Program-made: the position numbers and the translations under genes
From: Candidatus Nomurabacteria bacterium GW2011_GWE1_32_28
GTDB lineage: Bacteria; Patescibacteriota; Minisyncoccia; Phycocordibacterales; UBA9973
Assembly: GCA_000989515.1 (NCBI GenBank)
Contig: LBOM01000003.1
Location: 111,833 to 175,832, forward strand
Length of the DNA: 64,000 bases
Direction of reading: 5' to 3'
Notes under the pieces: generated by a model
What the model was told of the DNA's origin: nothing
Seen by the model: only the letters and a program-made list of their open reading frames with translations
The model's database searches: none
Shown here: positions 1 to 64,000 of the stretch, one piece after another
How positions within the stretch are numbered: the stretch's first letter is position 1
Layout: every line of letters starts with the position of its first letter

Positions 1-1319
1 CGTATTTGCCTTACGAGAAAGTTGTAAATAATCTAGTCCAACATCAAGCATAAATTGAAGTCGTGCTTCTATCTCACGAACGACTGGTAGAGATATTTCT
101 TTTTCTTGCTCTGAAAGTTTTAATGTCTTAAAAAATTCTACTGCATCTTCTATTGAAAGAGAAGAAATCTCTAAAATATTTTTACGCTTACTTTCTGTTC
201 CAGTTGAATACAAAAAAACATTTAAGGCTTCTTTGCGTAATCGCGCACCATTACAACCATCACATGGTTCATCTCCAAGAAAATATTTTGAACCTAATCC
301 ATGACAAACTTCACAAGCACCATATGGAGAATTAAAAGAAAAAAGACGTGGCTCAATTTCTGGAAAGGAAAAACCATCATTTTTGCATGCAAATTTTGCA
401 GACATAGTAAATTCACCCATAACAGAAACATCCTCAGAGGAGTATTCGCTATAACCAGATAAATCTTGCCCTTCCAAGATAGTGTGCGAACGACGGCGAG
501 AATGTTTCTGTTCTGGGGAATCAAAAGATACAGTAACCAATCCATCAGATTCAACAAGAGCTCGTTCTAATGCTTCTGCTAGTCTCATTCGACTTTCATC
601 TTTATTATTAGAAAATTCATGTACAGCAAAACAATCAACCAAAATATCAATATTGTGTGCTTTGTTTTTTGATAAAACTATTTGTTCACGTAGTTTCTTT
701 GTCTTTCCATCTAAGCGGATTTCTGAAAAACCCTTACCAAGTAGATCATAAAGCAATTGATAATATTCTCCCTTGCGCCCACGAACAACTGGAGAAAAAA
801 TGCTAATCTTTGTTTCATCCCATTTTACCCCCATGACTGATTTTTTATTCTTTTTACTTTTTTCAAAAGTCTTAACTTTTTCTAAAACAAAATTTAAAAT
901 TTCTTCATTGGAAAGTTTTTTAATTTCTTCACCACACAATGGACAGTGTGGATGACCAATACGTGCATACATTACTCTTAAATAATCATATATTTCTGTT
1001 ATTGTCGCTACAGTAGAACGAGGATTATTAGAACGAGATTTTTGATCTATAGAAATAGCTGGTGAAAGTCCAGTGATTTCGTCCACATCTGGCTTTGGCA
1101 TTTGATTTAAAAATTGCCTTGCATAAGAAGACAATGATTCAATATATCTTCTCTGCCCTTCGGCAAAGATGGTATCAAAAGCAAGAGAAGATTTTCCAGA
1201 ACCAGACACACCAGTAATTGCTACCATACTATTACGTGGTATCTCAATACTTATATTCTTTAGGTTGTGGGTTCTAGCCCCCTTAATTATTATTTTATCT
1301 ATATTTTTATCTGATTTCA
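1..1319 (-). CDS. uvrA: Excinuclease ABC subunit A, N-terminal part (runs off window start)
   Basis: Minus-strand translation from the ATG at 1317-1319 reads [30 protein letters not shown]...[34 protein letters not shown]...[10 protein letters not shown], which are classic UvrA N-terminal motifs. It is absent from the ORF track because there is no stop inside the window. It carries an in-frame GC-rich insertion at ~435-500. Confidence 0.85.
435..500 (-). repeat. Family-A GC-rich inserted element, in-frame in uvrA (encodes ...[23 protein letters not shown]...)
   Basis: ~66 nt GC-rich patch in an AT-rich gene. It is near-identical to 6705-6775 (polA) and 50836-50900 (cca). It contains the small hairpin ATCTTG-N6-CAAGAT. 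Confidence 0.7.
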
Positions 1320-1407
1320 TATAAATTTACTTTATACTTCTATACATAACAAAACTAACCCCGCCATCGTCCATAGGGGGTGTCTATCAATACAATTTAA
1401 CATATTG

Positions 1408-3660
1408 TTATTTTTTCTCCAATCGTGTTTTTAATACAACTATCTCATCGCGAAGTATTGCGGCTGTCTCGAAATCTAGTTCTTTAACTGCTTTATTCAT
1501 TTCTTTCTCTTTCATTTTTATTATTTTTTCATAGACAATTTTATTTCTTTCTTCATCTGAAAGCATTGTATTTTTTATAGAATCTGACTCATTTTTCCCC
1601 TTATTACTTTTATCTTTTATGAATGCTTTTTTAAACAATTCAATATCTAATTGAAGTTCTGTATTTACAGCTTTTCCATGTTCGCTTTCCATTTCTTGTG
1701 TGATATCTTTTATTTTTTTTATTATCGTTTTTGGAGTGATTCCATGTTTTTTATTATAAGCAAGTTGAATATTACGACGTCGAACAGTCTCTTCTATCGC
1801 CCTCTCCATAGAACCAGTAACTATATCTGCATAAAGAATAACTTTACCTTCACTATTACGAGCTGCACGTCCAATGGTTTGTATCAATGCTGTGTCTGAA
1901 CGCAGAAATCCTTCTTTGTCAGCATCCAATATTCCTATCAATGCTACTTCAGGTAAATCAAGTCCTTCGCGAAGAAGATTTACCCCCACCAAAACATCAA
2001 ACTCTCCTTTTCTAAATTGTGTTAATATTTTTATTCTATCTATTGTTTTTACATCACTATGTAAATATTCTGCTTTAATTTTTTTTTCTTTTAGATAAAG
2101 AGACAAATCTTCTGCCATTTTTTTTGTAAGCGTAGTCGCCAAAACTCGAAAACCTTTTTTAATTGTTTTTTCTGCTTCTTTTATAAAATCCTGAATCTGA
2201 CCAGGAAAAGGCAAAGACTTTTCTTTTTGGGGTGTCTCGCAGACTGACGAGTCGAGAGGCAGCGCTGAGCGAGCACGCTCAGACAGCGACCCCAAAAAGG
2301 AAGATTCTTTGCCTTTTCCTAAAATCATTTTTTCTGAAATTGGACGAACTAAAATCTCAGGATCTATAAGCCCTGTCGGACGAATAATTTGTTCTACCAT
2401 TTGTTCACTTAATGTGCGCTCTTGTTCGCTTGGTGTAGCGCTAGTATAGATAACTGGCCCTATCTTTTTACTAAATTCTTCATATTTTAAAGGTCTATTA
2501 TCTTTAGCAGAAGGTAAACGAAAACCATATTCTACAAGAGTATTCTTGCGAGAAGCATCTCCTGCATACATTCCCTGAAGTTGCGGTAATGTCACATGTG
2601 ATTCATCTATGATAGTTAAAAAATCAGGTTCCCCTTCACCTGGTGACGGGGAAAAGTGTGGAAAATAAGATAATAATGTCTCTGGTGGCTCACCTTCTTT
2701 TTTGTCAGACAAATGACGAGAATAATTTTCTATACCATTACAATAACCAACTTCTTTTATCATCGCCAGGTCATAATTTGTTCTTCTTTTTATTCTCTCA
2801 GCTTCTAAGAGCTTTCCTTCTTTCTCAAATTTTTTTAATTGTTTTGTTAATTCTTTTTTTATTTCTATTAAAGCCTTTTTCTTTTTAACATCCTCAGTAA
2901 TAAAATGTTTTGTTGGAAAAATAAAAATTTCTTCTTCTTCTTTTATTATCTGCGAAGAAATAGGGTCAATTTTTTTTATTTCTGATATTTTATTATTTAA
3001 TATTTCTATCTGATACATTATAGTATCTGAAACTGGCATAAATTCAACACGAGAGCCAATAGATCGAAATTGTCCAGGACTTAGGTCTGCATTTGTACGC
3101 TCAAAATGAATTTCAATCAATTTTTTCATTAAAGTCATTCTATCTATCTTCCTTTTAATCTTTAATTTTAAATTAACCTTTTTATATTCTTCAGGGGAAC
3201 CCAAACCATAAATACAAGAAACAGACGCAACTATTATTACATCACGTCTTGTAAGTAGTGCAGCTGTAGTAGCATGACGTAGGCGATCTATCTCTTTATT
3301 TATTTGTGCATCTTTTTCAATATAAGTATCAGAAGCCGGCATGTAAGCTTCTGGTTGATAATAATCATAATAAGACACAAAATAATGTACAGCAGCACTT
3401 GGAAAAAATTCTCTAAATTCAGAAGCAAGCTGTGCTGCAAGAGTTTTATTATGTGCTATTACAAGAGTCGGTTTATTATATTTTGCTATTACATTAGCAA
3501 TAGTAAAAGTCTTACCGGTCCCTGTGGCACCTATCAATGTCTGTTTGCTCATCCCTTTTTTAAGTCCATCTAAAAGCTCTAAAATAGCCCTAGGTTGATC
3601 ACCTGCGGGCTGAAATGGATTGTGTAATTTAAAAATATTTTTTTCTTTTTTTTGAATCAT
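1408..3660 (-). CDS. uvrB: Excinuclease ABC subunit B
   Basis: 750 aa. N-terminus HNPFQPAGDQPRAILELLDGL...LIGATGTGKTFTIANVI plus helicase motifs and a C-terminal UvrB/UvrC interaction helix (ILRDEIVVLK). It contains a GC-rich in-frame insertion at 2224-2298. Confidence 0.95.
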   Translation of the reverse strand: MIQKKEKNIFKLHNPFQPAGDQPRAILELLDGLKKGMSKQTLIGATGTGKTFTIANVIAKYNKPTLVIAHNKTLAAQLASEFREFFPSAAVHYFVSYYDYYQPEAYMPASDTYIEKDAQINKEIDRLRHATTAALLTRRDVIIVASVSCIYGLGSPEEYKKVNLKLKIKRKIDRMTLMKKLIEIHFERTNADLSPGQFRSIGSRVEFMPVSDTIMYQIEILNNKISEIKKIDPISSQIIKEEEEIFIFPTKHFITEDVKKKKALIEIKKELTKQLKKFEKEGKLLEAERIKRRTNYDLAMIKEVGYCNGIENYSRHLSDKKEGEPPETLLSYFPHFSPSPGEGEPDFLTIIDESHVTLPQLQGMYAGDASRKNTLVEYGFRLPSAKDNRPLKYEEFSKKIGPVIYTSATPSEQERTLSEQMVEQIIRPTGLIDPEILVRPISEKMILGKGKESSFLGSLSERARSALPLDSSVCETPQKEKSLPFPGQIQDFIKEAEKTIKKGFRVLATTLTKKMAEDLSLYLKEKKIKAEYLHSDVKTIDRIKILTQFRKGEFDVLVGVNLLREGLDLPEVALIGILDADKEGFLRSDTALIQTIGRAARNSEGKVILYADIVTGSMERAIEETVRRRNIQLAYNKKHGITPKTIIKKIKDITQEMESEHGKAVNTELQLDIELFKKAFIKDKSNKGKNESDSIKNTMLSDEERNKIVYEKIIKMKEKEMNKAVKELDFETAAILRDEIVVLKTRLEKK
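2224..2298 (-). repeat. Family-B GC-rich palindromic element, in-frame in uvrB
   Basis: tttttggggtgtctcgcagactgacgagtcgagaggcagcgctgagcgagcacgctcagacagcgaccccaaaaa has 10-bp terminal inverted repeats TTTTTGGGGT/ACCCCAAAAA. The core matches the reverse complement of 43124-43188 inside uvrD. Confidence 0.7.
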
Positions 3661-3684
3661 ATCCGTAAAAAATATTTTAATTAT

Positions 3685-3810
3685 TTATTGAAGATAGAGA
3701 CCTTCATCGGGAAAACTATCATATGCTCTTACTACAATCATATAAGCAAAAAGGGAGGCTATTATTGTAAGAATAAGCATATACATTAATGATTTGTTAA
3801 GTAATGACAT
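3685..3810 (-). CDS. Possible 41-aa small hydrophobic protein upstream of uvrB
   Basis: ATG..TAA ORF translating to MSLLNKSLMYMLILTIIASLFAYMIVVRAYDSFPDEGLYLQ, which is TM-like. It is below the ORF-track size cutoff and has no homology support. Confidence 0.2.
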   Translation of the reverse strand: MSLLNKSLMYMLILTIIASLFAYMIVVRAYDSFPDEGLYLQ

Positions 3811-3929
3811 TGCTATTTTAGTCTATCATTTATTTGTTACATTGTTAATATTTTTTAAATTACCTTGATTTTTGGTACTTTTTATTATATATTTGAATTA
3901 TTCTGTTTTTTGTGTGAAAATAAAAAAAT

Positions 3930-3958
3930 GCGCCCGTAGTTCAGTTGTAGCGGATTCA
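3930..3958 (+). pseudogene. tRNA 5' fragment (acceptor + D-arm copy of tRNA-Lys) 45 nt upstream of the intact tRNA-Lys
   Basis: gcgcccgtagttcagttgtagcgg matches gcgcccgtagctcagctggtagagca at the 5' end, then diverges with no anticodon or T arm. Confidence 0.4.
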
Positions 3959-4002
3959 ACTAACTACTCACAAAATGTTATTATTGTGTATAAGTAAGAA
4001 AT

Positions 4003-4075
4003 GCGCCCGTAGCTCAGCTGGTAGAGCAGATCCCTTTTAAGGATAAGGTCCTCGGTTCGATCCCGAGCGGGCGCA
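4003..4075 (+). tRNA. tRNA-Lys (anticodon UUU)
   Basis: Cloverleaf: acceptor GCGCCCG/CGGGCGC, D-arm AGCTCAGCTGGTAGAGC, anticodon loop CTTTTAA, T-arm CTCGGTTCGATCCCGAG, discriminator A. No CCA is encoded. Confidence 0.85.
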
Positions 4076-4106
4076 CAGAATTAAGAGAGACCTACTATAT
4101 AAATTT

Positions 4107-4754
4107 TTAAAAAGCCTCAAGTAAAAACTGTTCAAAAACAGACTCAGCATCTTTTGCTTCTTTTCTTGCTTCAGGTAATAAATAAGAAATTTTTGATATA
4201 AATTCTACAAGCTCTCTTTCAGAAAATTTTTTAAAGTCTTTTTTAAGAATCATATCTTTAGCTTTCCAAAAAAGAATACCAACAAGTTCCTCCATTCCCA
4301 CACCAACATTTATCGCTTGTCTAAAATGAATCCATAAATTTAATTTATCTCTTTTTTCAAAATCATATGCTAATAAAAAATTATTATACTTCTCTTTCTT
4401 TTCTTTTGATAATTCAAAAATATTAATTTCTGCTTTATTTTTTTTAAAAACATCTAAAATAGGTTTGCTTAATTTACTTTCTAAAAAAACAAAATCATTA
4501 TTAGATTCACTCATTAAATCTAATTTACTTAAAACAAAACTCAATATATCTTCTCTTTCAAAAATATTTGTAAAAACAACAATGCACTTGGCAAAAAAAA
4601 GTCCTGCCCCAGAATAAAAACTTTCCACAGTCATTGATTCAAAATTATTTTTACCAATAAAAAAAACCTCCATGTCACCTGAAATAGATTTTAAAAAAAT
4701 ATCATACCCGTTATGTTTATTTTTGGCGTCATCACCACAAAAAAGATAAATCAT
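4107..4754 (-). CDS. holA: DNA polymerase III delta subunit-like (short)
   Basis: 215 aa. The MIYLFCGDD start and overall helical pattern resemble HolA. Weak similarity only. Confidence 0.45.
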   Translation of the reverse strand: MIYLFCGDDAKNKHNGYDIFLKSISGDMEVFFIGKNNFESMTVESFYSGAGLFFAKCIVVFTNIFEREDILSFVLSKLDLMSESNNDFVFLESKLSKPILDVFKKNKAEINIFELSKEKKEKYNNFLLAYDFEKRDKLNLWIHFRQAINVGVGMEELVGILFWKAKDMILKKDFKKFSERELVEFISKISYLLPEARKEAKDAESVFEQFLLEAF

Positions 4755-4755
4755 C

Positions 4756-5244
4756 TTAAAATTTAACTGCTTTTTTATACTCTATATATGAATCACCATA
4801 TTTAAGAGTTAAAACTTCTTCCTCTTTTTTTATAAAAACTAATTTAGTAACAACAAAAGAAATTACTGAAATAATAATTAAAAATAAAGCATTTGCTAAA
4901 ATCCCAAAACCAAACATTAAAAAGAAAAGTCCAAAATGTGTTGGGGTCCTAGTATAACGATAAGGTCCACAAAAAAACATTTCTTTTTTAGAATTATCTA
5001 CTTTTAATTTGTGAGAAGACTTTTGTGACCAAATTATTAAAAAAGTTCCAAAAACTAAAAACACAAAACCTGTCGAGAGAATGGCAAGATTTTCAAAAAC
5101 TATAAGTGGAAAGATAAAATCTAGCAAAAGACCCACTAAAAATGAAACGAAAAAAAACAAATAGGAGTGTACTAAAATTCTATGTACTCTATTTTTATGA
5201 ATACTAATGTTATTAAATTCTTCTACTTTGTCTTCTATGTCCAT
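4756..5244 (-). CDS. Isoprenylcysteine carboxyl / phospholipid methyltransferase-family membrane protein
   Basis: 162 aa, multiple TM helices, with motif GPYRYTRTPTHFG matching the ICMT/PEMT signature (GxYxxVRHPxY). Confidence 0.55.
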   Translation of the reverse strand: MDIEDKVEEFNNISIHKNRVHRILVHSYLFFFVSFLVGLLLDFIFPLIVFENLAILSTGFVFLVFGTFLIIWSQKSSHKLKVDNSKKEMFFCGPYRYTRTPTHFGLFFLMFGFGILANALFLIIISVISFVVTKLVFIKKEEEVLTLKYGDSYIEYKKAVKF

Positions 5245-5269
5245 ATAATAATTATATCACAAAAAACAG

Positions 5270-7762
5270 CTACTTAACTTCTCCAAAATTATTTCCAAAA
5301 CCAGAATGTACTATCAATGGAATGTCTGTTTTATATTGCAAATAAGATCTCTGAAGAACAGATTCCATTGCATTTTTAATAATTATCTCGACATTTTCAA
5401 GAATATCTTCTTCTACTTCATAAACTAATTCATCGTGTATCTGAAGAACAAGATGGGCTTTCTCTAAAAATCCTTCCCTCTTTAAATCTTCTTCAGAATA
5501 TCTTATCGCGAGTTTTATTATATCAGCAGTCGCTGTACCCTGAATTGGTGCATTGATGGCTGTGCGTTCAGCCATATTTTTTAAAAATGGAATTCTAGAA
5601 TTTATATTAGGAAAGTATCTTCTTCTATTAAACAATGTCTCTGTATATAAATGTCTTGTCGCAAAAATCTTTACACTTTCTAAATAATTTTTTACACCAG
5701 AAAATTGATTAAAATAATTATCATAAAATTTCTGTGCTTCTTCACGAGTACCACCTAAGCTCTTGCGTAAAGATGAAACACCCATACCATAAATAATTCC
5801 AAAATTTATTACTTTTGCCTTACGGCGCATCTCACCATCTACTTTTTCAAGTGGAACACCAAAAACAAAAGAAGCTACTCCAGAATGAATGTCTTTACCA
5901 TCACAAAATATTTGTGTCATTTTTGGGTCTCCCGAGAGCATAGCAGCGACACGAAGCTCTATTTGACTATAATCAAAAGTCAAAAGTTTATATCCTTTTC
6001 CTGCTATAAAACCATTTCGTATCTTTTTACCTAATTCTGTTTTAATAGGTAAATTTTGCAAATTTGGATCTTGAGAAGAAAATCTCCCCGTTGTTGTGCC
6101 GTTTTGTAAAAATTTTGCATGCAAACGATCATCTTCATCTGTCATTTTAGGAATTACATCAATATAAGTAGAAAGTAATTTCTGTAATTCTCTATAAGCT
6201 AATATTTCTTTTATTATTGGATTATTTTCTTCAAGTTCTTCTAATACAGAAACTTTTGTAGAAAAAGACCCACTCGCATTTTTCTTTTTGCTTGATTTCA
6301 TTCCCATTTTATCAAACAAAACTTCTCCTAATTGTTTTGGGGAATTTATGTTAAATTCTAAACCAGACATCTTATATATCTTTTGAGTTAATTTATCTAA
6401 TTCCTTGTGATACTCTTTTGATAAATTTTCAAAATATTTCTTATCTATCAGAATTCCATGGTCCTGCATTTTTTTTACCATGGGTATTATAGGTTTTTCT
6501 ATTTCTTTATATATTTTTTCTAATCCCTTATCTTTTAATTCTTTAAACACATATTCTTTTGCTATTTCAAAAGAATCAGTATTTGCATAATGCAAAACAT
6601 CATCTAGTGTTGGATTTGTAATATCTGAATTTATAATCCAAAGTGCAATTGCTGTTTCTTGTAATTTGTTTTTATCTATAATAATTGGCTTTTGGTGGAC
6701 GTGCTCAGAGGAGTATTCGCTACTACCAGATAAATCTTGCCCTTCCAAGATAGAGTGCGAACGACGGCGAGCATCGTCGCCAGAAGCCAAATTATTATTT
6801 TCATCAAAAAAACTTTTTAATCTTGAATATAGACTTCTAAATTCAAACACTGAAAACATATTTTCAATTTTTTTCAAATCTGCATTCTCCCAAAAAGTTT
6901 TTTCTTGTAATTTAAAATCAACAGGTGCATCAGTTCTTATTTTTGCTAATGTTTTTGAAAATAAAGCTTCTTCTTCGTTATCTTTCAAAAGTTGTATTAT
7001 ACGATCTGTAAGTCCTAATTTTTTAAATTCTAATTCGTAATTCGTAATTCGTAATTGTCTATAAATTTCTTCTATTGTTCCAAAATTAACAATCAAATTC
7101 GTCGCCGTCTTCTCACCAATTCCTTTAATACCAATAATATTATCAGATGGATCTCCTCTCAATCCTTTATAGTCTGGCAACAACTTCGGTTTAAAACCAA
7201 ACCTATCAATCATTTTTTCTTCATCATATAAAATAGTGTCATTAATCCCCTTCTTTAAAGTATAAACTTGTACTTTTTTACCATCAACTAATTGCATCGT
7301 GTCCATATCTCCTGATGCAATAATTATATTTATATCTGGAATTTTTTTTCCGCCAGAGGCGGATCCGCCTCTGGCGGAAATTTTCTCTACAATCGTACCT
7401 AATACATCATCAGCCTCAAAGCCTGGCGCATCATAAATAGGAATATTAAATGCATCAAAGATTTGTCGAGAGTTTTTTAGTTGTAAAATTAAAGCATCTT
7501 CAGTTTTTGCTCTCCCTAATTTATACCCATCGTATGCTTCATGCCTAAAAGTCTTTTGCGGTAAATCATAACAAGCAACAATATAATCTGGTTTTAGATC
7601 AGTAATTATTTTCATTAACATACTAGAAAGACCATACAATGCCCCAGTAGGCTCACCCTTAGAAGACAAAAACTCAGGCAATGCATGATAAGCACGATGT
7701 ATTATCGCATGAGCATCTAATAATACTAATGTTTTTGATAAATTTTTATTATTTTTGACCAT
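5270..7762 (-). CDS. polA: DNA polymerase I (5'-3' exonuclease plus polymerase domains; 3'-5' exo domain reduced)
   Basis: 830 aa. N-terminal 5' nuclease (LVLLDAHAIIHRAYHAL...) and C-terminal pol motifs (DYSQIELR, RRKAKVINFGIIYGM, QIHDELVYEV). It carries three foreign in-frame segments: a perfect palindrome at 7347-7380, a family-A element at 6705-6775 and a heptad repeat at 7026-7057. Confidence 0.95.
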   Translation of the reverse strand: MVKNNKNLSKTLVLLDAHAIIHRAYHALPEFLSSKGEPTGALYGLSSMLMKIITDLKPDYIVACYDLPQKTFRHEAYDGYKLGRAKTEDALILQLKNSRQIFDAFNIPIYDAPGFEADDVLGTIVEKISARGGSASGGKKIPDINIIIASGDMDTMQLVDGKKVQVYTLKKGINDTILYDEEKMIDRFGFKPKLLPDYKGLRGDPSDNIIGIKGIGEKTATNLIVNFGTIEEIYRQLRITNYELEFKKLGLTDRIIQLLKDNEEEALFSKTLAKIRTDAPVDFKLQEKTFWENADLKKIENMFSVFEFRSLYSRLKSFFDENNNLASGDDARRRSHSILEGQDLSGSSEYSSEHVHQKPIIIDKNKLQETAIALWIINSDITNPTLDDVLHYANTDSFEIAKEYVFKELKDKGLEKIYKEIEKPIIPMVKKMQDHGILIDKKYFENLSKEYHKELDKLTQKIYKMSGLEFNINSPKQLGEVLFDKMGMKSSKKKNASGSFSTKVSVLEELEENNPIIKEILAYRELQKLLSTYIDVIPKMTDEDDRLHAKFLQNGTTTGRFSSQDPNLQNLPIKTELGKKIRNGFIAGKGYKLLTFDYSQIELRVAAMLSGDPKMTQIFCDGKDIHSGVASFVFGVPLEKVDGEMRRKAKVINFGIIYGMGVSSLRKSLGGTREEAQKFYDNYFNQFSGVKNYLESVKIFATRHLYTETLFNRRRYFPNINSRIPFLKNMAERTAINAPIQGTATADIIKLAIRYSEEDLKREGFLEKAHLVLQIHDELVYEVEEDILENVEIIIKNAMESVLQRSYLQYKTDIPLIVHSGFGNNFGEVK
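6705..6775 (-). repeat. Family-A GC-rich inserted element, in-frame in polA (encodes ...[25 protein letters not shown]...)
   Basis: Near-identical to 435-500 (uvrA), in the same orientation relative to the coding strand. Confidence 0.7.
7026..7057 (-). repeat. (AATTCGT)n heptad tandem repeat, in-frame in polA (encodes LRITNYELEF)
   Basis: aattctaattcgtaattcgtaattcgtaattg. It belongs to the dispersed heptad family seen in intergenic regions and other genes across the window. Confidence 0.8.
7347..7380 (-). repeat. 34-bp perfect GC-rich palindrome inside polA (encodes ISARGGSASGGKKI)
   Basis: TTTCCGCCAGAGGCGGATCCGCCTCTGGCGGAAA is a perfect inverted repeat centred on GGATCC. Confidence 0.8.
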
Positions 7763-7827
7763 TCTTTGTATTATAGCATTTTTACAGTTGGTTATTCACC
7801 ATAAAATATTGTATTATTAAAAGATAA

Positions 7828-9525
7828 ATGACGATATTTGACGAAGAAAAACAAAATAAACAATTAAATGAAATACGAAAACAAGAAGAAGAAGAACTCG
7901 TGGCCGTGTTGGCAGAATCAAAATATAAATTACCATATATTGATTTGTCTCGTTTGGGCATAGACAATGAGGCACTTAGACATATTTCTGAAAAAGATGC
8001 TCGTGAATTAAAAATTGGGCCCTTTAAACTTTTTGGTAAAAATATTTTTATAGCAATACATTCTCCTTCAGATAATCTCTTAATAAAATTAAAAGACGAA
8101 ATGGAAAGACAAAACTTAATTCCTACTTTTTATATGGTATCTACAGCTTCTTTGGAAAAAATTTGGGATAGATATAGTGAGCTTTCTTCTGCAGAAAATT
8201 CAAAGATTGGAGGTATTGATATTTCTGGAGAAGTTTTAAATAAAATTTCAAAAGATATAAAAATAATAGATGATATAGAAAAATTAATTACAGACACAAT
8301 GTCTGGGAGCTCTGTACACAAAATCTCTCATCTACTAGAAATAATATTAGCAGGAGCAATATCTATAAAAGCATCTGACATACACATAGAACCAGAAAAA
8401 GACAGAAGCAGATTGAGACTTAGACTGGATGGAATACTTCATGATGTTATATTTTTTGAAAATAATATTTATCATTTACTTAATTCACGAATTAAACTTT
8501 TATCTGGATTAAAATTAACTTCAAAAATAGCACAAGACGGACGTTTTAGTATTATGGAAGAAAAAGAAGAATTAAATATACGTACTTCTCTTATTCCCGG
8601 TGCCTATGGTGAATCAATAGTTATGAGAATTCTTGACCCAAAATCCATTCAGGTAAAGCTTGAGGAAATGGGAATAGAGCCTTTTTTGTTTTCTGTTATA
8701 GAAAAAGAAATAACAAAACCAAATGGAATGATTTTAGTTACAGGTCCTACTGGTTCAGGAAAAACGACTACACTATATGCTTTTTTAAGAAAAATATATT
8801 CACCAGAAATTAAAATAATAACAATTGAAGACCCAATAGAATATCATCTAAATGGAATAACACAGACACAAACAAACTCAGAAAAAGGATACACTTTTTT
8901 AGAAGGACTACGTTCGGCTCTACGCCAAGATCCAGATGTTGTCATGGTTGGAGAAATACGCGACATAGAAACTGCAAAAACTGCCATAGAATCAGCATTA
9001 ACTGGGCATATGGTATTCTCTACTCTTCACACCAACAATGCAGCTGGTGTCATTCCACGTTTAATTGATCTTGGTGTAAATCCTAAAATAATGGTCTCAG
9101 CATTATCATTATCAATAGCTCAACGTTTAGTGCGCAAACTTTGTTCGTCTTGTAAAATAGAAAAAATTCCAACAGAAAAAGAAACAACAACAATAAAACT
9201 AGTAATGGACAGCATAAAAGAAGAAGGAAAAAATCTTTTAAATTATAATATAAACCCAGATAATCCAATAAAATTATTTTCTCCTGTAGGTTGTGAAAAA
9301 TGCAACATGATAGGCTATAGAGGACGAGTAGGTATTTTTGAAGCTATTAAAACAGACGAGGCTATAGAAAAAATAATGCCACAAAACCCAAGTGAAAGAG
9401 AAATTAAAAAAGTTGCCAGGGCACAAGGAATACTTTCAATGCGCCAAGATGGTGTAGTAAAAATATTAAATGGTATCACATCTCTTGAGGAAGTATTAAG
9501 CGTCGTTGATCTAAATGAAGAATAA
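7828..9525 (+). CDS. pilB: Type IV pilus / type II secretion assembly ATPase (GspE/PilB family)
   Basis: 565 aa. Walker A LVTGPTGSGKTTTLYAFL, Asp/His boxes, and C-terminal tetracysteine CSSC...CEKC. Confidence 0.85.
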   Translation: MTIFDEEKQNKQLNEIRKQEEEELVAVLAESKYKLPYIDLSRLGIDNEALRHISEKDARELKIGPFKLFGKNIFIAIHSPSDNLLIKLKDEMERQNLIPTFYMVSTASLEKIWDRYSELSSAENSKIGGIDISGEVLNKISKDIKIIDDIEKLITDTMSGSSVHKISHLLEIILAGAISIKASDIHIEPEKDRSRLRLRLDGILHDVIFFENNIYHLLNSRIKLLSGLKLTSKIAQDGRFSIMEEKEELNIRTSLIPGAYGESIVMRILDPKSIQVKLEEMGIEPFLFSVIEKEITKPNGMILVTGPTGSGKTTTLYAFLRKIYSPEIKIITIEDPIEYHLNGITQTQTNSEKGYTFLEGLRSALRQDPDVVMVGEIRDIETAKTAIESALTGHMVFSTLHTNNAAGVIPRLIDLGVNPKIMVSALSLSIAQRLVRKLCSSCKIEKIPTEKETTTIKLVMDSIKEEGKNLLNYNINPDNPIKLFSPVGCEKCNMIGYRGRVGIFEAIKTDEAIEKIMPQNPSEREIKKVARAQGILSMRQDGVVKILNGITSLEEVLSVVDLNEE

Positions 9526-9526
9526 A

Positions 9527-9557
9527 AAAGTTGGTAGTATAAATACAACCAACTTTA
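9527..9557. terminator. Hairpin between convergent pilB and the 9555-9749 ORF
   Basis: AAAGTTGGT-N13-ACCAACTTT stem followed by an AT-rich tract. Modest stability. Confidence 0.4.
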
Positions 9558-9749
9558 ATAATTATTTAATTTTCTTTCTAAAATTTTGAAAAATACTCCT
9601 TCCTTCTTTAAAAAGGCCAAAATATTTCCAGTATTAACCTCTTCTATTTTTATTAAAGATATATCCTTTCCTTTCAAAATTTCAGCAAGACTTTTAAGCT
9701 TCCTGCTTAAAAGGAAATCTTCGTCAGAAGAATAGATTGAGTTACACAT
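9555..9749 (-). CDS. Hypothetical small protein
   Basis: 64-aa ORF with no recognisable motif. Confidence 0.25.
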   Translation of the reverse strand: MCNSIYSSDEDFLLSRKLKSLAEILKGKDISLIKIEEVNTGNILAFLKKEGVFFKILERKLNNY

Positions 9750-9855
9750 ATATACTCCAATTTGTTTTTATAATTTAAAAAACTATTTTTTATATCTACT
9801 TAAAGAATAAACCAATTATTCAACAAAGTTAATTTTTTTAACGTTTATCTTATAA

Positions 9856-9884
9856 TTGAGACTTTTTGTAAAATCTGTTAAAAT
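9856..9884 (+). promoter_or_regulatory. Sigma70-like promoter for the 9892 gene
   Basis: TTGAGA, 17-nt spacer, TAAAAT. The -10 ends 7 nt before the ATG, giving a leaderless-type arrangement. Confidence 0.4.
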
Positions 9885-9891
9885 ATGAAAT

Positions 9892-10551
9892 ATGATAAAA
9901 ATACAATCAATTGTACGAGATATTGTATTAGCAGAAATAGAGGCTTATTTTGCACTCACAAATGACTATATGAATATGAGTAGTTATGCATATCGTATAC
10001 GTCCAAAGGTAGAAGAACTTACAAAAAAACAAGTAACCATAACTAGTCTAGTGGTTTCACTGTCTCGTCTAAAAAAAGAATTTAAAAAGATGAAACCATT
10101 GATACATAATGTAGCTATAAAAAATATAACAACCAAGCTCCCTCTCTCAGAACTAATATATAAAAATACAAATGAGTTTATAAAAGAATTAGAGTCGCTT
10201 CATAAGAATATATCAATATCTCAAGAAGATTTTTTCACTACGACGATAAGTACAACAGAAATAGACATTCTCTGTTCTACTATACTAGAAGACAAAATAT
10301 TAAAACATTTTAAAAATAAACCAAAAACAACAAATCACAACCTTGCAGCGATAGGTATCTCTTTTGGGTCAGAAGTCTTTGATACTCCAAATGTTTTTTT
10401 CTCTCTCCTTTCTGTCACCGCCCGCGCAAGTATAAACATAGAAGAATTGGTTTCTACACCAACTGAATTTATTTTAATAGTTGCTGAAAAAGATTTCAGT
10501 AAAACCGTTGCTTTGTTTTCAAACCTATACAGAGAAGTAAATAAAATATAA
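9892..10551 (+). CDS. Hypothetical protein
   Basis: 219-aa ORF with coding-like composition and no recognisable family. Confidence 0.5.
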   Translation: MIKIQSIVRDIVLAEIEAYFALTNDYMNMSSYAYRIRPKVEELTKKQVTITSLVVSLSRLKKEFKKMKPLIHNVAIKNITTKLPLSELIYKNTNEFIKELESLHKNISISQEDFFTTTISTTEIDILCSTILEDKILKHFKNKPKTTNHNLAAIGISFGSEVFDTPNVFFSLLSVTARASINIEELVSTPTEFILIVAEKDFSKTVALFSNLYREVNKI

Positions 10552-10576
10552 AATTATTATCTACCCAATAAAAAAA

Positions 10577-10716
10577 GCATTAATCTCTAAACAATCCTTT
10601 TAAAGCTAAACCCTAAAAGTAACAAATTCTTGAAGGATAGACCCAGAAACCCAAAAGGTACCAAGACGTCCTACGCAAACCTATATAACCGATGGCTGAT
10701 TGCTTAGAGATTAATG
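10577..10716. repeat. 140-nt element with 20-bp terminal inverted repeats (candidate MITE or structured ncRNA) upstream of ruvB
   Basis: GCATTAATCTCTAAACAATC at 10577-10596 and GATTGCTTAGAGATTAATGC at 10697-10716 match 19/20 as an inverted repeat and flank a ~100-nt core. Confidence 0.4.
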
Positions 10717-10859
10717 CCCTCTTAAAACAAAAAAGGTCTTAAACCTCTGTAGATAATTATACTATATTATCAACTAATCAAATGCTATAATGTGTATAGC
10801 AATGTGGATAGCGTGTTAATAATTAGCTACATATAGAAGCATAGCATACTATAAAAAAA

Positions 10860-11894
10860 ATGTCAAGTAAAAATACTAATAAAAAAACAGAAGATAGAAA
10901 AAATAACAATGAAAACAATAATGATTCTGTTCTCGACCAAGTGCTACGTCCCTCTAGCTGGAATGAATACATAGGCCAAAAACACATAAAAGATAACATA
11001 AAAATTCTTTTAACAGCAGCAGAAGAGCGTGGTCACATACCAGAGCATATTTTATTTTATGGACCACCAGGACTAGGAAAAACAACGCTTGCACACCTTA
11101 TAGCAAAAGAAACTGGAAAACAAATGAAAATAACATCTGGTCCTGCTATTGAAAAAGTAGGAGATCTTGCCTCTATTCTTACAAATCTTTCTCCTGGTGA
11201 TATTCTTTTTATTGATGAAATTCATCGACTTAATAAAATGGTTGAGGAAATACTTTACCCAGCGATGGAATCTGGTGTTTTAGATATTATTATTGGAAAA
11301 GGTCCTTCTGCGAGAACAATCCAGCTAGATTTACCACCATTCACATTAATAGCAGCTACCACACGTGTAGCGCTCGTATCTTCCCCTCTTCGTTCACGTT
11401 TTTCTGGTGGAGTTTTTAGATTAGAATTTTATTCAAATGAAGAAATAGCAGAAATAGTGCGCAGGTCTAGCAAGTTGTTAAAAACAGAACTAGACGAAGG
11501 GGCACTAGAAGAAATAGCTAAACGAAGCAGGTTTACTCCTCGTACAGCAAATTATTTTTTAAAAAGGGCACGAGACTTTGCACAAGTGAACAAAAAAAAT
11601 CTAGATCAAAAAACAGTAAACGATGCACTCAATATGCTCGCAATTGATGATATTGGTTTAAATTCTTCTGATAGAAAATTTTTAGAAATATTAATTGAAA
11701 AATTTAATGGTGGACCAGTGGGATTAAAAACAATAGGGGCTGCAATGTCTGAAGAAGAAGCTACAGTAGAAGAAGTAATAGAACCATATTTAATACAACT
11801 TGGTCTACTAGAAAGAACAGCTCGTGGACGTGTCGCTACAGAGAAAGCTTATAATCATCTAGGTTTTGAATACAAACAAAATAAACTAATTTAA
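10860..11894 (+). CDS. ruvB: Holliday junction branch migration helicase RuvB
   Basis: LRPSSWNEYIGQ...ILFYGPPGLGKTTLAHLIA, AAA+ motifs and a C-terminal winged helix. Confidence 0.95.
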   Translation: MSSKNTNKKTEDRKNNNENNNDSVLDQVLRPSSWNEYIGQKHIKDNIKILLTAAEERGHIPEHILFYGPPGLGKTTLAHLIAKETGKQMKITSGPAIEKVGDLASILTNLSPGDILFIDEIHRLNKMVEEILYPAMESGVLDIIIGKGPSARTIQLDLPPFTLIAATTRVALVSSPLRSRFSGGVFRLEFYSNEEIAEIVRRSSKLLKTELDEGALEEIAKRSRFTPRTANYFLKRARDFAQVNKKNLDQKTVNDALNMLAIDDIGLNSSDRKFLEILIEKFNGGPVGLKTIGAAMSEEEATVEEVIEPYLIQLGLLERTARGRVATEKAYNHLGFEYKQNKLI

Positions 11895-11898
11895 TTAT

Positions 11899-12438
11899 AT
11901 GTCAGGACATAATAAATGGTCACAAATAAAACACAAAAAGGGCATCACAGATGCGAAAAAGAGTAAAATTTTTTCTAAACTTGTGCGTTTTATATCAGTA
12001 GAAGCAAAGCTTGCAAGCGGAGATGTAAATGCACCAGGACTTAGAGCTGCAATAGAAAAAGCCAAAAAAGTAAATATGCCTTCTGAAAACATAGAAAGAG
12101 CAATAAAGAAAGCCTCAGAAACAGGAGCACAAATGGAGTCTATTGTATACGAAACTTATGGGCCAGGAGGTGTTGGTATTATAATTGAAACATTAACAGA
12201 CAGTAGAAACAGAACAGCTCAAGACATAAAGCACATCCTGAGTAAAAATAATTTTATGCTCGGTGGAATAGGATCAGTAGCCTGGTCTTTTACTAAAGAA
12301 AAAACAGAAGAAGGAATATTGTGGAAACCAAATATGTTTATATCAATTTCTGATGATGATTTGGTGTTATTAGATAAACTTGTAGAAGAACTAGAAGAAA
12401 ATGATGATGTGCAAGATATCTACACAAATGCAGAATAG
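11899..12438 (+). CDS. yebC: YebC/PmpR-family transcriptional regulator (short form)
   Basis: MSGHNKWSQIKHKKG...KIFSKL at the N-terminus is diagnostic for YebC. Confidence 0.85.
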   Translation: MSGHNKWSQIKHKKGITDAKKSKIFSKLVRFISVEAKLASGDVNAPGLRAAIEKAKKVNMPSENIERAIKKASETGAQMESIVYETYGPGGVGIIIETLTDSRNRTAQDIKHILSKNNFMLGGIGSVAWSFTKEKTEEGILWKPNMFISISDDDLVLLDKLVEELEENDDVQDIYTNAE

Positions 12439-12443
12439 GAACA

Positions 12444-12476
12444 ATTACGAATTATCAATTACGAATTACGAATTTA
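12444..12476. repeat. Heptad repeat (AATTACG orientation) between yebC and ruvC
   Basis: caattacgaattatcaattacgaattacgaatt followed by TAAAATATAC and the ruvC ATG 11 nt later. Confidence 0.8.
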
Positions 12477-12486
12477 AAATATACTT

Positions 12487-12999
12487 ATGATAATTTTAGG
12501 AATAGATCCTGGTTTTGAGAGACTAGGAATCGCCATATTAGAAAAGAACAGTGGTGACAAAAAAGAAAAAGTACTATTTTCTAAATGTTTTTACACATCT
12601 GCAAAATTAGAGTTTTCTGAAAGATTGGTTTTAATAGGAAAAGAAGTAAAAAGTATAATAAAAGAATTTAAACCAGATATTTTATCTATTGAAACTTTAT
12701 TCTTAACAACTAATCATAAAACAGTAATGCATGTAGCAGAGGCACGTGGTGTTGTTATATATGAAGCATCTTGTCGCGGATTAAAAATATTTGAAGCTTC
12801 TCCTCCACAAATAAAAATAGCTACAACTGGTTATGGAAAAGCAAACAAAGAACAGATAATGAAAATGGTAAAAATATTGGTTGATATAAATCAAAACAAA
12901 ACCCATCCAAACAATAACTCCATGGTTAAAGAATCTGATGATGAGCTAGATGCTATTGCTATAGCACTAACTGCTTTTGCATACATTAAAAAAATGTGA
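12487..12999 (+). CDS. ruvC: Holliday junction resolvase RuvC
   Basis: MIILGIDPGFERLGIAILE... with the RuvC catalytic D/E pattern. Confidence 0.9.
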   Translation: MIILGIDPGFERLGIAILEKNSGDKKEKVLFSKCFYTSAKLEFSERLVLIGKEVKSIIKEFKPDILSIETLFLTTNHKTVMHVAEARGVVIYEASCRGLKIFEASPPQIKIATTGYGKANKEQIMKMVKILVDINQNKTHPNNNSMVKESDDELDAIAIALTAFAYIKKM

Positions 13000-13039
13000 T
13001 TTTTAAAAGCTTATTTTGGTTTTTTTATATTTCATTAGT

Positions 13040-13048
13040 TATCCACAT
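13040..13048 (+). promoter_or_regulatory. Perfect DnaA-box consensus TTATCCACA in the ruvC-tyrS intergenic region
   Basis: Exact 9-mer. The 15-mer ATTAGTTATCCACAT is repeated identically at 47171-47185. Confidence 0.4.
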
Positions 13049-13166
13049 ATTCTATCTTTACCTCTTGCTAAACAATTATATTTTTGATAAAAATAAAGAA
13101 AATAATTTTTATTATTAAAAAAATTGGTCGATTAATGTTTTTTTTAAAAAAAATATAAAATAATAT

Positions 13167-13295
13167 ATGAGTTACGATGATGAAGAAGAATTAACAATGG
13201 ATGATGAAATACTAGATGACGAAGAATCTTTGGATTTACCAAAGGAACCTTTGGAAGACGAAGAAGATTATGATCCAGAAAACAGATATCATTAA
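13167..13295 (+). CDS. Possible 42-aa highly acidic small protein
   Basis: ATG..TAA ORF translating to MSYDDEEELTMDDEILDDEESLDLPKEPLEDEEDYDPENRYH. It is followed directly by a strong terminator hairpin. Confidence 0.3.
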   Translation: MSYDDEEELTMDDEILDDEESLDLPKEPLEDEEDYDPENRYH

Positions 13296-13296
13296 A

Positions 13297-13331
13297 TAAA
13301 AAACCGCTCCAATTAAGGGGCGGTTTTTTAT
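13297..13331. terminator. Bidirectional rho-independent terminator (small ORF / tyrS)
   Basis: AAAAACCGCTCC-AATTA-AGGGGCGGTTTTTTAT hairpin flanked by A-run and T-run. It overlaps the tyrS stop codon. Confidence 0.7.
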
Positions 13332-14704
13332 TTAATCTTTATAAATTTTTTTTTACCTATTTTAAATTTCATTTTATTCTCTGGAACAAGATTAACATCT
13401 TCTATTTTTTTATTAGTATCAAGATCTGTAATAGCACCTTCTTCTACTAATCTTCTAAAATCACTTTTAGAAGATAAAATATTTGCCCTTACTAAAATAT
13501 CCATTAATGTTTCTTTGCTGTTTTTTTTAAGTTCTATCATTTCTTCAGGGACTTCCCTTTTTTGAAAAACATTAACAAAACTTTCTTCAGCTTTTTTGGC
13601 TTTATCTTCTCCGTGGTAAATAGCAACAATTTGACGAGCAAGATCCATTTTTAAATCCTTAGGATTAACTGATGCCTTTTCAAGTTTCTTTTTTATTTCT
13701 TCAACCTCATCTGTTGAAGTAAAGGTACATAATTCAAAATAATTTCCAATAGAAGAATCTGAAATAGACATTACTTTTCCATACATATCATTTGGTTCAT
13801 CAGTAATACCAATATAATTATCAAGGCTCTTAGACATTTTCTCTTTTCCGTCCGTTCCTTCGAGAAGCCTAAAAGAAAGAACTGACTGTGGTATTTTTTT
13901 ATTCATATCCATAACATCACGTCCAACAAGCATATTAAAAAGTTGATCAGTACCCCCAACCTCAAGATCACATGAACCATATATATTAGAAATAGCGTTT
14001 GAATCTATGCCTTGAATAACAGGATACATCATTTCATGCATAAAAACAGGCAAACCTTCCTTTATTCTATCTTGGAACATGTCTCTTTCAATTAGTCTAT
14101 TAAATGTAATTTTTCTTAAAATAGCTAATACACTTATTAAAGTATAACTATTAATATTATTCTTTTGCATTCTTGTAGCTTCCCAGTGGTGTGCCTTAGC
14201 TAAAATATGATTCCCTGGTAATACTGGTGTAGTAGCTACTGTTTTGTTTCCTATATTTATATTTATAATTTGATTATCTGGTGCAATAATATCATTAATA
14301 GAAACAAGCCAATCAGAATTCATTGTCCATGAAAAAACTTTCGGATCTTTAAGTAAAATTTTATCAACCTGATCTAAATAAGTTTTCATATTTTTTTGTA
14401 TTTCTATGTGTTCAATTTCTGGACGAATCTTACTTTTTCCTGTTGGATCTCCAATCATTGCTGTAATATCACCAACAAGAAAAACAACCCGACACCCCAA
14501 ATCTTGAAATTGTCGAAGTCTGTGCAAAACGACAGCATGACCTAAATGAATATCTGGACGATTTGGGTCAACACCAAATTTAATAACTATTTTTTCTGGA
14601 CTAGTCTCTAGTTTTTTACGAAAAATACCATTAGGATCAATGAATTCCCCTACCCCCCTACTAAATAACTCATCTATTTTTTCTTTATTTAAAGTTTTCC
14701 CCAT
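13328..14704 (-). CDS. tyrS: Tyrosyl-tRNA synthetase
   Basis: HLGH (DIHLGHAV) and KMSKS motifs, plus a C-terminal S4-like domain. Confidence 0.9.
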   Translation of the reverse strand: MGKTLNKEKIDELFSRGVGEFIDPNGIFRKKLETSPEKIVIKFGVDPNRPDIHLGHAVVLHRLRQFQDLGCRVVFLVGDITAMIGDPTGKSKIRPEIEHIEIQKNMKTYLDQVDKILLKDPKVFSWTMNSDWLVSINDIIAPDNQIININIGNKTVATTPVLPGNHILAKAHHWEATRMQKNNINSYTLISVLAILRKITFNRLIERDMFQDRIKEGLPVFMHEMMYPVIQGIDSNAISNIYGSCDLEVGGTDQLFNMLVGRDVMDMNKKIPQSVLSFRLLEGTDGKEKMSKSLDNYIGITDEPNDMYGKVMSISDSSIGNYFELCTFTSTDEVEEIKKKLEKASVNPKDLKMDLARQIVAIYHGEDKAKKAEESFVNVFQKREVPEEMIELKKNSKETLMDILVRANILSSKSDFRRLVEEGAITDLDTNKKIEDVNLVPENKMKFKIGKKKFIKIK

Positions 14705-14786
14705 AGAAAAGTATTATAACACAGATAAACAAATATATTAAAAAACAGATTACAAAATATTCATTTTTCTGATATGATTAAAGATA

Positions 14787-17303
14787 ATGAAAAAAAGATT
14801 TAATGGTACTAAAATTATTAAAAATACGCTATTTCTCGTGTTTGGTGTTTCTGTTTTAACAGCTGGAATAATAGTCTTTTGGCTTTCTACTTTAAAAATT
14901 CCAGATTTTCATTCTTTTGAAGACAGAAAAATTATAAATTCTACAAAAATTTATGATCGCACTGGAGAAATATTGCTATACGATATACACCAAGACATAA
15001 AAAGAACAAACATACCATTTGAAAAAATGGGTACAAATATTAAAAATACGACTATTGCCATAGAAGATTCTGAATTTTATAACCATGGAGGAATAAGAAT
15101 AACATCTATTATAAGAGCAGTTTTTTCTAATTTATTTAATATTGGAATAGGGGGTGGTGGTTCAACCATAACCCAACAGTTAGTTAAAAATACCCTTTTA
15201 ACACAAAAAGTGAGCTATATAAGAAAAATAAAAGAATGGTTTTTGGCAATCAAAATAGAAAAATCAATGTCTAAAGAAAAAATATTAGAAGCTTATCTAA
15301 ATGAAAATCCTTATGGAGGTAATATTTATGGAATAGCAGAAGCGTCTAAAACATATTTTAATAAAATTCCAGAAAATTTAACACTCGCAGAGGCTGCATA
15401 TTTAGCAGCAATACCACAGTCACCAACAGTACTTTCACCTTATGGTAAAAATAAAGACAAACTAGATACTAGAAAAAATCTAGTCCTTTCTAGGATGAAA
15501 ACACTTAACTTCATTTCTGAAGAAGAATATAATACTGCAAAAAATGAAGTTGTTGTCTTTACAACACAAGCAACTACTGGAATAAAAGCACCTCATTTTG
15601 TTTTTTTTATAAAAGACTATCTTGAACAAAAATATGGAAGTGATCTAATAGAAAAAGGAGGATTAAAAGTAATAACAACACTAGACTACACCCTACAAGA
15701 AAAAGGAGAAGCCATAGTAAAAGAAGGTGCTATTAAAAATGAAAAAGATTGGAATGGTAAAAATGCAGGACTTGTTGCAATAGACCCAAAAACAGGACAA
15801 ATATTAACAATGATCGGTTCAAGAGATTATTTTGATAAAACAATAGATGGTAACTATAACATAGCAACAGCATTGAGACAGCCAGGTTCTTCTTTTAAGC
15901 CATTTATATACGCCACAGCCTTCAATAAGGGGTTTACTCCGAATACAGTACTATTTGATTTACCTACTGAATTTCAAACGACCTGTAATGCTTATGGAAA
16001 TGCACTACCTGGACACAACCAAGGAGATTGTTATATGCCAGAAAATTATGATGGAAAAACAGTCGGACCAATAAGTCTTCGAAATGCATTAGCACAATCA
16101 AGAAATATTCCTGCTGTAAAACTTTTTTATCTATCAGGACTATCTGATTCACTAAAAACAGCAGAAGATATGGGAATCACTAGTTTAAAAGATATAAGTA
16201 GATATGGACTTACTCTTGTAATAGGAGGAGGTGAAGTATCCCTGCTTGATATAACATCAGCCTATGGGGTTTTTGCAAATGACGGTATAAGAAATAAACA
16301 TACAGGAATATTAAAAATTGAAGATATAAATGGAAATATTTTAGAAGAATATAATCCAAATGCAAAAGAAATATTACCAAAAAATACAGCGCTAACTATT
16401 TCCAATATACTTTCAGACAATATAGCACGTGCACCAACATTTGGATCATCTTCTGTGCTTTATATTCCTGGAAAAGATATTGCTGTAAAAACAGGAACAA
16501 CAAACAACAACAAGGATGCTTGGACAATAGGATATACACCATCAATATCTGTAGGTGTTTGGGCTGGCAATAATGACAATAATCCAATGAAAAAAGGTGG
16601 TTCTGCAGTAGCTGGACCAATTTGGAATGAATTTATTAATGAAGCACTAAAAATACTGCCAAATGAAAAATTTGAAAAACCAAATTTAGAAATAGATACA
16701 GCAACAACAAAACCAGTTATACGTGGATTTTGGCAAGGAAACGAAAACTTTTTTATAGACACAATTTCGGGCAAACTTGCGGGATATTTAACACCAAAAG
16801 AGACAAGGCAAGAAAAAATAATAACAAATGTTCATTCTATTCTTTATTGGATAGATAAAGACAATATCTTGGGCACAGCGCCATCAAACCCAGAAAACAA
16901 CCCACAGTTTAAACATTGGGAAATTCCAATCCAAAACTGGTGGTCAAAAAATGCATCAAAATACAAAATAACAACATGGTCAGAAAAGCCAACAGAAACA
17001 GACAATGTACATACAGAGTTATCAAAACCCATTATTTCAATAATCCAACCAGACACAACATCAGAATATTTTATAGACCAAAAAATACAACTTAAAATTT
17101 TAAGCTCTGGTTATTATCCACTACAAAAAATGGATATATTTATAAATAATACTTTTATAGATACAATAAAAGAACCCTTTAGTTTTTCTTTCATTCCAGG
17201 AGAGATAGAAAATATAAAAGAAAAAAATGAATTAAAAATAGTTTCTTATGATTCTATTTATAATAATTCAGAGAATGTAACTATATTCAAAATAAAACAA
17301 TAG
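14787..17303 (+). CDS. Class A penicillin-binding protein (glycosyltransferase + transpeptidase)
   Basis: N-terminal TM, GT51 motifs (EDSEFYNHGGI, TITQQLVKN) and transpeptidase SxxK (SSFKPFIYATAF), then a C-terminal extension. Confidence 0.9.
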   Translation: MKKRFNGTKIIKNTLFLVFGVSVLTAGIIVFWLSTLKIPDFHSFEDRKIINSTKIYDRTGEILLYDIHQDIKRTNIPFEKMGTNIKNTTIAIEDSEFYNHGGIRITSIIRAVFSNLFNIGIGGGGSTITQQLVKNTLLTQKVSYIRKIKEWFLAIKIEKSMSKEKILEAYLNENPYGGNIYGIAEASKTYFNKIPENLTLAEAAYLAAIPQSPTVLSPYGKNKDKLDTRKNLVLSRMKTLNFISEEEYNTAKNEVVVFTTQATTGIKAPHFVFFIKDYLEQKYGSDLIEKGGLKVITTLDYTLQEKGEAIVKEGAIKNEKDWNGKNAGLVAIDPKTGQILTMIGSRDYFDKTIDGNYNIATALRQPGSSFKPFIYATAFNKGFTPNTVLFDLPTEFQTTCNAYGNALPGHNQGDCYMPENYDGKTVGPISLRNALAQSRNIPAVKLFYLSGLSDSLKTAEDMGITSLKDISRYGLTLVIGGGEVSLLDITSAYGVFANDGIRNKHTGILKIEDINGNILEEYNPNAKEILPKNTALTISNILSDNIARAPTFGSSSVLYIPGKDIAVKTGTTNNNKDAWTIGYTPSISVGVWAGNNDNNPMKKGGSAVAGPIWNEFINEALKILPNEKFEKPNLEIDTATTKPVIRGFWQGNENFFIDTISGKLAGYLTPKETRQEKIITNVHSILYWIDKDNILGTAPSNPENNPQFKHWEIPIQNWWSKNASKYKITTWSEKPTETDNVHTELSKPIISIIQPDTTSEYFIDQKIQLKILSSGYYPLQKMDIFINNTFIDTIKEPFSFSFIPGEIENIKEKNELKIVSYDSIYNNSENVTIFKIKQ

Positions 17304-17308
17304 TATTT

Positions 17309-17566
17309 TTATACTATATTTTGTGGTGTTTTCTTGCCCAGATTTTCCCTTAATTTTAAAAAAATCTCGTCTTTCTTTAATAGAATTTCATTTTTATAAA
17401 TTGGTTTTATATTTAAATAAATTATATTATTTTTTATTTTTATGTCTTCTATTTTTATAGTTAGATTTAATACATCAAATAGTACACTTCTCAGTGTATC
17501 TATTTTTAAATTTTCAGAAATTAATAAATTATTAAATTTTAAAAGTAAATCTTTAATCTCTATCAT
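17309..17566 (-). CDS. Hypothetical small protein downstream of dnaN (possibly DUF721-like)
   Basis: 85-aa ORF. A DUF721 assignment rests only on its position after dnaN. Confidence 0.35.
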   Translation of the reverse strand: MIEIKDLLLKFNNLLISENLKIDTLRSVLFDVLNLTIKIEDIKIKNNIIYLNIKPIYKNEILLKKDEIFLKLRENLGKKTPQNIV

Positions 17567-17608
17567 TATTACTTTATACTTTATGAATTTTATAACCTTT
17601 TACTATAC

Positions 17609-18706
17609 TTATCTATTCATTGGCATTATAAGATAAGTAAATGAATTGTCAGAATTACCAGAGATTACCATTGGTTTAGAAGATTGATTTAATTTTATAG
17701 AAACACTATCTGTGTTTATGGACTGAAAACAATCAAGAAAATATTTATAATTAAAACCAAGAGTAGTATCACCACCCTTAACTGCAGCATCTAAATAAGT
17801 TTTATTTTCTCCAACGTCGTTATTTTGAGAAGATAATTCAAATACTTTTTCTTTTGTTTTAATTAAAAGATCTATTTGATTAAATTTGTCTGAAAAAATA
17901 TTTGAAAGCTTTAAAGCACTTAACAAGTCTTGCTTTAATACAATAGCCTCAACACCAAATTCTTTTGGGACTATTTGTCTATAGTCAGGAAATACACCAT
18001 CTATAATTCTAGATGTTAAATAAATATAATTAGAAGAAAAAGAAATTTGATTTTTGTTAAAACAAATTTTTATAGTATCCTGTACATCTCCAAAAATTCT
18101 TAATATTTCAGATATATTTTTAAAAGGTATAAGTATGCCCTTTATTTCTTCTATACCTTTAACCTTTATCTTCTTTTCAGCCAATCTAAAAGAATCAGTA
18201 GAAACAAATACTAAATTATCATCGTTTGTATAAATAAAAACACTAGAAATTTCTGGTTTTATATCTGATAAAGAAGAACTATAATATACAGATTTTATAC
18301 CTTCTATTAATTTTTTTGATTCTATTTCAAAAGTTGTTCCATCTACTATTGGTATTGTTGGAAAATCATCTGGAATTTGTCCTTTTAGTTTTATTCTACT
18401 TTTTTTTGATTTAATCATTAAATTACCATTTTCACTTTCAAGACTTACATTTTCATTTTGAAAAATATTAGAAAAAATTCCAGCCAATATTGTTCCAGAA
18501 ATAGCAACAATACCTTCTTTTTCAATTTTTGCAGGAATCTCTATTTCAATACCAAGACTTAAATTGGTTGCTCTAAGTTTTAATGATTTCCCTGATGCAA
18601 TTAATAATATTGAACTCAGAATGGGTAATGTTAAATTTTTACCCGTTATTTTTTCTACTTGCATAATTCCATTTTTAATTTTTTCTACTTCACAATCTAA
18701 TTTCAT
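17609..18706 (-). CDS. dnaN: DNA polymerase III beta sliding clamp
   Basis: 365 aa with a three-domain clamp pattern. N-terminus MKLDCEVEKIKNGIMQVEKI...LPILSSILL. Confidence 0.9.
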   Translation of the reverse strand: MKLDCEVEKIKNGIMQVEKITGKNLTLPILSSILLIASGKSLKLRATNLSLGIEIEIPAKIEKEGIVAISGTILAGIFSNIFQNENVSLESENGNLMIKSKKSRIKLKGQIPDDFPTIPIVDGTTFEIESKKLIEGIKSVYYSSSLSDIKPEISSVFIYTNDDNLVFVSTDSFRLAEKKIKVKGIEEIKGILIPFKNISEILRIFGDVQDTIKICFNKNQISFSSNYIYLTSRIIDGVFPDYRQIVPKEFGVEAIVLKQDLLSALKLSNIFSDKFNQIDLLIKTKEKVFELSSQNNDVGENKTYLDAAVKGGDTTLGFNYKYFLDCFQSINTDSVSIKLNQSSKPMVISGNSDNSFTYLIMPMNR

Positions 18707-18963
18707 ATGTTTATATATTATATATTTAATTTATTACTACTATTAGTGCTGTTGATAAGTGTATAAACTAAATATATCTTATTTTAAATGACTATTTTTA
18801 TAATTTATTTGTTAATTTTAATTATAATAACTATTTGTATTTTTTTATTTATTTTTTAAAATATATTTTTTTATATTTTATTTGTTTTTTATTAACAGTT
18901 TTTATTTAAATTATTCATTGTTTATTGTTGAGTTTTACTTAACTTTTACACACTTATAAACAG
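18707..18963. other. Candidate oriC: AT-rich dnaA-dnaN intergenic region with DnaA-box-like 9-mers
   Basis: 257-bp extremely AT-rich spacer between dnaA and dnaN. It has TGTTGATAA at 18750-18758 (one mismatch to TGTGGATAA) and TTTTACACA-like sites. Synteny is rpmH-rnpA-yidD-yidC-jag then dnaA-dnaN. Confidence 0.45.
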
Positions 18964-20307
18964 CTATTTAAACATAATTCTTATTTGCTCTATCTCTTGT
19001 AATAATTGTGGATCATTTTTTAGGTCTGTTTTTATTTTTAAATAGGAATGAATTACTGTTGTGTGGTCTTTTCCACCAAGTTTTTGTCCTATTAGTGGAT
19101 AGGACACATTAAAATCTTCTCTAAGAATATACATTACTATTTGTCTTGCTTTTACTATTTCTTTTCTTCTTGTCTTTTCATATATTGATGACTCCTCAAG
19201 AGAATAATAATCACTTATTGTTTTTACCACTTCTTTTATGGATACATTTTTCTTTTGTTTTATGTTATTTTTGAGTAAGTTTTTTACTTCTGGTATTGTA
19301 AGAGGTTTATTTTTGAGTCTATAGTGACAAACTATTGTATTTAAACTCCCCTCTAGCTCCCTTATGTTTCCTTGTATTGACTGTGCAACATATTCTATTA
19401 TTTCTTGACCCAAATCAATATTTTGTTCTTTTAATTTTACTTTTAATATTGCAAGACGTGATTCATATTCTGGTTCTGAAACATCAACTATCATTCCAGC
19501 TGCAAAACGGGATTTGAGACGATCTGCTAGTTCGGGAATATAGTTTGGATGTTTATCTGAAGAAAAAATAATTTGTTTATTGTTTTCGTAAAATGTATTA
19601 AATGTATGAAAAAGTTCTTCTTGTATTTTTTCCATTTTACCAATAAATTGTATGTCATCTATAATTAAAAGATCATATTTTCTATATTTTTCCTTAAAAG
19701 AGTTTGCTTTGTTATTTTGTAGTGAATTTACAAAATCAGTAGCAAATTTTTCTAGGGTTATATAGTGTACTTTTTTGTTTGGATATTTATCTTTTATTGA
19801 ATTCCCCACTGCTTGAATTAGATGTGTTTTTCCGAGCCCAGTTCCACCATAAACAAAGAAAGGGTTATACTTGGTACCAGGATTTTCTATTATTGCTTGA
19901 GATGCAGCGTGTGCGAGTTCATTAAAAGTTCCAACTATAAAAGAATTAAAATGATATCTAGGGTTTAGATTATCATCTGGATTTATATATAGATCTCTTA
20001 GTGGTAGTTCTTTGTTTACATAAGATTCGCTTACTTTTATTGGCTCTTGTTTATTTGTTTCTATCTTTGTAATAACATATTCTACCGCTCTCATGTTTTC
20101 ATATGAATCTGCTATGGTTTTTGTTATTAGTTTGTGATATTTATTTTTTAACCAATCACGTACAAACTCATTTGGTACTCCAACATAAACGATACCAATT
20201 TCCTCTTTTATAATACATGTATTTTTAAACCATGTGCTAAAGTTTGCCTTAGAAACACCACCTTCTATTTCTACTAGACAATTTTTCCAGAGTTGTTTTA
20301 TATCCAT
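18964..20307 (-). CDS. dnaA: Chromosomal replication initiator DnaA
   Basis: AAA+ Walker A GGTGLGKTHLIQAVGN, and a C-terminal DNA-binding domain with the DnaA signature (IGQKLGGKDHTTVIHS). Confidence 0.95.
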   Translation of the reverse strand: MDIKQLWKNCLVEIEGGVSKANFSTWFKNTCIIKEEIGIVYVGVPNEFVRDWLKNKYHKLITKTIADSYENMRAVEYVITKIETNKQEPIKVSESYVNKELPLRDLYINPDDNLNPRYHFNSFIVGTFNELAHAASQAIIENPGTKYNPFFVYGGTGLGKTHLIQAVGNSIKDKYPNKKVHYITLEKFATDFVNSLQNNKANSFKEKYRKYDLLIIDDIQFIGKMEKIQEELFHTFNTFYENNKQIIFSSDKHPNYIPELADRLKSRFAAGMIVDVSEPEYESRLAILKVKLKEQNIDLGQEIIEYVAQSIQGNIRELEGSLNTIVCHYRLKNKPLTIPEVKNLLKNNIKQKKNVSIKEVVKTISDYYSLEESSIYEKTRRKEIVKARQIVMYILREDFNVSYPLIGQKLGGKDHTTVIHSYLKIKTDLKNDPQLLQEIEQIRIMFK

Positions 20308-20480
20308 ATAGGTAAGATTATACTATAATATTTTTTAATACAAATTTATAAAAGGTATTAACTATGTTGATAAGCTGTGAATAAAAAGTCTTTTTATTAA
20401 TTTTATTTATGTATTAATAATGTTCTTTTAAAAGACATTAAGGGGTTGTATTATTTTCTTTGTTGTTATAGACTAATAGA

Positions 20481-20615
20481 ATGTCACAAACATATCAACC
20501 AAAAAAGAGAAAAAGAGCCAAAACTCATGGTTTTTTAGTTAGATCTAAAACCAAAACAGGTAAAAATGTACTCTTAAGAAGAAGGAGAAAGGGACGTGCC
20601 AAGCTTTCTGTTTAG
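20481..20615 (+). CDS. rpmH: 50S ribosomal protein L34
   Basis: [44 protein letters not shown], 44 aa, below the ORF-track cutoff. It sits at the canonical position before rnpA. Confidence 0.85.
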
Positions 20616-20684
20616 TTTTATCTGATGCTGAACTTTTAATTATTGGAAACATAAAAAGATTATTAATAAAGTTTTGTTTTTCAG

Positions 20685-21014
20685 ATGCTTTTAAAAAAAA
20701 ATAGAGTTGATAAAAGAGATATAGACCTTATTTTTAAAAAAGGAAATTTTATTAGTTTACCTAGTTTTACTTTTAAATTTATATTAAATAATAATAATTC
20801 TATCAAACCGCGTGTTTCTTTTATTGTATCTAAAAAAATAGTGAGACTCGCTGTTAGAAGAAACTCTTTAAGAAGAAGAGGTTATTCTGTTTTAAAAAAG
20901 TATATTAATCAATTCCCTCTTGGAATATTGGGTGTTTTTATTTTTAAAAAACCCCAGGAGAATATTTTAATAATCGAAAATGAAATTAAAGATACACTCA
21001 ATAAAATTAATTAA
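20685..21014 (+). CDS. rnpA: RNase P protein component
   Basis: 109 aa, basic. The FKF...RVSFIVSKKIVRLAVRRNSLRRR pattern (RNR motif region) is typical of RnpA. Confidence 0.8.
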   Translation: MLLKKNRVDKRDIDLIFKKGNFISLPSFTFKFILNNNNSIKPRVSFIVSKKIVRLAVRRNSLRRRGYSVLKKYINQFPLGILGVFIFKKPQENILIIENEIKDTLNKIN

Positions 21015-21228
21015 TTTTTATCAAAAGTTTTTATCACCTGTAATTACTGGGTTTTTGGATTATTTTGGATTATTAAAGAACAATTCATGTGTTTTTTATC
21101 CAACTTGCTCAGAATATACAAAAGAGGCTATAAAAAAGTATGGTATTTTGAAGGGCTCATGTCTTGGTTTTTTAAGAATTCTTCGTTGTCACCCATGGCA
21201 AAAGAACCACATAGATCAACTGAAATAA
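20980..21228 (+). CDS. yidD: Membrane protein insertion efficiency factor YidD
   Basis: FYQKFLSP...CVFYPTCSEYTKEAIKKYG...RILRCHPW is the YidD signature. The true start is probably an internal Met. Confidence 0.75.
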   Translation: MKLKIHSIKLINFYQKFLSPVITGFLDYFGLLKNNSCVFYPTCSEYTKEAIKKYGILKGSCLGFLRILRCHPWQKNHIDQLK

Positions 21229-21277
21229 TTAACAATTTCAAATTATGAATTATAAATTTAGAAATGTATTTGTATTT

Positions 21278-21312
21278 TAATTCGTAATTGATAATTCGTA
21301 ATTTGTAATTGA
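21278..21312. repeat. Heptad repeat between yidD and yidC (opposite orientation to the 12444 copy)
   Basis: tgtattttaattcgtaattgataattcgtaatttgtaattg, including the recurrent TGTATTTTAA flank. Confidence 0.8.
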
Positions 21313-21334
21313 ATCAATTTTCGTATAGAATAAG

Positions 21335-22066
21335 ATGATGTTAACTAATATTTGGGATACCATATTATATGGACCACTTTTAAATGCCTTGGCCTTTTTG
21401 GTTTCAATTATTCCTGGTGGTGATGTCGGTGTAGCTATTGTCATACTTACTCTTTTTGTTAAAACTATACTCTTTCCACTATCCCAGCGTTCTATTGAAA
21501 GCCAAATGAAGATGAATTTACTTGCCCCAGAACTTAAAAAAATAAAAGATAGTGGTAAAAGTAAAGAAGAACAAGCAAAACAAACTTTTGAATTATATAA
21601 GAATAATAAGACAAATCCTTTTTCTGGATGTCTTCTAGTTTTAATTCAAATTCCTATAATTTTTGCTCTTTATTATGTTTTTTTAAAAGGAATAAATCTT
21701 GAAAGTGGATTACTTTATTCGTTTATTAATCCACCAGAACATATAAATATGCTTTTTTTTGGTATTCTTGATATTGGTCAAAAAAGTATTGTTTTGGCTG
21801 TGCTTGCTGGTGTTTCTCAATATTTCCAGGCACGACTTATGCCTAAACCTGTCATTTCAGATGATAAAAATAGTTCTTTCCAAAATAATTTTGCCAAGAG
21901 TATGAGCACCCAAATGAAATATGTCTTTCCTTTTGTTATTGCATTTATTGCATACAGCATTTCTGGTGCGGTTGCATTATATTGGATTACGAGTAATATA
22001 TTTGCTGTAGGGCAACAGATGTATGCAAACAGAAAAAAGGAAATGGCACTTGAGGTTGTTAAATAA
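21335..22066 (+). CDS. yidC: Membrane protein insertase YidC (short form)
   Basis: 243 aa, multi-TM. The conserved hydrophilic-groove region is KQTFELYKNNKTNPFSGCLLVLIQIPIIFALY. Confidence 0.85.
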   Translation: MMLTNIWDTILYGPLLNALAFLVSIIPGGDVGVAIVILTLFVKTILFPLSQRSIESQMKMNLLAPELKKIKDSGKSKEEQAKQTFELYKNNKTNPFSGCLLVLIQIPIIFALYYVFLKGINLESGLLYSFINPPEHINMLFFGILDIGQKSIVLAVLAGVSQYFQARLMPKPVISDDKNSSFQNNFAKSMSTQMKYVFPFVIAFIAYSISGAVALYWITSNIFAVGQQMYANRKKEMALEVVK

Positions 22067-22070
22067 TATT

Positions 22071-22580
22071 ATGAATAAAAATGAAATTCAAAATTTAATA
22101 AAAGAACTTATAGAAAGGACCACAATATCTGTAAATAAAATTACCACAGATGAAGATAAGCCAGCCACTCTTCGTTCTGATCAAGACAATACTACGTGGT
22201 TTTCTGTGGAAGTAAATCAACCACATTATTTTTGGGATCGTGGAGGAGAAGCACTTTTTGCTATAAATCATTTAGTTCGCAGAATAATTGAAAACAAAAC
22301 TTCTCACAATGAAGAGTTAAACGAAAAACAACGTGGTCTTGGTATTCTGGTTGATGTTAATGGTTTTCAAAAGAAACGCATAGAGAATATTCATGCCACA
22401 GCACACATGATGGCAGAAAGAGCTAGATATTTTAAATCAAACATAGAGATTGATCCAATGCCAGCTTTTGAACGCAGGATAGTTCATGAATTTTTATCTG
22501 ACGCGACTGATTTGAAAACTGAATCACAAGGTGAGGGTTTTTCTCGTAGGGTAGTTATAAAGTACACGGGCTCAATTTAA
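22071..22580 (+). CDS. jag: Jag-like KH/R3H RNA-binding protein
   Basis: C-terminal R3H motif (RRIVHEFLSD...GEGFSRRVVIKY) in the canonical position after yidC. The start is taken at the ATG after the yidC stop. Confidence 0.75.
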   Translation: MNKNEIQNLIKELIERTTISVNKITTDEDKPATLRSDQDNTTWFSVEVNQPHYFWDRGGEALFAINHLVRRIIENKTSHNEELNEKQRGLGILVDVNGFQKKRIENIHATAHMMAERARYFKSNIEIDPMPAFERRIVHEFLSDATDLKTESQGEGFSRRVVIKYTGSI

Positions 22581-22650
22581 AATTACGAATTACGAATGAT
22601 CAATTGGGAATTCAAATTTAGGCATCTTTTTCAATTCGTAATTCGTAATT
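22581..22650. repeat. Inverted pair of heptad repeats forming a 17-bp-stem hairpin between convergent jag and the island's last gene
   Basis: AATTACGAATTACGAAT at 22581-22597 and ATTCGTAATTCGTAATT at 22634-22650 are perfect reverse complements, separated by 36 nt. Confidence 0.7.
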
Positions 22651-22682
22651 TGAAATTCTTAATTAATTAAAATAGATCTTAT

Positions 22683-24029
22683 TTATTTTGATTGTAGTTC
22701 CCAGAGATAAGAATCTTTTTTATTTATAAAAAATAGAAAATTTTCATCTTTATCTAATCCTAATTTTATACCATCTATCTCTTCCCCGTCCTCAACTGAA
22801 AGAGGGTCTATTATTTTTGTGGTAACTCCACTTTGAATATTTATTTTCCAGATTTCATCTGAGAAAGAAACTTCACCTTGATACCAAGAATCTGGATAAG
22901 TTAGATTATCTATATATTTAGGTACAGCACAATAAATAGTATCACTTTTGGATCCCCATGTACACTTTTCTGGTAGTGTCTTTAATCCGATCATATTATA
23001 ATCTCCTGTGCTTATATTAAAGACACTTAACGATAGGTTGTTGTCACCATAGAGAACTATTTCTCCGTTTGGGCTTGTTAAGGTAGTTAATCCATTTATT
23101 CCGCCCAATATTTTATCGAAGTCTTTTTTTTCTGTGTCTATTTTATACATATATCCAGGAACGTTGTATGAAGGTTTTGTTGTGACTGTAATTATTTTTT
23201 CATTAGGCCAGAAAGATAACCATTCTGTGAAAGATGAGTCAAATGCTTGAATTTTTGTATCTGATTGTAAAGATTGAATTATTCCAATTATATTATTTTC
23301 TACATTAAATAAATAAAATATTTTTTCTGTATTAGGAGAGATGCTTATATCAGAAACATTCTCTGGTAAAAATGAACCGTTTATTTCGTTCATTCCTATT
23401 GAATCTGCCCCTAAATATTCTTTTGGAAGAGTACCCATAAAAGTTTCTACTGTTTTATTATCTTTTTTAAAATATCTCATCATTATTGATTCTCCATTGT
23501 TTCCAAAAAAAGCATCATATACCTTAGGTATCATAGTAGAAGAGAATTTACGTTCATCTATTCTGTCTGCAAAAGTTTGATAAATATTTCCTGTAAATTT
23601 GTTTACATACCTTAATGCTGGTAAAAATTCTGTTGGTGGAGATATTGGTGTTGTTTCTACTTTTTCGATATTTGTTTTCTCTTCACCTGTATCGGTTGGT
23701 GTTGGGTTTGGATCTACTATGTTTTTAAATCTTTCTTTCGTAAATATTCCATAACCGGCTATTGGGAAGCTAGAAACCTTTTTTAATATTGAATTTTGAA
23801 TGTCTCCTTCTGATGTAGGTATATAACCAGAAACATCGACTGGTTGTGTTGTGTCTCCAGTGTTTGTATTTTTATTATTACCAAATGGTAAAAAATCTGA
23901 AAGGAAATTTATACTTTCTGTTACAACGCCACCTTGATTTGTTGGTTTATAAAAATAAAGAAATACAAAAGCACCGATTGTGATTATTAATAAAACTATT
24001 GTGAATAATATAATGTTTCTTTTTGACAT
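22683..24029 (-). CDS. Membrane-anchored secreted protein (N-terminal TM, Pro/Thr linker, beta-rich domain)
   Basis: 448 aa. Single N-terminal TM (ILFTIVLLIITIGAFVFLYFY), then a PTPTDTGEE linker. This is the first gene of the minus-strand island. Confidence 0.55.
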   Translation of the reverse strand: MSKRNIILFTIVLLIITIGAFVFLYFYKPTNQGGVVTESINFLSDFLPFGNNKNTNTGDTTQPVDVSGYIPTSEGDIQNSILKKVSSFPIAGYGIFTKERFKNIVDPNPTPTDTGEEKTNIEKVETTPISPPTEFLPALRYVNKFTGNIYQTFADRIDERKFSSTMIPKVYDAFFGNNGESIMMRYFKKDNKTVETFMGTLPKEYLGADSIGMNEINGSFLPENVSDISISPNTEKIFYLFNVENNIIGIIQSLQSDTKIQAFDSSFTEWLSFWPNEKIITVTTKPSYNVPGYMYKIDTEKKDFDKILGGINGLTTLTSPNGEIVLYGDNNLSLSVFNISTGDYNMIGLKTLPEKCTWGSKSDTIYCAVPKYIDNLTYPDSWYQGEVSFSDEIWKINIQSGVTTKIIDPLSVEDGEEIDGIKLGLDKDENFLFFINKKDSYLWELQSK

Positions 24030-24040
24030 AAAAATTAATT

Positions 24041-25417
24041 TTATTTAAAAGCCGAAGCACAAGCTGCTTTATCTCCAACCCAATCACCCTTGTTTGGATT
24101 TGCAGTAAGTAATTTTTTTGCTATGTTTAAGTTTGTCGCAGGATCTAATAATCTAGCCTTACAAGTATTATAAAGAGCTTCTTTTCCTGATAATAGACTA
24201 CACGTAAAACCACTAGTATATTTTGGTGCTATTGCGTCTTTTGATGATACTGGTCTATCAAACAAACCAACACAATCTGCTCCTGCAAGACTACCATTTG
24301 CTGCTAAATTAACCTGAAACAAACCAAAAGAAAAAGGTAGACTTTTTCCTGGTGGTTTACAATAGTCAGTACCACTACTAATAGGCCTACCCCCGCTTTC
24401 CATATTACAGATTTTTGACATAGCTGTTGCTGTTGCTGTATCGACTCCAAGAGCAGTGGTTAGATTTGTAACAGAACAAGGGCCTGATGTTAGTGGGGTA
24501 CAATTAATACTTTCACCACTTGCTTGTTTTGGATCATTTATACCTCTGTCATATAGAGGTTGTATTGTTATCTCTGCCTTAGGTAGATTATCCAAACAGG
24601 CGCTGAGCAATTGTGGATTTATTGTGTTTAAAATAAGGTAAGCACCCAATGCTATTAAAAGGCCGAATATCGCATTTTTTACTGTTTCTTTTCCAGCTTC
24701 TTTTCCTGATATTAATTCACTAGACATATACTCTACTCCCCCCATTGTGATCATTACCATGGCGAGTACTGCAGCCATACCAATGATTATTTTGATCATT
24801 ATGTTTAAATAGTTTCCAAACGGGCATGCATTTTTACTTGAATCTGTTTCAAATTCAGTTGGAAGTCCAGGTAAAGAAACCAGTGGAGTATATACTGTGT
24901 TTGTATCTATTCCTTTTCCATTATCTTTTATTGTTTCAGGTGCTGTACATACATTATTAATTATTTTTTCTGATGGGTCACAAACCTTTAGTGAAGTGGA
25001 GGCTGTATAAAAACCCTCGGATCCCTCTGTTGTTAAGGCTGTTGCTTCTATTTTTATGTCTCCAGAAAGTCCATCTGTGTTAAAACTAACATAGCAAGAT
25101 CTAACCCTTGGCGCTGTTGTTAATCCACTTGTGTTGGCTGAAATTGTGCATTTTGCATCTTCAGGTGTGAATCTAAGGTTGGTAAGCACCCCGGAGACAA
25201 TACCAAAAGAAATTGTTTCTCCACCAACAGGTGTAAAGATTTTAGCTGTTATTCTAGAACTCCCACCATTTATTACTGGTTGTTCTGCTTCTATTATAAA
25301 AGGAGTACTTTCATTTGGTTCTCCTGCATAAGTTTTATTAAAAGGAGTAAATAAACTAAATATAAATATTAGTAAATATGTAGAGGCTATTATTTTTTTA
25401 AATGTATTTAATTGCAT
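24041..25417 (-). CDS. Secreted protein with a TrbC/VirB2-pilin-like double-TM hairpin and a C-terminal SLT lytic transglycosylase-like (VirB1-like) domain
   Basis: Signal peptide. Central segment IIIGMAAVLAMVMITMGGVEYMSSELISGKEAGKETVKNAIFGLLIALGAYLIL has two hydrophobic helices with a short charged loop, as in conjugative pilins. The C-terminus has ICNMESGG...FSFGLFQVN, resembling the SLT E-S...GLMQ motif. Many Cys residues. Confidence 0.5.
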   Translation of the reverse strand: MQLNTFKKIIASTYLLIFIFSLFTPFNKTYAGEPNESTPFIIEAEQPVINGGSSRITAKIFTPVGGETISFGIVSGVLTNLRFTPEDAKCTISANTSGLTTAPRVRSCYVSFNTDGLSGDIKIEATALTTEGSEGFYTASTSLKVCDPSEKIINNVCTAPETIKDNGKGIDTNTVYTPLVSLPGLPTEFETDSSKNACPFGNYLNIMIKIIIGMAAVLAMVMITMGGVEYMSSELISGKEAGKETVKNAIFGLLIALGAYLILNTINPQLLSACLDNLPKAEITIQPLYDRGINDPKQASGESINCTPLTSGPCSVTNLTTALGVDTATATAMSKICNMESGGRPISSGTDYCKPPGKSLPFSFGLFQVNLAANGSLAGADCVGLFDRPVSSKDAIAPKYTSGFTCSLLSGKEALYNTCKARLLDPATNLNIAKKLLTANPNKGDWVGDKAACASAFK

Positions 25418-25422
25418 TATTT

Positions 25423-25484
25423 ATTCGTAATTAATTTTTTTGTATTTTAAATTCGTAATTCGTAATTGATAATTCGTAATTGAT
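25423..25484. repeat. Heptad repeat element upstream of the 24041-25417 gene
   Basis: ttttgtattttaaattcgtaattcgtaattgataattcgtaattgattt. In gene sense it reads ...AATTACGAATTACGAATTTAAAATACAAAA, resembling TTACGA-17nt-TAAAAT. Confidence 0.8.
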
Positions 25485-26474
25485 TTAAAAACTAACCTCT
25501 ATTTGTTTACTCATGCTTTGGAAAAGTGTATTTATATTGTTAATATCAATTTTAATTGTAGCATTTCCAGATTGTCCGGCTTCTGGTTTTATAGATAATA
25601 TATTTTTAGGATTTGGTGTTTCTATTTGTTCTTTATTTAAAAACCAATCAAACTTAAGACTTGAAGAATTTAAGTTTTTAGGAGAAAAAAAGTATGGTTC
25701 TATGGTAAGTATCTCTCCATTTGGGTTTATTCTGAATCCATTACTTAAAGCTGTTTCCCATCTTGTACCAGATTCTGGATCATTTTTATAAAAAATGATT
25801 TTAGGATTTGTTGTTTTTAGGGTTATTTTTCCAGAGGCATTTGTATATCCAGATATATCAGATACTTGTACTTCTATGACATTATCTTTATCTAGGTAGC
25901 TATTTATGAAAGTAAAAGAATTCTTACCCCACCCAGAAGATTTTGTCTGTATCTTGCCATCCTTTTTCCATGTGTAAGACAAATTGTTTATGTTTACTTT
26001 TCCATCTTGGTTTATCAAATTTGGTATTGCTGTTACTTTAAATGTTCCTTGACTTGGCGCTAATGCTTTTCCTTTATAAAATGGCGGGACATAAGAATCA
26101 GAGGCCTCCCATAGCATATCTACGTTTGCTGGGTTTATTGTTGTTGTTTTTAATATATTTTGTCCATCAATCGTATCTATTGATACAGACAAGATAGTAG
26201 AATATCCCATATCTTCCATCTTGAAATAAAAAGATTTTTTTCCAATGCCACTATTTTTTTCTTGACCATTTATTGACCAGACTATGTTTGCTTTATCAAG
26301 ATCGGTAGAGTAGCTGTTTAGTGTGGCAGTCACATCTTCTTTTGATTCTGGGTGTTCTGGTGAAATAGTTAAAACAAGATCTGTGCTACGTATTTGTGCA
26401 TTAGCAAAAAATCCTGCAAAAGCTATCATTAGTATGAGTGTAATTATTAAATTTTTATAATTTTTCTTCTGCAT
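25485..26474 (-). CDS. Secreted beta-rich protein
   Basis: 329 aa with an N-terminal signal peptide MQKKNYKNLIITLILMIAFAGFFANA. Confidence 0.5.
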   Translation of the reverse strand: MQKKNYKNLIITLILMIAFAGFFANAQIRSTDLVLTISPEHPESKEDVTATLNSYSTDLDKANIVWSINGQEKNSGIGKKSFYFKMEDMGYSTILSVSIDTIDGQNILKTTTINPANVDMLWEASDSYVPPFYKGKALAPSQGTFKVTAIPNLINQDGKVNINNLSYTWKKDGKIQTKSSGWGKNSFTFINSYLDKDNVIEVQVSDISGYTNASGKITLKTTNPKIIFYKNDPESGTRWETALSNGFRINPNGEILTIEPYFFSPKNLNSSSLKFDWFLNKEQIETPNPKNILSIKPEAGQSGNATIKIDINNINTLFQSMSKQIEVSF

Positions 26475-26493
26475 TTTTACTTTGTATCTTAAA

Positions 26494-26596
26494 CTCGTAA
26501 TTAATTTAATTATATCATTCGTAATTAATAATTCGTAATTGACCTCCCCTTTTTCTTTTTTAAATTCGTAATTCGTAATTGTTAATTCGTAATTGA
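26494..26596. repeat. Extended heptad repeat tract (~100 nt)
   Basis: aaactcgtaattaatttaattatatcattcgtaattaataattcgtaattgacc...taaattcgtaattcgtaattgttaattcgtaattgatt. Confidence 0.8.
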
Positions 26597-26606
26597 TTAT
26601 ATATTA

Positions 26607-28445
26607 TTATTTTCCGTCTGCTTCTTCTAGGTCTTGTTTTGCTTTTTTTATGGACAAAATTTGAGAAGGATCAGATGTTATTATTTGGTCTTCTGTGTAG
26701 GAGGATATTATTTTTATAGCAACATGTTTTAATCCTGCAAAAAATATTCCTTCCCCTACCCCAGACTCTAAAAGAAGATATTTTTCTTCGTCGGTAAGAT
26801 TGAATGTCTTTTGAAGAATATCTATGGTTGTTGGAGACTGTTTTAAAAGAATCTGTATGGAAGAGTTTGTTATTATAGGAATACCATAAGGAGATTTCAT
26901 AAAGTCTGCTGCATCTTGTGTAATAGTAGAAAGACCTAAATAATATTTTCTACCTCTTTTTGCCATAGAGTATAAGAAAGAAGCTGTATCTTCTGATTTC
27001 ATCATCCACCATGCTTCATCTACAACCAACAGGCGTTTTTTTAGATTTTTTCGTATTGTTATCCATATATAGTGCATGACTATATACATTGCAACTGGTT
27101 TTAATTCGTCTTCCATGTCTCTCACAGAAAATACTACAAATTTCTTATTTATGTCTACATTTGATGGTCTATTTAAAAAAGTAGACCAAGTGCCTTTTGT
27201 ATATTTTACCAATCTTTGCATAATAGAATCACTTCCCTCCATACCAGCTAGCACCATCTCAAAATCTGAAAGGAGCGGTGGTTCTATATTTGAAAAATTT
27301 GAATCAGGGGTTATGTCTTTCATTGCATAGGTCTCTGAAATAGCACGGTCAACCATTGAGTCTTCTTCTGGTGAGAGTCCTCCAAGCATTAGTCTAAAGA
27401 GCCCTACTAAGTTTATAATGTTTGACCTTAGTACATCTTCATTTGATTCGTCTTCACGTGGTATTGGTAAATCAAAAGGATTAATGTGGTGGTCTGAAGA
27501 AAGAGAAATATTGAAATACCTTCCACCGACAGCTTCAGCCAAATATTCATATTCCCTTTCAGGGTCTATTACTATTACATCTACGTCAAACATTAAAGAT
27601 CTTAATATTTCTAATTTTGTTGCATAACTTTTTCCTGAACCAGATTTTGCAAATGTTACAGAGTTGTAGTTTTCTAATGAAAATCTATCGAAAATAACTA
27701 AACTTGAATTGTGTCTATTTACACCATACAGTATTCCATTATCAGAAGTTAGATCAAAGGAAACAAATGGAAATACACTAGAAAGAGGCTCTGAATTTAA
27801 TTTCTGGTGAATATTTAGTAGATCATTACCGAGAGGCATTACACTTTTAAAACCTTCTTCTTGTTGGAAAATTGCTGGTTTAATATATATTAATTTTGAT
27901 TCTAGTATTGATTTTATTTCATTTTCAATTTTAAAAAGTTCGAGTTCATTGTCAGCATAGACTGTTATATAAATACTAACGTCAAACATTTTTTGTTGTG
28001 CTTGAATCAGGTTATCTCTCAAGCCTTCTAGGTCTTGGTATGCAGTATCAAGCATTGGGTCACGAACCATACCTTTCTTTTCACGTACATTTATTTGACT
28101 TTGTACCTCAGCTACCTTTTTTTGAAATTGTCGTAGTGCTAAAGATGTATCTATTGGGTGAATAAATATTGAAACATCAAAAACTTTATCTAGATTAATT
28201 ATTGGAGAAAACCAATTGTCACTTAAGAATCTAGGATAAGAAATAATAAAAAAAGTACGAGCTATCTTATCACCCAGATTAATAGATTTTGACTCTATTT
28301 TTAATGCCGAAGGGGCGACTATGTCTTGGAGCTCTAATTTTGCTGATTCATAGATTTCTTCTGGTAGTACTGCTAAAACTGAAGCATTTGCTCCTTTGTT
28401 TGTATCTGTATTCTTTTTTCCTAATAAGTTATCTAAAAATGACAT
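26607..28445 (-). CDS. VirB4/TrbE-family type IV secretion ATPase (C-terminal ATPase part)
   Basis: 612 aa. Walker A VTFAKSGSGKSYATKL and VirB4-type Walker B RLLVVDEAWWMM. Overall VirB4/CagE architecture. Confidence 0.8.
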   Translation of the reverse strand: MSFLDNLLGKKNTDTNKGANASVLAVLPEEIYESAKLELQDIVAPSALKIESKSINLGDKIARTFFIISYPRFLSDNWFSPIINLDKVFDVSIFIHPIDTSLALRQFQKKVAEVQSQINVREKKGMVRDPMLDTAYQDLEGLRDNLIQAQQKMFDVSIYITVYADNELELFKIENEIKSILESKLIYIKPAIFQQEEGFKSVMPLGNDLLNIHQKLNSEPLSSVFPFVSFDLTSDNGILYGVNRHNSSLVIFDRFSLENYNSVTFAKSGSGKSYATKLEILRSLMFDVDVIVIDPEREYEYLAEAVGGRYFNISLSSDHHINPFDLPIPREDESNEDVLRSNIINLVGLFRLMLGGLSPEEDSMVDRAISETYAMKDITPDSNFSNIEPPLLSDFEMVLAGMEGSDSIMQRLVKYTKGTWSTFLNRPSNVDINKKFVVFSVRDMEDELKPVAMYIVMHYIWITIRKNLKKRLLVVDEAWWMMKSEDTASFLYSMAKRGRKYYLGLSTITQDAADFMKSPYGIPIITNSSIQILLKQSPTTIDILQKTFNLTDEEKYLLLESGVGEGIFFAGLKHVAIKIISSYTEDQIITSDPSQILSIKKAKQDLEEADGK

Positions 28446-28448
28446 CTT

Positions 28449-28476
28449 CTTAATTCATAGTTCCTAATTGTTAATT
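28449..28476. repeat. Heptad-family repeat separating the two VirB4 parts
   Basis: ttaattcatagttcctaattgttaattcttaattga occupies the 32-nt gap between the stop of the N-terminal part (28478) and the ATG of the ATPase part (28445). The two parts are in different frames. Confidence 0.7.
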
Positions 28477-28477
28477 C

Positions 28478-29143
28478 TTAATTGATTTCAATTTTTCCCT
28501 CTAATTCTCCAGGGTTAAAAACTTTGTAGAATACTTCTACTACTTCTTCTGTTCCCAGCTGTGCTGATTTTATACCACAACGTGAAAGACCTTGTTGTAT
28601 TACACTCACTCTTTGTTCTAGTTGTGATCTTTTTTCTTCAAAATCAAGTTGGTTTTTCATTTCTTCTTCCTTTTTATTTCTTTTTGAAAACAAATTTGTA
28701 AACATTCCAGATTTTGGACCGAGGTTTGTGTGAGTATAAGGAATCACAACAAAGAAATTCTTTGTCATTATACTTACAGACTCCGTAAAGTTTTTTATAA
28801 ACTCCATATATTCTTTTGTTTGTAATTTGAGTAATGGTTCACTTTGTACTTTCATCCTATTTTCTAAAAGCAAGAGATATCTTCTGATGTCTAATTTTCT
28901 TGATTGTATGGATATTTGTACAGAAAAATCTAATGTGTTTAAAAAGTTTTGAAATTGAAGTATCGTTGCTCTTTGTTCATCGTCTGATTTTAAAGACAAA
29001 TTTACTGAATTTGCAAGTATAATTGCCCTGATTCCTCCATCTTTTAAAACGACAATACCATCACGGACTTCCTTGATTGGTACAAATTCTTGAGTTGGTT
29101 TTGCATTTATCATTTTTTTAAGTCTAGGACATCTAAGCTCCAA
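28478..29143 (-). CDS. VirB4 N-terminal domain-like protein (split from the ATPase part, or a genuine two-gene arrangement)
   Basis: 221 aa. PIKEVRDGIVVLKDGGIRAIILANSVNLSLKSDDEQRA matches the conserved VirB4 N-terminal region. Together with the next ORF it totals 833 aa, a typical VirB4 length. Confidence 0.55.
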   Translation of the reverse strand: MELRCPRLKKMINAKPTQEFVPIKEVRDGIVVLKDGGIRAIILANSVNLSLKSDDEQRATILQFQNFLNTLDFSVQISIQSRKLDIRRYLLLLENRMKVQSEPLLKLQTKEYMEFIKNFTESVSIMTKNFFVVIPYTHTNLGPKSGMFTNLFSKRNKKEEEMKNQLDFEEKRSQLEQRVSVIQQGLSRCGIKSAQLGTEEVVEVFYKVFNPGELEGKIEIN

Positions 29144-29520
29144 GCTAAATCTCTTAATTTGCTTCCACTTAATTGTCTTCTATCATTCGTAATTATCTTC
29201 TCTTTATTCGTAATTCGTAATTGTTCATTCGTAATTTTATTCATATGTCTTTTCCAGATATAAAGTTTGTCTTGCATTGCGAATTTCAATCCAGATTCAA
29301 TCATATCAATGAAAGGTTTACCATTTGGATGATAAAATGTGAGCAAGGCTGATAATCCTGCAATTATTAGTATTGGTATGGCACCGAGCCATATTCCTAA
29401 TGATTTAAATAATATATAACATATTCCAGCACCACCTGCTAAATAGGCAAATTCTTTAAAAGTGAATGGGCCAAAAATTTTGTCTTCTATTTCTAAAAAT
29501 TGTGGAACCTTGAATTGCAT
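29110..29520 (-). CDS. VirB3-like small membrane protein, with C-terminus extended by translated heptad repeat
   Basis: 136 aa. Two TM helices (EFAYLAGGAGICYILFKSLGIWLGAIPILIIAGLSALLTF) lie directly upstream of VirB4. The C-terminal ...ITNEQLRITNKEKIITND is encoded by AATTCGT repeats and overlaps the next gene. Confidence 0.4.
   Translation of the reverse strand: MQFKVPQFLEIEDKIFGPFTFKEFAYLAGGAGICYILFKSLGIWLGAIPILIIAGLSALLTFYHPNGKPFIDMIESGLKFAMQDKLYIWKRHMNKITNEQLRITNKEKIITNDRRQLSGSKLRDLAWSLDVLDLKK
29184..29237. repeat. Heptad repeat inside the 3' end of the VirB3-like ORF
   Basis: cattcgtaattatcttctctttattcgtaattcgtaattgttcattcgtaatttt. Confidence 0.8.
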
Positions 29521-29581
29521 ACTGGGTAGTTAAAAGTTTATAAAGTTTGTAAAGTCATAAAGTTAACTGATGAAGTTTAAA
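29521..29581. repeat. Second repeat family: (AAAGTTTAT / CATAAAGTT)-type nonamer tandem
   Basis: aaagtttataaagtttgtaaagtcataaagttaactgatgaagtttaaaag. Related tracts lie at 29950-29990 (actttatgaactttatgaactttatgaac) and 34190-34230. Confidence 0.7.
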
Positions 29582-29601
29582 AGATAATTAAGTTAATAAT
29601 A

Positions 29602-29949
29602 TTAATCTAGAGACTTGATAAAACCTGATAATAACTTAGAAATCTCTATGCTTAAATTATACATTATTTTGAAATCTTTTTCATGGATATACTTTAATTC
29701 TAATCCCAAATCTAACATAGATCTAGTTTCTCCAGTAGATCCTTTTGCTATAAAAAGAAAGTTTCTTAATTCTTTATTTGTTCTTCTTTCAAATCCTTCT
29801 GCAATATTGTTCATTATCGAGACAGAGGCTCTTTCTATTTGATTTTTAAAACTGAAATCTTTACATGTTTTGAATACACTATAGACAAGAAGTGTTAATT
29901 CCTTTCCTTTTTTCCAAGCTATGATATCTTCAAATTTTTCTATTTTCAT
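29602..29949 (-). CDS. Four-helix-bundle protein of the 23S rRNA IVS / Avd family
   Basis: 115 aa. ASVSIMNNIAEGFERRTNKELRNFLFIAKGSTGE matches the PF05635-type signature (ASxSIxxNIAEG...F..A.GS). Confidence 0.65.
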   Translation of the reverse strand: MKIEKFEDIIAWKKGKELTLLVYSVFKTCKDFSFKNQIERASVSIMNNIAEGFERRTNKELRNFLFIAKGSTGETRSMLDLGLELKYIHEKDFKIMYNLSIEISKLLSGFIKSLD

Positions 29950-29990
29950 TTGCTTTCTACTTTATGAACTTTATGAACTTTATGAACTTT
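29950..29990. repeat. Nonamer tandem repeat (ACTTTATGA)x3-4 directly upstream of the Avd-like gene
   Basis: ctactttatgaactttatgaactttatgaacttttt. Confidence 0.75.
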
Positions 29991-30716
29991 TTACTCTATG
30001 GGCATTCTATAAGGGTCAACTCGTGTAAGTTCAGGTTTATTTCTTTCAGAAATTTTAGTAACATTTGGAATTGAATGATTCGTCTCAACTGTTGGAATAT
30101 TAAAAGATCCTGAAAGTTTTTGTGACAATAATGAAGGTGTATCTTTCTTTTTTTCTTCTAAATTTGTAATTGGTAATTGACCATTCGTAATTGATTTATC
30201 TTTTCCATCTGTTATTTCTAATTCGAAATTTGTAATTCCTAATTGTTTTTTATCTTTATCTTCATTCGTAATTCGTAATTCGTAATTGTTAATTGATTGT
30301 GTGTTTTCAATATGTTTTAACATTTCCTCCCTGCTTTCTATTAAATTTTCATTTATGTTTTCTGTGTTTTTGTTAGTTTTTTTATTTTTTTCAACACGCA
30401 TTACAAGTTCTTCGCGGATTTTTCTAAAAACTTTTTCGTTTATTTCATTTACTAGTTCATCTATTTGAGCTTTTGGTAGATTCATTCTAGTCTCCAATTC
30501 TTTTGGATAGTTTTCTGTATTAGTGAGCCCACAAAGCAATAATTCTGTTTCAATTTCAAGATTTTCTAGTTGTTCAAAGCTATATCCTTTTTCTTCTCGC
30601 ATTTTTATTATTATTGATTTCCAATCAACTGCATCAATAGCTTCTATCGTTTCTTTTGGCAATTCTTCTCTAGCTTTATTTATTTTTATTTGTAGCAAAT
30701 CTATTGTTGTATTCAT
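29991..30716 (-). CDS. Hypothetical acidic protein with a C-terminal segment encoded by heptad repeats
   Basis: 241 aa. C-terminal NNYELRITNEDKDKKQLGITNFELEITDGKDKSITNGQLPITNLEEK is translated from AATTCGT-family repeats at 30161-30296. Confidence 0.5.
   Translation of the reverse strand: MNTTIDLLQIKINKAREELPKETIEAIDAVDWKSIIIKMREEKGYSFEQLENLEIETELLLCGLTNTENYPKELETRMNLPKAQIDELVNEINEKVFRKIREELVMRVEKNKKTNKNTENINENLIESREEMLKHIENTQSINNYELRITNEDKDKKQLGITNFELEITDGKDKSITNGQLPITNLEEKKKDTPSLLSQKLSGSFNIPTVETNHSIPNVTKISERNKPELTRVDPYRMPIE
30161..30296. repeat. Three patches of heptad-family repeats (AATTNNT units) inside the 29991-30716 ORF
   Basis: aaatttgtaattggtaattgaccattcgtaattga ... tctaattcgaaatttgtaattcctaattg ... 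cattcgtaattcgtaattcgtaattgttaattgattg. Confidence 0.8.
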
Positions 30717-30740
30717 AATGTTTATTATATATTAATTATT

Positions 30741-33272
30741 TTATTTTTTTTCTTCTTTTATCCCTGAAAGAATTTTATTAGATGCTTCTCTTTCACCAGC
30801 AAATGAATGTTGCCCACCGGACATTATGAAACTAATAGTTTGTGCCACAGGAGTTAGGTTTGACTTAGCAAAATTTTCTCTTCTTGTTCTGTTTTCTGAA
30901 ATAATTAAGTTTTCAGCTATTTTTAGTGCTTTTTCAGCATCCTTTATAGGTCTTTCAGCAGTCTTGAGATTAGTTTTTGCTTCATCTAAACCTCCTACAC
31001 CAGAAGTAAGGTTGTCTCTTATATTAACTTTAGCAGTTCTATTGGCTCTAGCGGTATCTGCTTCGGTGCTTGCAGCACCAAACTTGTCTATTGTATCTTT
31101 TAATTCTCTTTCAGCTTTTATAACTTCTCTATCTGCTAAAGCAACATCTTTTTCTCTGTCTGCTATATCTTTTGTATATTGTGTTATATTAGCTTGGGTT
31201 GTTAAATCAGATTTTGCTTTATCAAGATCATTTTGTTTAGCGTGTACATCTTGTTTTAGTGTTTCATCTTCACCAACTTCTAATTCTTTTGCTCTCTTTT
31301 GTCTCTTTTCTACTTGGTCTGCTCGTCTCTTTACAAAACCACCCTCATTTTGTTTACCAAAAGTATTTACCTTAAGTCCTGTTGAAGCTAAATCTTTACC
31401 AGCAATTTTAATTCCACGAGCATCAAAACTTCCACTGCCAGTAAATTTACTAAAGCTTCTAAGTTGTTTAGCACCAAAAACTCCTCTAGCTTCTGCTGAT
31501 TTTAGTGTAGCTGAGTTTGCCATTGCAGCACCAGCTCTACCAAGTGTTGCTCTTCCTGCCATTGCCATTCCACCCGTAGCAGCACCGAGAGCTACGCCAC
31601 CTATCATTTTTGCTCCAGTCATTACAGCCTTCCCCATTTCACCAGAATATTTTACTACTAGTGACTTTGACTTTGTTAGGAGCATCATAAGTATAATAAA
31701 AGGTATTGTTATGCTCATCACATGCTGCATTGCATTCTGCCAAGAACTCATATCTGGATTATCTGCATATTTTACGACACTAGTAAGAAAACCAGTAAAC
31801 ATTACTATTATATAAAGCATAAAAGTGAATAGTGGTGCGAGGAATGCATTTTTTAGTAGATCATCCCACCATTCTTTGTGTCCAAAACCAGGAATATCAA
31901 AAGGTACTGTATATGAAACAAAAGCAAGTGGAGAGAATATCATAGAAATCCAAAGTGAAACAACTCTAGCCACAAAAAGAATAGCAATAGAGAAAAATAT
32001 ATATGCAGCATAGAGAGTGATGGCAATAAGTAAAAGTACTATAAAAATAGCATAACCCAATCCAAGGCCAGCGTTGTATGCATCTGAGACAATAGACTGA
32101 GGATTAAATTTACTAATTAGCCCTACTGAGATGGACTTTTGTCCACCAGCTTCAGCTTCAGATGTGTTTCCTTTTGTATCTTTTGAAACTATATTATTAT
32201 AAAATATTTTTGCCAGGATGTTTGATCCATCTATGACGATTTTTGTAGTGAATAAACTGAAATTTATAATTAGAGCTATTATAACAACGTATCCAATTAA
32301 TTTTTTATTATCTGTGACATTTAGATTAAGTATTGTCTTTATAGCCACGTAAAGAAGAGCAACTATGAAGAATATATTTGCTACATCTCTCACAGCACTC
32401 CATGCTTTTTCAATAAATATATTGCTATAAGAGGAGCTATTTGTTGCATAATAAACAAAAAAATCTAAAAAAGATCCTGCTAACATACCAACAAAAAAAG
32501 ATGCTTTCCAAATATAGTTAAATCCTTCTAAAATACAACCTCCAACGTTAACTGGATAAACAAAACTACAATTAAAACTTTCTGTTACATCTGTTCCAGT
32601 ATTACTGTATGAGTTTGATGTATCTGTAAAATTATTTTTTTCATCAGTAGGATTATATGCAGTTGTTGTGAATTCTTGTGATTTTATTATATCCTCATTA
32701 GTAAAATCAACCCAGTTCCAAATACTTTGTTTGGTTCCTGTCCCTTCATAAACCTCGAGTGATAATATATATGTAGTATTTGGTTTAAATGGAAATTTAT
32801 CTGTTCCAGTTTGTAAGTTTATGATTTCATTACTTGATGTACCCAACAAAAAAGGCAAAGCTAGTTCTCTCCAAGATAGACATTTTGGATCGTTTGGGTC
32901 ACTTTTTTCTTTATAACATATAAAGACTCCTTCTTGAGATATATTTTCTATTGCACCCTCTATTAAAAGGTAAGCATCATATATTGGTACTTTATTAGTA
33001 TCAATTTCACGTTGTGTATTAAATTCTTTATCATTAGTATCTTCGCTAATAATAACGCCTGCACTAAAGTTTACTGAGTTAGAACTTATAGAATTAATTT
33101 TTATATAAGAATTTTTATCTAAATATTCTGCTATATTTATTGCTTCAGCTTTTTTTATTTCTATTCCGAGGGTTAAATATTTATCACTTATTTTAATGTT
33201 TAAAGAAATAGGCACTATAAAAATAGCTACCATGACTATCGATATTAGAATTTTTGATAAATATTTTTGCAT
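30741..33272 (-). CDS. Large polytopic membrane protein, VirB6/TrbL-like candidate (signal/TM, extracellular domain, >=6 TM, C-terminal Gly-rich coiled-coil)
   Basis: 843 aa. TM cluster FFVGMLAGSFLDFFVYYA...IALIINFSLFTTKIVIDG...AIFIVLLLIAITLYAAYIFFSIAILFVARVV...PLFTFMLYIIVMFTGFL, then Gly/Ala-rich GAKMIGGVALGAATGGMAMAG and a coiled-coil tail. The VirB6 assignment is by topology only. Confidence 0.4.
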   Translation of the reverse strand: MQKYLSKILISIVMVAIFIVPISLNIKISDKYLTLGIEIKKAEAINIAEYLDKNSYIKINSISSNSVNFSAGVIISEDTNDKEFNTQREIDTNKVPIYDAYLLIEGAIENISQEGVFICYKEKSDPNDPKCLSWRELALPFLLGTSSNEIINLQTGTDKFPFKPNTTYILSLEVYEGTGTKQSIWNWVDFTNEDIIKSQEFTTTAYNPTDEKNNFTDTSNSYSNTGTDVTESFNCSFVYPVNVGGCILEGFNYIWKASFFVGMLAGSFLDFFVYYATNSSSYSNIFIEKAWSAVRDVANIFFIVALLYVAIKTILNLNVTDNKKLIGYVVIIALIINFSLFTTKIVIDGSNILAKIFYNNIVSKDTKGNTSEAEAGGQKSISVGLISKFNPQSIVSDAYNAGLGLGYAIFIVLLLIAITLYAAYIFFSIAILFVARVVSLWISMIFSPLAFVSYTVPFDIPGFGHKEWWDDLLKNAFLAPLFTFMLYIIVMFTGFLTSVVKYADNPDMSSWQNAMQHVMSITIPFIILMMLLTKSKSLVVKYSGEMGKAVMTGAKMIGGVALGAATGGMAMAGRATLGRAGAAMANSATLKSAEARGVFGAKQLRSFSKFTGSGSFDARGIKIAGKDLASTGLKVNTFGKQNEGGFVKRRADQVEKRQKRAKELEVGEDETLKQDVHAKQNDLDKAKSDLTTQANITQYTKDIADREKDVALADREVIKAERELKDTIDKFGAASTEADTARANRTAKVNIRDNLTSGVGGLDEAKTNLKTAERPIKDAEKALKIAENLIISENRTRRENFAKSNLTPVAQTISFIMSGGQHSFAGEREASNKILSGIKEEKK

Positions 33273-33310
33273 TTTGTTTCTAACTTTTTTCCTTCTCTAT
33301 TTATTTACTT

Positions 33311-33356
33311 TCTGTATTTTAAATTCGTAATTCGTAATTGTTAATTCGTAATTGAC
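33311..33356. repeat. Heptad element with conserved flank TTCTGTATTTTAAATTCGTAATTCGTAATTGTTAATTCGTAATTGAC
   Basis: The 50-nt string is identical to 34236-34282 and closely related to 40769-40800, 26556-26596 and 25441-25470. It lies ~45 nt upstream (gene sense) of the 30741-33272 start. Confidence 0.85.
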
Positions 33357-34183
33357 TTACCTTTTTTCTTCTCCAAGAAGTTATCTTTTGTAACCACTGA
33401 ATGTCCTAACCTTTTTTCTAATTTTTTACGTGCTCCACCAGCTATATTTCCTCCTGCTTTTGCATCAGATTTTAATTTTGAAATTCCTTTGGAATGCTCT
33501 TTCTTGTGTATTTCTGTCGTTGCTGTTTCAGCAAGCATATTTAACACAAGTTCAAGATTCGTCATATTATCTCTCAGACTTTGTTTTTTTAATTCTTTAA
33601 GATTTTTATATTCTTTTGTCGTGAGTCCTGCCCAAGCCTTCGTGATCTCATCTGTTAGTATAGCAAATTCTTTGCCTTCCTTTACTCCACGGTTTTCCCA
33701 TTCATCAGTTAATGATTTTCGGATTTCAATACTTTTTAATCTTTGATTTATCCAGTTTTGACTATATCCTTTTTGTAGATATGTTTTTAACGCACGATTT
33801 ATAGAAAGCTCTGGGTCTGCTGTTTCTTCTAATCTCTCATAGCCTACACGAGCAAGCCAGAGTTTAAATGGTTCAGCTTTTGGTGATGGAATAGATTGAA
33901 TTAAACGGAACATTACTTCTGTGTCAGCTACATCAGTAATATAATATTTACCATCTGATGCTTGCATTTTCAGATGGTGACATTTTGTCACCATCTCACT
34001 ACCTTCGTCACGAAGTCTTTGAGCTAGCTTGTTCCAGTATTTTCTTGCATCAATACTTTCTGTTAAAACTTTAACTACATCAACAACCGAAAAATACCAT
34101 AATTCTTTTTCAGCATCCCAGTGTCTGCGAATTTCTTTGTTGTCAAAAATTGCTATTTTATTTTTTGTATTTTTCTTTTGCAT
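33341..34183 (-). CDS. Bro-N / DinD-family protein (phage antirepressor-like, DNA-damage-inducible protein D family)
   Basis: 280 aa. N-terminal Bro-N pattern KIAIFDNKEIRRHWDAEKELWYFSVVDVVKVLTES. The C-terminal half parallels E. coli DinD. Paralog of 62223-63065. Confidence 0.65.
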   Translation of the reverse strand: MQKKNTKNKIAIFDNKEIRRHWDAEKELWYFSVVDVVKVLTESIDARKYWNKLAQRLRDEGSEMVTKCHHLKMQASDGKYYITDVADTEVMFRLIQSIPSPKAEPFKLWLARVGYERLEETADPELSINRALKTYLQKGYSQNWINQRLKSIEIRKSLTDEWENRGVKEGKEFAILTDEITKAWAGLTTKEYKNLKELKKQSLRDNMTNLELVLNMLAETATTEIHKKEHSKGISKLKSDAKAGGNIAGGARKKLEKRLGHSVVTKDNFLEKKKGKSITN

Positions 34184-34235
34184 TTTACTTTCTAACTTTA
34201 TAAACTTTATGACTTTCTACTCTCTCCTGTTCTTT

Positions 34236-34282
34236 TTCTGTATTTTAAATTCGTAATTCGTAATTGTTAATTCGTAATTGAC
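34236..34282. repeat. Heptad element (identical copy of 33311-33356)
   Basis: ttctgtattttaaattcgtaattcgtaattgttaattcgtaattgactta. Confidence 0.85.
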
Positions 34283-36712
34283 TTATCGTTTTTTGAAGTA
34301 GTATTCGTAATCAGAAGCATCTTTGAGTATCGTAGATGTGTTTCTTATGTCTATAATCTTATCATAATAATATTCATACACTGTTAATTTATTTCCAATG
34401 AGCTGGAGCTGATATGCTGCCACGTCTGGTTCACTTACACGTATTTCTCTACCGTCTTCAGTGACATAACCAAACATCCTTGCAATTTGATCTGATAGAT
34501 ACCATGCAAAATTTTGTAAATCTGTGCCTTCTTCATAGCCATATAATTTAGCGAATTCTTTGTCTGCCATTATTTGTCTTGTAAAAACTGTTTCTATTCC
34601 TTCATGATATCGCACAACATCACCTTCTCGTGGAGTCACTTTTTGTCCCAATGTAAGAGGTGTTGTATTTATTATACCAGTATTGTTTGTATTATTATTT
34701 CCAGTATTGTTTGTATTGTTGCCGGTTACTCCAGGGATCCAAACACCAGCTACCCATGTTCCAGGAGTCCAAGCATCGTCTACCCAAGATACTGGAGTCC
34801 AAGCACCATCCATCCAAGCTGTAGGAATCCATGTATTGTTTTCCCAAATCTCAGCAATCCATGTACCATTTTCCCAAGATCCATTAGTCCATCCATCGTC
34901 TCCAGTCCAGTCTGTGTCTCCGTTGGTATCAACATAAATATATGCATTGCCACTTGCTGTTCCCTTGTCTCCATTACAAGATACAGAAAAAGATGTTGAA
35001 GATGCAGGACGAACTCTTTGTTGTCCATTTAGACCAACAGAGATTCCATCAAATTTACAAGAAGTAGTGTTTTCAGATGACCAAGTTATCGTTGCTGGGC
35101 CATCTTTTTCTGATAGATAATAAGAGTCTGCTGTTACTCTGACCTTGGGTAATGATTTATAATAATCATCTTCGCCATCTCCACCCTCTCCTTCTCCGCT
35201 AGTATTAACATAAACATATGCATTAGCACTTGCTGTTCCGTTAGGGCCACTACATGTTATTGAATAAGAAGTAGATGATGTAGGTTGAACAATCGCTGGT
35301 TTTCCTGCGCTATTTGTTGCTACTGTATTTTTTACTTCTTTATCTCCAAAAGAACAGGAAGTGGTGTTTGTTGATGTCCAATTTATTGTTGAAGAATCAC
35401 CAGGAGAAATTGTATAAGGATTTGCTGAAAGGATTACTGTAGGGAAAATATTATTATAGATACAAAAAGTTTTTGATTCATTTAAAATATATGGAGGAGT
35501 ACATGTAGGAGTATATCCATAACTATCACACGTAGGATAATTAATAGCACCATTTGTACAATAATCCCAACCAGTACCATTATCACTTCCATCACCCCAA
35601 TTAGAGCCATCGTCTCCTCCATAAGGAGTATTCTTCGGTGCAGCTTTTGTTGTGAAACTAAAAGTAGAACCAGTAATTTTTACAGTATCTTCTCCTGTCG
35701 CCATAAAAATATATTTTGTAGATGGTCTTAATCCTGATAATGAAAAACTTATATTTCCATAAATATTACTACGGTTACCTATGGTGTAAGATTTTTCTCC
35801 GACATCCTTCCAAGAGGGAGCTACTTCTTTAAATGCATATATTTCAGTATATGGTCTATCTTCTTTATATCGGAAATAAGTTTTTAGGTCCTTAACGGAA
35901 TTATAAGAACCATTTAATTTTGCGGACGTTGAAGTTATTTGTGTCGCATCTTTTGTTTCAATTATTGTTTTTAATGGGGCTGTGCGGAAGTCTTTTACTA
36001 TACTGTCTCCACCATAGGCTATATTATTCTTATTAGAAATAATTGCACAATAATAATAAGTAGTATCTGGTATTAAGTTTTCAATTTCTTGAGAAAAAGT
36101 CTGTTCTCCTGTAATTAATTTTAAAAATAAATCTTTTGTTGATTTCATTTTTGTTCCATAGATATCATTACAAAAAATAGGGGCTATTTTTTCTTTTGAA
36201 TATCTAAAATATGCAGTAATTGGGAGTGTTGGATTTGTAGTAGTATAGCCACCCTTTCCCCATAATCTTGCGGTAGTTTGTGTTACCTCATCTGCACCTA
36301 TTGTTTGTATGGAGAGCTTAGAAGTATCTGAAGGAGAAGATACTGGTATATTTTTTACATTTATTGTTATTGTTCTTGGTCCTACTTCTACTTCTGTATT
36401 TCTTTCTTCGTCATACCCATAACAATTAAGTGTGTATACACTTTCTTTTTCATTTGGGGTAACTACTAAATTTCCACTTCCACTTAATGACGACGTATCA
36501 TTTATTTTACAAGATGTTGAATAGTCAGATGAAGACGAAGACCAAGAAAGAGTGACTGACTCTCCATTGTTTATTGAGTAAGAAGAAGCTACAAAGTTAT
36601 TTATATAAAGAAAAAAGGTGTTGTATTCTTGTTGTGCAGAAACATTGTTTATATAAAATGCACTTAAAATAAATATGAATATTATTAGAATTTTTAGTAT
36701 GTTTTTTTTCAT
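34283..36712 (-). CDS. Large secreted repeat protein (Ig/FN-like modules, Trp-rich tandem repeats)
   Basis: 809 aa with a signal peptide. Repeated Cys-containing modules (YTLNCYGYDEE / YSITCSGPNGTASANAYVYV / FSVSCNGDKGTASGNAYIYV) and a W-rich tract WIAEIWENNTWIPTAWMDGAWTPVSWVDDAWTPGTWVAGVWIPG. Confidence 0.55.
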   Translation of the reverse strand: MKKNILKILIIFIFILSAFYINNVSAQQEYNTFFLYINNFVASSYSINNGESVTLSWSSSSSDYSTSCKINDTSSLSGSGNLVVTPNEKESVYTLNCYGYDEERNTEVEVGPRTITINVKNIPVSSPSDTSKLSIQTIGADEVTQTTARLWGKGGYTTTNPTLPITAYFRYSKEKIAPIFCNDIYGTKMKSTKDLFLKLITGEQTFSQEIENLIPDTTYYYCAIISNKNNIAYGGDSIVKDFRTAPLKTIIETKDATQITSTSAKLNGSYNSVKDLKTYFRYKEDRPYTEIYAFKEVAPSWKDVGEKSYTIGNRSNIYGNISFSLSGLRPSTKYIFMATGEDTVKITGSTFSFTTKAAPKNTPYGGDDGSNWGDGSDNGTGWDYCTNGAINYPTCDSYGYTPTCTPPYILNESKTFCIYNNIFPTVILSANPYTISPGDSSTINWTSTNTTSCSFGDKEVKNTVATNSAGKPAIVQPTSSTSYSITCSGPNGTASANAYVYVNTSGEGEGGDGEDDYYKSLPKVRVTADSYYLSEKDGPATITWSSENTTSCKFDGISVGLNGQQRVRPASSTSFSVSCNGDKGTASGNAYIYVDTNGDTDWTGDDGWTNGSWENGTWIAEIWENNTWIPTAWMDGAWTPVSWVDDAWTPGTWVAGVWIPGVTGNNTNNTGNNNTNNTGIINTTPLTLGQKVTPREGDVVRYHEGIETVFTRQIMADKEFAKLYGYEEGTDLQNFAWYLSDQIARMFGYVTEDGREIRVSEPDVAAYQLQLIGNKLTVYEYYYDKIIDIRNTSTILKDASDYEYYFKKR

Positions 36713-36735
36713 TTTTTGTTTGAGATTCTTTCTGT

Positions 36736-39639
36736 TTAATAAATTCCTATAATACTTTCAAATTGACCACTTTGGTATTTGCCATATATATTTGTTCCTA
36801 AGGCTCTTTTTATATTACCCCTAAATGCTTCTTCTTCATCATTTCCAGTAGACCCTTTTCCATCGTGTATTTTTAATGGTATCAAATCACCAATTAGTAG
36901 TCTGTCAGGGAAATCAGAAAAATTACTACCTTGGAACAATACAAAGCTTAAGAATCCTGGGCCCAGTTTATCATTTGTTTCAACCTCAGTCGTTTCTGGC
37001 ATTTTATTTTTAAAACCTACTTCTCCTTCTTTTGTCCAAGGATCTGGTATATCACTTCCATTTTCATAAAGATTATAATCGTAGAGTATAGGGAAAGGAT
37101 ATGTCATTCTCTTTACAGATAGGACGTTGTATCCAATCCATGGAGTTTTGCTTACTATTTCTTTCGTTTCTTCTCTTGATGGGGTGGCGTATCTGTCTGC
37201 GCTATAGGTGTAGGTTTTGTAGTCTTTTGAGATTGTAAATCCTTTTTGTTCTGATTCCGCAAGAGATTTTTCACAACCGTAAGGTCCTTTTAGTAGGTTT
37301 TTATATATATCATCTTTTTTATCTTTGATTTGTTGTAATAGATCGTCTGCACTCGCTATGTCATTTCCATTTACCATATTCATAGACAGTCTACCAAAAG
37401 TATCTATTTGTAGTTTTAATTCATTTTCATAATTTTCTCCACCATCTGGATATTTCTTGTTTAAGTTGTTTACTTCTTCTTTTATTTGACCTAATATATT
37501 TACGATACTTTTTATTTGAACTATTTTATCTTCATTGTTTTTTACCATCTGCCCATAGCCAGTTAATCGATTGAAATTTAATGCTGCTGCTTTTGCAGCT
37601 TCAGGTAATAATTCTGATTTATTTGAAAAATATGTATCATTCATAATTTCAATATATCTGTCTAAAATTCGATTTAACACATTTACGACACCTCCCTTGC
37701 TTGAGATGTTGAGTGCAGCTGAACGGTTTGGTGACCCGTAGTCAGCCAGGATACCAGTAAAGGCTTTAATAATTGATGAATAATAAATTCTGACTTTTCT
37801 TGCATCTGCATCTGAATCATCAGAAAATAAGCTTGTGATGTAACCTATTACTACCCCAAGCGCTGCACCTATTATTGTACCTACGATTGGGACTGCTGAT
37901 CCAAGTGTTGCACCGAGAGCCGCACCACCCAACCATCCTGCTATTACTGTCGCACCGACAGCTGCACCAGCCATTGGTAATAGAGATTGTACTAATCCGC
38001 CAACCTTATCTTCACTTATGTTTTTAAGGCTATTTTCTGTTTCTGGTAAAATGGTATCTGTCACAGCGGCCAATACTTTTCTAGAATCATTCTCCCATCC
38101 TGGATGAGGACCTGGTATACAATAATCTAATTGAGATATTAACGGTATGAGTCCATATGCATTAGATTGTCCATACGTGGCCGAGTTTTTATCAGTATTA
38201 ATTGCGTAGTTTTTCCCGTCCGTTGTAGAAAAGAGTTCTTTGTTTTGTTCTTCAAGTTTATCAGAATATGTTCGCTGTTCATCTATTAAGGCTTGTGTGA
38301 GGTCTGTACGAATATCAAAATTTGGATTGGCTTTTAGCCAAGAACTTGAAAGCTGAGATGGCATAAAATCTTTTTCTGTTTTACTTCTATATTTTTCAGT
38401 TGAACCACTTGTATCAAAGACGAGATTTCCATTAGATCCATCATTTCCTATATTTGCAAATCCTTTTTCCATAATATTAGAAGAGAATTGAGCCAAAAGA
38501 GCATCTAATACAGCAGCAACTGAATCATTTAAATCTTCTACATTTAAATAAGAATTATTTGGATAGTCTATGACATTTGTGGCTGCATCGGAAATCATTT
38601 TTCCTGGAGTTACATATTCCCAATTTCCTCCTCTTGCCTTACATGGATCTTCTTCTCCTGCTTCTAGCGCGGCGTCTACATCAGTTTGTGTCATTTTAGA
38701 ATCGACACTGCAACGCATGTCACCCAAGAACCCATTTGCCTGAGACAGTGCTTCGTGTACATTTTCTGCAGTAGATTGTACTGTTCCTTGTAGTCTACTT
38801 TGTATTTCATTATCAGCCATTATTTTAAAACCAATAGGGTTATTTGCTGGAGATTGTGTCATAGCTGTCCATGCGTCCCACCCACCCTGGCTGAAATCTA
38901 GTTGAAAAGTTTTAGCAGAGTATTCTGGATTAGTGTTTTGAATAAGTTCATTAAGGGAATATCGTGCATTGTCTTGGAATTTATTATTGAAAGCTGTAGC
39001 TGTATTTTGCATCCAAGCTTTTCCAAATGGAAATAATTCTGGATTATTTATTTCTGCACCAAATTGTAGTATTTCATTTTTTGCTATGTCATTAAAAAAT
39101 TTTCCAGGATTTTGTATAAATGCAGGACTGCCATCAAAACCACTATTAATCCAATTGACAGTACTCACTGTTAATTTTTGTAAAAGCATTTTGATGATTA
39201 ATCTTCCAATGCTTTGAATACAAGTAGAGTTTGCATTTAATGAAGCAGTACTTGTTTCAATCTTATCTATTTTTGCTTTGATTTCGTTAAGTTTTTCTGT
39301 ATTAGTAGGATCATTGACTTGAATAGATTCAAAATCTGTTGTTAAGGTTTCTGCTTCTTGTTCCAAGAGTCTTTTTTCTATATCAGCATTATGTTCAGCA
39401 TAAAAATCACCAAGTCCGTCTGTAAGTCCACTTCCGATTCCACTAAATAGATCATTTATTCCACTATTTATTATTTCTTGGCATTGTGGCAAGGCGGCGA
39501 TAGCAGGAGCAAGACCACTCGTGTAAGCTCCAAAACTTTGTGCTTCTACTTTCTTAGGCAAAAAACCTAAAGGCATCAAGGTTATACTTAAGACAAGAAT
39601 AAAAGAAATTATTGAATTTTTAAAATTTTTCTGTTGCAT
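36736..39639 (-). CDS. Large secreted/membrane protein with central glycine-zipper TM segment
   Basis: 967 aa with a signal peptide. Central LLPMAGAAVGATVIAGWLGGAALGATLGSAVPIVGTIIGAALGVVIGYITSLF. No enzymatic motif recognised. Confidence 0.55.
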   Translation of the reverse strand: MQQKNFKNSIISFILVLSITLMPLGFLPKKVEAQSFGAYTSGLAPAIAALPQCQEIINSGINDLFSGIGSGLTDGLGDFYAEHNADIEKRLLEQEAETLTTDFESIQVNDPTNTEKLNEIKAKIDKIETSTASLNANSTCIQSIGRLIIKMLLQKLTVSTVNWINSGFDGSPAFIQNPGKFFNDIAKNEILQFGAEINNPELFPFGKAWMQNTATAFNNKFQDNARYSLNELIQNTNPEYSAKTFQLDFSQGGWDAWTAMTQSPANNPIGFKIMADNEIQSRLQGTVQSTAENVHEALSQANGFLGDMRCSVDSKMTQTDVDAALEAGEEDPCKARGGNWEYVTPGKMISDAATNVIDYPNNSYLNVEDLNDSVAAVLDALLAQFSSNIMEKGFANIGNDGSNGNLVFDTSGSTEKYRSKTEKDFMPSQLSSSWLKANPNFDIRTDLTQALIDEQRTYSDKLEEQNKELFSTTDGKNYAINTDKNSATYGQSNAYGLIPLISQLDYCIPGPHPGWENDSRKVLAAVTDTILPETENSLKNISEDKVGGLVQSLLPMAGAAVGATVIAGWLGGAALGATLGSAVPIVGTIIGAALGVVIGYITSLFSDDSDADARKVRIYYSSIIKAFTGILADYGSPNRSAALNISSKGGVVNVLNRILDRYIEIMNDTYFSNKSELLPEAAKAAALNFNRLTGYGQMVKNNEDKIVQIKSIVNILGQIKEEVNNLNKKYPDGGENYENELKLQIDTFGRLSMNMVNGNDIASADDLLQQIKDKKDDIYKNLLKGPYGCEKSLAESEQKGFTISKDYKTYTYSADRYATPSREETKEIVSKTPWIGYNVLSVKRMTYPFPILYDYNLYENGSDIPDPWTKEGEVGFKNKMPETTEVETNDKLGPGFLSFVLFQGSNFSDFPDRLLIGDLIPLKIHDGKGSTGNDEEEAFRGNIKRALGTNIYGKYQSGQFESIIGIY

Positions 39640-39647
39640 TTTAGTTT

Positions 39648-39778
39648 ACAATTCGTAATTGATTTTATTATATCATTCCTAATTACTAATTTGTAATTAG
39701 TTTCCCACTTTTTTGTATTTTCAATTCGTAATTTGTAATTGACTTCCACTCTTCTTTTTTTTCTAATTCGTAATTGAC
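39648..39778. repeat. Extended heptad repeat tract (~130 nt) between island genes
   Basis: caattcgtaattgatttt...cattcctaattactaatttgtaattag...tgtattttcaattcgtaatttgtaattgacttcc...ttctaattcgtaattgacc. Confidence 0.8.
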
Positions 39779-39781
39779 CTC

Positions 39782-40711
39782 CTATTGTTTTAATAAATAT
39801 TTTTCTAAATCTATTACAGCTTTTATTAGATCTTCACTGTATTTTTGATATTGAGAAAGTCCAGAAAGACCTATGATCGTATCATCTGCAATTTTTTCCA
39901 TATTAGAGACGCTTATTCCAGTATTATTGGAGCTATTTGCTATTTGTAGATGATAGTATTTTAAACTTTTTGGTACATTTGTTTTTATAACTTCTTTCGC
40001 AAAATTCTGATAAGAAATTGCTATTGTTGATAATTCGTTATATTTATCACCGTCATTTGATGTTTTACTTGAAGCAAGTCCGTTGCTTACAATGCTTAGC
40101 TCTCTTCCTATTCCTTCTGTTTGATATTTTTTAAATATTTTTTTTATATTTATGTAATATTCCTCTCTTGAGGTAGTGTCGTCTTTTTCATTTATTTTTA
40201 TATCTATTTCTGAATAACGATCAATCAAATTAGGGTCTATTATTTTTTGTCCCAAAGCATTGGAAAAGCTATCTATCGTATCTTTATCAACTTCCCCCGA
40301 TGATCTCATTGCATTATAACTAGTAAAGAATTGTCTAGCGAATTTTTCAGTTTCTGTTAATTTTGTTTCATTGATGCTTGTTTTTTGTTCTATATTTAAT
40401 TCTTTCTTTTTGTTTTCTATGTATGTTGCATCTGTCATGTCACCGAAAGTTATTTTTGTATTTTTATCTGTACCCCACAAAGCTTCTTCCCAATCAGCTA
40501 TGCCATCACCATCGGTATCATTTTGTATTAATTCTGAAATAGTCTGATTCTCTACTTTAAGTTTGGCTGAACTTTTTTTATTTTCAGTAAGAAAATTCTC
40601 ACCTGAAGATGACATAAAGAAAACTATAAAAACAATTATTCCTAAAATAACAATACCCACTGTTATTAATATAAATTTTTTACTTGGTAGATATTTAAAA
40701 TATTTTTGCAT
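39782..40711 (-). CDS. Membrane-anchored protein with a DxDGDG calcium-binding-like motif
   Basis: 309 aa. N-terminal TM. NDTDGDGIADWEEALWGTD is a thrombospondin-type-3/dockerin-like motif. Confidence 0.5.
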   Translation of the reverse strand: MQKYFKYLPSKKFILITVGIVILGIIVFIVFFMSSSGENFLTENKKSSAKLKVENQTISELIQNDTDGDGIADWEEALWGTDKNTKITFGDMTDATYIENKKKELNIEQKTSINETKLTETEKFARQFFTSYNAMRSSGEVDKDTIDSFSNALGQKIIDPNLIDRYSEIDIKINEKDDTTSREEYYINIKKIFKKYQTEGIGRELSIVSNGLASSKTSNDGDKYNELSTIAISYQNFAKEVIKTNVPKSLKYYHLQIANSSNNTGISVSNMEKIADDTIIGLSGLSQYQKYSEDLIKAVIDLEKYLLKQ

Positions 40712-40768
40712 TTTGATTAGTAATTAATTTATTTTTTATTCTCTTCTTTAAATTCCTGATTGATTTTT

Positions 40769-40800
40769 TTCTGTATTTTAAATTCGTAATTCGTAATTGA
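40769..40800. repeat. Heptad element with TTCTGTATTTTAAATTCG flank
   Basis: ttctgtattttaaattcgtaattcgtaattga. Confidence 0.85.
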
Positions 40801-40801
40801 C

Positions 40802-41194
40802 CTACCTGCTTGTTCCAAAAAGGTCTATTCTCTCTAGTGAGACCATTTTTGATGGCCCTGATTCATGAAAACAAGTTATTAATTCTATTCCCCCGTACCT
40901 ACCTAGTATGAGTTGCCCTGTTCTTAATGCATTTCCAGTTTTTGATATTGTGCTATATGGAATGAAGTAATTCATTGGTGTTCCAGGGGGTGAACCGATC
41001 GTTGAAATCGAGATCGAAGTACCAGGCACATAACAGAGATAGCCAGCACCTTCTAGTGTTTCTATCTCAATGGCTTTTGTGCTTAGTATCTTTCCTCCAA
41101 AAAATCCACCAAAAGAAGAATAAGCAAGAACTATTTTTGTTCCAATAAATAAAAATGAAATAGTTAGCAAAAATAAAATGATGCCTTTTTTCAT
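40802..41194 (-). CDS. Small secreted protein
   Basis: 130 aa with signal peptide MKKGIILFLLTISFLFIGTKIVLA. This is the start-proximal gene of the island. Confidence 0.45.
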   Translation of the reverse strand: MKKGIILFLLTISFLFIGTKIVLAYSSFGGFFGGKILSTKAIEIETLEGAGYLCYVPGTSISISTIGSPPGTPMNYFIPYSTISKTGNALRTGQLILGRYGGIELITCFHESGPSKMVSLERIDLFGTSR

Positions 41195-41226
41195 GTATAT
41201 ATTATAACAATATTAAAAGAACAGTG

Positions 41227-42174
41227 CTACTCTTTTTTGTTGATATCTATGATTTTTGTGAGATTGATCCAATCTGAGAGAGTTAAATTTTCTGCTCTTT
41301 TGTTTCCAAGAGATTCTAACTTAATCATCGAGTCAAGGGCGGAGGCAATTCCTCCGCCCTTGAGAAATGTTTTTAAATTTGAGGAGAGTTTTTTTCTTTT
41401 ATGGGCAAAGCCAGTATGTATTATTTCCCAAAATTTCTCTTCATTTAGTTTATTTTTGATAAAAATTTTTCTTGAGATGTTTTTTATAGCGATTATTGCG
41501 GAATCTACCTTTGGGGCAGGAGAAAAATACCTTGAAGGCACCTTCATAATTATTTTAGGGCTCCCATATGCCTTTACTGATATGGATAAAATACTTTCCT
41601 TGCCGTCGCGTGCGACTATTCTCTTTGCTACTTCGTTTTGTACCATCAAGATCATCATCTCTGGTTGTTCTTTTTCTGAAAGAAACTTTTTCAATATGGC
41701 ACCAGTTATATTATAGGGAATATTAGCGATAATTTTATAAGAAAAATAATGAGGAATATTATTTTTAAAACCACACATATTTCCCTGCTGGGAAATTGCT
41801 ATGCTCGGCTCGACAGCCTGCGCAATGCTTTTAAAAACAACATTCCTCATTATTTTTCTAATTTGTAATTTGTAATTTGTAATTTGTAATTTTAGTATGT
41901 CATCATTTATTAAAATTAATTTCTGGTTTTTTATTTCTTCAGAGAATTTAATTTTTAGAAGTTCATAAAGTTCGTAGTCTTTTTCTATGGCTACAACACA
42001 GCCTGCTTTTTCTAAAAGTTTTTCTGTTAAGGCACCCTTTCCGGGTCCTATTTCTAGTATAATATCTCGAGAAGAAACTTCTCCAGCCTCTACTATTTTT
42101 TTTAATGCGATAGTAGATTTTAAGAAATTTTGACCTAATGATTTTTTTGCTTTGTGTATTTTCTGCATTTTCAA
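41227..42174 (-). CDS. rsmA: 16S rRNA (adenine1518/1519-N6)-dimethyltransferase
   Basis: SLGQNFL...ILEIGPGKGALTEKL... is the KsgA family signature. It has two foreign in-frame segments: a palindrome at 41333-41363 (encodes LKGGGIASAL) and an (AATTTGT)n repeat at 41858-41892 (encodes LKLQITNYKLQI). Confidence 0.9.
   Translation of the reverse strand: MKMQKIHKAKKSLGQNFLKSTIALKKIVEAGEVSSRDIILEIGPGKGALTEKLLEKAGCVVAIEKDYELYELLKIKFSEEIKNQKLILINDDILKLQITNYKLQIRKIMRNVVFKSIAQAVEPSIAISQQGNMCGFKNNIPHYFSYKIIANIPYNITGAILKKFLSEKEQPEMMILMVQNEVAKRIVARDGKESILSISVKAYGSPKIIMKVPSRYFSPAPKVDSAIIAIKNISRKIFIKNKLNEEKFWEIIHTGFAHKRKKLSSNLKTFLKGGGIASALDSMIKLESLGNKRAENLTLSDWINLTKIIDINKKE
41333..41363 (-). repeat. 31-bp GC-rich palindrome inside ksgA
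   Basis: TCAAGGGCGGAGG-CAATT-CCTCCGCCCTTGA is a perfect 13-bp inverted repeat. Confidence 0.8.
41858..41892 (-). repeat. (AATTTGT)5 heptad tandem repeat, in-frame in ksgA
   Basis: ctaatttgtaatttgtaatttgtaatttgtaatttt. Confidence 0.8.
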
Positions 42175-42206
42175 TTCGTAATTCGTAATTCGTAATTGTT
42201 AATTTG
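42173..42206. repeat. Heptad repeat between uvrD end and ksgA start
   Basis: caattcgtaattcgtaattcgtaattgttaatttg begins immediately after the ksgA start codon. Confidence 0.8.
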
Positions 42207-42210
42207 TAGT

Positions 42211-44244
42211 TTATATATAAATTGTTTTTATTCCTCCTTCCTCACCTTCTTTCTCTAGTATATCACTTGGAATATCTGAAATAAATTCAGATGGAGCATT
42301 TATTTGTCTAGAGCCAAATATTGTACGGAAATTTGCAAATGATAAAAATAATTTTTCACGAGCTCTTGTGATTGCTACGTAAAAAAGTCTACGTTCTTCT
42401 TCTTTGTCTTCTCCATTTTTACTCTCATTATTTCTTCTGTGTGGAAAAAGTCCATCTTCTAATCCTGTAGTAAAAATATATTTAAATTCAAGACCTTTTG
42501 ATGCATGCACTGTCATTAATTTGACAGCATTTGTTTCTGTTTTTTTATTTTCAGCAATCATCATTGAGTCTTGATCTGAGGCTAATGACGCATCTTCTAA
42601 AAGTTTCTCTATTCCCAATCCGTCCTTTGAATTATCATATTTTAGAGCCAATGTTACTAATTCTTTTATGTTTTCTAATCTTTCCATGTCTTCTTCTGTG
42701 CCGGTTGAAAGCTCCGTCTCTATTCCAGATTTTTTTACTGCGAACCTAATGACTTCAGATGCTTTTGAACTTTTAATTTTTTCTTTTATTTCTTCTAATA
42801 TTTTATAAAAATTATCTATCTTTATTTTTACTTTTATTGGTAGATTTTCCTTTTCTCCAGAAAAAAGTTTTATCAATGTTACTTTCCCTATTCCCCTAAC
42901 AGGGAAATTTATTATTCTTTTTATTTCAGAAAGACTTTCAGGATTTAGTGCGCAACGTAAATAAGCGAGAGTATCTTTTATTTCTTTTCTTTCAAAAAAT
43001 TTAACACCCAAAACTTGGTATGGAATATTGTATCGTAGCAATGCTTCTTCTAGAGCGCGGGATTGAAAATTTGCACGATAGAGGATGGCAACGTCAGACA
43101 AAATTATGGATGCTACCTTAGAAGGGTCGCTGTCTAGGTCTGTTGACCTAGCGCTGCCTCTCGGCTCGTCAGCCTGCGAGACACCCTTCAAAGGTACATC
43201 CGTAATTTTGTCTAAAAGTTCTAAAATTTTTGTTGCGACGAAATCAGCTTCATCATTTTCATCTAATGCTTCATATAGTCCTATCTTCTCTCCAGTTTTA
43301 TTTTTGGTAAATAAATTTTTATCAGGCCTGTATACATTCTTTTTTATTACCTCATTTGCTGCCTCTAATATGTTTTGAGTTGATCTATAATTCTCTTCAA
43401 GTAATATTATTTTTGTTTCTTTTCCATAATCTTTTTCAAAACTTAAAATATTTTTTAAATTTGCTCCACGCCAAGAATAAATATTTTGATCGGCATCTCC
43501 AACTACACAAATATTTTTATTTTTTTCAGAAAGCAAACGTGACATCAAATATTGTACTTCATTTGTGTCTTGATATTCATCTATGTGTATGTATTCCCAT
43601 TTTTCTTGATAGATTTTTCTTATTTCTTCTTTTTCTTTTAATAGTTTTGTTGCTTTTAAAAGTAGATCATCAAAATCTAAAGAATTCTCTTTAGCTTTTT
43701 TCTTTTCATATAGGGCCCAGACTTGAGCTACTAGTTTACTTAAATAGTCATACACTTTTTCCTCATAATCTTTTAAATGTGTGAATTTACCTTTTTCTCT
43801 ACTTATTATATTTTTTATTTTTCTAGGATCATATTGTTTTGGATCTATTCCTAATTCTTTTAGTGATTCTTTGATCAATGTAGTGGAATCAGAATCATCT
43901 AATATTGTAAAATGTCTAGTAAGACCCAAAATATGGGCATTTTCTTTGATTATATAGACTCCTAGTGAGTGAAAAGTAGACACAAAAGGAACAGAATCTT
44001 GACCTTTTATATGTTTTTTTATTTCTGAAATTATTCGTTCACGCATTTCTTTTGCTGCCTTGTTTGTGAATGTCACAGCTAAGATTTTATCTGGAGATAT
44101 TCCATTTTTAATTAAATTCAATATTCTATGTGTTATTGTCTTCGTTTTTCCTGCACCAGCTCCAGCGACAATCAAAATAGGACCATTCATATGAATGGCA
44201 GCTTCTCTTTGCATAGCATTTAGTCCTTTTAAGTGTTCTTCCAT
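42211..44244 (-). CDS. uvrD: UvrD/PcrA-family ATP-dependent DNA helicase
   Basis: LNAMQREAAIHMNGPILIVAGAGAGKTKTITHRI... with helicase motifs I-VI. The start is taken at MEEHLKG (ATG 44242-44244) immediately after TATAAT. The ORF-track start is at 44268. It has a family-B GC-rich insertion at 43124-43188. Confidence 0.9.
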   Translation of the reverse strand: MEEHLKGLNAMQREAAIHMNGPILIVAGAGAGKTKTITHRILNLIKNGISPDKILAVTFTNKAAKEMRERIISEIKKHIKGQDSVPFVSTFHSLGVYIIKENAHILGLTRHFTILDDSDSTTLIKESLKELGIDPKQYDPRKIKNIISREKGKFTHLKDYEEKVYDYLSKLVAQVWALYEKKKAKENSLDFDDLLLKATKLLKEKEEIRKIYQEKWEYIHIDEYQDTNEVQYLMSRLLSEKNKNICVVGDADQNIYSWRGANLKNILSFEKDYGKETKIILLEENYRSTQNILEAANEVIKKNVYRPDKNLFTKNKTGEKIGLYEALDENDEADFVATKILELLDKITDVPLKGVSQADEPRGSARSTDLDSDPSKVASIILSDVAILYRANFQSRALEEALLRYNIPYQVLGVKFFERKEIKDTLAYLRCALNPESLSEIKRIINFPVRGIGKVTLIKLFSGEKENLPIKVKIKIDNFYKILEEIKEKIKSSKASEVIRFAVKKSGIETELSTGTEEDMERLENIKELVTLALKYDNSKDGLGIEKLLEDASLASDQDSMMIAENKKTETNAVKLMTVHASKGLEFKYIFTTGLEDGLFPHRRNNESKNGEDKEEERRLFYVAITRAREKLFLSFANFRTIFGSRQINAPSEFISDIPSDILEKEGEEGGIKTIYI
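43124..43188 (-). repeat. Family-B GC-rich element, in-frame in uvrD (encodes ...ADEPRGSARSTDLDSDPSK...)
   Basis: gggtcgctgtctaggtctgttgacctagcgctgcctctcggctcgtcagcctgcgagacaccc matches the reverse complement of the uvrB insertion at 2224-2298, apart from the internal mini-hairpin. Confidence 0.7.
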
Positions 44245-44319
44245 AATTATAATATTAGCACATAACAAAAATAGCCCACCATTTTTTATTATGAGTTATT
44301 TTTGAGTAAGTTTTTTAGA

Positions 44320-46704
44320 TTATTTTAATCTAAGGTCTTCTAATTTACCCATTTCTCCAGCTTTATGTAGTGCACGATTTACGTATTTGTGTACTGTTTC
44401 TGATGATTGAAAGAATGAGCCTTCTTTAGGTTTAAGTCCAGTTACTTCTTGTAGTTTATGTAAATAAGTATTTAATCCAGTAAGTTGTCCAGGATTTTCT
44501 GCTTTCAATACATCTCTTGCTGAAAGTCCTCCTTTTTCTAACCAATCACCTGATGGAAAAAGATGTTTAATATTTTTTATATATACATCTTGTCCGTGTT
44601 CTTCTACATTTTCAAAATTTGGTTTTACCTTATTGTTTTCAATTAAGGTTTTTTCTCCTGTATCAATAGAATTATTTTCTATATCTGGACCTGTTCCTGT
44701 GTTGTCTCCATATTCAATTATATTTGTATGATCTCCACTTACAGCTTCTTGTGTTTTATCTATCTGATTTAATATTTCTTGACCACTTCCAGTTTCAACA
44801 CTATTGTCTGTTGTTACACCACCATATTCCTCGGGTATGCTATCTAATGCTGAAGTATATCTTGTGGTGGTTGAAGTATTATGTGAATATTCATAAGGAC
44901 TATTTACTCCACCAGTCCCCGATGGTTTGCCTTCAAAATATTCTTGTATTGAGGGTTTTCCAGAAGCATCTATATCAAGCACATAAGCAGGGTTTCCTTT
45001 TGGTCCAGTTTCACCCATATCCTGCACCCATGATTCTGTTCCTCCCTTTATATATCCTTGATCTATCGCTATAAGATGTGCTTTTCCTCCAGACCATTCG
45101 TGAATTGCTGTTTTGTCTCCTATATCCCCATCGAATCCAAATTTTTCTGGACTCATTTCAAGTTGACGTCTAAGTACATGTTCTACCCCTTCTCCATTAC
45201 CTATTGTGGCTATTTTTAGGTCGTTTGGGTTTAGTTCTGGTCTAGATGTTTTTGGTAGTACTTCTGTTTCAGGTGGTATAACACCTCCTTCTTTATGTGG
45301 AGTATTTTCTGGTGTATCTGTTGTCATTCCTCCATGTGCGGGGAAAATACCAAGCATTCCTGGACCAGCAAGCCAATCTGCTGTCATCTGTGCACCCTTT
45401 CCTCCCGCCACACCAGCGACTACTGTACCAAGGACATTGTTTGCAATGAAATATTTTTTATCTCTACGTATTCTTTCTGAATATTTAGCACATAATTCAA
45501 TATTAAAGTCAGCTATTTTGCCTAGTATTTTTTCTCTTTCTGTTGGGTCTGTTTCGCCCCTTGAAAGTTCTTCAAAGTGGGTCATTTCTTTTGATGTAGT
45601 TGCTTCTTCTTGTTGAGCTTTTAATGTTTTAGCAGAATCATGCTCGTATGCTTTTCTTGCTATTGGTTGAAAAACTTTTTTTGAAAGAAAATAACCAAAT
45701 GTACCACCCATAAGACTACGTGCCATTTTATATCCTACAAAAGCTGCCGCACTAGCACCAGCTGCGACAGAAGCAGGAAGCCATAATGCAGTACCTGCTC
45801 CGATGATTGCAGCATTTAGTGCCATTCTTTTTCCTCTTCCCATTCCCATATATCCTTTTGACAATTTATTTTCAGATATTCCACCTATTCCTCTTTTGAA
45901 GAAATTCTTTACATGGTCCCACCCAGTTGGATTAAGTGCACTGTTTGAAGAAATTTTTGCATCTTGATATCGGATTGTTTCTGTTTGTATCATAGAAAGT
46001 GCAAAAAGTTCAGCATCTTCTGTCTTTTCTTTAAAATCCGCATGATCACGGTATTTTTCTAAGTTTATTAGTTGGCTATCTAGGTTTGCTATTTTGAGTT
46101 CACGAAGAAGCGGATTATAGTCATTATCTATAAGTCGTATTTCTCTTTTTATATTTTGAATTTGTTGATCATATTTAGCTTTTACTGTAGATATTTCTGC
46201 ATTTGGATTATCTCTCGCTGTTTTATATTCTTCCTTTATTCTTTTTAGGCGATCTTCAAGACCAAACATTTCATTTCTTTTTCCAGAAACATTAACAGCT
46301 GCTGTTATCTCTCTTTCAGAATGTTTTTCTTTCAGTTCAAGGAGAGCTCTTTCTTGTGCTATTTGTTGTTCTTCTGGTGTTTTATTAAAAAATGCAGCTG
46401 GGTTGTATTTACAGAAAATTTCTGCAGCATTTAAGAGCTCTTCACGAGAATATTGTTCTTTGTTTTCTTTTGTTTCTTTTTTGTCAGTATTATTTTCTTC
46501 TTTTGTAACTGTTTTGGTTTCTTCTGTTTCAGTTTCAATTACCTCTTTTATTTCTTTACCCTCAATATTGTTTTCTTTTTTCCATGCAATGTTTCCATCT
46601 ACTGCCAATGGCTGTTTTGATTTTTTATCATCTTGTACTAATTTTTCATTTTTAGGATTTGGTGTTATTCTATTTTTTGATTCTGGTATTTGTTCTTTTG
46701 GCAT
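44320..46704 (-). CDS. Hypothetical large protein (Lys/Glu-rich coiled-coil N-terminus, one central TM, Gly-rich C-terminal domain)
   Basis: 794-aa ORF with TM NAAIIGAGTALWLPASVAAGASAAAFVGY. Confidence 0.5.
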   Translation of the reverse strand: MPKEQIPESKNRITPNPKNEKLVQDDKKSKQPLAVDGNIAWKKENNIEGKEIKEVIETETEETKTVTKEENNTDKKETKENKEQYSREELLNAAEIFCKYNPAAFFNKTPEEQQIAQERALLELKEKHSEREITAAVNVSGKRNEMFGLEDRLKRIKEEYKTARDNPNAEISTVKAKYDQQIQNIKREIRLIDNDYNPLLRELKIANLDSQLINLEKYRDHADFKEKTEDAELFALSMIQTETIRYQDAKISSNSALNPTGWDHVKNFFKRGIGGISENKLSKGYMGMGRGKRMALNAAIIGAGTALWLPASVAAGASAAAFVGYKMARSLMGGTFGYFLSKKVFQPIARKAYEHDSAKTLKAQQEEATTSKEMTHFEELSRGETDPTEREKILGKIADFNIELCAKYSERIRRDKKYFIANNVLGTVVAGVAGGKGAQMTADWLAGPGMLGIFPAHGGMTTDTPENTPHKEGGVIPPETEVLPKTSRPELNPNDLKIATIGNGEGVEHVLRRQLEMSPEKFGFDGDIGDKTAIHEWSGGKAHLIAIDQGYIKGGTESWVQDMGETGPKGNPAYVLDIDASGKPSIQEYFEGKPSGTGGVNSPYEYSHNTSTTTRYTSALDSIPEEYGGVTTDNSVETGSGQEILNQIDKTQEAVSGDHTNIIEYGDNTGTGPDIENNSIDTGEKTLIENNKVKPNFENVEEHGQDVYIKNIKHLFPSGDWLEKGGLSARDVLKAENPGQLTGLNTYLHKLQEVTGLKPKEGSFFQSSETVHKYVNRALHKAGEMGKLEDLRLK

Positions 46705-46719
46705 ATTTTTATTTTAAAA

Positions 46720-47034
46720 TTATTTAACTTTTGCCAATAACATGGATTTATAATTTGCGACTTCTTCTTTCGCTAGATCTTCATAATTTGGTATCTCTTT
46801 TTTAATAAAATTTGCAATAGCTTCAGCATTTTCAGAGTCATTTTTTAATATATTTGCGAGTTCGTTTTGTTTTTCTTCACTTAGGCTTTCTATTATTTTG
46901 ATCCAAATACCTCGAGTGATTACATACCCGGCATCATCTAAAATAGTTTGTTTAATTTCTGGTTCAATATCTTCAAGATTAAGTTCTTTGAATAGGTCTG
47001 TGCTTAAAAGTTTTTCTATTTCTTTTTTATCCAT
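46720..47034 (-). CDS. Hypothetical small acidic protein
   Basis: 104-aa ORF, tightly linked downstream of 44320-46704. Confidence 0.4.
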   Translation of the reverse strand: MDKKEIEKLLSTDLFKELNLEDIEPEIKQTILDDAGYVITRGIWIKIIESLSEEKQNELANILKNDSENAEAIANFIKKEIPNYEDLAKEEVANYKSMLLAKVK

Positions 47035-47177
47035 ATATTTATATTTTTTATCTTAATTTTTAATAACTTTATTATAACACTACCCAAAAAAATGCCAAGC
47101 TTCTTTGAGATAAGAAGAAAAAGGGACTTTTTTAGGTCTAATTAGTACACATTGTTTAGTTTAATCTGTCAAATTAG

Positions 47178-47186
47178 TTATCCACA
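47178..47186 (+). promoter_or_regulatory. Perfect DnaA-box consensus TTATCCACA in the ~400-bp untranslated region upstream of the M23 peptidase gene
   Basis: Exact 9-mer. Same 15-mer context as 13034-13048. Confidence 0.4.
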
Positions 47187-47432
47187 TTTGAGTTGACTTG
47201 TGGCTCTCCTTGAGCTACCCTAATAGTATCCCTGGGCAAGAAGTATGGTACAAGTTAGCAGAATAAACAGAAATGACAGTAACCATCGTAAGAACCTTAT
47301 TCTACAGTACAATTCGGTCGTCCTGTAATTCTATCCTTATTTTAAAAGGCTAGAAAAGAAATCTTACGGTAATTAGTTTGTTTTATAAAACCTAAATTTA
47401 ACATATTCAGCTCTATTCTATCCTCTTTCATA

Positions 47433-48497
47433 TTGTTTGGAATGCTTTTTACGCCTATTGGCGCGAAGGCAAGTTTCTTATCTTCAATTTTAGGGAATGA
47501 GGTTTCTGCTGACACTGTTGAATCTATAAGTAGTGCTGAAATTGTAAATAATTCTCAAACCATAGCTCTTCTTCAGGCTGATGTTTCGTCTGCTTCATTT
47601 TTAGAAGAGAAAACAGCTGAAATAAAAGAAAGCATTAGTACAAATATTGTTTCTGAGAATGCTCTTTTGGCAACAGCCAGTCCGATGAGTCTATCAAGTG
47701 GACTTATGGAAGATAGTATTCCCTTTTCTGATCAGATGAGTGTATATGTGGTAAGAAAAGGAGATTCTATTTCTCAAATAGCTGAAATGTTTGGTGTTTC
47801 TGTAAATACTATACTTTGGGCTAACGATATGAAGAAAAACGACAAGCTGTCTCCTGATGATTTACTTTTTATCTTACCAATTTCTGGACTAGAGCATACT
47901 ATTACAAAAGGACAGACCTTAAATAGCATCGCCAAGCTCTACAAGGCAGATATTTCAGATATAGCTCGATTTAATGGTATTACAGAAGAAACGAAGCTTA
48001 ATATTGGAGATAAGATCATTGTTCCAGGTGGAGAAATATATGTTGATGGTCCTACTACTACACAAAAGACTACTTCAGTTAATAAAACATATCCAAAAAC
48101 ATCAGTTAAAAACCTAGCTGGATACTTTATTAATCCAGTCCCTGGTTATGTCAAAACTCAAGGACTTCATGGTAAAAACGCTGTAGATCTAGCTGCTCCA
48201 ATAGGCACACCTATATATGCTGCTGCTTCAGGAACAGTTTTGCTTGCACGTACTGGTTGGAATGGTGCTTATGGAAATATGGTAATCATTCAACATCCAA
48301 ATGGTACAAAAACCCTATATTCTCACCTTTCAAAATTAGGAAGTAAAACTGGCCAAGCTGTAAAACAAGGTGAAATAATAGGCTATGTTGGTAATACAGG
48401 ACGAGTAAGGCCATCTAAGGGTGGAAATGGAGCACATTTACACTTTGAAGTTTATAATGCAAAGAATCCTGGTGTTGATGGATCTTGGAAGTATTAA
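47433..48497 (+). CDS. LysM-domain M23 family peptidase
   Basis: Two LysM motifs (VYVVRKGDSISQIAEMFGVS..., HTITKGQTLNSIAKLYKADISDIARFNGI) and a C-terminal M23 domain (GLHGKNAVDLAAPIGTPIYAAASG...HLHFEV). Confidence 0.85.
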   Translation: MFGMLFTPIGAKASFLSSILGNEVSADTVESISSAEIVNNSQTIALLQADVSSASFLEEKTAEIKESISTNIVSENALLATASPMSLSSGLMEDSIPFSDQMSVYVVRKGDSISQIAEMFGVSVNTILWANDMKKNDKLSPDDLLFILPISGLEHTITKGQTLNSIAKLYKADISDIARFNGITEETKLNIGDKIIVPGGEIYVDGPTTTQKTTSVNKTYPKTSVKNLAGYFINPVPGYVKTQGLHGKNAVDLAAPIGTPIYAAASGTVLLARTGWNGAYGNMVIIQHPNGTKTLYSHLSKLGSKTGQAVKQGEIIGYVGNTGRVRPSKGGNGAHLHFEVYNAKNPGVDGSWKY

Positions 48498-48525
48498 ATA
48501 TCTAAATAAAAAATATAAAATAAAA

Positions 48526-48560
48526 AATACCCCCGACTACTACTGTCGGGGGTATTTTTT
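48526..48560 (+). terminator. Rho-independent terminator after the M23 peptidase gene
   Basis: TACCCCCGAC-TACTACT-GTCGGGGGTA followed by TTTTTT. Confidence 0.8.
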
Positions 48561-48648
48561 AAGTTGTTTATTTTAAAAACTAGAGCTTAATAATATCATT
48601 TAACTAATACGTGAACATAATTATACATATAATATTATTATTGTATTG

Positions 48649-48719
48649 TGCGGGATGGGAGAATCGAACTCCCAACCTCAGTTTGGAAAACTGACGTTTT
48701 ACCATTAAACTAATCCCGC
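48649..48719 (-). tRNA. tRNA-Gly (anticodon UCC)
   Basis: Minus-strand cloverleaf GCGGGAT..GTTTAATGGTAAAAC..TCAGTTTTCCAAACTGA..GGGAGTTCGATTCTCCC..ATCCCGC-A. No CCA. Confidence 0.85.
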
Positions 48720-48765
48720 TTTCGCTAAAGCTTCAGCGAGGCAGACCCGCAACGGCTTTAACTGG

Positions 48766-48836
48766 TCGGGCTGCTGGGAATCGAACCCAGTCTAAACGCT
48801 CCCAAAGCGCTTGTACTACCGGTATACTACAGCCCG
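48766..48836 (-). tRNA. tRNA-Pro (anticodon UGG)
   Basis: Minus-strand cloverleaf CGGGCTG..anticodon stem AGCGC/GCGTT with loop TTTGGGA..CTGGGTTCGATTCCCAG..CAGCCCG-A. Confidence 0.8.
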
Positions 48837-48870
48837 AAAATTAATTATTATATTCTAGTTTTTGATTATA

Positions 48871-49329
48871 TCATAAAATAATATCACTTACCACTTTTAT
48901 TCTTACTTTTTTTTCTTTTGGACACAAATATACAACAAGTAAATCAACTTGCCATTCTTTTTCTTCGTCAACATTCTTATTTAGGAGATAAGTTTGAATT
49001 GTCCTTGATAAACGTTTCATTTTCCATGGGTGCATATTGTCTTCAGCTCGATAAGAATCTTTTTCTTCACTTCTATCAATATTTTCTATATTTTTTTTAT
49101 TAAGTAGCGGTTCACGTGTAACATCAACAGTTAAAGTTTCACAAGAAACACTTTTTACTTCAACAAAATAGAGTTTCCCTTCTTTTTCTGCGACTATATC
49201 TATTTCGCCCCATTTTTTGGTGTAGTTACGATCTAAAATTGAAAAATTGTGTTTCATGAGGAACCTTGTAGCAATGCTTTCACCTATTTCCCCAGTTTTT
49301 TGTGTTTCTGATGTAAAAACTTTAGGCAT
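48871..49329 (-). CDS. yraN: YraN/UPF0102-family endonuclease
   Basis: GEIGESIATRFLMKHNFSILDRNYTKKWGEIDIVAEKEGKLYFVEVKS is the UPF0102 signature (GE.AE..A..YL...G..IL.RN.R...GEIDII...VFVEVK). Confidence 0.7.
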   Translation of the reverse strand: MPKVFTSETQKTGEIGESIATRFLMKHNFSILDRNYTKKWGEIDIVAEKEGKLYFVEVKSVSCETLTVDVTREPLLNKKNIENIDRSEEKDSYRAEDNMHPWKMKRLSRTIQTYLLNKNVDEEKEWQVDLLVVYLCPKEKKVRIKVVSDIIL

Positions 49330-49339
49330 AATAGTAATC

Positions 49340-49363
49340 GATTACGAATTAATAATTACGAAT
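49340..49363. repeat. Short heptad repeat (AATTACG orientation) upstream of yraN
   Basis: gattacgaattaataattacgaat. Confidence 0.7.
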
Positions 49364-49428
49364 AAAAAAGATAGATATTTGGTTCCTTTTTGTCTTTCAG
49401 GAAGTAGTTTCATAAGAAACATCTTTAA

Positions 49429-49450
49429 TTTCGTTTCACGTGAAACGAAA
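49429..49450. promoter_or_regulatory. 22-bp perfect palindrome TTTCGTTTCACGTGAAACGAAA (candidate operator)
   Basis: Perfect dyad centred on CACGTG, ~100 bp upstream of the yraN start. Confidence 0.35.
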
Positions 49451-49562
49451 GGCTTAATTTTATGTCTTTTATTAAAATATCCTTATTTTGTAAGGTATTC
49501 TTATCAAAAAGGTCTTTACAGACAAGAATTTTTAGTGTCCTTTATAAACAGTACCAACATGG

Positions 49563-49571
49563 TTATCCACA
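49563..49571 (+). promoter_or_regulatory. Perfect DnaA-box consensus TTATCCACA
   Basis: Exact 9-mer (GGTTATCCACAG) in the intergenic region next to tRNA-Gly(GCC). Confidence 0.35.
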
Positions 49572-49636
49572 GTTTTTGATAAAATCCTTATAAACTAAGA
49601 TTAAAATAAAAGGACAGACCTTTAAGATATTTTTTG

Positions 49637-49707
49637 TGCGGCTAGGGAGAATCGAACTCCCGTCTCATCCTTGGCAAGGACGTGTTCTACCACTAAACCA
49701 TAACCGC
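49637..49707 (-). tRNA. tRNA-Gly (anticodon GCC)
   Basis: Minus-strand cloverleaf GCGGTTA..GTTTAGTGGTAGAAC..CGTCCTTGCCAAGGATG..GGGAGTTCGATTCTCCC..TAGCCGC-A. Confidence 0.85.
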
Positions 49708-49840
49708 TTTTTTAAAAAAAATAAATATAATTTATATTTTTAGATTATATTCTATTATAATATTTTAATTAAACTATTGCAATTTTTTTGTGGAATTTTA
49801 ATAAAAGTGTATAATTATATTATTATTAAATAATAAAAAA

Positions 49841-49912
49841 GCACCCGTGGTGAAATGGATATCATAACTGCCTTCGAAGCAGTCGTTCCAGGTTCGACCC
49901 CTGGCGGGTGCA
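49841..49912 (+). tRNA. tRNA-Arg (anticodon UCG)
   Basis: GCACCCG..GTGAAATGGATATCAT..ACTGCCTTCGAAGCAGT..CCAGGTTCGACCCCTGG..CGGGTGC-A. No CCA. It ends 10 nt before the cca start codon. Confidence 0.85.
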
Positions 49913-49922
49913 CAAAATATAG

Positions 49923-51512
49923 ATGAGCCCTTTAGAACTCAAAAACTTAATATCTAAAATTCCCAAAAAAGTTTTATTTGTAACGGACACGCTTGAAGAA
50001 GCAGGTTTTGAAGCGTACCTTGTTGGTGGGTGTATAAGGGATATTCTTATAGGTAGAGAACCAAAGGATTGGGACATAACGACAAATGCTAAACCAGAAC
50101 AAATTATTGGGCTTTTTGAAAAAACGGTATATGAGAATGAATTTGGTACTGTAATGGTTATTCAAGAAGATGTTTCACAAGAAACATTACGTCAAATAGA
50201 GGTTACACCATATAGAATTGAGGCAAAATATACTGATTTTAGGCACCCAGACGGGGTTTTATTTAGTAATGACATAGAAGATGATCTTAAGAGACGTGAT
50301 TTTACAGTAAATGCAATGGCTTTTAGACCTAAAGGACATGATAAAAACTTTGTAGATATATTTGGTGGTCTAAAGGACATAAAAGATAAAATATTAAAAG
50401 CGGTAGGCGAGCCTGATGATCGTTTTGTCGAAGATCCGCTTCGGATGCTTCGAGCCATTCGTATTGCTTTACAGCTTGGTTTTTCTATATCCTATGAAAG
50501 CAGTGAAAGTATTTTAAAAAATGCAGACTTAATAAAAAAAATATCACCAGAAAGAATTCGTGATGAATTTATAAAAATAATTATTTCACCAAATCCATCT
50601 GTTGGAATAGTGATGTTGCAAAAATTTGGATTATTAAAAAACATTATTCCAGAACTAGAAGAGGGAATAGGTTGTGAACAATCTGGGGAACATATCTATG
50701 ATGTGTGGAACCATTTACTTCATGCATTACAACATGCGGCAGATAAAGATTGGCCTTTAGAAGTAAGGCTCGCAGCCCTTTTTCATGATATTGGAAAACC
50801 AAAATCTAGGAGATCTATAGAAATAGAAGGAAATGCTCTCCGTCGTTCGCACACTATCTTGGAAGGGCAAGATCAAAAACTTTCGCAGCGAATACTCCTG
50901 CAAGCACATCCTTCTATTTCTAAGAAAAAATATACTTTTTATGGTCATGAAGTGATAGGGTACAGAATGGCAAAGAAAATATTAGAACGATTAAAATTTT
51001 CAAAAAAAGAAATTGAATTAATTGAAAAACTTGTTCGCAATCATATGTTTTTTTCTGATACAGAATTGATTACGCTTTCTGCTGTACGTAGAATTATTTC
51101 AAAAGTAGGAAAAGAAAATATTTGGCTTCTTATGGATGTCCGTGAGTGTGATAGAGTAGGCATGAAAAAAAAGGAAGCACCCTATCGTCTACGTAAATAT
51201 TTTGCAATGATAGAGGAAGCTCTACATGATCCTATATCTGTAGGACAGCTAAAAATAGATGGAGAATTCATGATTAAGGAACTTAAAATTAAGCCAGGCC
51301 CTAGAATGGGATGGATTTTACACGCTCTTTTGGAAGAAGTCTTAGATGACCCAACGAAGAATGATAAAGGACATCTTAGCCTTTTAGTTGAATCATTAAA
51401 TATGCTCGGTGATAATGAATTAAGGACATTGGGTGAAAGGGGAAAAGAAAAAAAGGATGAGCTAGAGATAGAAGAGATCGATAAATTAAAAAAGAGACAT
51501 GGAGTGAAGTAA
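49923..51512 (+). CDS. cca: CCA-adding tRNA nucleotidyltransferase with HD domain
   Basis: Pol-beta NTase head LVGGCIRDILIGREPKDWDITT, HD motif LFHDIGKP. It has a family-A GC-rich in-frame insertion at 50836-50900 (encodes ...[26 protein letters not shown]...). Confidence 0.9.
   Translation: MSPLELKNLISKIPKKVLFVTDTLEEAGFEAYLVGGCIRDILIGREPKDWDITTNAKPEQIIGLFEKTVYENEFGTVMVIQEDVSQETLRQIEVTPYRIEAKYTDFRHPDGVLFSNDIEDDLKRRDFTVNAMAFRPKGHDKNFVDIFGGLKDIKDKILKAVGEPDDRFVEDPLRMLRAIRIALQLGFSISYESSESILKNADLIKKISPERIRDEFIKIIISPNPSVGIVMLQKFGLLKNIIPELEEGIGCEQSGEHIYDVWNHLLHALQHAADKDWPLEVRLAALFHDIGKPKSRRSIEIEGNALRRSHTILEGQDQKLSQRILLQAHPSISKKKYTFYGHEVIGYRMAKKILERLKFSKKEIELIEKLVRNHMFFSDTELITLSAVRRIISKVGKENIWLLMDVRECDRVGMKKKEAPYRLRKYFAMIEEALHDPISVGQLKIDGEFMIKELKIKPGPRMGWILHALLEEVLDDPTKNDKGHLSLLVESLNMLGDNELRTLGERGKEKKDELEIEEIDKLKKRHGVK
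50836..50900 (+). repeat. Family-A GC-rich inserted element, in-frame in cca
   Basis: ctccgtcgttcgcacactatcttggaagggcaagatc...cgcagcgaatactcctgcaag is the reverse complement of the uvrA/polA copies. Orientation relative to the coding strand is the same in all three genes. Confidence 0.7.
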
Positions 51513-51581
51513 AAACAGAATAAAAAATAAATTAGTAATGACTATACGAGTGTCTAGTATTTTTATTGTTTTTATAATATG

Positions 51582-51610
51582 TTGACAAATAGAGCAACAT
51601 GTGCTAATGT
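51582..51610 (+). promoter_or_regulatory. Sigma70-like promoter TTGACA-17-TAATGT for the 51683 gene
   Basis: Consensus -35 TTGACA at 51582-51587, 17-nt spacer, TAATGT at 51605-51610. GGAG lies 8 nt before the ATG. Confidence 0.5.
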
Positions 51611-51682
51611 TTTGTTTAGAATTGTGAGCATAGCTCGTCCAAGGTGGATTAGGTGTTCATTGTTAAAAGAATGGAGTAAAGA

Positions 51683-52225
51683 ATGAAAAGAATGTTTGTA
51701 TTTGTTGTTGCTGTTCTTTTTTTGGTAGTTATGCCATTAAAAGCTCAGTATGTAAAAACTGGTGAAATACTTTCACTTGATTATTTATGGGCGTTGTTAA
51801 ATATTGTGTTTTTTTCTATTTTTATGGTTGGATATATATATTATAAAAAAAATCCAACTGAGTGGAGACCTGTTGTTATTGGTGGTCTAAAAAACAAGGA
51901 AGATACATTAATTATCTTTTCCCAACAATCTAAGGACAAGGAATTCTCTCTCGTTCTTGGTAGTCAAAGAAGAGTTCGTATTTCTGGTTTTTGGAATACA
52001 CAGCATCCTGGAATTTTAGTGTCAATTCTTCATCATTATGATCAAGAAAAAGCTTGGGTTGCAAGATTTCGTGGTAGTGATGGCCTTGAAGAAGAAAGAT
52101 ATATACTTCAGTCATGTGGCAATAGTGTTCTGAGGGCTTGGCATATTCTTTCAATTGGTGCTTCTGTATTAGAAGGTTGGAATGAGAAGACAGATTATGT
52201 TAATTTTAAAGTATGTTACAACTAA
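51683..52225 (+). CDS. Secreted hypothetical protein
   Basis: 180 aa. Signal peptide MKRMFVFVVAVLFLVVMPLKAQ plus a further TM. Confidence 0.5.
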   Translation: MKRMFVFVVAVLFLVVMPLKAQYVKTGEILSLDYLWALLNIVFFSIFMVGYIYYKKNPTEWRPVVIGGLKNKEDTLIIFSQQSKDKEFSLVLGSQRRVRISGFWNTQHPGILVSILHHYDQEKAWVARFRGSDGLEEERYILQSCGNSVLRAWHILSIGASVLEGWNEKTDYVNFKVCYN

Positions 52226-52231
52226 TATTTT

Positions 52232-52273
52232 GAACCAGAAATTTCTAAAGAAATTTCTGGTTCTTTTTTTTTT
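52232..52273 (+). terminator. Rho-independent terminator
   Basis: GAACCAGAAATTTCT-AA-AGAAATTTCTGGTTC is a perfect 15-bp stem followed by T10. Confidence 0.85.
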
Positions 52274-52378
52274 ATATAAATTAAATTTACATAAACCCTG
52301 ATAATTTTTTTATATATTTTAGAATTTTTTTTGAATATAACAATATTACTAATTTTAAAATATGCTATTATTTATAAT

Positions 52379-53338
52379 ATGAAAATTGGGATTTTTGATT
52401 CGGGGTTAGGAGGATTAATTATTGCGAAGGCAATAAGAAAAGTGATGCCAGAATATGACTATGTATATTTGGGAGACACAAAAAGAGTGCCTTATGGTAA
52501 TAGGTCGCATGAAGCTATTTATGAATTTACTCGTGAGGCGGTAGATTATTTATTTAAAAAAGAAGATTGCGCGATTATTATTATTGCTTGCAACACTGCA
52601 TCTGCAAGAGCACTAAGAAGAATTCAACAAGAATATTTAGTTGAATACAATGCGACACGTAGATTGATGGGGGATTATGAAAGAAAAATATTAGGTGTAC
52701 TTATTCCAGCTGCAGAAGAAGCTGCAAGATATAAGAGAGTAGGAATATTAGGAACTTTGGGAACAGTAAATTCAAATTCTTTTCCTAATGAAATTCAAAA
52801 AATAAATTTAGAAAAGAAAAAAAAATTAGAAAAAAATAATTATTTGTCCTTTTTTCAGCATACGCAACATTGTATTAGTAAACCATATTCAGGTTCGAGT
52901 GCGGGCTGTGAAAAAGGAGCAAATACTTATTTTTTAGATGAGATTGAAAATGATACAAAAGTATTTCAAAATTCTGCACCATTGCTCGTGCCTTTAATAG
53001 AAGAAGGGGAGAAAGTTTTAGCAGTACAATTTATTAAAAAATATTTGAAAACACTTCAAGTTAAAAAACTTGATGCATTAGTTCTCGGCTGTACACATTA
53101 TCCTTTTTATAAAAAAGAGATTAAAAAGATACTTGGTTCTAAAATTAAAGTAATCTCTCAAGATGAAATTGTTCCTAAAAAATTGAAAGATTATTTTGTT
53201 AACTATCCTGAAATTGAGAAAAAACTTTCTAAAAATAAAAAAGCAAAAATATTAGTGACAGATATAACTCCTAATATAAAAAAGTTATCTCAAAAATGGT
53301 TTGGGAAAAATACAGAATTGGAATTAATTGAATTTTAA
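52379..53338 (+). CDS. murI: Glutamate racemase, with a ~45-aa internal insertion
   Basis: MKIGIFDSGLGGLIIAK...ACNTASA...GCTHYP. The start is taken at the ATG right after TTTATAAT. The insertion SKPYSGSSAGCEKGAN is encoded by GC-rich element family E at 52883-52916. Confidence 0.85.
   Translation: MKIGIFDSGLGGLIIAKAIRKVMPEYDYVYLGDTKRVPYGNRSHEAIYEFTREAVDYLFKKEDCAIIIIACNTASARALRRIQQEYLVEYNATRRLMGDYERKILGVLIPAAEEAARYKRVGILGTLGTVNSNSFPNEIQKINLEKKKKLEKNNYLSFFQHTQHCISKPYSGSSAGCEKGANTYFLDEIENDTKVFQNSAPLLVPLIEEGEKVLAVQFIKKYLKTLQVKKLDALVLGCTHYPFYKKEIKKILGSKIKVISQDEIVPKKLKDYFVNYPEIEKKLSKNKKAKILVTDITPNIKKLSQKWFGKNTELELIEF
52883..52916. repeat. Family-E GC-rich element, in-frame in murI
   Basis: ccatattcaggttcgagtgcgggctgtgaaaaag matches the reverse complement of 55121-55155 (the intergenic hairpin arm) at 30/34 positions. 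Confidence 0.65.
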
Positions 53339-54123
53339 ATCTCTATCCAAATAGGGCAGTGGTCTGAGCCATGATAATCGGAAAGTATTCCTGTTTTTTT
53401 TATTCCTGTTTTTTTATTAAGAAAGTATTTGTCTGCAAAAAAGTAGTCTAGACGCCAGCCAACATTTCTGTCTCTTGCTCGAGTTTTTTGATCCCAGTAA
53501 GTATAAGAATCTTTTTTCTCTGGATAAAAATATCTAAAAACATCTATAAAATTATTTTTTATTACTTTACTAATCCATGCACGTTCTATGGGCAAGAATC
53601 CAGTATTCTCTTCATTTGCTTTTGGACGTGCGAGGTCTATCGCTTCGTGTGCTGTGTTTATATCTCCACAAAAAATAACGTGCTCGCCATTTTTGCGAAG
53701 TTTTAAAATAAATTTTAAGAAAGCATCATAAAATTCTAATTTGTATTTTAATCTATGTGGACCACTTCCACCGTTTGGAAAATACCCAGTGATGATTGTT
53801 GTTTTTTTATTTTTGTTTTCATATTTGGCAATTAATAATCTGCCTTCATCGTCGAATTTTTTTATTCCCATTCCATATAAAACTTCCTTTGGTTTTTCTT
53901 TTGAATAAATTCCCACACCACTATATCCTTTTCTTAATTTAGAATATGCAAAGTAAGAATGATATGGAGGAATGTTTCTCACATCTTCGTGTAACTGGTC
54001 TGGTTCTACTTTTGTTTCTTGTAAGCATAAAATATCTACTTTCCCTTTATCAAATAAGGGTATAAGAAAGCCTTGTTTTGCCGTTGCCCTTAATCCATTT
54101 GTGTTCCACGAAACTATTTTCAT
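53335..54123 (-). CDS. xth: Exodeoxyribonuclease III
   Basis: MKIVSWNTNGLRA...DILCLQETK...GDINTAH...SDHCP are the ExoIII/APE1 catalytic motifs. Confidence 0.9.
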   Translation of the reverse strand: MKIVSWNTNGLRATAKQGFLIPLFDKGKVDILCLQETKVEPDQLHEDVRNIPPYHSYFAYSKLRKGYSGVGIYSKEKPKEVLYGMGIKKFDDEGRLLIAKYENKNKKTTIITGYFPNGGSGPHRLKYKLEFYDAFLKFILKLRKNGEHVIFCGDINTAHEAIDLARPKANEENTGFLPIERAWISKVIKNNFIDVFRYFYPEKKDSYTYWDQKTRARDRNVGWRLDYFFADKYFLNKKTGIKKTGILSDYHGSDHCPIWIEI

Positions 54124-54124
54124 A

Positions 54125-55042
54125 TTATTTTTTAGAATGAAACTTTCTGTGAACTTCTTGCAATTGTTTGTCGGTCACGTGTGTGTAGATTTGTGTCGTT
54201 GCTATATTAGAATGTCCCAACATTATTTGCACACTTCTTATGTCTGCACCATTTTGTAAAAGATCAGTAGCAAAACAATGTCTTATAATATGAGGAGTAA
54301 CTTTTTTTGAGATACCAGCTTTTATAGCATAATGTTTTACTATCCTCTCTATCGATCTTCTTGCTAGTCCTTCTTTTTCATTTATACTTTTTTCTTTTGA
54401 TACTTTTACAAACAGAGCATCATCCATATCTTTTCTATTTTTTAAATATTCATTTATACATTTATTTGCTTCTTCTGAAACAAAAACTACTCTGACCTTG
54501 CTTCCTTTTCCTCGTATTGAAAATTCCCCAGCAGAGAAAGCCATATCTCTGGTGAGTGAACATAATTCAGAGACACGAAGACCAGTAGAAAAAAGTAATT
54601 GTAGTATCGCTCTGTCACGAAGTGATTTGATATCGTTTCCTTCTGGCGCAGAGAGTAGACGTTCGAGTTCTGTATGGGTTATCAAGTCAAGTTGTCTCTC
54701 AGGTACTTTTGCTAATTCTATTCTTTCAGCAGGAAGGGACTCTATCTTTTTCTTTGCTAAATATTTGAGAAATCCTCGTATACCTATCAGATAATAATTT
54801 TGAGTTTTCTTTTTTAATGTTTCACCATTTTGTCTGTTATTCCCGGCGCATTGTCTGTTTAGAAAAAGTCTAAATTCTCTCACGTTTTCATCGGTTATAT
54901 CTTTTACATCTTTTACTTTTATAAATTCTAAAAAACGAGTTATGTATCTGTCGTAATTTTCTACAGTTTTTAAACTTGAGCCTTTTTCAATTTCTAAATA
55001 TTCTAAAAATTCTCTTTTTAATTTATACACATCAGAGATCAT
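54125..55042 (-). CDS. xerD: Tyrosine site-specific recombinase XerC/XerD family
   Basis: C-terminal catalytic region PHIIRHCFATDLLQNGADIRSVQIMLGHSNIATTQIYTH (R..H..R...Y) and an N-terminal core-binding domain. Confidence 0.85.
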   Translation of the reverse strand: MISDVYKLKREFLEYLEIEKGSSLKTVENYDRYITRFLEFIKVKDVKDITDENVREFRLFLNRQCAGNNRQNGETLKKKTQNYYLIGIRGFLKYLAKKKIESLPAERIELAKVPERQLDLITHTELERLLSAPEGNDIKSLRDRAILQLLFSTGLRVSELCSLTRDMAFSAGEFSIRGKGSKVRVVFVSEEANKCINEYLKNRKDMDDALFVKVSKEKSINEKEGLARRSIERIVKHYAIKAGISKKVTPHIIRHCFATDLLQNGADIRSVQIMLGHSNIATTQIYTHVTDKQLQEVHRKFHSKK

Positions 55043-55109
55043 TTATTGATTATATCATGCCTGCCTGCCTTCTAGTGGGTTGCACAATATTTAAAGAATT
55101 TATTAAAAA

Positions 55110-55201
55110 TTGCAAGGTAGTATTTTTCACGGCCCGCACTCGAACTTGAACATGGTTTATCATCTTTATGAAGCGTATGCCGAAAAAACACTACCTTGCA
55201 A
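55110..55201. repeat. ~92-nt hairpin element (19-bp terminal inverted repeats) in the xerD-rpsO divergent intergenic region, containing family-E sequence
   Basis: TTGCAAGGTAGTATTTTTC ... GAAAAAACACTACCTTGCAA. The internal cacggcccgcactcgaacttgaacatgg is shared with the murI insertion. Confidence 0.6.
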
Positions 55202-55230
55202 TTTCTTCAGCTTTATGCTAAGATAATCCA

Positions 55231-55494
55231 ATGTTAACTACAAAGAAAAAGCAGTTAGTTATAAAGAAAAATCAAGTTCACGAAAAAGACACAGGATCTT
55301 CTGTTGTTCAAGTTGCTATATTGTCTACTCAAATAGACGAACTAGCAAAGCATTTAAAGAAGCACAAAAAAGATAATAATTCTCGTCGTGGTCTTATCAA
55401 AATGGTAGCAGATAGACGAATTCATTTAAAATATTTAGAACGAAAAAATAAACCTCAATACAATGCAGTTGTTAAAAAAATGAAACTTGCTTAA
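55231..55494 (+). CDS. rpsO: 30S ribosomal protein S15
   Basis: 87 aa. ...GSSVVQVAILSTQIDELAKHLKKHKKDNNSRRGLIKMVADRRIHLKYL is the S15 signature. Confidence 0.9.
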   Translation: MLTTKKKQLVIKKNQVHEKDTGSSVVQVAILSTQIDELAKHLKKHKKDNNSRRGLIKMVADRRIHLKYLERKNKPQYNAVVKKMKLA

Positions 55495-55500
55495 TTGATC

Positions 55501-55532
55501 GAGCCCCCTGTCGGGGGCTTTTGTTTCTTTTG
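55501..55532 (+). terminator. rpsO terminator / attenuator hairpin
   Basis: GAGCCCCC-TGTC-GGGGGCTT followed by TTGTTTCTTTT. Confidence 0.7.
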
Positions 55533-55573
55533 CAAGATAGAGTTGAGACAGACTTCTGTGTTATAATAAATAT

Positions 55574-56083
55574 ATGACAGTTATAAAAAATAAAGAACAG
55601 AGAGTGGGTGTTTTTATTGATACTCAAAATTTATATCATTCAGCTCGCAACTTGTATAAGGCGAGAGTAAATTTTGGTGCTGTTTTGAAAGAAGCAGTAG
55701 CTGGCAGAAAGCTTGTTCGTGCGGTAGCTTATGTTATCACTTCTGAGGCAGGAGATGAAAAGAATTTTTTTGAAGCACTTGAAAAGTTGGGAATTGAAAC
55801 TAAGACAAAAGACTTACAGGTGTATTATGGTGGTTTTAAAAAAGGTGATTGGGACGTCGGTCTTGCTGTCGATGCTATTAAATTTGCACCGAAGCTCGAT
55901 GCTGTCGTATTAGTCGCTGGTGATGGGGATTATGTGCCTATGGTAGAATATATTCAGAGTATGGGAGTACAAGTAGAGGCAATTTCATTTGGTAAATCAA
56001 CTTCTGGTAAGCTTCGTGAAGCAGTTGATGATTTTATAGATCTTTCTTTGAATCCAAAGAAATATTTAATAGGAATGAGGTAG
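55574..56083 (+). CDS. NYN-domain (LabA-like / DUF88) protein inserted between rpsO and pnp
   Basis: 169 aa. GVFIDTQNLYHS...GDWDVGLAVDAI...VLVAGDGDYVPMVEYIQSMGVQVEAI is the NYN/LabA PIN-like pattern. Confidence 0.7.
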   Translation: MTVIKNKEQRVGVFIDTQNLYHSARNLYKARVNFGAVLKEAVAGRKLVRAVAYVITSEAGDEKNFFEALEKLGIETKTKDLQVYYGGFKKGDWDVGLAVDAIKFAPKLDAVVLVAGDGDYVPMVEYIQSMGVQVEAISFGKSTSGKLREAVDDFIDLSLNPKKYLIGMR

Positions 56084-56199
56084 TAATTATAAATTAATCG
56101 GTTCGCGTTTAGACAGAAAGTAGTGTTCTCAATATTGAGGAACAATACTGTAGTCTCAACACGAACCAAAACCTTGAATTTTTTTGAGGTAAAAATAAT

Positions 56200-58344
56200 A
56201 TGCAAAAAAAAGAGTATTCGGTAGAGATAGGTGGTAAGATATTAACCGCTATTTTCTCAAATTTAGCAGAACAAGCACATGGTTCAGTAATTTTAAAATA
56301 TGGTGAGACTATTGTGCTCGCTACGGCTTGTATGTCTAAAGACAGACAAGATGGTTTAGGGTTTTTTAATTTAACAGTAGATTATTTAGAAAAATATTAT
56401 GCTGTTGGAAAAATTTTAGGTTCTAGGTTTATGCACAGAGAAGGTAAACCATCAGAGGATGCAGTGCTCGCTTGTCGAGTAATAGACAGGACACTACGTC
56501 CACTTTTTGATCAGTCCATGCGTCATGCAGTGCAGATAATAGTTTCTGTCCTATCCTTAGACCAGGAAGATCCTACTATTTTGGCTGTGAATGCAGCTTC
56601 TCTTGCTCTTGCTGTCTCTGATATTCCTTGGGCAGGTCCTGTAGGAGCTGTACGTATTGGTAAATATGATAGTGATATTTTAACAGTGAGTCCCGCACAG
56701 AGTCTGAGAGAAGATGATTCTAAATATAAATTTGATCTTACTATTTGTGGAAAGGGTGGCAATATAAACATGATTGAAGCTGCTTCTCATCAGGTAAGAG
56801 AAGAAGAATTAGAAGAAGCATTTAAAAAAGCAAGTGAAGAAATAACAAAATTAGAAGATTTTCAAAAAAAGATAGTTGCAGAAATAGGTATCCCTAAAAG
56901 AGTAATAGAAAAAGAAAAGATAAGTGAAGAATCTATAAAATTATTTAATGAAAATATTTTGCCTAAAATGGAAGGAGCTTTGTTTTATGGTGTTGGTAAA
57001 AAGAAAATAGACGAATTACATAGTATTTGGAATAAAATGGTAAAGGATAATTATCCAGATAGGAAAGATTTTTCTCCTGAAGATGATCTTTTTGATAATA
57101 CAGAAAACGAAATGTTGCATAAAAAAGCTATTGATGAAGATAAGCGTGCTGATGGTAGAAAAATGGATGAACTTCGTGATCTATATGCTCAAGCTGGAGG
57201 ACTTTCTTCTATATTGCATGGTAGTGGGATTTTTTATCGTGGTGGAACACATGTACTTTCTGTTCTTACTCTTGGTGGTCCAGAGGATAAACTTTTGATA
57301 GATGGAATGGAAGCAAAAGAAGAAAAAAGATTTATGCATCATTATAATTTTCCTCCTTACTCAGGTGGTGAAGTCGGACGTACCGGTAATACTAATCGTA
57401 GAGAAGTAGGACATGGTGCTCTTGCTGAAAAAGCCTTGGCGATGGTACTGCCCTCTGTGGAAGAATTTCCTTATACTATGCGTTTAGTTTCTGAATCTAT
57501 GGCTTCCAATGGTTCTACCTCTCAAGCTTCTATTTGTGCTTCTGTTCTTGCACTTATGGATGGTGGAGTACCAATAAAAGCACCAGTTGGTGGTATTGCT
57601 ATGGGACTTATGATGGAATCAATTACGAATGAGCAATTACGAATTACGAAAGAACCTAGATACAAAATACTTACAGACATACAAGGACCAGAAGACCATC
57701 ATGGTGATATGGATTTTAAAGTTGCTGGTACAAGAGAAGGAGTGACAGCTATTCAACTTGATGTAAAAGTGGAAGGAGTACCAATAAAAATATTAGCTGA
57801 AGCTATGATTCAAGCTAAAATTGCAAGACTTGCTATTATAGATAGAATTGAAAAAGAAATTCCAAAAGCTAGAACTGAAATTTCTAAAAATGCCCCAAAG
57901 ATTTTAATTATAAAAATTAAGCCAGACCAAATAGGTATGGTTATAGGTGGAGGTGGAAAAACTATTAAAGATATAAAAGAAAGAACTGGTGCTGAAATAA
58001 CTATTGAAGATGATGGAACGGTATATCTAACAGGAAAAGATGATAAGGCAGAAATGGCAAAGAAAATAATTGAAGAAATGACACATGAATTTAATATTGG
58101 AGAAATTCTAAAAGGTGAAGTTGTAAGAATTGCAGATTTTGGAGCTTTCGTGAGACTTAATCCTTTTACTGATGGTATGGTTCATATTTCTGAAATGGCA
58201 CCATTTCGCGTAGAAAGAGTTAGTGATATTATAAAGGAAGGTATGATAGTGCCTGTGAAGATTTTGAAAGTTGATAGAGAGCAAGGCAAAATAAGTTTGT
58301 CTATCAAAGAAGCAGATAAAGATTTCTTCGCACCTAAAAAGTAA
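56200..58344 (+). CDS. pnp: Polynucleotide phosphorylase
   Basis: 714 aa. Two RNase PH domains, KH (IGMVIGGGGKTIK) and S1 (GEVVRIADFGAFVRL). It carries an in-frame heptad repeat at 57619-57650 encoding ESITNEQLRITKE. Confidence 0.95.
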   Translation: MQKKEYSVEIGGKILTAIFSNLAEQAHGSVILKYGETIVLATACMSKDRQDGLGFFNLTVDYLEKYYAVGKILGSRFMHREGKPSEDAVLACRVIDRTLRPLFDQSMRHAVQIIVSVLSLDQEDPTILAVNAASLALAVSDIPWAGPVGAVRIGKYDSDILTVSPAQSLREDDSKYKFDLTICGKGGNINMIEAASHQVREEELEEAFKKASEEITKLEDFQKKIVAEIGIPKRVIEKEKISEESIKLFNENILPKMEGALFYGVGKKKIDELHSIWNKMVKDNYPDRKDFSPEDDLFDNTENEMLHKKAIDEDKRADGRKMDELRDLYAQAGGLSSILHGSGIFYRGGTHVLSVLTLGGPEDKLLIDGMEAKEEKRFMHHYNFPPYSGGEVGRTGNTNRREVGHGALAEKALAMVLPSVEEFPYTMRLVSESMASNGSTSQASICASVLALMDGGVPIKAPVGGIAMGLMMESITNEQLRITKEPRYKILTDIQGPEDHHGDMDFKVAGTREGVTAIQLDVKVEGVPIKILAEAMIQAKIARLAIIDRIEKEIPKARTEISKNAPKILIIKIKPDQIGMVIGGGGKTIKDIKERTGAEITIEDDGTVYLTGKDDKAEMAKKIIEEMTHEFNIGEILKGEVVRIADFGAFVRLNPFTDGMVHISEMAPFRVERVSDIIKEGMIVPVKILKVDREQGKISLSIKEADKDFFAPKK
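57619..57650 (+). repeat. Heptad repeat (AATTACG orientation), in-frame in pnp
   Basis: tcaattacgaatgagcaattacgaattacgaa. Confidence 0.8.
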
Positions 58345-58387
58345 TTATATTTACTAAATATATTCACAAGTTGAACTTGCCTGAGTT

Positions 58388-59305
58388 TTGGGTTTTTTGA
58401 GTAAATTTTCTATAAATGTTAAAATAAACAAAATGGAAAGTGATAACAAATTAAAAAATAAAAATGTAGAAACTTTTGCTGGAGATATGGTGAAAGCTAT
58501 AGAAAGCGATAGGGGTGGATTAATTAAAAAAATAATTCAGGAAGAAGAAAAAAAAGAAGCTCAAAAGAAAAATTTATCTCCAAAATCAGCTCAGAATAAA
58601 ACTTTCTTGATTGTAGGTTTTTTACTTTTAATAATAACCTTTTTAATTTTGATATTTTTGTTTGTTTTTAATAAAAATGTTGGTACAGCATTAATCCCAT
58701 TACAACATACTTCAGTTATTTTTACTGATCAAACAATTTTTAAGGAGATTGATAGTTTGTCAAAAGACAAGATAGCGAATGTCGTTCTGAATGAAAAAAA
58801 TAATACTAAAACAAAGATTGGAGGTATTGAAAGTATTTATCTTACAGAAAATAAAAAAGTTATAGATTTTAGTAGATTTATCTTGCTTATAAAAGGTAGT
58901 TTAAATTCTGACCAACTTCGTCTTTTTTATGATAATTTTTTGCTTGGTATATTTAAAAGTGGTTTAAACTCTTCTTCTCCTGATGCAGGAGATTTATTTA
59001 TTTTATTAAAGGTCAAATCTTTTACTGATATATTTCCCATAATGCAGGTCTGGGAAAATAAAATGTTGTATGATTTCTATGAGTTTTTTGAAATAAAAAT
59101 TTCTCCAGAAACTAATTATTTGTTTACCAAAGATTGGGAAGAAGATATTGTTAGTAATAAAAATGCACGAATTCTTAGAGATAATACTGGAAAAATTATT
59201 TTGATGTATGTATATGCTGATGATAATTCTATTATTGTAACTGATTCAGAAAATGCAATAAACGAAGTAGTTTTAAGGCTTAATTCTAGTAAGATAAAGA
59301 AATAA
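58388..59305 (+). CDS. Hypothetical single-TM membrane protein
   Basis: 305 aa with TM FLIVGFLLLIITFLILIFLFVF. The start may be the internal Met at 58433. Confidence 0.45.
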   Translation: MGFLSKFSINVKINKMESDNKLKNKNVETFAGDMVKAIESDRGGLIKKIIQEEEKKEAQKKNLSPKSAQNKTFLIVGFLLLIITFLILIFLFVFNKNVGTALIPLQHTSVIFTDQTIFKEIDSLSKDKIANVVLNEKNNTKTKIGGIESIYLTENKKVIDFSRFILLIKGSLNSDQLRLFYDNFLLGIFKSGLNSSSPDAGDLFILLKVKSFTDIFPIMQVWENKMLYDFYEFFEIKISPETNYLFTKDWEEDIVSNKNARILRDNTGKIILMYVYADDNSIIVTDSENAINEVVLRLNSSKIKK

Positions 59306-59375
59306 AAATAATGGAAAAAGGTCTTTTCTTGAAGAGTATCCGCCAGCTGGTGGAGATGGGAAAAAGAAAGACCTT

Positions 59376-62156
59376 GTGGAGTTTGTGTGGTATTATTTAT
59401 TTATGGATAAAGAGCTTGTAAAACAGAATGTTCAAAAACTTGTAGAAAAATATGAAATTGTAAAGAGAGATGGAAAATTAAGAACTTATTCCGAAGAGGA
59501 TACGATTCAAGGATTTGTTTTACCTCTTCTTGAAATACTTGGTTGGAATATTAGAGATAAAAACGAAGTTTCTTCTCAAGATCATATAAAAGGTTCTGGT
59601 AGACCTGATCACACACTTAAAATAAATGGAATAACTCAATTTTACTTAGAATCAAAAAAACTCAGTGTTGATTTAGATGACGAAATATTTTCAAAACAAG
59701 TAATAAATTATTCTTGGAATACTGGTGTAACCTATGCTATTTTAACTGATTTTGAAAGTATTAAGGTTTTTAATGCACAAAGAATAGATAAGACTGATTT
59801 AATGGACAAACTTGTTTTTGAACTTTCTTATAATAAATACGTTTCAGATTTTGAAATTTTATGGCTTCTATCAAAAGAATCTTTTCAAAAGAAAACTTTA
59901 GATGAATATGCTGAAAAAATTGGGAAAAAAGAAAAATCTGTGCAAGTTTCCACTGTTATAAAAAAAATTAATGAGGATATTCAAGATTGTAGAGAATGGC
60001 TCACTAACGAATTTAAAACTTGGAATGAAAAGCTAAATCTTTCAAAAGATATGATTGATGAAGGAGTACAAAAACTCTTAGATAGGTTAATTTTTCTTCG
60101 TGTTGCCGAAGATAGAGAGGTAGAACCAAATATTTTAAAAAATTTATTGAGAGAAGCTGAAAAAAGTAAAAGTTATAAGCCATTTCAGGCGATGTCTATA
60201 ATTTTTAGAGAGTTAGATAAAATTTATAACTCTAATCTTTTTTCACCTCATCCTTTCGAAAGTTGGGAAATAGTAGATGACAAAGGATTTGAAAAAATGA
60301 TAGAAAAACTTTATGGCAAGAAAGGTCAATATGAATATAATTTTAAAGAAATGCCCGCTGATGTACTAGGGACTGTTTATGAAAATTATTTAAATTATAA
60401 ACTTACTCAATCAAAAAAAGGTGTAAATGTTGAAAAAGATGTTAAAAAAAGAAAAGAGCAGGGAATTTTTTATACTCCCACTTTTGTGGTGGATTATATT
60501 GTTAGAAATGCGTTAAAACCAGTTTTAGATAATTGCAAAAGTGTGGCTGACCTGAAAAAGATAAAGGTATTAGATCCTGCTTGTGGTTCTGGGTCTTTTC
60601 TTATTAGAGCACTTGAAGCTATCACAGAAAAGTATAAAGAATTTGGAATTGATGGATCTGTAAAAAGACAAATAATTTTAGAAAATCTTTTTGGTGTTGA
60701 TTTAGATATGCAAGCAGTAGAGATTGCTCGTCTTAATTTACTTATCAATTCTCTTGATTTAAAAGAAATTTTACCAAAATTAAATAATAATATAAAAAAT
60801 GGAAATTCTCTAATTTCTGGAACTGATGAAGAAATGGAAAAACAATTTGGCAAAAATTGGAAAGATAAAAAACCATTCAATTGGCAAGAAGAATTTCCTG
60901 ATGTGTTCAAACAGGGTGGTTTTGATGTAATTATCGGTAATCCTCCTTATGTTAGGCAAGAAGAAATAAAAGAAGACAAAGAAATATTTTCACAACTTTT
61001 TCCAAATGTGGCGAATGGTACCGCTGATTTGTATGTTTATTTTTTTGAAAGAGCGATACAACTATTAAAAAATAGTGGATATCTAGGTTTTATCATTTCA
61101 AATAAATTTATAAAAGCTGGATATGGGAAGAATTTAAGGAAATATTTAAAAGAAAGTTTGAGTATTAAACAACTAATTGATCAATTTAATAAAAAGGTTT
61201 TTGAAGATGCAGTTGTTGATCCTTGTACGATTATAATTAAGAAAGAAAAACCACTAAAAAATAGCCATATTTTATACAATTATGAAACAAATATTCTACA
61301 AGCTAATCTTAATGAAAGTGGATGGACTTTTGCAAATGAAGAATCTTTAGATTTAAAAAGTAAAATTGAAGAAAAAGGTAAAAAAATAAAAGATTGGGAG
61401 GGGGTCAATATAAGAAGAGGAATTGTTACAGGATTAAATGAAGCTTTTATATTAAATTTAGACAACAAAGAGAGGTTTATTGAAGAAGATAAAAATTGTG
61501 ATGTTTTAATAAAACCTTTATTAGCTGGAAGAAACATAAAAAGGTATCTTGCTGGTTTTGATAATAAATTTTTGTTAAAAATTATTCAAGGGAGCAATAT
61601 TGATGATTGTGAACCTATAAAAAATCACTTATTAAAGTTTAAAGATGAATTGTCTGAACGATGGGAACCAAAAAATGGAAAAATAAAATGGTTTGAGTTA
61701 AGGTCATGTGTTTACTATGAAGAATTTGAAAAACCAAAAATAATTTATCCTGATATATCTGATACTGGTGGTTTTTATTGGGACGATGAAGGATATTTTT
61801 TAAATAATACTATATATATGATTACTGGTAATATTAAAAAATCATGGGTTGGTTTATTAAATTCTAGATTAATTAGTTGGTATTATAAAAAGATAGCTTC
61901 TGGCCTTGGTGAAGGAGGAGTGAGATATTTCACTCAATTTGTTAAAGAATTACCAATTCCAGAAAATACTGAATCATTAGATAATTTGACTCAAAAAATG
62001 CTTGATTTAAATAAAGAATTAAAAAAAATATTAGAAAACTCAAATGAATGGGAAAATATAAAATCTGAAATTGAAAAAACTGATAAAAAGATTAATGAAG
62101 AAGTTTATGGTCTTTATGGATTAAATGAAAAAGAAATAAAAATTATAGAGAAATAA
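59376..62156 (+). CDS. Type IIG/IIL restriction-modification fusion enzyme (MmeI-like: N-terminal PD-(D/E)xK nuclease, gamma-class N6-adenine methyltransferase, C-terminal target-recognition domain)
   Basis: 926 aa. N-terminal ...GRPDHTL...FYLESKKL (D...ExK). MTase motif I VLDPACGSGSFL and motif IV IIGNPPYV. Size and architecture match single-chain MmeI-family enzymes. Confidence 0.7.
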   Translation: MEFVWYYLFMDKELVKQNVQKLVEKYEIVKRDGKLRTYSEEDTIQGFVLPLLEILGWNIRDKNEVSSQDHIKGSGRPDHTLKINGITQFYLESKKLSVDLDDEIFSKQVINYSWNTGVTYAILTDFESIKVFNAQRIDKTDLMDKLVFELSYNKYVSDFEILWLLSKESFQKKTLDEYAEKIGKKEKSVQVSTVIKKINEDIQDCREWLTNEFKTWNEKLNLSKDMIDEGVQKLLDRLIFLRVAEDREVEPNILKNLLREAEKSKSYKPFQAMSIIFRELDKIYNSNLFSPHPFESWEIVDDKGFEKMIEKLYGKKGQYEYNFKEMPADVLGTVYENYLNYKLTQSKKGVNVEKDVKKRKEQGIFYTPTFVVDYIVRNALKPVLDNCKSVADLKKIKVLDPACGSGSFLIRALEAITEKYKEFGIDGSVKRQIILENLFGVDLDMQAVEIARLNLLINSLDLKEILPKLNNNIKNGNSLISGTDEEMEKQFGKNWKDKKPFNWQEEFPDVFKQGGFDVIIGNPPYVRQEEIKEDKEIFSQLFPNVANGTADLYVYFFERAIQLLKNSGYLGFIISNKFIKAGYGKNLRKYLKESLSIKQLIDQFNKKVFEDAVVDPCTIIIKKEKPLKNSHILYNYETNILQANLNESGWTFANEESLDLKSKIEEKGKKIKDWEGVNIRRGIVTGLNEAFILNLDNKERFIEEDKNCDVLIKPLLAGRNIKRYLAGFDNKFLLKIIQGSNIDDCEPIKNHLLKFKDELSERWEPKNGKIKWFELRSCVYYEEFEKPKIIYPDISDTGGFYWDDEGYFLNNTIYMITGNIKKSWVGLLNSRLISWYYKKIASGLGEGGVRYFTQFVKELPIPENTESLDNLTQKMLDLNKELKKILENSNEWENIKSEIEKTDKKINEEVYGLYGLNEKEIKIIEK

Positions 62157-62222
62157 TTAAAGTATTATTTGAGACAGATAAATTAATGAAAAAAATTGAT
62201 GAAATTGAGGTATAATAGATTT

Positions 62223-63065
62223 ATGAAAACTGAAATAATAAAATCACTTTTAAATAAATTTGAATCTTGTGCCCACAAAACGGATCAAGGGATAGAATTT
62301 TGGTTGGCAAGAGACTTGCAACAACTTTTAGGTTATACAAAATGGGATAATTTTTTAGCTGTTATTTCAAAGGCTAAAATATCTTGTGAAGTAATGGAAC
62401 ATAAGGTATTAGACCATTTTGCTGATGTCGGGAAAATGGTCAAAATAGGATCTGAAAGTGAAAGAGAAATAGACGATATAATGCTTACAAGACTTGCTTG
62501 TTATTTTGTTGCTCAGAACGGAGATTCTAGAAAAGAAGAAATTGTTTTTGCAAAAAATTATTTTGCTGTTCAAGCTAGGAAGTTTGAAATAATTGAAAAA
62601 AGAATACAAGAGTTTGAAAGAGTTAGAGCTAGACATAAATTAATTGAAACAGAAAAAGAATTATCTAGTGTTATTTATCAACAAACAAAAAATGATAAAA
62701 ACTTCGGATTAATTCGTAGTAAAGGAGATAAGGCTTTGTTTGGATATACAACTCAAGAAATGAAAAGTCGGTTAAAAATTCCCGATAATCGTGCTTTGGC
62801 AGATTTTCAACCAACTATTTTATTGAAAGCTAAAGACTTTGCAACAGAAATAACAATTTTTAATACAAAAAATAAAGAATTAAAAACTGAACAAGCAATC
62901 TCGGAAGAACACATTATAAATAATAGAAGTGTCAGAAAAACTTTGATTAGTCGTGGTATCCGTCCAGAAAATTTACCAATAGAAGAAGATATTAAAAAAA
63001 TTGAAAGAAAAATTGAATCTGAAAATAAAAAAAGTTTAAAAAAGCCGGATAAATTAGAAAAGTGA
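62223..63065 (+). CDS. dinD: DNA-damage-inducible protein D (DinD, Bro-N family)
   Basis: EFWLARDLQQLLGYTKWDNFLAVISKA and LTRLACYFVAQNGDSRKEEIVFAKNYFAVQARKFEI align with the E. coli DinD blocks (EFWSARELAPLLDYRDWRNFQKVLARA; LSRYACYLVVQNGDPAKP...TYFAIQTRRQEL). The start is taken at the ATG 7 nt after TATAAT. The ORF-track start is at 62196. Confidence 0.8.
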   Translation: MKTEIIKSLLNKFESCAHKTDQGIEFWLARDLQQLLGYTKWDNFLAVISKAKISCEVMEHKVLDHFADVGKMVKIGSESEREIDDIMLTRLACYFVAQNGDSRKEEIVFAKNYFAVQARKFEIIEKRIQEFERVRARHKLIETEKELSSVIYQQTKNDKNFGLIRSKGDKALFGYTTQEMKSRLKIPDNRALADFQPTILLKAKDFATEITIFNTKNKELKTEQAISEEHIINNRSVRKTLISRGIRPENLPIEEDIKKIERKIESENKKSLKKPDKLEK

Positions 63066-63102
63066 TAGTTTCAGTTGCCTTTTTAATTGAAAGTGTTAGT
63101 AT

Positions 63103-63465
63103 TTGTGTATGTTAGATAAGAAAAAAATTAAAGAAAAGTTGGAGAAAGAGAGAGATATGCTTCTTGGGCAGATTCGTGATATTGGAAAATTAAATCCTGA
63201 GACAAATGAATGGGAAGCAATTCCAGAAGAAAGAGATTGTAGAGAATCAGATCAAAATGATATGGCTGATAGATTTGAAGATTTTGAAGCTAGAAGTACT
63301 ATGATAAAAGTTTTAGAAACTAGATTAAATAACATTTTGGGTTCGCTTGATGGATTAAATAAAGTATCTTTTGGTAAATGTGAGGTATGTAAAAAAGATA
63401 TTGAGATGGCTCGCATGGAAGTTAACCCTGCTGCAAAAACATGCAAAAAGCATTTGAATAATTAG
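63103..63465 (+). CDS. DksA/TraR-family C4 zinc-finger protein
   Basis: 120 aa. N-terminal coiled-coil, acidic tip (EERDCRESDQND) and C-terminal CEVCKKDIEMARMEVNPAAKTCKKH. Confidence 0.65.
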   Translation: MCMLDKKKIKEKLEKERDMLLGQIRDIGKLNPETNEWEAIPEERDCRESDQNDMADRFEDFEARSTMIKVLETRLNNILGSLDGLNKVSFGKCEVCKKDIEMARMEVNPAAKTCKKHLNN

Positions 63466-63587
63466 TATAAGAATATCTAAAACAAACTACAAAATTCAAA
63501 AAATTTTTAAGCCTTCATCCCTAGAGCAAGAAGGACAGGGGACCCGTGACTTTAAAAATTTTTTAATCTTATGGTTTCTATAAAATT

Positions 63588-64000
63588 ATGAGTTTTGCAA
63601 AAGTTTATTCAGCACAAGTAAATCTTCTATATGGACAAATTGTAACGGTTGAAGTTGATTTGTCGAAGGGTATGCATACATTTAATGTGGTGGGTCTTCC
63701 TGATAAGGCAGTAGATGAATCTAAAGACAGGGTAAGTTCAGCTATTAAAAATTCTGGTTTTAAATCACCTAAAGCTAAGAATCAAAAGATAATAGTTTCA
63801 CTTTCACCTGCTGATCTTAAAAAAGAAGGGCCATTTTTTGATCTTGCTATTGCTCTTGCCTATATGCTTGCATCTAATTATTTAAAATTTAATCCAGAGA
63901 AAAAGATTTTTTTAGGTGAGCTTGGACTTGATGGAACATTACGATGTATTAGGGGTGCATTGCCTCTTGTAATGGAAGCTAAACGTGCTGGATATGAAGA
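63588..64000 (+). CDS. comM: YifB/ComM-family Mg-chelatase-like ATPase (N-terminal part, runs off window end)
   Basis: MSFAKVYSAQVNLLYGQIVTVEVDLSKGMHTFNVVGLPDKAVDESKDRV...LSPADLKKEGPFFDLAIALA is the ComM/YifB N-terminal Lon-like domain. Confidence 0.8.
   Translation, partial: MSFAKVYSAQVNLLYGQIVTVEVDLSKGMHTFNVVGLPDKAVDESKDRVSSAIKNSGFKSPKAKNQKIIVSLSPADLKKEGPFFDLAIALAYMLASNYLKFNPEKKIFLGELGLDGTLRCIRGALPLVMEAKRAGYE

Follow-up and report, generated by a model that had tools for sequence, protein, structure and literature searches.

A predicted two-gene VirB4 ATPase with a heptad-derived spacer in a Nomurabacteria type IV secretion locus

The locus and its two VirB4 reading frames

Within the window, the whole 64,000-nt stretch of DNA analyzed here, a VirB4 homologue is carried by a pair of minus-strand open reading frames. 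The ORF listing places an N-terminal frame (N-ORF) at 28478..29143 (221 aa, starting at TTG) and a C-terminal frame (C-ORF) at 26607..28445 (612 aa, starting at ATG). The gap between them, 28446-28477, measures 32 nt and leaves a remainder of two when divided by three, so that the frames differ. An earlier note on this DNA had described the two ORFs, the conserved peptide PIKEVRDGIVVLKDGGIRAIILANSVNLSLKSDDEQRA and a Walker A/B core, all of which are borne out by the ORF listing, the translations and Pfam; the peptide is present in the N-ORF. The note also had the N-ORF span 28478-29143. Its stop end stands, but the start probably does not: the most likely start is the ATG at 29113 (211 aa) rather than the TTG at 29143, because this ATG overlaps the stop codon of the preceding PrgI/VirB3-like gene (ATGA) and homologues begin at an equivalent M..AK.TQEF. 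The operon order is PrgI/VirB3-like, TrsD-like, VirB4, with the following features:

29110..29520, minus strand: PrgI/VirB3-like gene for a small membrane protein of 136 aa, with a Pfam PrgI match of 33.4 bits (cut-off 27); kept in relatives
28478..29113, minus strand: TrsD-like gene, stand-alone, 211 aa, matching by profiles and fold the N-terminal domain of VirB4 over its first ~215 residues
28446..28477, minus strand: intergenic spacer, 32 nt; a decayed heptad-element copy spans 28452-28485
26607..28445, minus strand: VirB4 ATPase gene, 612 aa, corresponding by profiles and PDB matches to the rest of the N-terminal domain and the Walker A/B ATPase domain
26563..26596, minus strand: perfect 34-bp heptad element directly downstream of virB4 (0 mismatches), the reference for the copy in the gap

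Origin-proximal genes lie nearby (yidC/jag at 21335-22580, ksgA at 41227-42168). An Rfam search of the window returned tRNAs only, and no known RNA family accounts for the repeat.

The C-ORF contains the Walker A motif AKSGSGKSY and the Walker B motif LLVVDEAW, and it matches the Pfam families P-loop_TraG (87.7 bits, cut-off 25.8) and AAA_10 (40.6 bits, cut-off 27.5). It passes the NCBIfam model NF045971 for VirB4-like proteins of the CD1110 family (378.5 bits, cut-off 325), covering positions 182-733 of 752 and lacking the N-terminal ~180 positions. The VirB4 C-terminal domain in PDB entry 4AG5 aligns to C-ORF residues 234-590 (E 4e-38) and TrwK residues 446-741 align to residues 261-565. About 230 residues precede the ATPase domain within the C-ORF, which by itself is without the first ~215 residues common to all single-chain VirB4 proteins. 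The split had been described as falling between the N-terminal domain and the ATPase ORF; these pre-ATPase residues move it inside the N-terminal domain.

A phmmer search of PDB sequences with the N-ORF gave no match even at E = 10, and its homology is therefore shown through profiles and predicted fold. It aligns to positions 102-281 of the NCBIfam profile VirB4_plasma (6e-11) and to positions 2-120 of the CD1110 VirB4 profile. Against the TrsD/TraD model NF041427 it scores 23.2 bits (E 5.1e-5) and does not pass the cut-off of 200, which by that threshold indicates a remote TrsD/TraD homologue and not a member. An hhalign comparison with pSK41 TrsD gives a weak match, collinear across 163 columns (E 1.4e-3, probability 17%). 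In position the N-ORF corresponds to TrsD/TraD, as a small stand-alone homologue of the VirB4 N-terminus between virB3-like and virB4 genes. Precomputed Pfam annotations assign PF26593 (TraC-like) to it; a local Pfam scan yielded just a sub-threshold DUF4268. The top 13 PDB matches of its AF2 model (pLDDT 77) are all TrwK/VirB4, with moderate structural similarity (TM about 0.5, E 5e-3 or weaker). Its best 120 protein matches all measure 211-222 aa, and among the 150 best 50%-cluster representatives of its homologues all but one (149) are stand-alone proteins.

The break point and related VirB4 systems

Fused VirB4 proteins of ~790 aa occur in other Patescibacteria and provide a direct reference for the break. 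The N-ORF is 38% identical to residues 5-218 of one such protein of 797 aa (P0227), and the C-ORF is 55% identical to its residues 230-796. Similarly, the C-ORF occupies positions 284-892 of the VirB4_plasma profile, collinear with the segment matched by the N-ORF. The model of the fused homologue aligns with TrwK over its full length (E 1.7e-23, TM 0.60); at residues 212-217 its pLDDT is below 50, which places the break in a linker modelled with low confidence. Judged from this model, the break interrupts the N-terminal domain of VirB4 near residue 215, in a predicted flexible linker. The whole chain of single-chain VirB4 proteins (TrwK of R388, PDB 7O41/8RTD; P0227) is thus covered collinearly by the two ORFs, but here it is broken within the N-terminal domain: a stop codon, the 32-nt gap and the frame change separate parts that would be contiguous in a single polypeptide. 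Independent fissions in the fused Colwellbacteria-type clade were considered on the basis of two ~600-aa matches (P0289, P0385); P0289 was discarded as evidence for them, since its N-terminal part is interrupted by a scaffold gap filled with N.

The two-gene split itself is already known, and there is nothing new in it. The TrsD/TraD and TrsE/TraE genes of the staphylococcal conjugative plasmids pGO1/pSK41 have the same order as the genes studied here; in pSK41 a VirB3-like gene (135 aa) and trsD (227 aa) are followed by a 14-nt gap and a VirB4-like gene of 672 aa, and the break lies at an equivalent position, C-ORF residue 50 aligning with TrsE residue 44. The pSK41/pGO1 N protein has very low similarity to the N-ORF by both measures given above, hhalign and the TrsD model. 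Unlike the chromosomal locus studied here, that system resides on conjugative plasmids and includes a relaxase. The same VirB4 split is found on a Pontibacillus megaplasmid. Quinonero-Coronel et al. (2025, PMC12102498) count 2,272 patescibacterial TrsD homologues, of which 1,664 are VirB4-associated, describe TrsD as homologous to the VirB4 N-terminus and include the S. epibionticum homologue among the essential genes. The patescibacterial system covered by that study shares with ours the lineage (Paceibacteria/Nomurabacteria), the combination of PrgI/VirB3, TrsD-like and VirB4 genes and the origin-proximal chromosomal context; nothing essential differs, and the locus here adds a lineage-specific 32-nt heptad-derived spacer. 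We found no discussion of fused versus split forms or of the exact split point in the searched text of PMC12102498, and the word TrsD is absent from the main text of Guglielmini 2014 (PMC4027160).

Conservation of the split and the nature of the spacer

The earlier note had suggested comparing homologous loci in related genomes, and this comparison returns the two-gene form in 80 of 80 related species. In every one of these species-level loci from Nomurabacteria/Paceibacteria relatives a stop codon follows the N gene, and in 71 of them the C-gene ATG is aligned to residue 1. Among the 80 relatives the two genes overlap by 8 nt at one extreme and lie 130 nt apart at the other (1-130 nt in the 71 loci with an aligned ATG), and the gap is at most 7 nt in 34 of these 71; distances of 1-7 nt suggest translational coupling in those relatives. 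The repeat is absent from the gap in most related species. Relative to L087, the closest relative compared, dN/dS is 0.041 for the N-ORF and 0.026 for the C-ORF, values that indicate strong purifying selection on the two genes. Identity to relatives amounts to 76-89% for the TrsD-like protein and 77-95% for the ATPase, the former being less conserved.

We consider it very probable that the locus represents the normal two-gene form, predicted to be functional, of the VirB4 motor ATPase of a patescibacterial monoderm MPF_FATA-like type IV secretion system. A functional two-polypeptide VirB4 was among the possibilities raised earlier, and it is supported by the conservation in all 80 species, the low dN/dS values, the collinearity with fused VirB4 and the published TrsD and VirB4 pairs. 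The TrsD-like polypeptide would provide the first ~215 residues of the N-terminal domain and VirB4 the remainder together with the ATPase; the former may fold alone and dock non-covalently on the latter, thereby completing the domain. In R388 it is through the N-terminal domain that VirB4 subunits contact each other in the dimer, associate with the membrane and interact with VirB3 and VirB8 (PMC12857230). For annotation, adjacent genes labelled 'hypothetical protein' and 'short VirB4' in Patescibacteria and Bacillota would then be read as one functional unit and not as a frameshifted pseudogene or a phase-variable locus. The natural break point at about residue 215 could also guide the design of expression constructs and the study of the role of the first VirB4 subdomain. 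The true subunit composition matters because the epibiotic lifestyle of one cultivated patescibacterium is reported to require the secretion system.

Of the alternatives, the one that survives best, albeit as an improbable one, regards the TrsD-like protein as an independent accessory factor, for example a regulator or assembly chaperone, that descends from the VirB4 N-terminus and no longer completes the domain. Its lower conservation would fit such a role, as would the C-terminal extensions, up to 300-440 aa, of many TrsD-like homologues and, as stated in PMC12102498, the Gracilibacteria TrsD homologues that are not virB4-associated and the lack of a function assigned to TrsD. Yet the exact collinearity with fused proteins with a break in the linker, the constant place between virB3 and virB4, the split point shared with pSK41 and the incomplete N-terminus of the C-ORF alone argue for a protein that still completes VirB4. 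Recoding, in which a programmed frameshift or stop read-through would yield one fused VirB4 from adjacent genes on the same strand, is very unlikely even though fused homologues exist. Species differ freely in the length of the gap and in frame offset (offsets 0, 1 and 2 in 19, 26 and 26 of the 71 loci), and also in the stop codon of the N gene (TAA 63, TAG 12, TGA 5 among the 80 loci); every C gene starts at a conserved ATG of its own, and no conserved slippery or structured sequence was seen.

The spacer carries its own history. On the minus strand, 28452-28485 matches the genome 34-mer TCAATTACGAATTAACAATTACGAATTACGAATT, from which it differs at 4 positions. Copies of this 34-mer at no more than 6 mismatches number 15 in the window, compared with 0 in any of 100 Markov-shuffled sequences; given the match and the absence of copies from shuffled sequence, the heptad-like gap is not a chance occurrence. 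For the core 10-mer AATTACGAAT, 46 occurrences were counted where 0.23 would be expected. A 32-nt heptad-like separation between ORFs in different frames, as originally described, is thereby confirmed. On sequence grounds the gap holds a decayed copy of the 34-bp heptad element found genome-wide: all three CG cores are gone, the -10-like tail is absent and the five heptads all differ (ATCAATT, AAGAATT, AACAATT, AGGAACT, ATGAATT). This copy covers most of the spacer and the last 8 nt of the N-ORF, and the TrsD-like gene takes its TAA stop from it.

In the nearest relatives, 95%- and 90%-identical (L087 and L088), the gaps are TATT (4 nt) and AATAT (5 nt), without a repeat. Because these relatives are already split, the split is older than the repeat, and the proposal that a heptad insertion had split the gene does not hold: relatives are split without it. 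The repeat is, by this comparison, a later, presumably harmless insertion into an existing spacer that would neither create nor switch the split. An element copy presumably entered the 4-5-nt spacer after divergence from the 95%-identical relative, replaced the last codons and stop of the TrsD-like gene, and decayed afterwards.

The 7-nt periodicity of the gap, with 7 not a multiple of 3, had led to the idea of a phase-variable ON/OFF switch in which slipped-strand changes of heptad number fuse or separate the ORFs. We regard this as highly improbable: the units differ, so that there is no perfect tandem tract, and stops lie inside the gap in both relevant frames. Exhaustively simulated duplications and deletions of 7, 14, 21 and 28 nt, that is of 1-4 units, never produced a continuous ORF; the ORFs were joined only by deletions of 26, 29, 32, 35 nt and so on. 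Repeat-free relatives are split as well, and no tract-length polymorphism was observed among six assemblies from different samples.

Pseudogenisation, with a repeat insertion breaking a single virB4 that is now decaying, is scarcely credible. It could be read from the different frames with repeat-like sequence between them and from the ~790-aa fused forms of other Patescibacteria, but instead of relaxed selection and degraded frames we find dN/dS values of 0.03-0.04 in both parts, full-length intact ORFs with conserved starts, and a split that is kept in 80 species, mostly repeat-free, and was already present in the nearest relatives with their 4-5-nt gaps. An assembly or sequencing indel concealing a single continuous ORF, solely an a priori possibility for metagenome-derived sequence, is practically excluded by a junction that is 100% identical, at assembly level, in the six assemblies examined of eleven contigs on record (NCBI, JGI and four Logan assemblies from different runs), by an architecture kept across species and by in-frame stops that one indel could not remove.

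A dispersed heptad element family

The 34-bp element is built of direct 7-nt units (AATTACG units). Heptad elements populate the intergenic spacers of the secretion-system region, strictly in the same orientation as their host genes, and on the sense strand they are free of stops in all three frames. Heptad-element sequence also encodes the variable C-terminal linker of the PrgI protein (29185-29236) and is found in-frame within the PNPase (an 11-aa insert) and KsgA genes, an observation more interesting than the split itself. A promoter reading (TTAACA, 17 nt, TAAAAT) was set aside as speculative: two copies reach 10/12, but such sites are not enriched overall in this AT-rich region (86 versus 88 expected), and in the gap copy the -10-like part is missing.

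In being short dispersed repeats that occupy intergenic DNA and also lie, in frame, within conserved genes, the heptad elements resemble intragenic MITEs and the Rickettsia palindromic elements, whose behaviour has been described (PMC10969869). They differ from the latter in architecture, with ~34 bp of direct 7-nt units in host-gene orientation, compared with a palindrome of ~150 bp. Tentatively, and as something possible rather than probable, the spacer could be a decayed copy of an undescribed ~34-bp Nomurabacteria element family that acts like Rickettsia palindromic elements, with intervening-sequence-protein cassettes as the source of the arrays and the trsD-virB4 spacer as a recurrent landing site, uncoupling translation of the VirB4 halves in some lineages. 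Related arrays, made of different short units, lie as inverted repeats on either side of '23S rRNA intervening-sequence protein' genes. Apart from the VirB4 question, the element family offers a lead for work on selfish DNA in reduced genomes.

The small ORF and the VirB4 N-terminal domain

The minus-strand genes follow an operon-like order: a PrgI/VirB3-like gene, a 211-aa ORF and, after a gap of 32 nt, a 612-aa ORF in a different reading frame. The sequence confirms the two ORFs, the gap and the frame difference as described in an earlier note. The span given there for the small ORF holds for the ORF itself and not for its start at 29143, an upstream TTG, as homologues begin at the ATG.

Genes of the operon and origin-proximal genes in the window
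29110-29520, minus: PrgI/VirB3-like gene (Pfam PrgI)
28478-29113, minus: small ORF, 211 aa; its ATG overlaps the PrgI stop as ATGA
26607-28445, minus: large ORF, 612 aa; Walker A and B, Pfam P-loop_TraG, passes the NCBIfam CD1110-family VirB4 model
21335-22580: yidC/jag, origin-proximal
41227-42168, minus: ksgA, origin-proximal

Residues 234-590 of the large ORF align with the crystallised VirB4 C-terminal domain 4AG5 (4e-38). On the NCBIfam VirB4_plasma model the small ORF covers positions 102-281 (6e-11) and the large ORF positions 284-892 (1.4e-80); on P0227, a single-chain patescibacterial VirB4 of 797 aa, they match residues 5-218 (38% identity, 2e-46) and 230-796 (55% identity), respectively. 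Public precomputed annotation assigns Pfam PF26593 'TraC-like' to the small protein. Its AlphaFold2 model (pLDDT 77, pTM 0.64) finds only TrwK/VirB4 chains of R388 as its 13 best PDB matches (probability 0.85-1.0, TM about 0.5), and the remaining PDB matches reach a probability of at most 0.57. A model of the fused homologue can be superposed on TrwK over the full length (E 1.7e-23, TM 0.60); its confidence is low at residues 212-217, the very position at which the small protein ends. Judged from sequence and models, the small ORF does encode the first part of VirB4. The profile, P0227 and model alignments place the break in a linker within the N-terminal domain rather than at its boundary with the ATPase domain.

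A probably ancestral split and its alternatives

The comparison of homologous loci proposed in the earlier note was carried out with one genome per species and returned 80 loci, in which the small ORF is 76-89% identical. In all 80 the small gene ends in a stop and is followed by a separate large gene. The shortest interval is an 8-nt overlap and the longest 130 nt; in the 71 loci where the large gene's ATG could be aligned unambiguously to residue 1, they span 1-130 nt (up to 7 nt in 34, 8-30 nt in 15, above 30 nt in 22), with frame offsets of 19/26/26. The best 120 matches to the small protein are all 211-222 aa long, and among the top 150 cluster representatives at 50% identity, whose identity to it falls to about 35%, 149 are stand-alone proteins. 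Compared with the relative L087 (95% identical), the small gene has a dN/dS of 0.041 and the large gene one of 0.026 (dS about 0.84). These comparisons indicate that the split is probably ancestral and has been kept by selection.

A functional two-polypeptide VirB4, one of the readings offered earlier, is the favoured explanation: it is supported by the split in every related locus, the low dN/dS and the collinearity of both parts with fused P0227. The N-terminal domains of VirB4 in R388 hold the two subunits of a dimer together, are embedded in the membrane and make contacts with VirB3 and VirB8 (PMC12857230). In the most likely working model, the 211-aa protein would fold independently, as suggested by its pTM of 0.64 when modelled alone, and dock onto the 612-aa VirB4, completing its N-terminal domain beside PrgI/VirB3. 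Most relatives have very short spacers, which suggests that translation of the two genes is coupled and that the proteins would be made in about equal amounts; in the window, the 32-nt insert may loosen this coupling.

Programmed recoding, which would produce one fused VirB4 from the two ORFs, is argued against by the free variation among relatives in the length of the gap, the frame offset and the stop codon used. Pseudogenisation is excluded by the split in all 80 loci, the stand-alone homologues and the low dN/dS. Phase-variable switching by changes in repeat number fails as well: the five heptads of the gap are all different, and in an exhaustive simulation no deletion or duplication of 7, 14, 21 or 28 nt at any point of the junction produced one uninterrupted ORF. 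The ORFs are joined only when a deletion of 26, 29, 32, 35 nt and so on takes out the whole insert together with the stop. The small protein occurs identically on 11 recorded contigs. Six of these were examined, one from NCBI (GCA_003542535.1), one from JGI (3300001242) and four from Logan run assemblies; they match the window at 100% identity over 2-6.6 kb, spacer included, which argues against switching and also disposes of an assembly indel. Disruption by a repeat, phase variation and an error of assembly were all rejected.

Related systems

The staphylococcal plasmid pSK41 has the same order: its VirB3-like gene encodes 135 aa, trsD 227 aa and, 14 nt further on, the VirB4-like gene 672 aa. 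TrsE residue 44 aligns with residue 50 of the large ORF, so the break falls at the same place. The small ORF and TrsD share only remote similarity (hhalign E 1.4e-3; 23 bits on the NCBIfam TrsD model, cut-off 200). A Pontibacillus megaplasmid is split like the window, whereas the two parts are fused in C. botulinum plasmids and in Staphylococcus pKM01. Fused forms of about 790 aa predominate in a Colwellbacteria-type patescibacterial clade (118 of the 120 best P0227 matches). A 600-aa 'C-only' VirB4 in this clade (P0289; L092, 1213-1667) was dismissed as an independent fission, a scaffold gap (run of N) lying inside its N-terminal part.

The split architecture is already known, having been described by Quinonero-Coronel et al. 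2025 (PMC12102498). They count 2,272 TrsD homologues in Patescibacteria, 1,664 of them associated with VirB4, list the S. epibionticum homologue as essential and note that the system lies close to origin-proximal genes. The yidC/jag and ksgA genes in the window fit this proximity. Housekeeping genes typical of the origin vicinity, YidC (60KD_IMP), Jag (R3H) and KsgA (20685-22580; 41227-42168), surround the T4SS block, and in the fused-form relatives L092 and L093 rnpA-yidC-jag-dnaA adjoins virB4. Four of the five tRNA genes in the window (4003-4075, 48649-48836, 49637-49912) cluster at about 48.6-49.9 kb, the region in which the genes change from the minus to the plus strand.

The heptad element and other spacer repeats

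The earlier note attributed the split to a heptad-repeat insertion. This order of events does not hold: the nearest relatives are already split, with repeat-free gaps of TATT (L087, 95% protein identity) and AATAT (L088, 90%). In the window, ATCAATTAAGAATTAACAATTAGGAACTATGAATTAAGAAG replaces the last two codons of the small ORF, its stop and the spacer, and differs by 4 mismatches from the genome's 34-mer TCAATTACGAATTAACAATTACGAATTACGAATT. The short gaps and this match argue that the gap holds a decayed, lineage-specific copy of a dispersed element, inserted into a spacer that already existed. Three of the four mismatches in the gap copy (28452-28485) fall on the C of a CG core, one in each of the element's three cores (C to A, C to G, C to T); the chance of three such hits at random positions is ~7e-4 by hand calculation. 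It is the first of these substitutions that gives the small, TrsD-like gene its TAA stop.

The 34-mer has 15 window copies at up to 6 mismatches, three of them perfect, against none in any of 100 null sequences; 46 occurrences of its 10-mer core compare with 0.23 expected. Its orientation is always that of the flanking genes, and the same strand is stop-free in all three frames. Most intergenic spacers in the region from 21.2 to 42.2 kb contain the element. The 10-mer is present in 14 of the 80 related loci and in none of the nearest relatives. In-frame copies within protein-coding genes are reminiscent of Rickettsia palindromic elements.

Copies of the heptad (AATTACG) element in the window
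26563-26596, 33322-33355, 34248-34281: perfect copies
7025-7058, 12441-12474, 21279-21312, 22633-22666, 25450-25483, 29205-29238: further copies
30161-30296, 42173-42213: further copies
57619-57652, in PNPase (56200-58344, plus): exact 11-aa in-frame insert MESITNEQLRI relative to PDB 5YJJ
41861-41891, in KsgA (41227-42168, minus): in-frame, ~34-aa insert relative to 6IFS, starting with heptad-coded KLQITNYKLQI
29185-29236: element-coded part of the PrgI linker/tail
30162-30287: in-frame, inside ORF 29991-30716
7033-7056: in-frame, inside ORF 5270-7762

Canonical copies read TTAACA, 17 nt, TAAAAT, an unproven promoter-like arrangement. At 22581-22664, between convergent jag (plus) and ORF 22683-24029 (minus), two AATTACG arrays face each other (AATTACGAATTACG ... 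CGTAATTCGTAATT); they form a long imperfect hairpin, which could act as a bidirectional terminator. We consider the repeat family a separate lead of moderate interest.

The trsD-virB4 spacer (about 5630-5760 in L001-L080) is a recurrent landing site whose small repeats differ by species: other short-unit arrays (AGCTAAA, GCCTAGA, ATAAAGT) and hairpins occur there. In addition, genes of the '23S rRNA intervening-sequence protein' (IVP) family (PF05635) lie between T4SS genes with inverted short-repeat arrays on their flanks, and 13 of 15 exceed the 95th percentile of 739 control ORFs in flank inverted-repeat score. Gene-less versions of these arrays are found in the trsD-virB4 spacers of L012, L026, L057, L070 and L075. 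The flanking arrays point to a putative family of small cassettes and solo derivatives.

Other repeats and IVP-like genes
L001, L014, spacer: AGCTAAA arrays
L008, L017, L041, spacer: GCCTAGA inverted arrays
L029, L039, L040, L051, spacer: perfect hairpin GCTAGGCAAGACCTAAC..
L002, L037, spacer: ~116-130-nt MITE-like element with termini CCCGTTAGAAGC..GCGGTCGC
Window 29602-29949, minus: IVP-like gene; flanks about 29530-29585 and 29955-29992, ATAAAGT-type units
L076 3926-4428: IVP-like gene; AATTACG units in flanks

What the first reader, a model, noticed from the sequence alone, without database searches (positions are those of the whole stretch)
52883..55201. Family-E element: the murI in-frame insertion matches the hairpin in the xerD-rpsO divergent intergenic region
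The 34-nt murI segment ccatattcaggttcgagtgcgggctgtgaaaaag encodes SKPYSGSSAGCEKGAN, inside a ~45-aa insertion that makes MurI unusually long. It matches 30/34 positions of the reverse complement of 55121-55155. That site lies inside a ~92-nt hairpin element with 19-bp terminal inverted repeats (TTGCAAGGTAGTATTTTTC...GAAAAAACACTACCTTGCAA) upstream of rpsO. The same sequence family therefore exists as an intergenic MITE-like hairpin and as a translated insert.
Basis: seen in the sequence. Interest (0 to 1): 0.65.

Follow-up and report, generated by a model that had tools for sequence, protein, structure and literature searches.

The report
Small hairpin repeat inside murI gene
A roughly 100-base hairpin-forming repeat of a groundwater Nomurabacteria (candidate phyla radiation) genome sits once in frame inside the cell-wall gene murI and once just upstream of rpsO. 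[quoted passage not shown]

Summary
The 30/34 match is part of a 66-nt conserved core (53/66 identical) present at 52850-52915 in murI and 55123-55188 in the xerD-rpsO spacer. Both copies fold into about 100-nt hairpins.

The source is Candidatus Nomurabacteria GW2011_GWE1_32_28. Both copies are insertions: at least 59 of 120 close MurI relatives have an empty site, and the spacer is 29-107 nt in six relatives against 188 nt here.

About 25 relatives carry the same element at the same murI site in the opposite orientation. Others carry unrelated hairpin elements there. Near-identical MurI backbones exist as full, half-deleted and empty alleles.

Only the T-run/A-run ends are conserved. The outer arms are site-specific, and in the spacer the right arm is pre-existing flank (a conserved promoter-like block) with the left arm as its inverted copy.

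No direct target duplications and no Rfam match were found. Transposase genes were not searched for. Eleven copies keep 87% stem pairing, with compensatory changes at 14 of 24 pairs.

Best reading: a low-copy, non-autonomous, Rickettsia-palindromic-element-like selfish hairpin, translated as a disordered MurI surface loop. Its mobility mechanism is unresolved and may involve replication template switching.

The parts
52379..53338 (+). murI (glutamate racemase), 319 aa from MKIGIF; host gene of the coding copy
   Evidence: The ORF is listed. It is identical to P0001, named glutamate racemase of Candidatus Nomurabacteria GW2011_GWE1_32_28, Pfam PF01177.
52808..52954 (+). Total insertion in murI relative to empty alleles: 49 codons (LEKKKKLEKNNYLSFFQHTQHCISKPYSGSSAGCEKGANTYFLDEIEND) where empty alleles have 2 (e.g. 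KN)
   Evidence: Protein alignment A2. DNA of empty alleles L024/L025/L026. The blastn indel is window 52803-52955 against L024 9074-9085. AlphaFold gives pLDDT below 50 for residues 168-186 and above 90 for the rest of the fold.
52831..52935 (.). Hairpin of the murI copy (site-specific arms plus core)
   Evidence: Inverted repeat I7. Fold energy -30.8 kcal/mol, z = -5.0.
52850..52915 (-). Family-E 66-nt core, murI copy. The TTTTTCACAGC...GCTGAAAAAA polarity is on the minus strand, opposite to the murI copies of relatives.
   Evidence: (I3).
55107..55204 (.). Hairpin of the xerD-rpsO intergenic copy
   Evidence: Inverted repeat I15. Fold energy -33.9 kcal/mol, z = -6.2.
55110..55122 (+). Left arm ttgcaaggtagta: an inverted duplicate of the native right flank. 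It is absent from empty-site relatives.
   Evidence: Comparison with empty sites L022 and L027.
55123..55188 (+). Family-E 66-nt core, intergenic copy (TTTTTCACGGC...GCCGAAAAAA)
55189..55201 (+). Right arm cactaccttgcaa: pre-existing flank, the first hexamer region of a conserved block upstream of rpsO
   Evidence: Present as cactaccttgcat in L027 and cgctaccttgcat in L022, both of which lack the element. The motif cttgcaa/t is conserved in L021, L024, L028 and L029.
55196..55224 (+). Conserved block TTGCAA-N17-TAAGAT, 6 nt upstream of the rpsO ATG (55231). Promoter function is inferred; the element lies immediately upstream of it.
   Evidence: Conserved in most sequenced relatives; L026 (cttgtg...gctaatgt) and L029 (gctaatgt) diverge in one or both hexamers. 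It does NOT pass the sigma-70 consensus scan (8/12).
54125..55042 (-). xerD-like tyrosine recombinase gene, left neighbour of the spacer
   Evidence: ORF. Pfam Phage_integrase in syntenic relatives.
55231..55494 (+). rpsO (ribosomal protein S15), right neighbour
   Evidence: ORF. Pfam Ribosomal_S15 in syntenic relatives.

Best explanation
Family E is a low-copy, non-autonomous, hairpin-forming repeat of Nomurabacteria. It behaves like the Rickettsia palindromic elements: selfish DNA that survives wherever it does no harm.

Shown here:
- A 66-nt core with T5-6 and A5-6 ends occurs at unrelated sites.
- Each copy is embedded in its own 13-25-nt complementary arms, giving a 90-115-nt hairpin.
- Both window copies are insertions relative to relatives.
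- The murI copy keeps the reading frame and adds 47 residues as a low-confidence protruding loop.
- The site is highly polymorphic: empty, full, half-deleted, opposite orientation, or occupied by other families.
- In the window lineage the unit [inner arms + core] is inverted relative to the closest relatives.

Inferred:
- The core is copied in at A-runs by a replication or repair template switch rather than by a transposase.
- After copying the hairpin core, the nascent strand snaps back and copies adjacent flank. This creates the site-specific arm (X|A|Y becomes X|A'|core|A|Y).
- Arm-to-arm templated correction then keeps the palindrome perfect, which looks like compensatory evolution.
- Recombination between the arms can flip the unit.
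- In genes, only in-frame, stop-free insertions in permissive surface loops persist.
- No benefit to the host is required.
For: Family and structure:
- 11 copies at 5 distinct sites: murI, xerD-rpsO spacer, cca-acyP spacer, upstream of tig, and a methyltransferase-like ORF.
- Stem pairing is 87% against 44-54% in slid controls. 14 of 24 pairs changed on both sides; 0/500 shuffles reach this.
- Arms are complementary within a copy (score 12-19) but unrelated between sites (1-8).

Insertion status:
- Empty murI alleles.
- The spacer is 29-107 nt in six relatives (64-107 nt in the five that were sequenced) against 188 nt here.
- Right arm equals native flank and left arm is its inverted copy at two intergenic sites: window 55110-55201 against L022/L027, and L030 4140-4275 against L022.

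Turnover:
- Occupied and empty alleles are interleaved across the MurI tree.
- Backbones that are near-identical in the alignment exist as full (P0039), half-deleted (P0051/53) and empty (P0058/88) alleles.

Orientation and translation:
- Relatives encode LFHG[PS]HSNLNVVNE.NIAYAEKS, which is the reverse-strand frame of the window copy.
- The asymmetric inner-arm bulge is flipped together with the core.
- All occupied alleles stay in frame.
- AlphaFold puts the insert at pLDDT below 50 on an otherwise confident fold.

Negative results:
- No Rfam family.
- No direct target duplications.

Known mechanism: template switching at quasipalindromes that creates short inverted copies is established (PMC7202029; PMC9435742).
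Against: - No mobility event was observed. The template-switch step is inferred from junction anatomy at only two informative intergenic sites.
- Short A-rich direct repeats (aaaaa; aaaaagta) flank the [left arm + core] segment. 'Empty' sites could therefore be deletion products in principle.
- At murI the arms are A/T-rich low-complexity sequence, and the native-versus-copied arm assignment is ambiguous. In the P0039/P0058 lineage the inner arms do not resemble the local flank.
- L008 and the L030 cca-acyP copy share similar arms at non-homologous loci. This suggests that arms can travel with the core.
- Long arms of other hairpin families (L030 and L029 xth-xerD spacers) are absent from empty alleles. 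The flank-copy rule is therefore not general.
- Transposase genes were not searched for in the full genome.
- The scattered murI distribution could reflect homologous recombination between strains rather than repeated insertion or loss.
Confidence: 0.6

Rival explanations
1. Conventional MITE. The whole hairpin, arms included, is the mobile unit and is moved in trans by a transposase encoded elsewhere in the genome. Arms diverge afterwards by compensatory change. 'Empty' sites that retain one arm are deletion remnants.
For: - The inner termini T5CAYGGC / GCCRA5-6 are conserved in 10 of 11 copies.
- L008 and the L030 cca-acyP copy share arm sequence at different loci.
- Orthologous murI copies show arm co-variation after insertion.
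- Short direct A-rich repeats could mediate the deletions.
- Arms of other families are not flank-derived.
Against: - No direct target-site duplication at any copy.
- The outer arms differ completely between sites.
- The right arm of the window spacer copy is a block conserved in most sequenced relatives, including six genomes with no family-E copy (no element at all in five of them). It cannot have arrived with the element.
- No transposase gene was noticed while reading the window ORF lists and the relatives' Pfam tables for other purposes; no dedicated search was made.
Confidence: 0.25
2. Functional structured RNA or regulatory hairpin. Examples would be an RNase III processing site, a terminator or attenuator, or a small RNA released from the stem, recruited at several loci.
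For: - The hairpin is strongly maintained, with compensatory changes.
- The core is conserved across genomes.
- Intergenic copies lie next to gene starts or ends: rpsO, tig, cca/acyP.
Against: - Orientation relative to transcription is inconsistent: sense in most murI alleles, antisense in the window's, upstream of the putative rpsO promoter block here, and between convergent genes in L030.
- Presence or absence varies among near-identical strains.
- Unrelated families replace it at the same sites.
- No Rfam match down to E = 10.
- Few G-U pairs, so both DNA strands keep pairing.
Confidence: 0.07
3. Adaptive protein module. The inserted peptide gives MurI a useful new surface loop and spreads by recombination because it is beneficial.
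For: - The insert is kept in frame in about 27 alleles.
- The peptide LFHG.HSNLN..AYAEKS is recognisable across lineages.
Against: - The window allele encodes a completely different peptide from the opposite strand at the same place.
- Most relatives lack the insert, and half-deleted alleles exist.
- Substitutions within the insert are a roughly 7:12 synonymous:nonsynonymous mix by eye on five alleles (sequences).
- AlphaFold gives no confident structure for it.
- The same core also sits in non-coding spacers.
Confidence: 0.04
4. Chance or compositional similarity between two unrelated stretches.
For: None beyond the AT-rich background.
Against: - 53/66 identity, with a unique 13-mer (expected 0.12).
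- Nine further copies elsewhere were recovered by profile search at E = 1e-20 to 1e-25, except the two diverged L030 copies at 9e-11 and 8e-4.
Confidence: 0.01

Closest known systems
Rickettsia palindromic elements (RPE; Ogata et al. 2000, as summarised in PMC10969869)
   Same: - Short (about 100-150 bp) palindromic repeats in a small, AT-rich genome of a host-dependent bacterium.
- Several families are present.
- They are found both between genes and in frame inside unrelated housekeeping genes.
- The insert is translated as an extra peptide compatible with the host fold.
- No transposase of their own.
   Different: - No sequence relationship was tested, and none is expected given the different phylum.
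- The family-E core is shorter (66 nt) and low-copy.
- Its outer stems are site-specific, and at two sites one arm is copied from the flank.
- Turnover is rapid (full, half-deleted and empty alleles in near-identical strains).
- An orientation flip occurs at one site.
None of these last features is part of the RPE description available to me.
Bacterial MITEs such as Correia/NEMIS, ERIC, RUP and BOX (review PMC10969869)
   Same: - Small, non-autonomous, hairpin-forming and repeated.
- Can sit next to promoters and occasionally inside ORFs.
   Different: MITEs are defined by family-wide terminal inverted repeats related to a parent IS and by direct target-site duplications. Here the long terminal arms differ at every site, and no direct duplication beyond an A-run microhomology is seen.
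REP/REPIN elements mobilised by RAYT transposases (from my own knowledge)
   Same: Hairpin-forming repeats of about 100 nt, maintained as palindromes.
   Different: - REPINs have conserved arms (the REP sequences) and a variable loop. Family E is the reverse: conserved loop/core and variable arms.
- REPINs are extragenic.
- No RAYT gene was looked for or seen.
Quasipalindrome template-switch mutagenesis and short-range template switching (PMC7202029; PMC9435742)
   Same: An established replication mechanism that copies one arm of an imperfect palindrome onto the other and creates short inverted copies of nearby sequence. That is the signature seen in the arms here.
   Different: It is known as a local mutational process, not as the means by which a repeat family acquires its stems or spreads.

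Membership tests
MITE | Small (under about 500 bp), no coding capacity of its own, multiple copies | tested here: met
   Hairpins of 90-115 nt. There are 2 copies in the 64-kb window and 11 copies across the window, L008 and 7 related loci.
MITE | Terminal inverted repeats conserved across the family (and matching a parent IS) | tested here: not met
   Outer arms are unrelated between sites (between-copy score 1-8 against 12-19 within a copy). Only the inner T5CAYGGC / GCCRA5-6 is conserved. No parent IS was searched for.
MITE | Direct target-site duplication of fixed length flanking each copy | tested here: not met
   Junctions of the window spacer copy, the L030 cca-acyP copy and the murI copies were compared with empty sites. 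Only A-run microhomology was found. The duplication that is present is inverted, not direct.
RPE-like in-frame palindromic element (functional class) | Palindromic repeat inserted in frame in protein-coding genes as well as between genes | tested here: met
   In-frame copies occur in murI (about 27 alleles) and in the methyltransferase-like fragment P0121. Three intergenic sites are also occupied.
RPE-like in-frame palindromic element (functional class) | Insert lies on the protein surface and leaves the fold intact | tested here: met
   In the AlphaFold model, residues 168-186 have pLDDT below 50 and the core fold is above 90. This is a prediction only.
RPE-like in-frame palindromic element (functional class) | The insert is actually translated | not testable with these tools
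   Frame conservation in every occupied allele, in both orientations and in the half-deleted allele, argues for translation. No proteomic data are available here.
Rickettsia RPE families proper | Sequence homology to RPE-1 to RPE-10 | not tested
The different phylum makes homology unlikely.
Known structured RNA (Rfam) | Match to a curated covariance model | tested here: not met
   The whole window at gathering score gives only 5 tRNAs. Region 52700-55300 down to E = 10 gives only noise.
REP/REPIN-RAYT | Conserved REP arms, extragenic location, linked RAYT gene | tested here: not met
   The arms are variable and the core is conserved. Copies occur inside ORFs. The RAYT gene was not searched for.

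The most novel reading that the evidence does not exclude
Family E, and perhaps the other hairpin families of these genomes, may be a transposase-independent mobile element. Under this reading it spreads by replication or repair template switching. A 66-nt hairpin core is copied in at an A-run, and snap-back synthesis builds a site-specific stem from the target's own flank. The resulting palindrome then self-corrects and can flip in place. One locus in an essential gene would thus encode two unrelated peptide loops in different strains.
Probability: 0.25. Interest if true: 0.8.

Novelty: new variant of a known kind. Interest (0 to 1): 0.6.

Why it matters
In-frame "selfish DNA" inside housekeeping genes has been treated largely as a Rickettsia peculiarity. 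Here the same phenomenon appears in a candidate-phyla-radiation bacterium, in several families and with very fast turnover.

Such inserts inflate and diversify proteins of tiny genomes. They confound orthologue alignments and gene calling in metagenome bins. They also give natural presence/absence/orientation markers at strain resolution.

If the flank-derived stems reflect the insertion mechanism, this would be a way for short DNA to spread without any transposase.

Tried and rejected
Searches that added nothing:
- Genome-contig scan with GTTCGAGTGCGGGCNGTGAA gave only 3 chance hits in high-GC genomes. The source genome is not in that collection.
- The metagenome scan gave 16 chance hits and one true copy, L008.
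- The viral contig scan gave 0 hits.
- A concatenated six-frame peptide query to the word-indexed protein database returned nothing, because short peptides are not suited to that index. One search was wasted.
- Profile search of the reverse-frame peptide against 1.84 billion representatives gave only 2 extra hits, P0121 and P0122. The family is therefore rare.
- Four contig look-ups returned no DNA: P0007, P0011, P0058.
- Literature searches in the held library for such elements in CPR, Parcubacteria or Patescibacteria found nothing relevant. This is not proof that the phenomenon is undescribed.

Ideas tested and dropped:
- That the core is enriched for open frames: it has 2-4 of 6 open against 1.2-1.7 in shuffles, significant only for L008. 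Dropped as a family property.
- That flank-derived arms are a general rule for all hairpin families: refuted for the L029 and L030 xth-xerD elements.
- That TTGCAA-N17-TAAGAT scores as a sigma-70 promoter: it does not pass the scan. It is kept only as a conserved block.
- A T-arm-like TTCGAGT motif, a hammerhead-like CUGANGA in another family, and the GCATACGC coincidence in the Gemmatimonadota hit L001 were all considered and judged to be chance.
Full report
**1. The observation**

- The murI segment 52883-52916 encodes SKPYSGSSAGCEKGAN in frame. It matches the reverse complement of 55122-55155 at 30/34.
- The shared 13-mer TTCGAGTGCGGGC occurs only at these two places in 64 kb (expected 0.12).
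- The similarity extends over 66 nt at 80%: 52850-52915 against 55123-55188 (I3).
- The spacer copy is a hairpin: arms 55107-55127 and 55184-55204, 95% complementary; -33.9 kcal/mol, z = -6.2.
- The murI copy is a hairpin as well: arms 52831-52857 and 52909-52935; -30.8 kcal/mol, z = -5.0.

**2. Source and context**

- The MurI protein is identical to that of Candidatus Nomurabacteria bacterium GW2011_GWE1_32_28, a member of the candidate phyla radiation.
- The gene order murI - exonuclease III - xerD-like recombinase - rpsO - NYN - pnp is conserved in the relatives fetched as L021-L030; L031 shares only murI and its upstream genes.

**3. Both copies are insertions**

murI:
- Among 120 close MurI relatives, at least 59 have an empty site (EIKKIN-KN-TKVFQN, 272 aa).
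- DNA of empty alleles reads gaaattaaaaaaataaataaaaacacgcaagtctttc (L026) and similar (L024/L025).
- The window allele carries 49 codons (52808-52954) in place of 2.
- An AlphaFold model of the window protein is confident for the racemase fold (pLDDT above 90). It is low for the insert (residues 168-186 below 50), which points to a protruding, probably disordered loop.

Spacer:
- The xerD-rpsO spacer is 64-107 nt in L021, L022, L024, L025, L026 and L027. It is 29 nt in the contig of P0007. It is 188 nt in the window.

**4. More copies**

- Collection scans found one further copy in an unrelated metagenome contig (L008). It lies between a small membrane-protein gene and tig.
- A profile of the core found the murI copies of L021, L022, L027, L028, L029 and L031.
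- It also found a copy between the convergent cca and acylphosphatase genes of L030, and a diverged copy in the xerD-rpsO spacer of L030.
- A peptide profile found an in-frame copy in a methyltransferase-like fragment (P0121).
- About 130 kb of additional related DNA holds no other copies. The family is therefore low-copy.
- There is no Rfam match.

**5. Anatomy**

- All copies share a 66-nt core: TTTTTCAYGGCYCGCACTCGAACYTGAAYRTGGTT...GCGTATGCCRAAAAAA.
- Outside the core, each copy has its own complementary arms of 13-25 nt.
- Within-copy arm complementarity scores 12-19. Between non-orthologous copies it scores 1-8.
- On the 11-copy alignment, 87% of stem cells pair against 44-54% when partners are slid. 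14 of 24 pairs show changes on both sides, and no shuffle of 500 reaches this.
- The inner stem itself covaries: CAGC/GCTG, CGGC/GCCG, TGGC/GCCA, and TTGCAAC/GTTGCAG in L030.
- Few G-U pairs are seen. Both DNA strands therefore keep pairing.

**6. Where the arms come from**

- In the window spacer, the right arm cactaccttgcaa (55189-55201) is present in genomes that lack the element. L027 reads ttttaaaaCACTACCTTGCATtttc and L022 reads ttttaaaaCGCTACCTTGCATtttt.
- Its cttgcaa part belongs to a block TTGCAA-N17-TAAGAT that is conserved in front of rpsO in most sequenced relatives; L026 (cttgtg...gctaatgt) and L029 (gctaatgt) diverge in one or both hexamers.
- The left arm ttgcaaggtagta (55110-55122) is thus a new, inverted copy of native flank.
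- The same holds for the L030 cca-acyP copy. Its right arm gtattatttttgtttt is present in the empty L022 site, and its left arm is the inverted copy.
- In both cases the native arm follows the ...GAAAAA end of the core. An A-run (or aaaaagta) is present at both junctions. There is no direct target duplication.

Caveats:
- The conserved block does not pass the sigma-70 scan, so its promoter role is an inference.
- The short A-rich direct repeats mean that deletion could formally generate the "empty" sites.
- At murI the arms are low-complexity and the native-versus-copied assignment is ambiguous.
- L008 and the L030 cca-acyP copy share arm sequence although their loci differ.
- The long arms of other families are not found in empty alleles.

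**7. Dynamics at murI**

- About 25 relatives carry the same element at the same codon position, but read from the other strand as LFHG[PS]HSNLNVVNE.NIAYAEKS.
- Only the window and P0100 (82% identical) read FFQHTQHCISKP[YC]SGSSAGCEKGAN.
- The asymmetric extra base of the inner arm is on the opposite side in the window copy (tttgtcc/ggagcaaa against tttgctgc/agcacaaa). The unit [inner arms + core] is therefore inverted as a block.
- The closest MurI backbones (P0003, P0009) have the common orientation. This favours an in-place flip, or excision and re-insertion, in the window lineage.
- The window core is slightly closer to L008 (91%) than to the other murI cores (79-86%). An independent insertion is therefore not excluded.
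- Occupied and empty alleles are interleaved throughout a neighbour-joining tree.
- Backbones that are near-identical in the alignment exist as full (P0039), half-deleted (P0051/53) and empty (P0058/88) alleles.
- Every occupied allele keeps the frame, including the half-deleted one. That is expected only if the insert is translated.
- Other alleles carry unrelated inserts at the same position: PLLVEEGVGGG...TPPQKGGE, LRSLGEGG..., RVRTGLSIK and others.

**8. A wider phenomenon**

- The window holds further hairpin elements with the same layout (conserved core, site-specific arms).
  - One family occurs at about 416-517, about 6690-6797 and 50818-50922, the last inside the CCA-adding enzyme gene.
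  - A second family occurs at 2203-2320 and about 43090-43215, inside a UvrD/PcrA-like helicase gene.
  - Single elements occur in ksgA (41737-41862) and in the NYN-pnp spacer (56078-56193).
- A blastn indel scan between relatives returned 108 pairwise hits; these collapse to roughly a dozen distinct occupied/empty indel sites (my grouping), most with strongly negative fold energies, of which eight were inspected.
- At all five sites examined, different genomes carry different families at the same place. This fits a small number of permissive positions in very compact genomes.

**9. Interpretation**

- The simplest account is an RPE-like selfish hairpin repeat. It is tolerated in a MurI surface loop and in a spacer just upstream of the rpsO control block.
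- A strand-specific RNA function is unlikely. Orientation relative to transcription is inconsistent, strains differ in presence, and unrelated families substitute at the same sites.
- A protein-level benefit is unlikely. The two orientations encode unrelated peptides and most relatives lack the insert.
- For mobility I favour a replication or repair template switch with snap-back synthesis. This would account for the inverted flank copy, the A-run microhomology, the lack of direct duplications, and the near-perfect self-correcting palindromes. The underlying process is documented for quasipalindromes (PMC7202029; PMC9435742).
- That mechanism rests on two clean junctions, and I give it roughly one chance in three. 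A classical transposase-mobilised MITE with fast arm co-evolution is the main rival.
- The core is not enriched for open reading frames beyond shuffles. In-frame survival is therefore a filter rather than a design.

**10. Comparison with known elements and novelty**

- Functionally this is the Rickettsia palindromic element situation (PMC10969869, citing Ogata et al. 2000), but in a different phylum.
- It differs by having a conserved core with variable, partly flank-derived stems, very fast turnover, and an orientation flip.
- It fails two defining MITE criteria for the arms.
- I found no description of such elements in candidate-phyla-radiation genomes in the searchable library. That search is limited.
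- I rate it a new variant of a known kind, of moderate to good interest.

Noticed in passing
window 416-517, ~6690-6797, 50818-50922: A second hairpin family with core ..tcagaggagtattcgct..atcttgcccttccaagatag.gtgcgaacgacggcgag.. Each copy has its own complementary arms. The third copy lies in frame inside the CCA-adding enzyme gene (49923-51512). Relatives carry other inserts at that position.
   Followed up: partly
window 2203-2320 and ~43090-43215: A third hairpin family with core gggtgtctcgcag.ctgacgag.cgagaggcagcgct...gacagcgaccc. Both copies lie inside long ORFs (1408-3660 minus; UvrD/PcrA-like 42211-44268 minus), again with site-specific arms of about 30 nt. A related core sits in the xth-xerD spacer of L030 (12984-13115) with 31-nt perfect arms that are absent from empty alleles.
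   Followed up: partly
window 41737-41862: A hairpin with 37-nt arms (89% complementary) in frame inside the ksgA/rsmA-like methyltransferase gene (41227-42174 minus). L029 has a different insert at the same position.
   Followed up: partly
window 56078-56193: A hairpin element in the NYN-pnp spacer (fold about -35 kcal/mol). The site is empty in L024, L025 and L028 and occupied in L021, L022 and L027.
   Followed up: partly
window 7012-42232 (17+ sites, e.g. 25437-25495, 26550-26608, 33309-33367, 34235-34293): A short motif array, AATTCGTAATTCGTAATTG(T/A)TAATTCGTAATTG, is repeated in both orientations, mostly preceded by TTTTCTGTATTTTAA. It looks like a shared control or binding-site module of a gene cluster and is unrelated to the hairpin families.
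   Followed up: no
L029 12862-12966 and L027 ~4315-4405: A further family (core ..gtgtgggttccctgtccttttgactccgagggcgc..) occupies the xerD-rpsO spacer in L029 and the cca-acyP spacer in L027. These are the same two spacers that hold family E in the window and in L030.
   Followed up: partly
L030 10647-10719 (murI, second site); P0035, P0046: Another in-frame hairpin insert (NPVRSRSPQGDRNTRLLTRMASNGI) lies at a second position of MurI. Further small inserts occur elsewhere in MurI orthologues: KGSKSAKGRTR, TSQPPLLNKERGRRSGGEV, LTPSPSPYKVEGEI, and LAQRSLGGVG in P0088.
   Followed up: no
window 52937-52954 vs 52790-52807; L021 1569-1586: After the murI hairpin, the window (EIENDT) and L021 (EGVKTN) carry six extra codons that resemble the native EI(Q/K)KIN just before the insert. 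This is a possible degenerate direct duplication and is absent from the other occupied alleles.
   Followed up: no
L001/L018/L020 ~4266-4328: The chance hit in a Gemmatimonadota contig shares the 20-mer used for the scan and also GCATACGC about 49 nt upstream. It lies in high-GC coding sequence with different spacing and was judged coincidental.
   Followed up: partly

Follow-up and report, generated by a model that had tools for sequence, protein, structure and literature searches.

A conserved NYN-domain protein encoded between rpsO and pnp, a candidate housekeeping endoribonuclease of Paceibacteria

In Escherichia coli, rpsO and pnp reportedly form an operon with an RNase III-processed pnp leader. 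In the window analysed here (the whole 64-kb stretch of DNA from a Candidatus Nomurabacteria genome, 30.9% GC), a gene for a NYN-domain protein lies between these two genes. This raises the question of why a predicted nuclease is encoded at this place, and on which RNA it might act. The initial annotation considered the gene to be inserted in the rpsO-pnp operon, within the autoregulatory leader of pnp.

Gene order and its conservation

The rpsO gene (55231-55494, + strand) encodes ribosomal protein S15 (87 aa; PF00312, Ribosomal_S15, 6.7e-28; TIGR00952, 96.7 bits, cutoff 63.65). It is followed on the same strand by the gene for a single-domain NYN/LabA protein of 169 aa (55574-56083; COG1432, PF01936) and by pnp (56200-58344), which encodes a polynucleotide phosphorylase of 714 aa with two RNase PH domains, a KH domain and an S1 domain (NF008805, 773.6 bits; Pfam domains). 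The last gene of the conserved cluster (58388-59305, + strand) encodes a membrane-anchored protein of 305 aa without known family, for which we found no Pfam or PADLOC match. Two conserved neighbours identified by Pfam diverge from rpsO on the - strand, a xerC/D-like recombinase gene (54125-55042) and an exonuclease III-like xth (53335-54123), giving the order xth<-xer<-|rpsO->NYN->pnp->membrane protein. Open reading frames and family profiles agree with the initial annotation on the coordinates of rpsO, the NYN gene and pnp. As in E. coli, rpsO lies upstream of pnp on one strand and is followed by a terminator. Unlike in E. coli, pnp does not come immediately after it: at this locus the NYN gene comes after the rpsO terminator and before the leader of pnp, and about 55 of 80 related genomes likewise have NYN between rpsO and pnp.

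More than 8000 homologues of the NYN protein were found in the database, the best 120 of them at 82-99% identity. S15 precedes NYN in 79 of 80 Paceibacteria species genomes and pnp is found downstream of NYN within 4 kb in about 55, the S15-NYN linkage thus being the more constant of the two. The order rpsO-NYN-pnp also occurs on 37 metagenome contigs. Full-length matches place Xer on the opposite strand, upstream, in 63 loci; Xth is found there in 45, and the membrane protein is 3' of pnp in about 40. A weak relative of the membrane protein (19-27% identity) follows NYN without pnp in at least seven loci, directly or past extra sequence. The gene is not a local insertion; the arrangement is ancient and common to a class of ultra-small CPR bacteria.

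NYN is next to rpsO without pnp nearby in about 20 loci. The genes that separate NYN from pnp in relatives are a heterogeneous set (RelB in three loci; FolD, an ABC transporter, trigger factor, an SDR and a peptidase S51 in one each), among which we found no conserved third partner. Given that unrelated genes are tolerated between NYN and pnp and that pnp is non-adjacent in about a quarter of the genomes, tight co-transcription is not required. Among divergent homologues, the L084/85 loci (51% identity) have xer|S15-NYN-PNP with a 4-nt overlap of the S15 and NYN genes, L081 (59%) has S15-NYN only, and in L090 (54%) NYN overlaps pnp by 13 nt and rpsO is absent. Gaps between the S15 and NYN genes are 0-12 nt in L030, L042 and L049. 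Several homologues of 45-60% identity are found in unrelated contexts (thioredoxin, SOD, shikimate dehydrogenase).

Identity to the relatives is higher for NYN than for PNPase in 53 of 53 loci, S15 in 68 of 79, Xer in 63 of 63 and Xth in 45 of 45. These identities indicate that NYN is under stronger purifying selection than all four of these neighbours.

Fold and predicted active site of the NYN protein

The NYN protein (18.7 kDa, pI 8.6) matches PF01936 at 3.6e-35 (122 bits, cutoff 24.2) over profile positions 1-144 of 145, the sole Pfam family at E <= 0.001. NYN_YacP/Rae1 (PF05991) gave no match, and TIGR00288, the NYN hypothetical equivalog, reached 26.4 bits against a cutoff of 178.45, in a match limited to residues 89-157. 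An AF2 model based on 43 sequences reaching down to 37% identity has a pLDDT of 93.5; an earlier model from a shallow alignment of sequences 83-99% identical was discarded (pLDDT 51.7). The model and Foldseek agree on a PIN-like fold, alpha/beta/alpha in layout, whose sheet is parallel and which has no helical insert after strand 2.

The same Pfam family includes VPA0982 of Vibrio parahaemolyticus (PDB 2QIP; NYN.COG1432/LabA-like), which has the same single-domain size (165 aa). It is matched at E = 4.8e-24 by sequence, 4.2e-45 by profile and 1.5e-15 by Foldseek (TM 0.86/0.89), and the two proteins share 30-38% identity and the motifs DxQN, GDWDVG..DA and SGDGDF. The CPR proteins differ in that they make up a distinct orthologous group, which is very tightly conserved and linked to rpsO and pnp. 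Cyanobacterial LabA/LalA (Synechococcus elongatus) carries the same COG1432/PF01936 label (PMC5499597), a likeness of label alone: all that is known of LabA comes from genetics, namely its negative feedback on KaiC expression, and we found no common context.

The MARF1 NYN domain (PDB 5YAA, 6FDL) has the same fold (TM 0.61-0.73), although identity to the CPR protein is only 13-15%. MARF1 is a proven Mg2+/Mn2+-dependent ssRNA endo/exonuclease in which D178, N181, D215, D246 and D272 are each needed for ssRNA cleavage (PMC6217404). The conserved residues of the NYN protein are D16, N19, E58, D94, D100, D117 and D119; across the 43 sequences, D16, N19 and D119 never vary, and conservation is 90% or higher at D94, D100 and D117. 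In the model, D16 and N19 are associated with strand 10-16, E58 follows strand 46-56, D94 is in helix 94-107, and D117 and D119 follow strand 110-114. Four acidic residues, at the ends of strands 1, 2 and 4 and the start of helix 3, and an Asn after strand 1 are thus present at the MARF1 catalytic positions, a correspondence of secondary-structure position and not of residue-level superposition. The protein is predicted to be a metal-dependent endoribonuclease. Both the call of a 169-aa NYN/LabA-like PIN-fold protein and the conservation and nuclease-family membership on which the initial annotation had staked it are upheld, with PF01936 matched at full length and the active site intact. The window protein has an Ala where most relatives carry a conserved Ser preceding GDGD, and many homologues end in basic tails rich in Lys, Ala and Pro, as proteins that bind nucleic acids typically do.

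MARF1 further differs in being a eukaryotic multidomain protein with RRM and LOTUS domains needed for substrate binding, and its NYN domain requires the LOTUS RNA-binding domains for activity (PMC6217404). The CPR protein is a bare catalytic domain and so probably depends on a partner for substrate binding; the KH/S1 domains of PNPase or the ribosome are candidates.

Transcription signals and the pnp leader hairpin

Upstream of rpsO we identified a promoter (55196-55224, + strand) comprising TTGCAA (55196-55201), a 17-nt spacer and the extended -10 box TGCTAAGAT (55216-55224), which ends 6 nt upstream of the ATG. Of 80 loci, 75 have a TGnTAnnnT box ending 4-9 nt before the rpsO ATG, where chance would give about 0.8%, and only three have a Shine-Dalgarno (SD)-like motif. 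The NYN gene also has an extended -10 box, TGTTATAAT (55559-55567, + strand), 6 nt before its ATG and without a Shine-Dalgarno. A box in that position occurs in 22 of 79 loci, all within the clade of the window, compared with one of 55 for pnp, and an SD-like motif is upstream of NYN in one of 81. Given boxes so close to the start codons and the absence of an SD, rpsO and NYN are probably translated from leaderless mRNAs, as judged from promoter geometry. The position of the rpsO box leaves no space for a 5' UTR, here as in the 75 loci, so the S15 pseudoknot autoregulation of E. coli could not operate; the structured, S15-bound rpsO 5' UTR of that species has no counterpart at this locus.

After rpsO, the terminator scan and centroid fold identify an intrinsic-terminator-like hairpin (GAGCCCCC-TGTC-GGGGGCTT) with a T-rich tract (55501-55531, + strand). 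Its GC-rich 8-bp stem (55501-55520) is followed by TTTGTTTCTTTT and scored as terminator-like, in agreement with the hairpin annotated at 55501-55532, which corresponds to the stem and T tract. Many relatives have GC-rich hairpins downstream of rpsO. In most relatives, a promoter-like element (TTGCaT...TGCTAATAT) is present between NYN and a long hairpin preceding pnp, as in E. coli, where the preceding gene and the hairpin likewise have a separate promoter between them. A sigma-70 scan of the window found no + strand promoter from the NYN 3' end to this hairpin, which begins 16 nt past the NYN stop in the sub-clade of the window. From this spacing and the lack of an intervening promoter we infer that, unlike in most relatives, NYN and pnp are co-transcribed in the window and the hairpin is intercistronic in this sub-clade.

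The long imperfect hairpin of the pnp 5' leader (56100-56167, + strand) spans 68 nt, with 24 bp in two helices and a conserved internal loop. It folds at -27.6 kcal/mol (z = -6.0; none of 200 shuffles folds as well), confirming the structure annotated at 56101-56170. In the alignment, 93.6% of cells are paired and 12 of the 24 pairs show compensatory change, a result equalled by none of 500 shuffles (slid controls, 32-42%). A covariance model scores 87.6 bits on the + strand and 38.8 on the - strand. It finds exactly one copy per locus, always preceding pnp, and no other copy in the 64-kb window, which rules out the hairpin as a NYN 3' element or a repeated NYN target. All 37 metagenome matches are upstream of pnp where the contig permits, and the hairpin remains with pnp in loci where NYN is separated (L005, L006, L017, L019, L023, L028, L030, L032, L062, L099 and L126). 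More distant Paceibacteria keep NYN and have pnp leaders unrelated to this hairpin. The long hairpin is a covarying, single-copy structured RNA attached to pnp and not to NYN. Like the NYN gene, it stands far above chance expectation. The long stem expected before pnp was thus found, but it belongs to pnp alone. It stays with pnp past intervening genes, NYN can have its own -10 box, rpsO ends in a terminator and most relatives have a promoter-like element before the hairpin, all of which argues against placing the NYN gene within the pnp autoregulatory leader.

The single-stranded 5' flank of the hairpin (56092-56099, + strand; consensus TTAGTTAATC, window AATTAATC; alignment A2) is also conserved, T6, A7 and A8 being invariant and T9 at least 90% conserved. 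The fold places a small second hairpin at 56171-56190 (+ strand); GAGG (56186-56189), the Shine-Dalgarno of pnp, lies in its 3' arm, 10 nt upstream of the start codon. About 22 of 38 related loci have a comparable G-rich 3' arm 8-14 nt before the pnp ATG. Rfam searches, which covered the entire window with gathering thresholds and 55050-56260 with E <= 10, returned only tRNAs and chance miRNA-like hairpin matches; they detected no S15 leader and no known pnp leader, and the long hairpin matched no family. RNase III is the enzyme that cuts the analogous E. coli pnp hairpin. The two leaders have in common a long imperfect hairpin just before the SD, here conserved as an RNA structure, whereas the hairpin sequences are unrelated and the small second hairpin is additional here. 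The long hairpin may work like the E. coli leader, as an element for RNase III-type processing and for stability, and the small hairpin may mask the pnp SD.

Possible roles of the NYN protein

Our best explanation, to which we attach an even chance, is that rpsO, NYN, pnp and the membrane protein gene constitute an ancient conserved RNA-metabolism cluster of the Paceibacteria (CPR/Patescibacteria), and that NYN serves as a housekeeping endoribonuclease in concert with PNPase, the 30S subunit or both. The enzyme would be Mg2+-dependent and would make internal cuts, so that PNPase would be supplied with 3' ends during the decay and processing of RNA; given the S15 linkage, it may also act on the 30S subunit or 16S rRNA. 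The separate linkage of S15 and of pnp to NYN in divergent lineages speaks for this explanation. Against it, the function is drawn from homology and gene neighbourhood, and the protein has no LOTUS domains of the kind that MARF1 needs. The Ala before GDGD, the genomes with non-adjacent pnp, the unrelated contexts of several homologues and the lack, as of 2017, of a proven nuclease among bacterial COG1432 members (PMC5499597) also weigh against it.

YacP/Rae1 of Bacillus is a ribosome-associated endoribonuclease. Like the CPR protein, it is a small bacterial NYN-clan nuclease encoded amid translation-related genes, and it offers a functional model for a ribosome-linked NYN enzyme, although it belongs to another Pfam family (PF05991) and has a GYN motif. 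NYN could be a 30S-subunit or 16S rRNA maturation nuclease, analogous to the PIN-domain Nob1 or to YbeY, that is linked to rpsO because it acts during the platform assembly nucleated by S15, adjacency to pnp being merely inherited from an ancestral rpsO-pnp pair. The near-constant S15-NYN linkage, the coupling or overlap of the two genes in L030, L042, L049 and L084, the extreme conservation of NYN and the basic tails of its homologues would fit such a role. CPR bacteria keep rnc, rnj and pnp, but some half of the known factors for ribosome biogenesis are missing from them, many canonical ones included (PMC12641178), and previous analyses of gene neighbourhood had connected bacterial NYN genes with the processing of tRNA and rRNA (PMC5499597). 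However, L090 has NYN-pnp without rpsO, and the NYN gene usually carries a promoter of its own and is set apart from rpsO by a terminator. We consider this reading doubtful, though a real possibility; it is compatible with our best explanation and does not exclude it.

A role as processing nuclease of the rpsO-pnp transcript, cutting the pnp leader at the hairpin or at its conserved single-stranded flank and internal loop, and thereby serving PNPase autoregulation in place of or alongside RNase III, seems unlikely. NYN is directly upstream of the hairpin, is probably co-transcribed with pnp in the sub-clade of the window and overlaps pnp in L090. The strongly conserved unpaired nucleotides of the flank and loop suggest sequence-specific protein recognition, and ssRNA is preferred by NYN enzymes such as MARF1 (PMC6217404). 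On the other hand, RNase III reportedly suffices for the pnp leader role in E. coli, and CPR bacteria generally have kept the enzyme (rnc is reported as retained in at least 90% of CPR genomes; PMC12641178). Its presence is taken from the literature, as a regular-expression search of the six-frame translation of the 64-kb window found no RNase III signature. The hairpin stays with pnp and not with NYN at the 11 loci where they are separated, NYN adjoins rpsO without pnp nearby in about 20 loci, and distant Paceibacteria keep NYN despite unrelated pnp leaders. Furthermore, one would not expect a nuclease with a single target to exceed S15 and PNPase in conservation.

Slightly less probable again is a non-catalytic RNA-binding or regulatory protein that has kept the fold, a possibility left for cyanobacterial LabA, a clock-output regulator characterised only by genetics. 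As of a 2017 survey of the PIN superfamily, nuclease activity had been shown for no bacterial COG1432 member (PMC5499597), and the NYN protein has no accessory RNA-binding domain. Nevertheless, acidic active-site positions and an Asn that are invariant or nearly so down to 37% identity are hard to explain without catalysis or metal binding. Finally, a defence or toxin nuclease, or mobile-element cargo, was suggested by a match to PADLOC PDLC01154 ('LabA-like NYN nuclease', 7.1e-16), the phage-integrase-family gene just upstream and toxin-antitoxin genes inserted nearby in relatives, but is effectively refuted by single-copy, fixed synteny across a bacterial class and conservation above that of a ribosomal protein, the match covering only the NYN half of the profile (positions 149-295 of 310), the recombinase being a XerC/D-like housekeeping gene in the same place in 63 loci, and the surroundings being conserved housekeeping genes with no partner immunity gene and no defence island.

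Returning to a housekeeping endoribonuclease, we tentatively propose, as a possibility well short of even, that NYN is essential in Paceibacteria and forms with PNPase a two-enzyme decay and processing module, in which an endonucleolytic cut would be followed by 3'-5' phosphorolysis. The module may be docked on the 30S subunit via S15 and would compensate for the small RNase and ribosome-biogenesis repertoire of CPR bacteria.

Our survey of the literature on NYN proteins with rpsO, S15, PNPase, Patescibacteria/CPR and COG1432/DUF88/LabA-like proteins found no description of this arrangement. Its class-wide placement, its conservation above both neighbours and the lack of previous study make NYN a good candidate for an unrecognised housekeeping ribonuclease. 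Two by-products of the analysis are a new covarying pnp-leader RNA motif, absent from Rfam, and strong sequence evidence for leaderless rpsO, and often NYN, mRNAs in these organisms, which for rpsO would exclude classical S15 5'-UTR autoregulation. The CPR/Patescibacteria account for much of the diversity of bacteria and have a small RNase set, and NYN is a concrete and easily expressed candidate for their missing core RNase. If the proposed role is true, the large bacterial COG1432/LabA family would gain its first assigned function.

The NYN gene and its neighborhood across the Paceibacteria

The cluster opens with rpsO (55231-55494), which encodes a bacterial S15 (Pfam 6.7e-28; TIGR00952, 96.7 bits, cutoff 63.65), and continues with the 169-aa NYN gene (55574-56083) and pnp (56200-58344), a canonical PNPase (NF008805, 773.6 bits). 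All three open reading frames lie exactly where the initial annotation had placed them, and its assignment of the middle one to the NYN family is borne out by HMM search, with an end-to-end Pfam match (PF01936, 122 bits, cutoff 24.2, profile positions 1-144 of 145). The fourth conserved member of the cluster encodes a 305-aa protein (58388-59305) that has a single membrane helix, at its N terminus, and matches no Pfam or PADLOC family. This membrane protein is found 3' of pnp in ~40 loci, and in at least seven loci a weak relative follows NYN without pnp, either directly or past extra sequence. The window has a GC content of 30.9%. Directly 3' of the cluster (59376-62156) is a 926-aa Eco57I/MmeI-like type IIG restriction-modification fusion (PF07669, N6_Mtase, TaqI_C). 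A glutamate-racemase-like protein of 335 aa (52331-53338) matches Asp_Glu_race within residues 31-163 only, and appears to carry an insertion in its middle.

We scanned one genome per GTDB species and recovered 80 loci from Nomura-, Taylor-, Vogel-, Yonath-, Adlerbacteria and other Paceibacteria, in which neighbors were called by tblastn using the window proteins as queries. S15 lies directly 5' of NYN in 79 of the 80 loci, and on the opposite strand its upstream neighbors, the recombinase Xer and the exonuclease III-like Xth, are conserved as well. PNPase is encoded within 4 kb 3' of NYN in ~55 loci and is not found within this distance in ~20. The gap between NYN and pnp varies between 18 nt and over 3 kb and is occupied by heterogeneous genes (RelB antitoxins, FolD, an ABC transporter, trigger factor and others), and this junction appears to be a permissive insertion site. 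Three lineages (L017:4567-4836, L028:4559-4840 and L074:4628-4897) have RelB/DinJ-type antitoxin genes inserted there, upstream of the pnp leader. NYN had been described as inserted into the operon; since the S15/Xer/Xth/PNPase neighborhood recurs across the Paceibacteria, it is not a local insertion. A large CPR clade has inherited the arrangement xth<-xer<-|rpsO->NYN->pnp->membrane protein from its ancestor.

The NYN protein matches more than 8000 database proteins, the best 120 at 82-99% identity, and the nearest (96-99%) are labeled Candidatus Nomurabacteria or Paceibacterota. Among full-length matches, identity to the window protein averages 77.8% (minimum 66.9%) and exceeds that of PNPase in 53 of 53 loci, S15 in 68 of 79, Xer in 63 of 63 and Xth in 45 of 45. 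Since neither the main exoribonuclease nor a ribosomal protein is as well conserved, NYN is very likely a core housekeeping factor.

More distant representatives (41-60% identity) were also looked up. P0204 (51% identity) retains the order xer|S15-NYN-PNP with S15 and NYN overlapping by 4 nt (L084/85), P0145 (59%) follows S15 and precedes an acetyltransferase (L081), and P0187 (54%) lies between an HD-domain gene and pnp, which it overlaps by 13 nt, without rpsO (L090). Other distant homologues adjoin thioredoxin, SOD, Lit/TIM, shikimate dehydrogenase or the FtsZ region. The S15 and PNPase linkages each survive on their own, which argues for a functional tie of NYN to each of the two proteins, beyond inherited position. 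In two distant lineages (L082/L083 and L091, 52% identity), NYN overlaps a downstream thioredoxin gene rather than pnp. Many of the more distant homologues, and not the window protein, carry basic low-complexity C-terminal tails of 80-250 aa rich in Lys, Ala and Pro (at 51-66% identity, P0124, P0127, P0135, P0147 and P0157).

Fold and predicted active site of the NYN protein

The sole solved relative detected by sequence is VPA0982 (PDB 2QIP; E = 4.8e-24, profile 4.2e-45). An AlphaFold model built from a 43-sequence alignment (pLDDT 93.5) superposes on 2QIP with a TM-score of 0.86-0.89 and on the NYN domain of MARF1 with 0.61-0.73. MARF1 is a proven Mg2+/Mn2+-dependent ssRNA nuclease. Four aspartates are essential for its activity, three of them closing strands 1, 2 and 4 and the fourth opening helix 3, and strand 1 is followed by a conserved Asn (PMC6217404). 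The residues of the window protein at these secondary-structure positions are D16/N19, E58, D94 and D117/D119. Across homologues down to 37% identity, D16, N19 and D119 never vary, and conservation of D94, D100 and D117 is at least 90%. Family match, modeled fold and active-site residues thus agree in placing the protein in NYN/COG1432, and nuclease activity is predicted. In a 2017 survey of the PIN superfamily, the NYN.COG1432 group is of unknown function and no member has been characterized as a nuclease (PMC5499597). The window protein is a bare catalytic domain (18.7 kDa, pI 8.6); because MARF1 needs its LOTUS domains for substrate binding, a partner supplying RNA binding is plausible by analogy.

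Promoters and the pnp leader hairpin

Upstream of rpsO (window 55196-55233), TTGCAA is followed by a 17-nt spacer and TGCTAAGAT, which ends 6 nt before the ATG. A promoter of this form (TTGCAA-N17-TGCTAAnAT), its extended -10 ending 4-9 nt before the rpsO ATG, occurs in 75 of the 80 Paceibacteria loci, vs ~0.8% expected by chance, and an SD-like motif in only three of 80. Because the -10 box sits next to the ATG and SD-like motifs are rare, the rpsO mRNA is very probably leaderless. In other bacteria, S15 autoregulates via 5'-UTR structures; a leaderless S15 mRNA, as implied here, would leave no room for this classical regulation and thus rule it out. The region 5' of rpsO also contains a long inverted repeat (AAATTGCAAGGTAGTATTTTTC ... 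GAAAAAACACTACCTTGCAATTT, 55107-55206, fold z = -3.95), whose 3' arm holds the rpsO -35 box. The repeat gave miRNA-like chance matches in Rfam; none of the other loci showed it.

The hairpins reported on both sides of NYN are present by terminator scan and folding. The first, 3' of rpsO, consists of a GC-rich stem of 8 bp (55501-55520) with a T-rich tract behind it and scores as terminator-like. Beyond it, TGTTATAAT (55559-55567) ends 6 nt before the NYN ATG. An extended -10 at this position occurs in 22 of 79 loci, all from the clade of the window, vs one of 55 for pnp; an SD-like motif precedes NYN in one of 81. In a second lineage group the NYN -10 box is ~50 nt upstream and is followed by an AU-rich leader starting with conserved GGTCGA...TTTTAATA. 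Given these -10 boxes, NYN would be driven by its own promoter, with the terminator insulating rpsO from NYN. The (A)GGTCGA..TTTTAATA motif has 21 matches in 675 kb, 14 of them 35-70 nt before a NYN ATG (L005, L008, L015, L018, L026, L038, L039, L044, L050, L071, L072 and L074). Located at the predicted 5' end of the NYN leader in lineages without the leaderless-type promoter, it may enhance translation or act as an autoregulatory site.

The second hairpin, the long stem sought upstream of pnp, is a 68-nt imperfect structure (56100-56167; -27.6 kcal/mol, z = -6.0, 0 of 200 shuffles as good). A small hairpin follows (56171-56190), and the pnp Shine-Dalgarno GAGG lies in its 3' arm; many loci (19 of 57) have a 5' leader and SD before pnp. 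Alignment of 35 leaders gives a 24-bp two-helix hairpin with 93.6% of cells paired, vs at most 32-42% in slid controls. Compensatory changes occur in 12 of the 24 pairs (0 of 500 column shuffles matched any observed measure) and, by RNAalifold, in 11 of 17. With a covariance model, the + strand reaches 58-92 bits vs 21-40 on the - strand, with exactly one copy per locus; the model matches three loci outside the seed (L015, L021 and L062) and no further copy in the 64-kb window. The hairpin has no Rfam family.

Where genes intervene between NYN and pnp, the hairpin is immediately 5' of pnp and not after NYN (L005, L006, L017, L019, L023, L028, L030, L032 and L062). An exact-pattern scan with its 5' half recovered 37 more metagenome contigs, and every one extending far enough has pnp ~80-200 nt downstream on the same strand. 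On one of these contigs (L099) 1.9 kb separates NYN from the hairpin, and on another (L126) the 1.7 kb upstream contain no NYN. The hairpin is an element of pnp and not of NYN. NYN does lie between rpsO and pnp, as the initial annotation had it, but is not part of the pnp leader, since the hairpin stays with pnp when NYN is separated.

In most relatives, NYN and the hairpin are separated by a segment with a promoter-like TTGCaT...TGCTAATAT. This segment is missing from the window and from L001, L002, L004 and L014, where the hairpin starts 16 nt past the NYN stop, so that in these closest genomes NYN and pnp are probably co-transcribed. In ~22 of 38 loci the second, small hairpin is present as well, its G-rich 3' arm lying 8-14 nt before the ATG; nine of the 38 have just an AU-rich spacer of ~10 nt instead. 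Different long hairpins precede pnp in more distant Paceibacteria. Two close relatives (L003 and L035), with NYN-pnp gaps of 18 and 56 nt, lack the leader hairpin, which is therefore dispensable in some genomes. In E. coli, RNase III cuts a long hairpin in the pnp leader, resulting in PNPase autoregulation; the architecture here is parallel, and RNase III cutting is putative. At least 90% of CPR genomes are reported to have kept rnc, rnj and pnp (PMC12641178).

A small element recurs in several intergenic regions of the relatives (L004:4626 and 8205, L014:6836, L027:4631, L028:3439 and L116:101); its hairpin tip, GCGCCCTCGGAGnCAnAAnGnCAGGGGACCCAC, is conserved and the long stems flanking it are variable. 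One copy is inside a pnp leader and one upstream of an rpsO. The element, which may be MITE-like or a small RNA, has no Rfam family, and no copy of it turned up in the window.

Predicted role of NYN

The best supported role is that of a housekeeping endoribonuclease, which would act with PNPase in RNA decay or processing and/or with the 30S subunit. The initial annotation suggested from the position of NYN that it acts on the autoregulatory pnp leader. This is possible but disfavored: the hairpin tracks pnp, NYN persists without a nearby pnp, RNase III is available, and the extreme conservation of NYN suggests many substrates. A purely regulatory, non-catalytic NYN is disfavored by the invariant active site. 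A defense or toxin function is excluded by the stable synteny; the PADLOC match covers just the NYN half of a longer profile.

Our literature search found nothing linking NYN, LabA or COG1432 to rpsO, pnp or CPR bacteria. Within a known, functionally uncharacterized family, NYN represents an orthologous group that is new and tightly conserved. The cluster is a novel version of the classical rpsO-pnp operon, and the hairpin of the pnp leader, though new as an RNA motif, has a known analogue. None of this amounts to a system of a new kind. The predicted housekeeping endoribonuclease makes a clear and testable candidate for a core RNase missing in the CPR, a major and poorly understood bacterial radiation.
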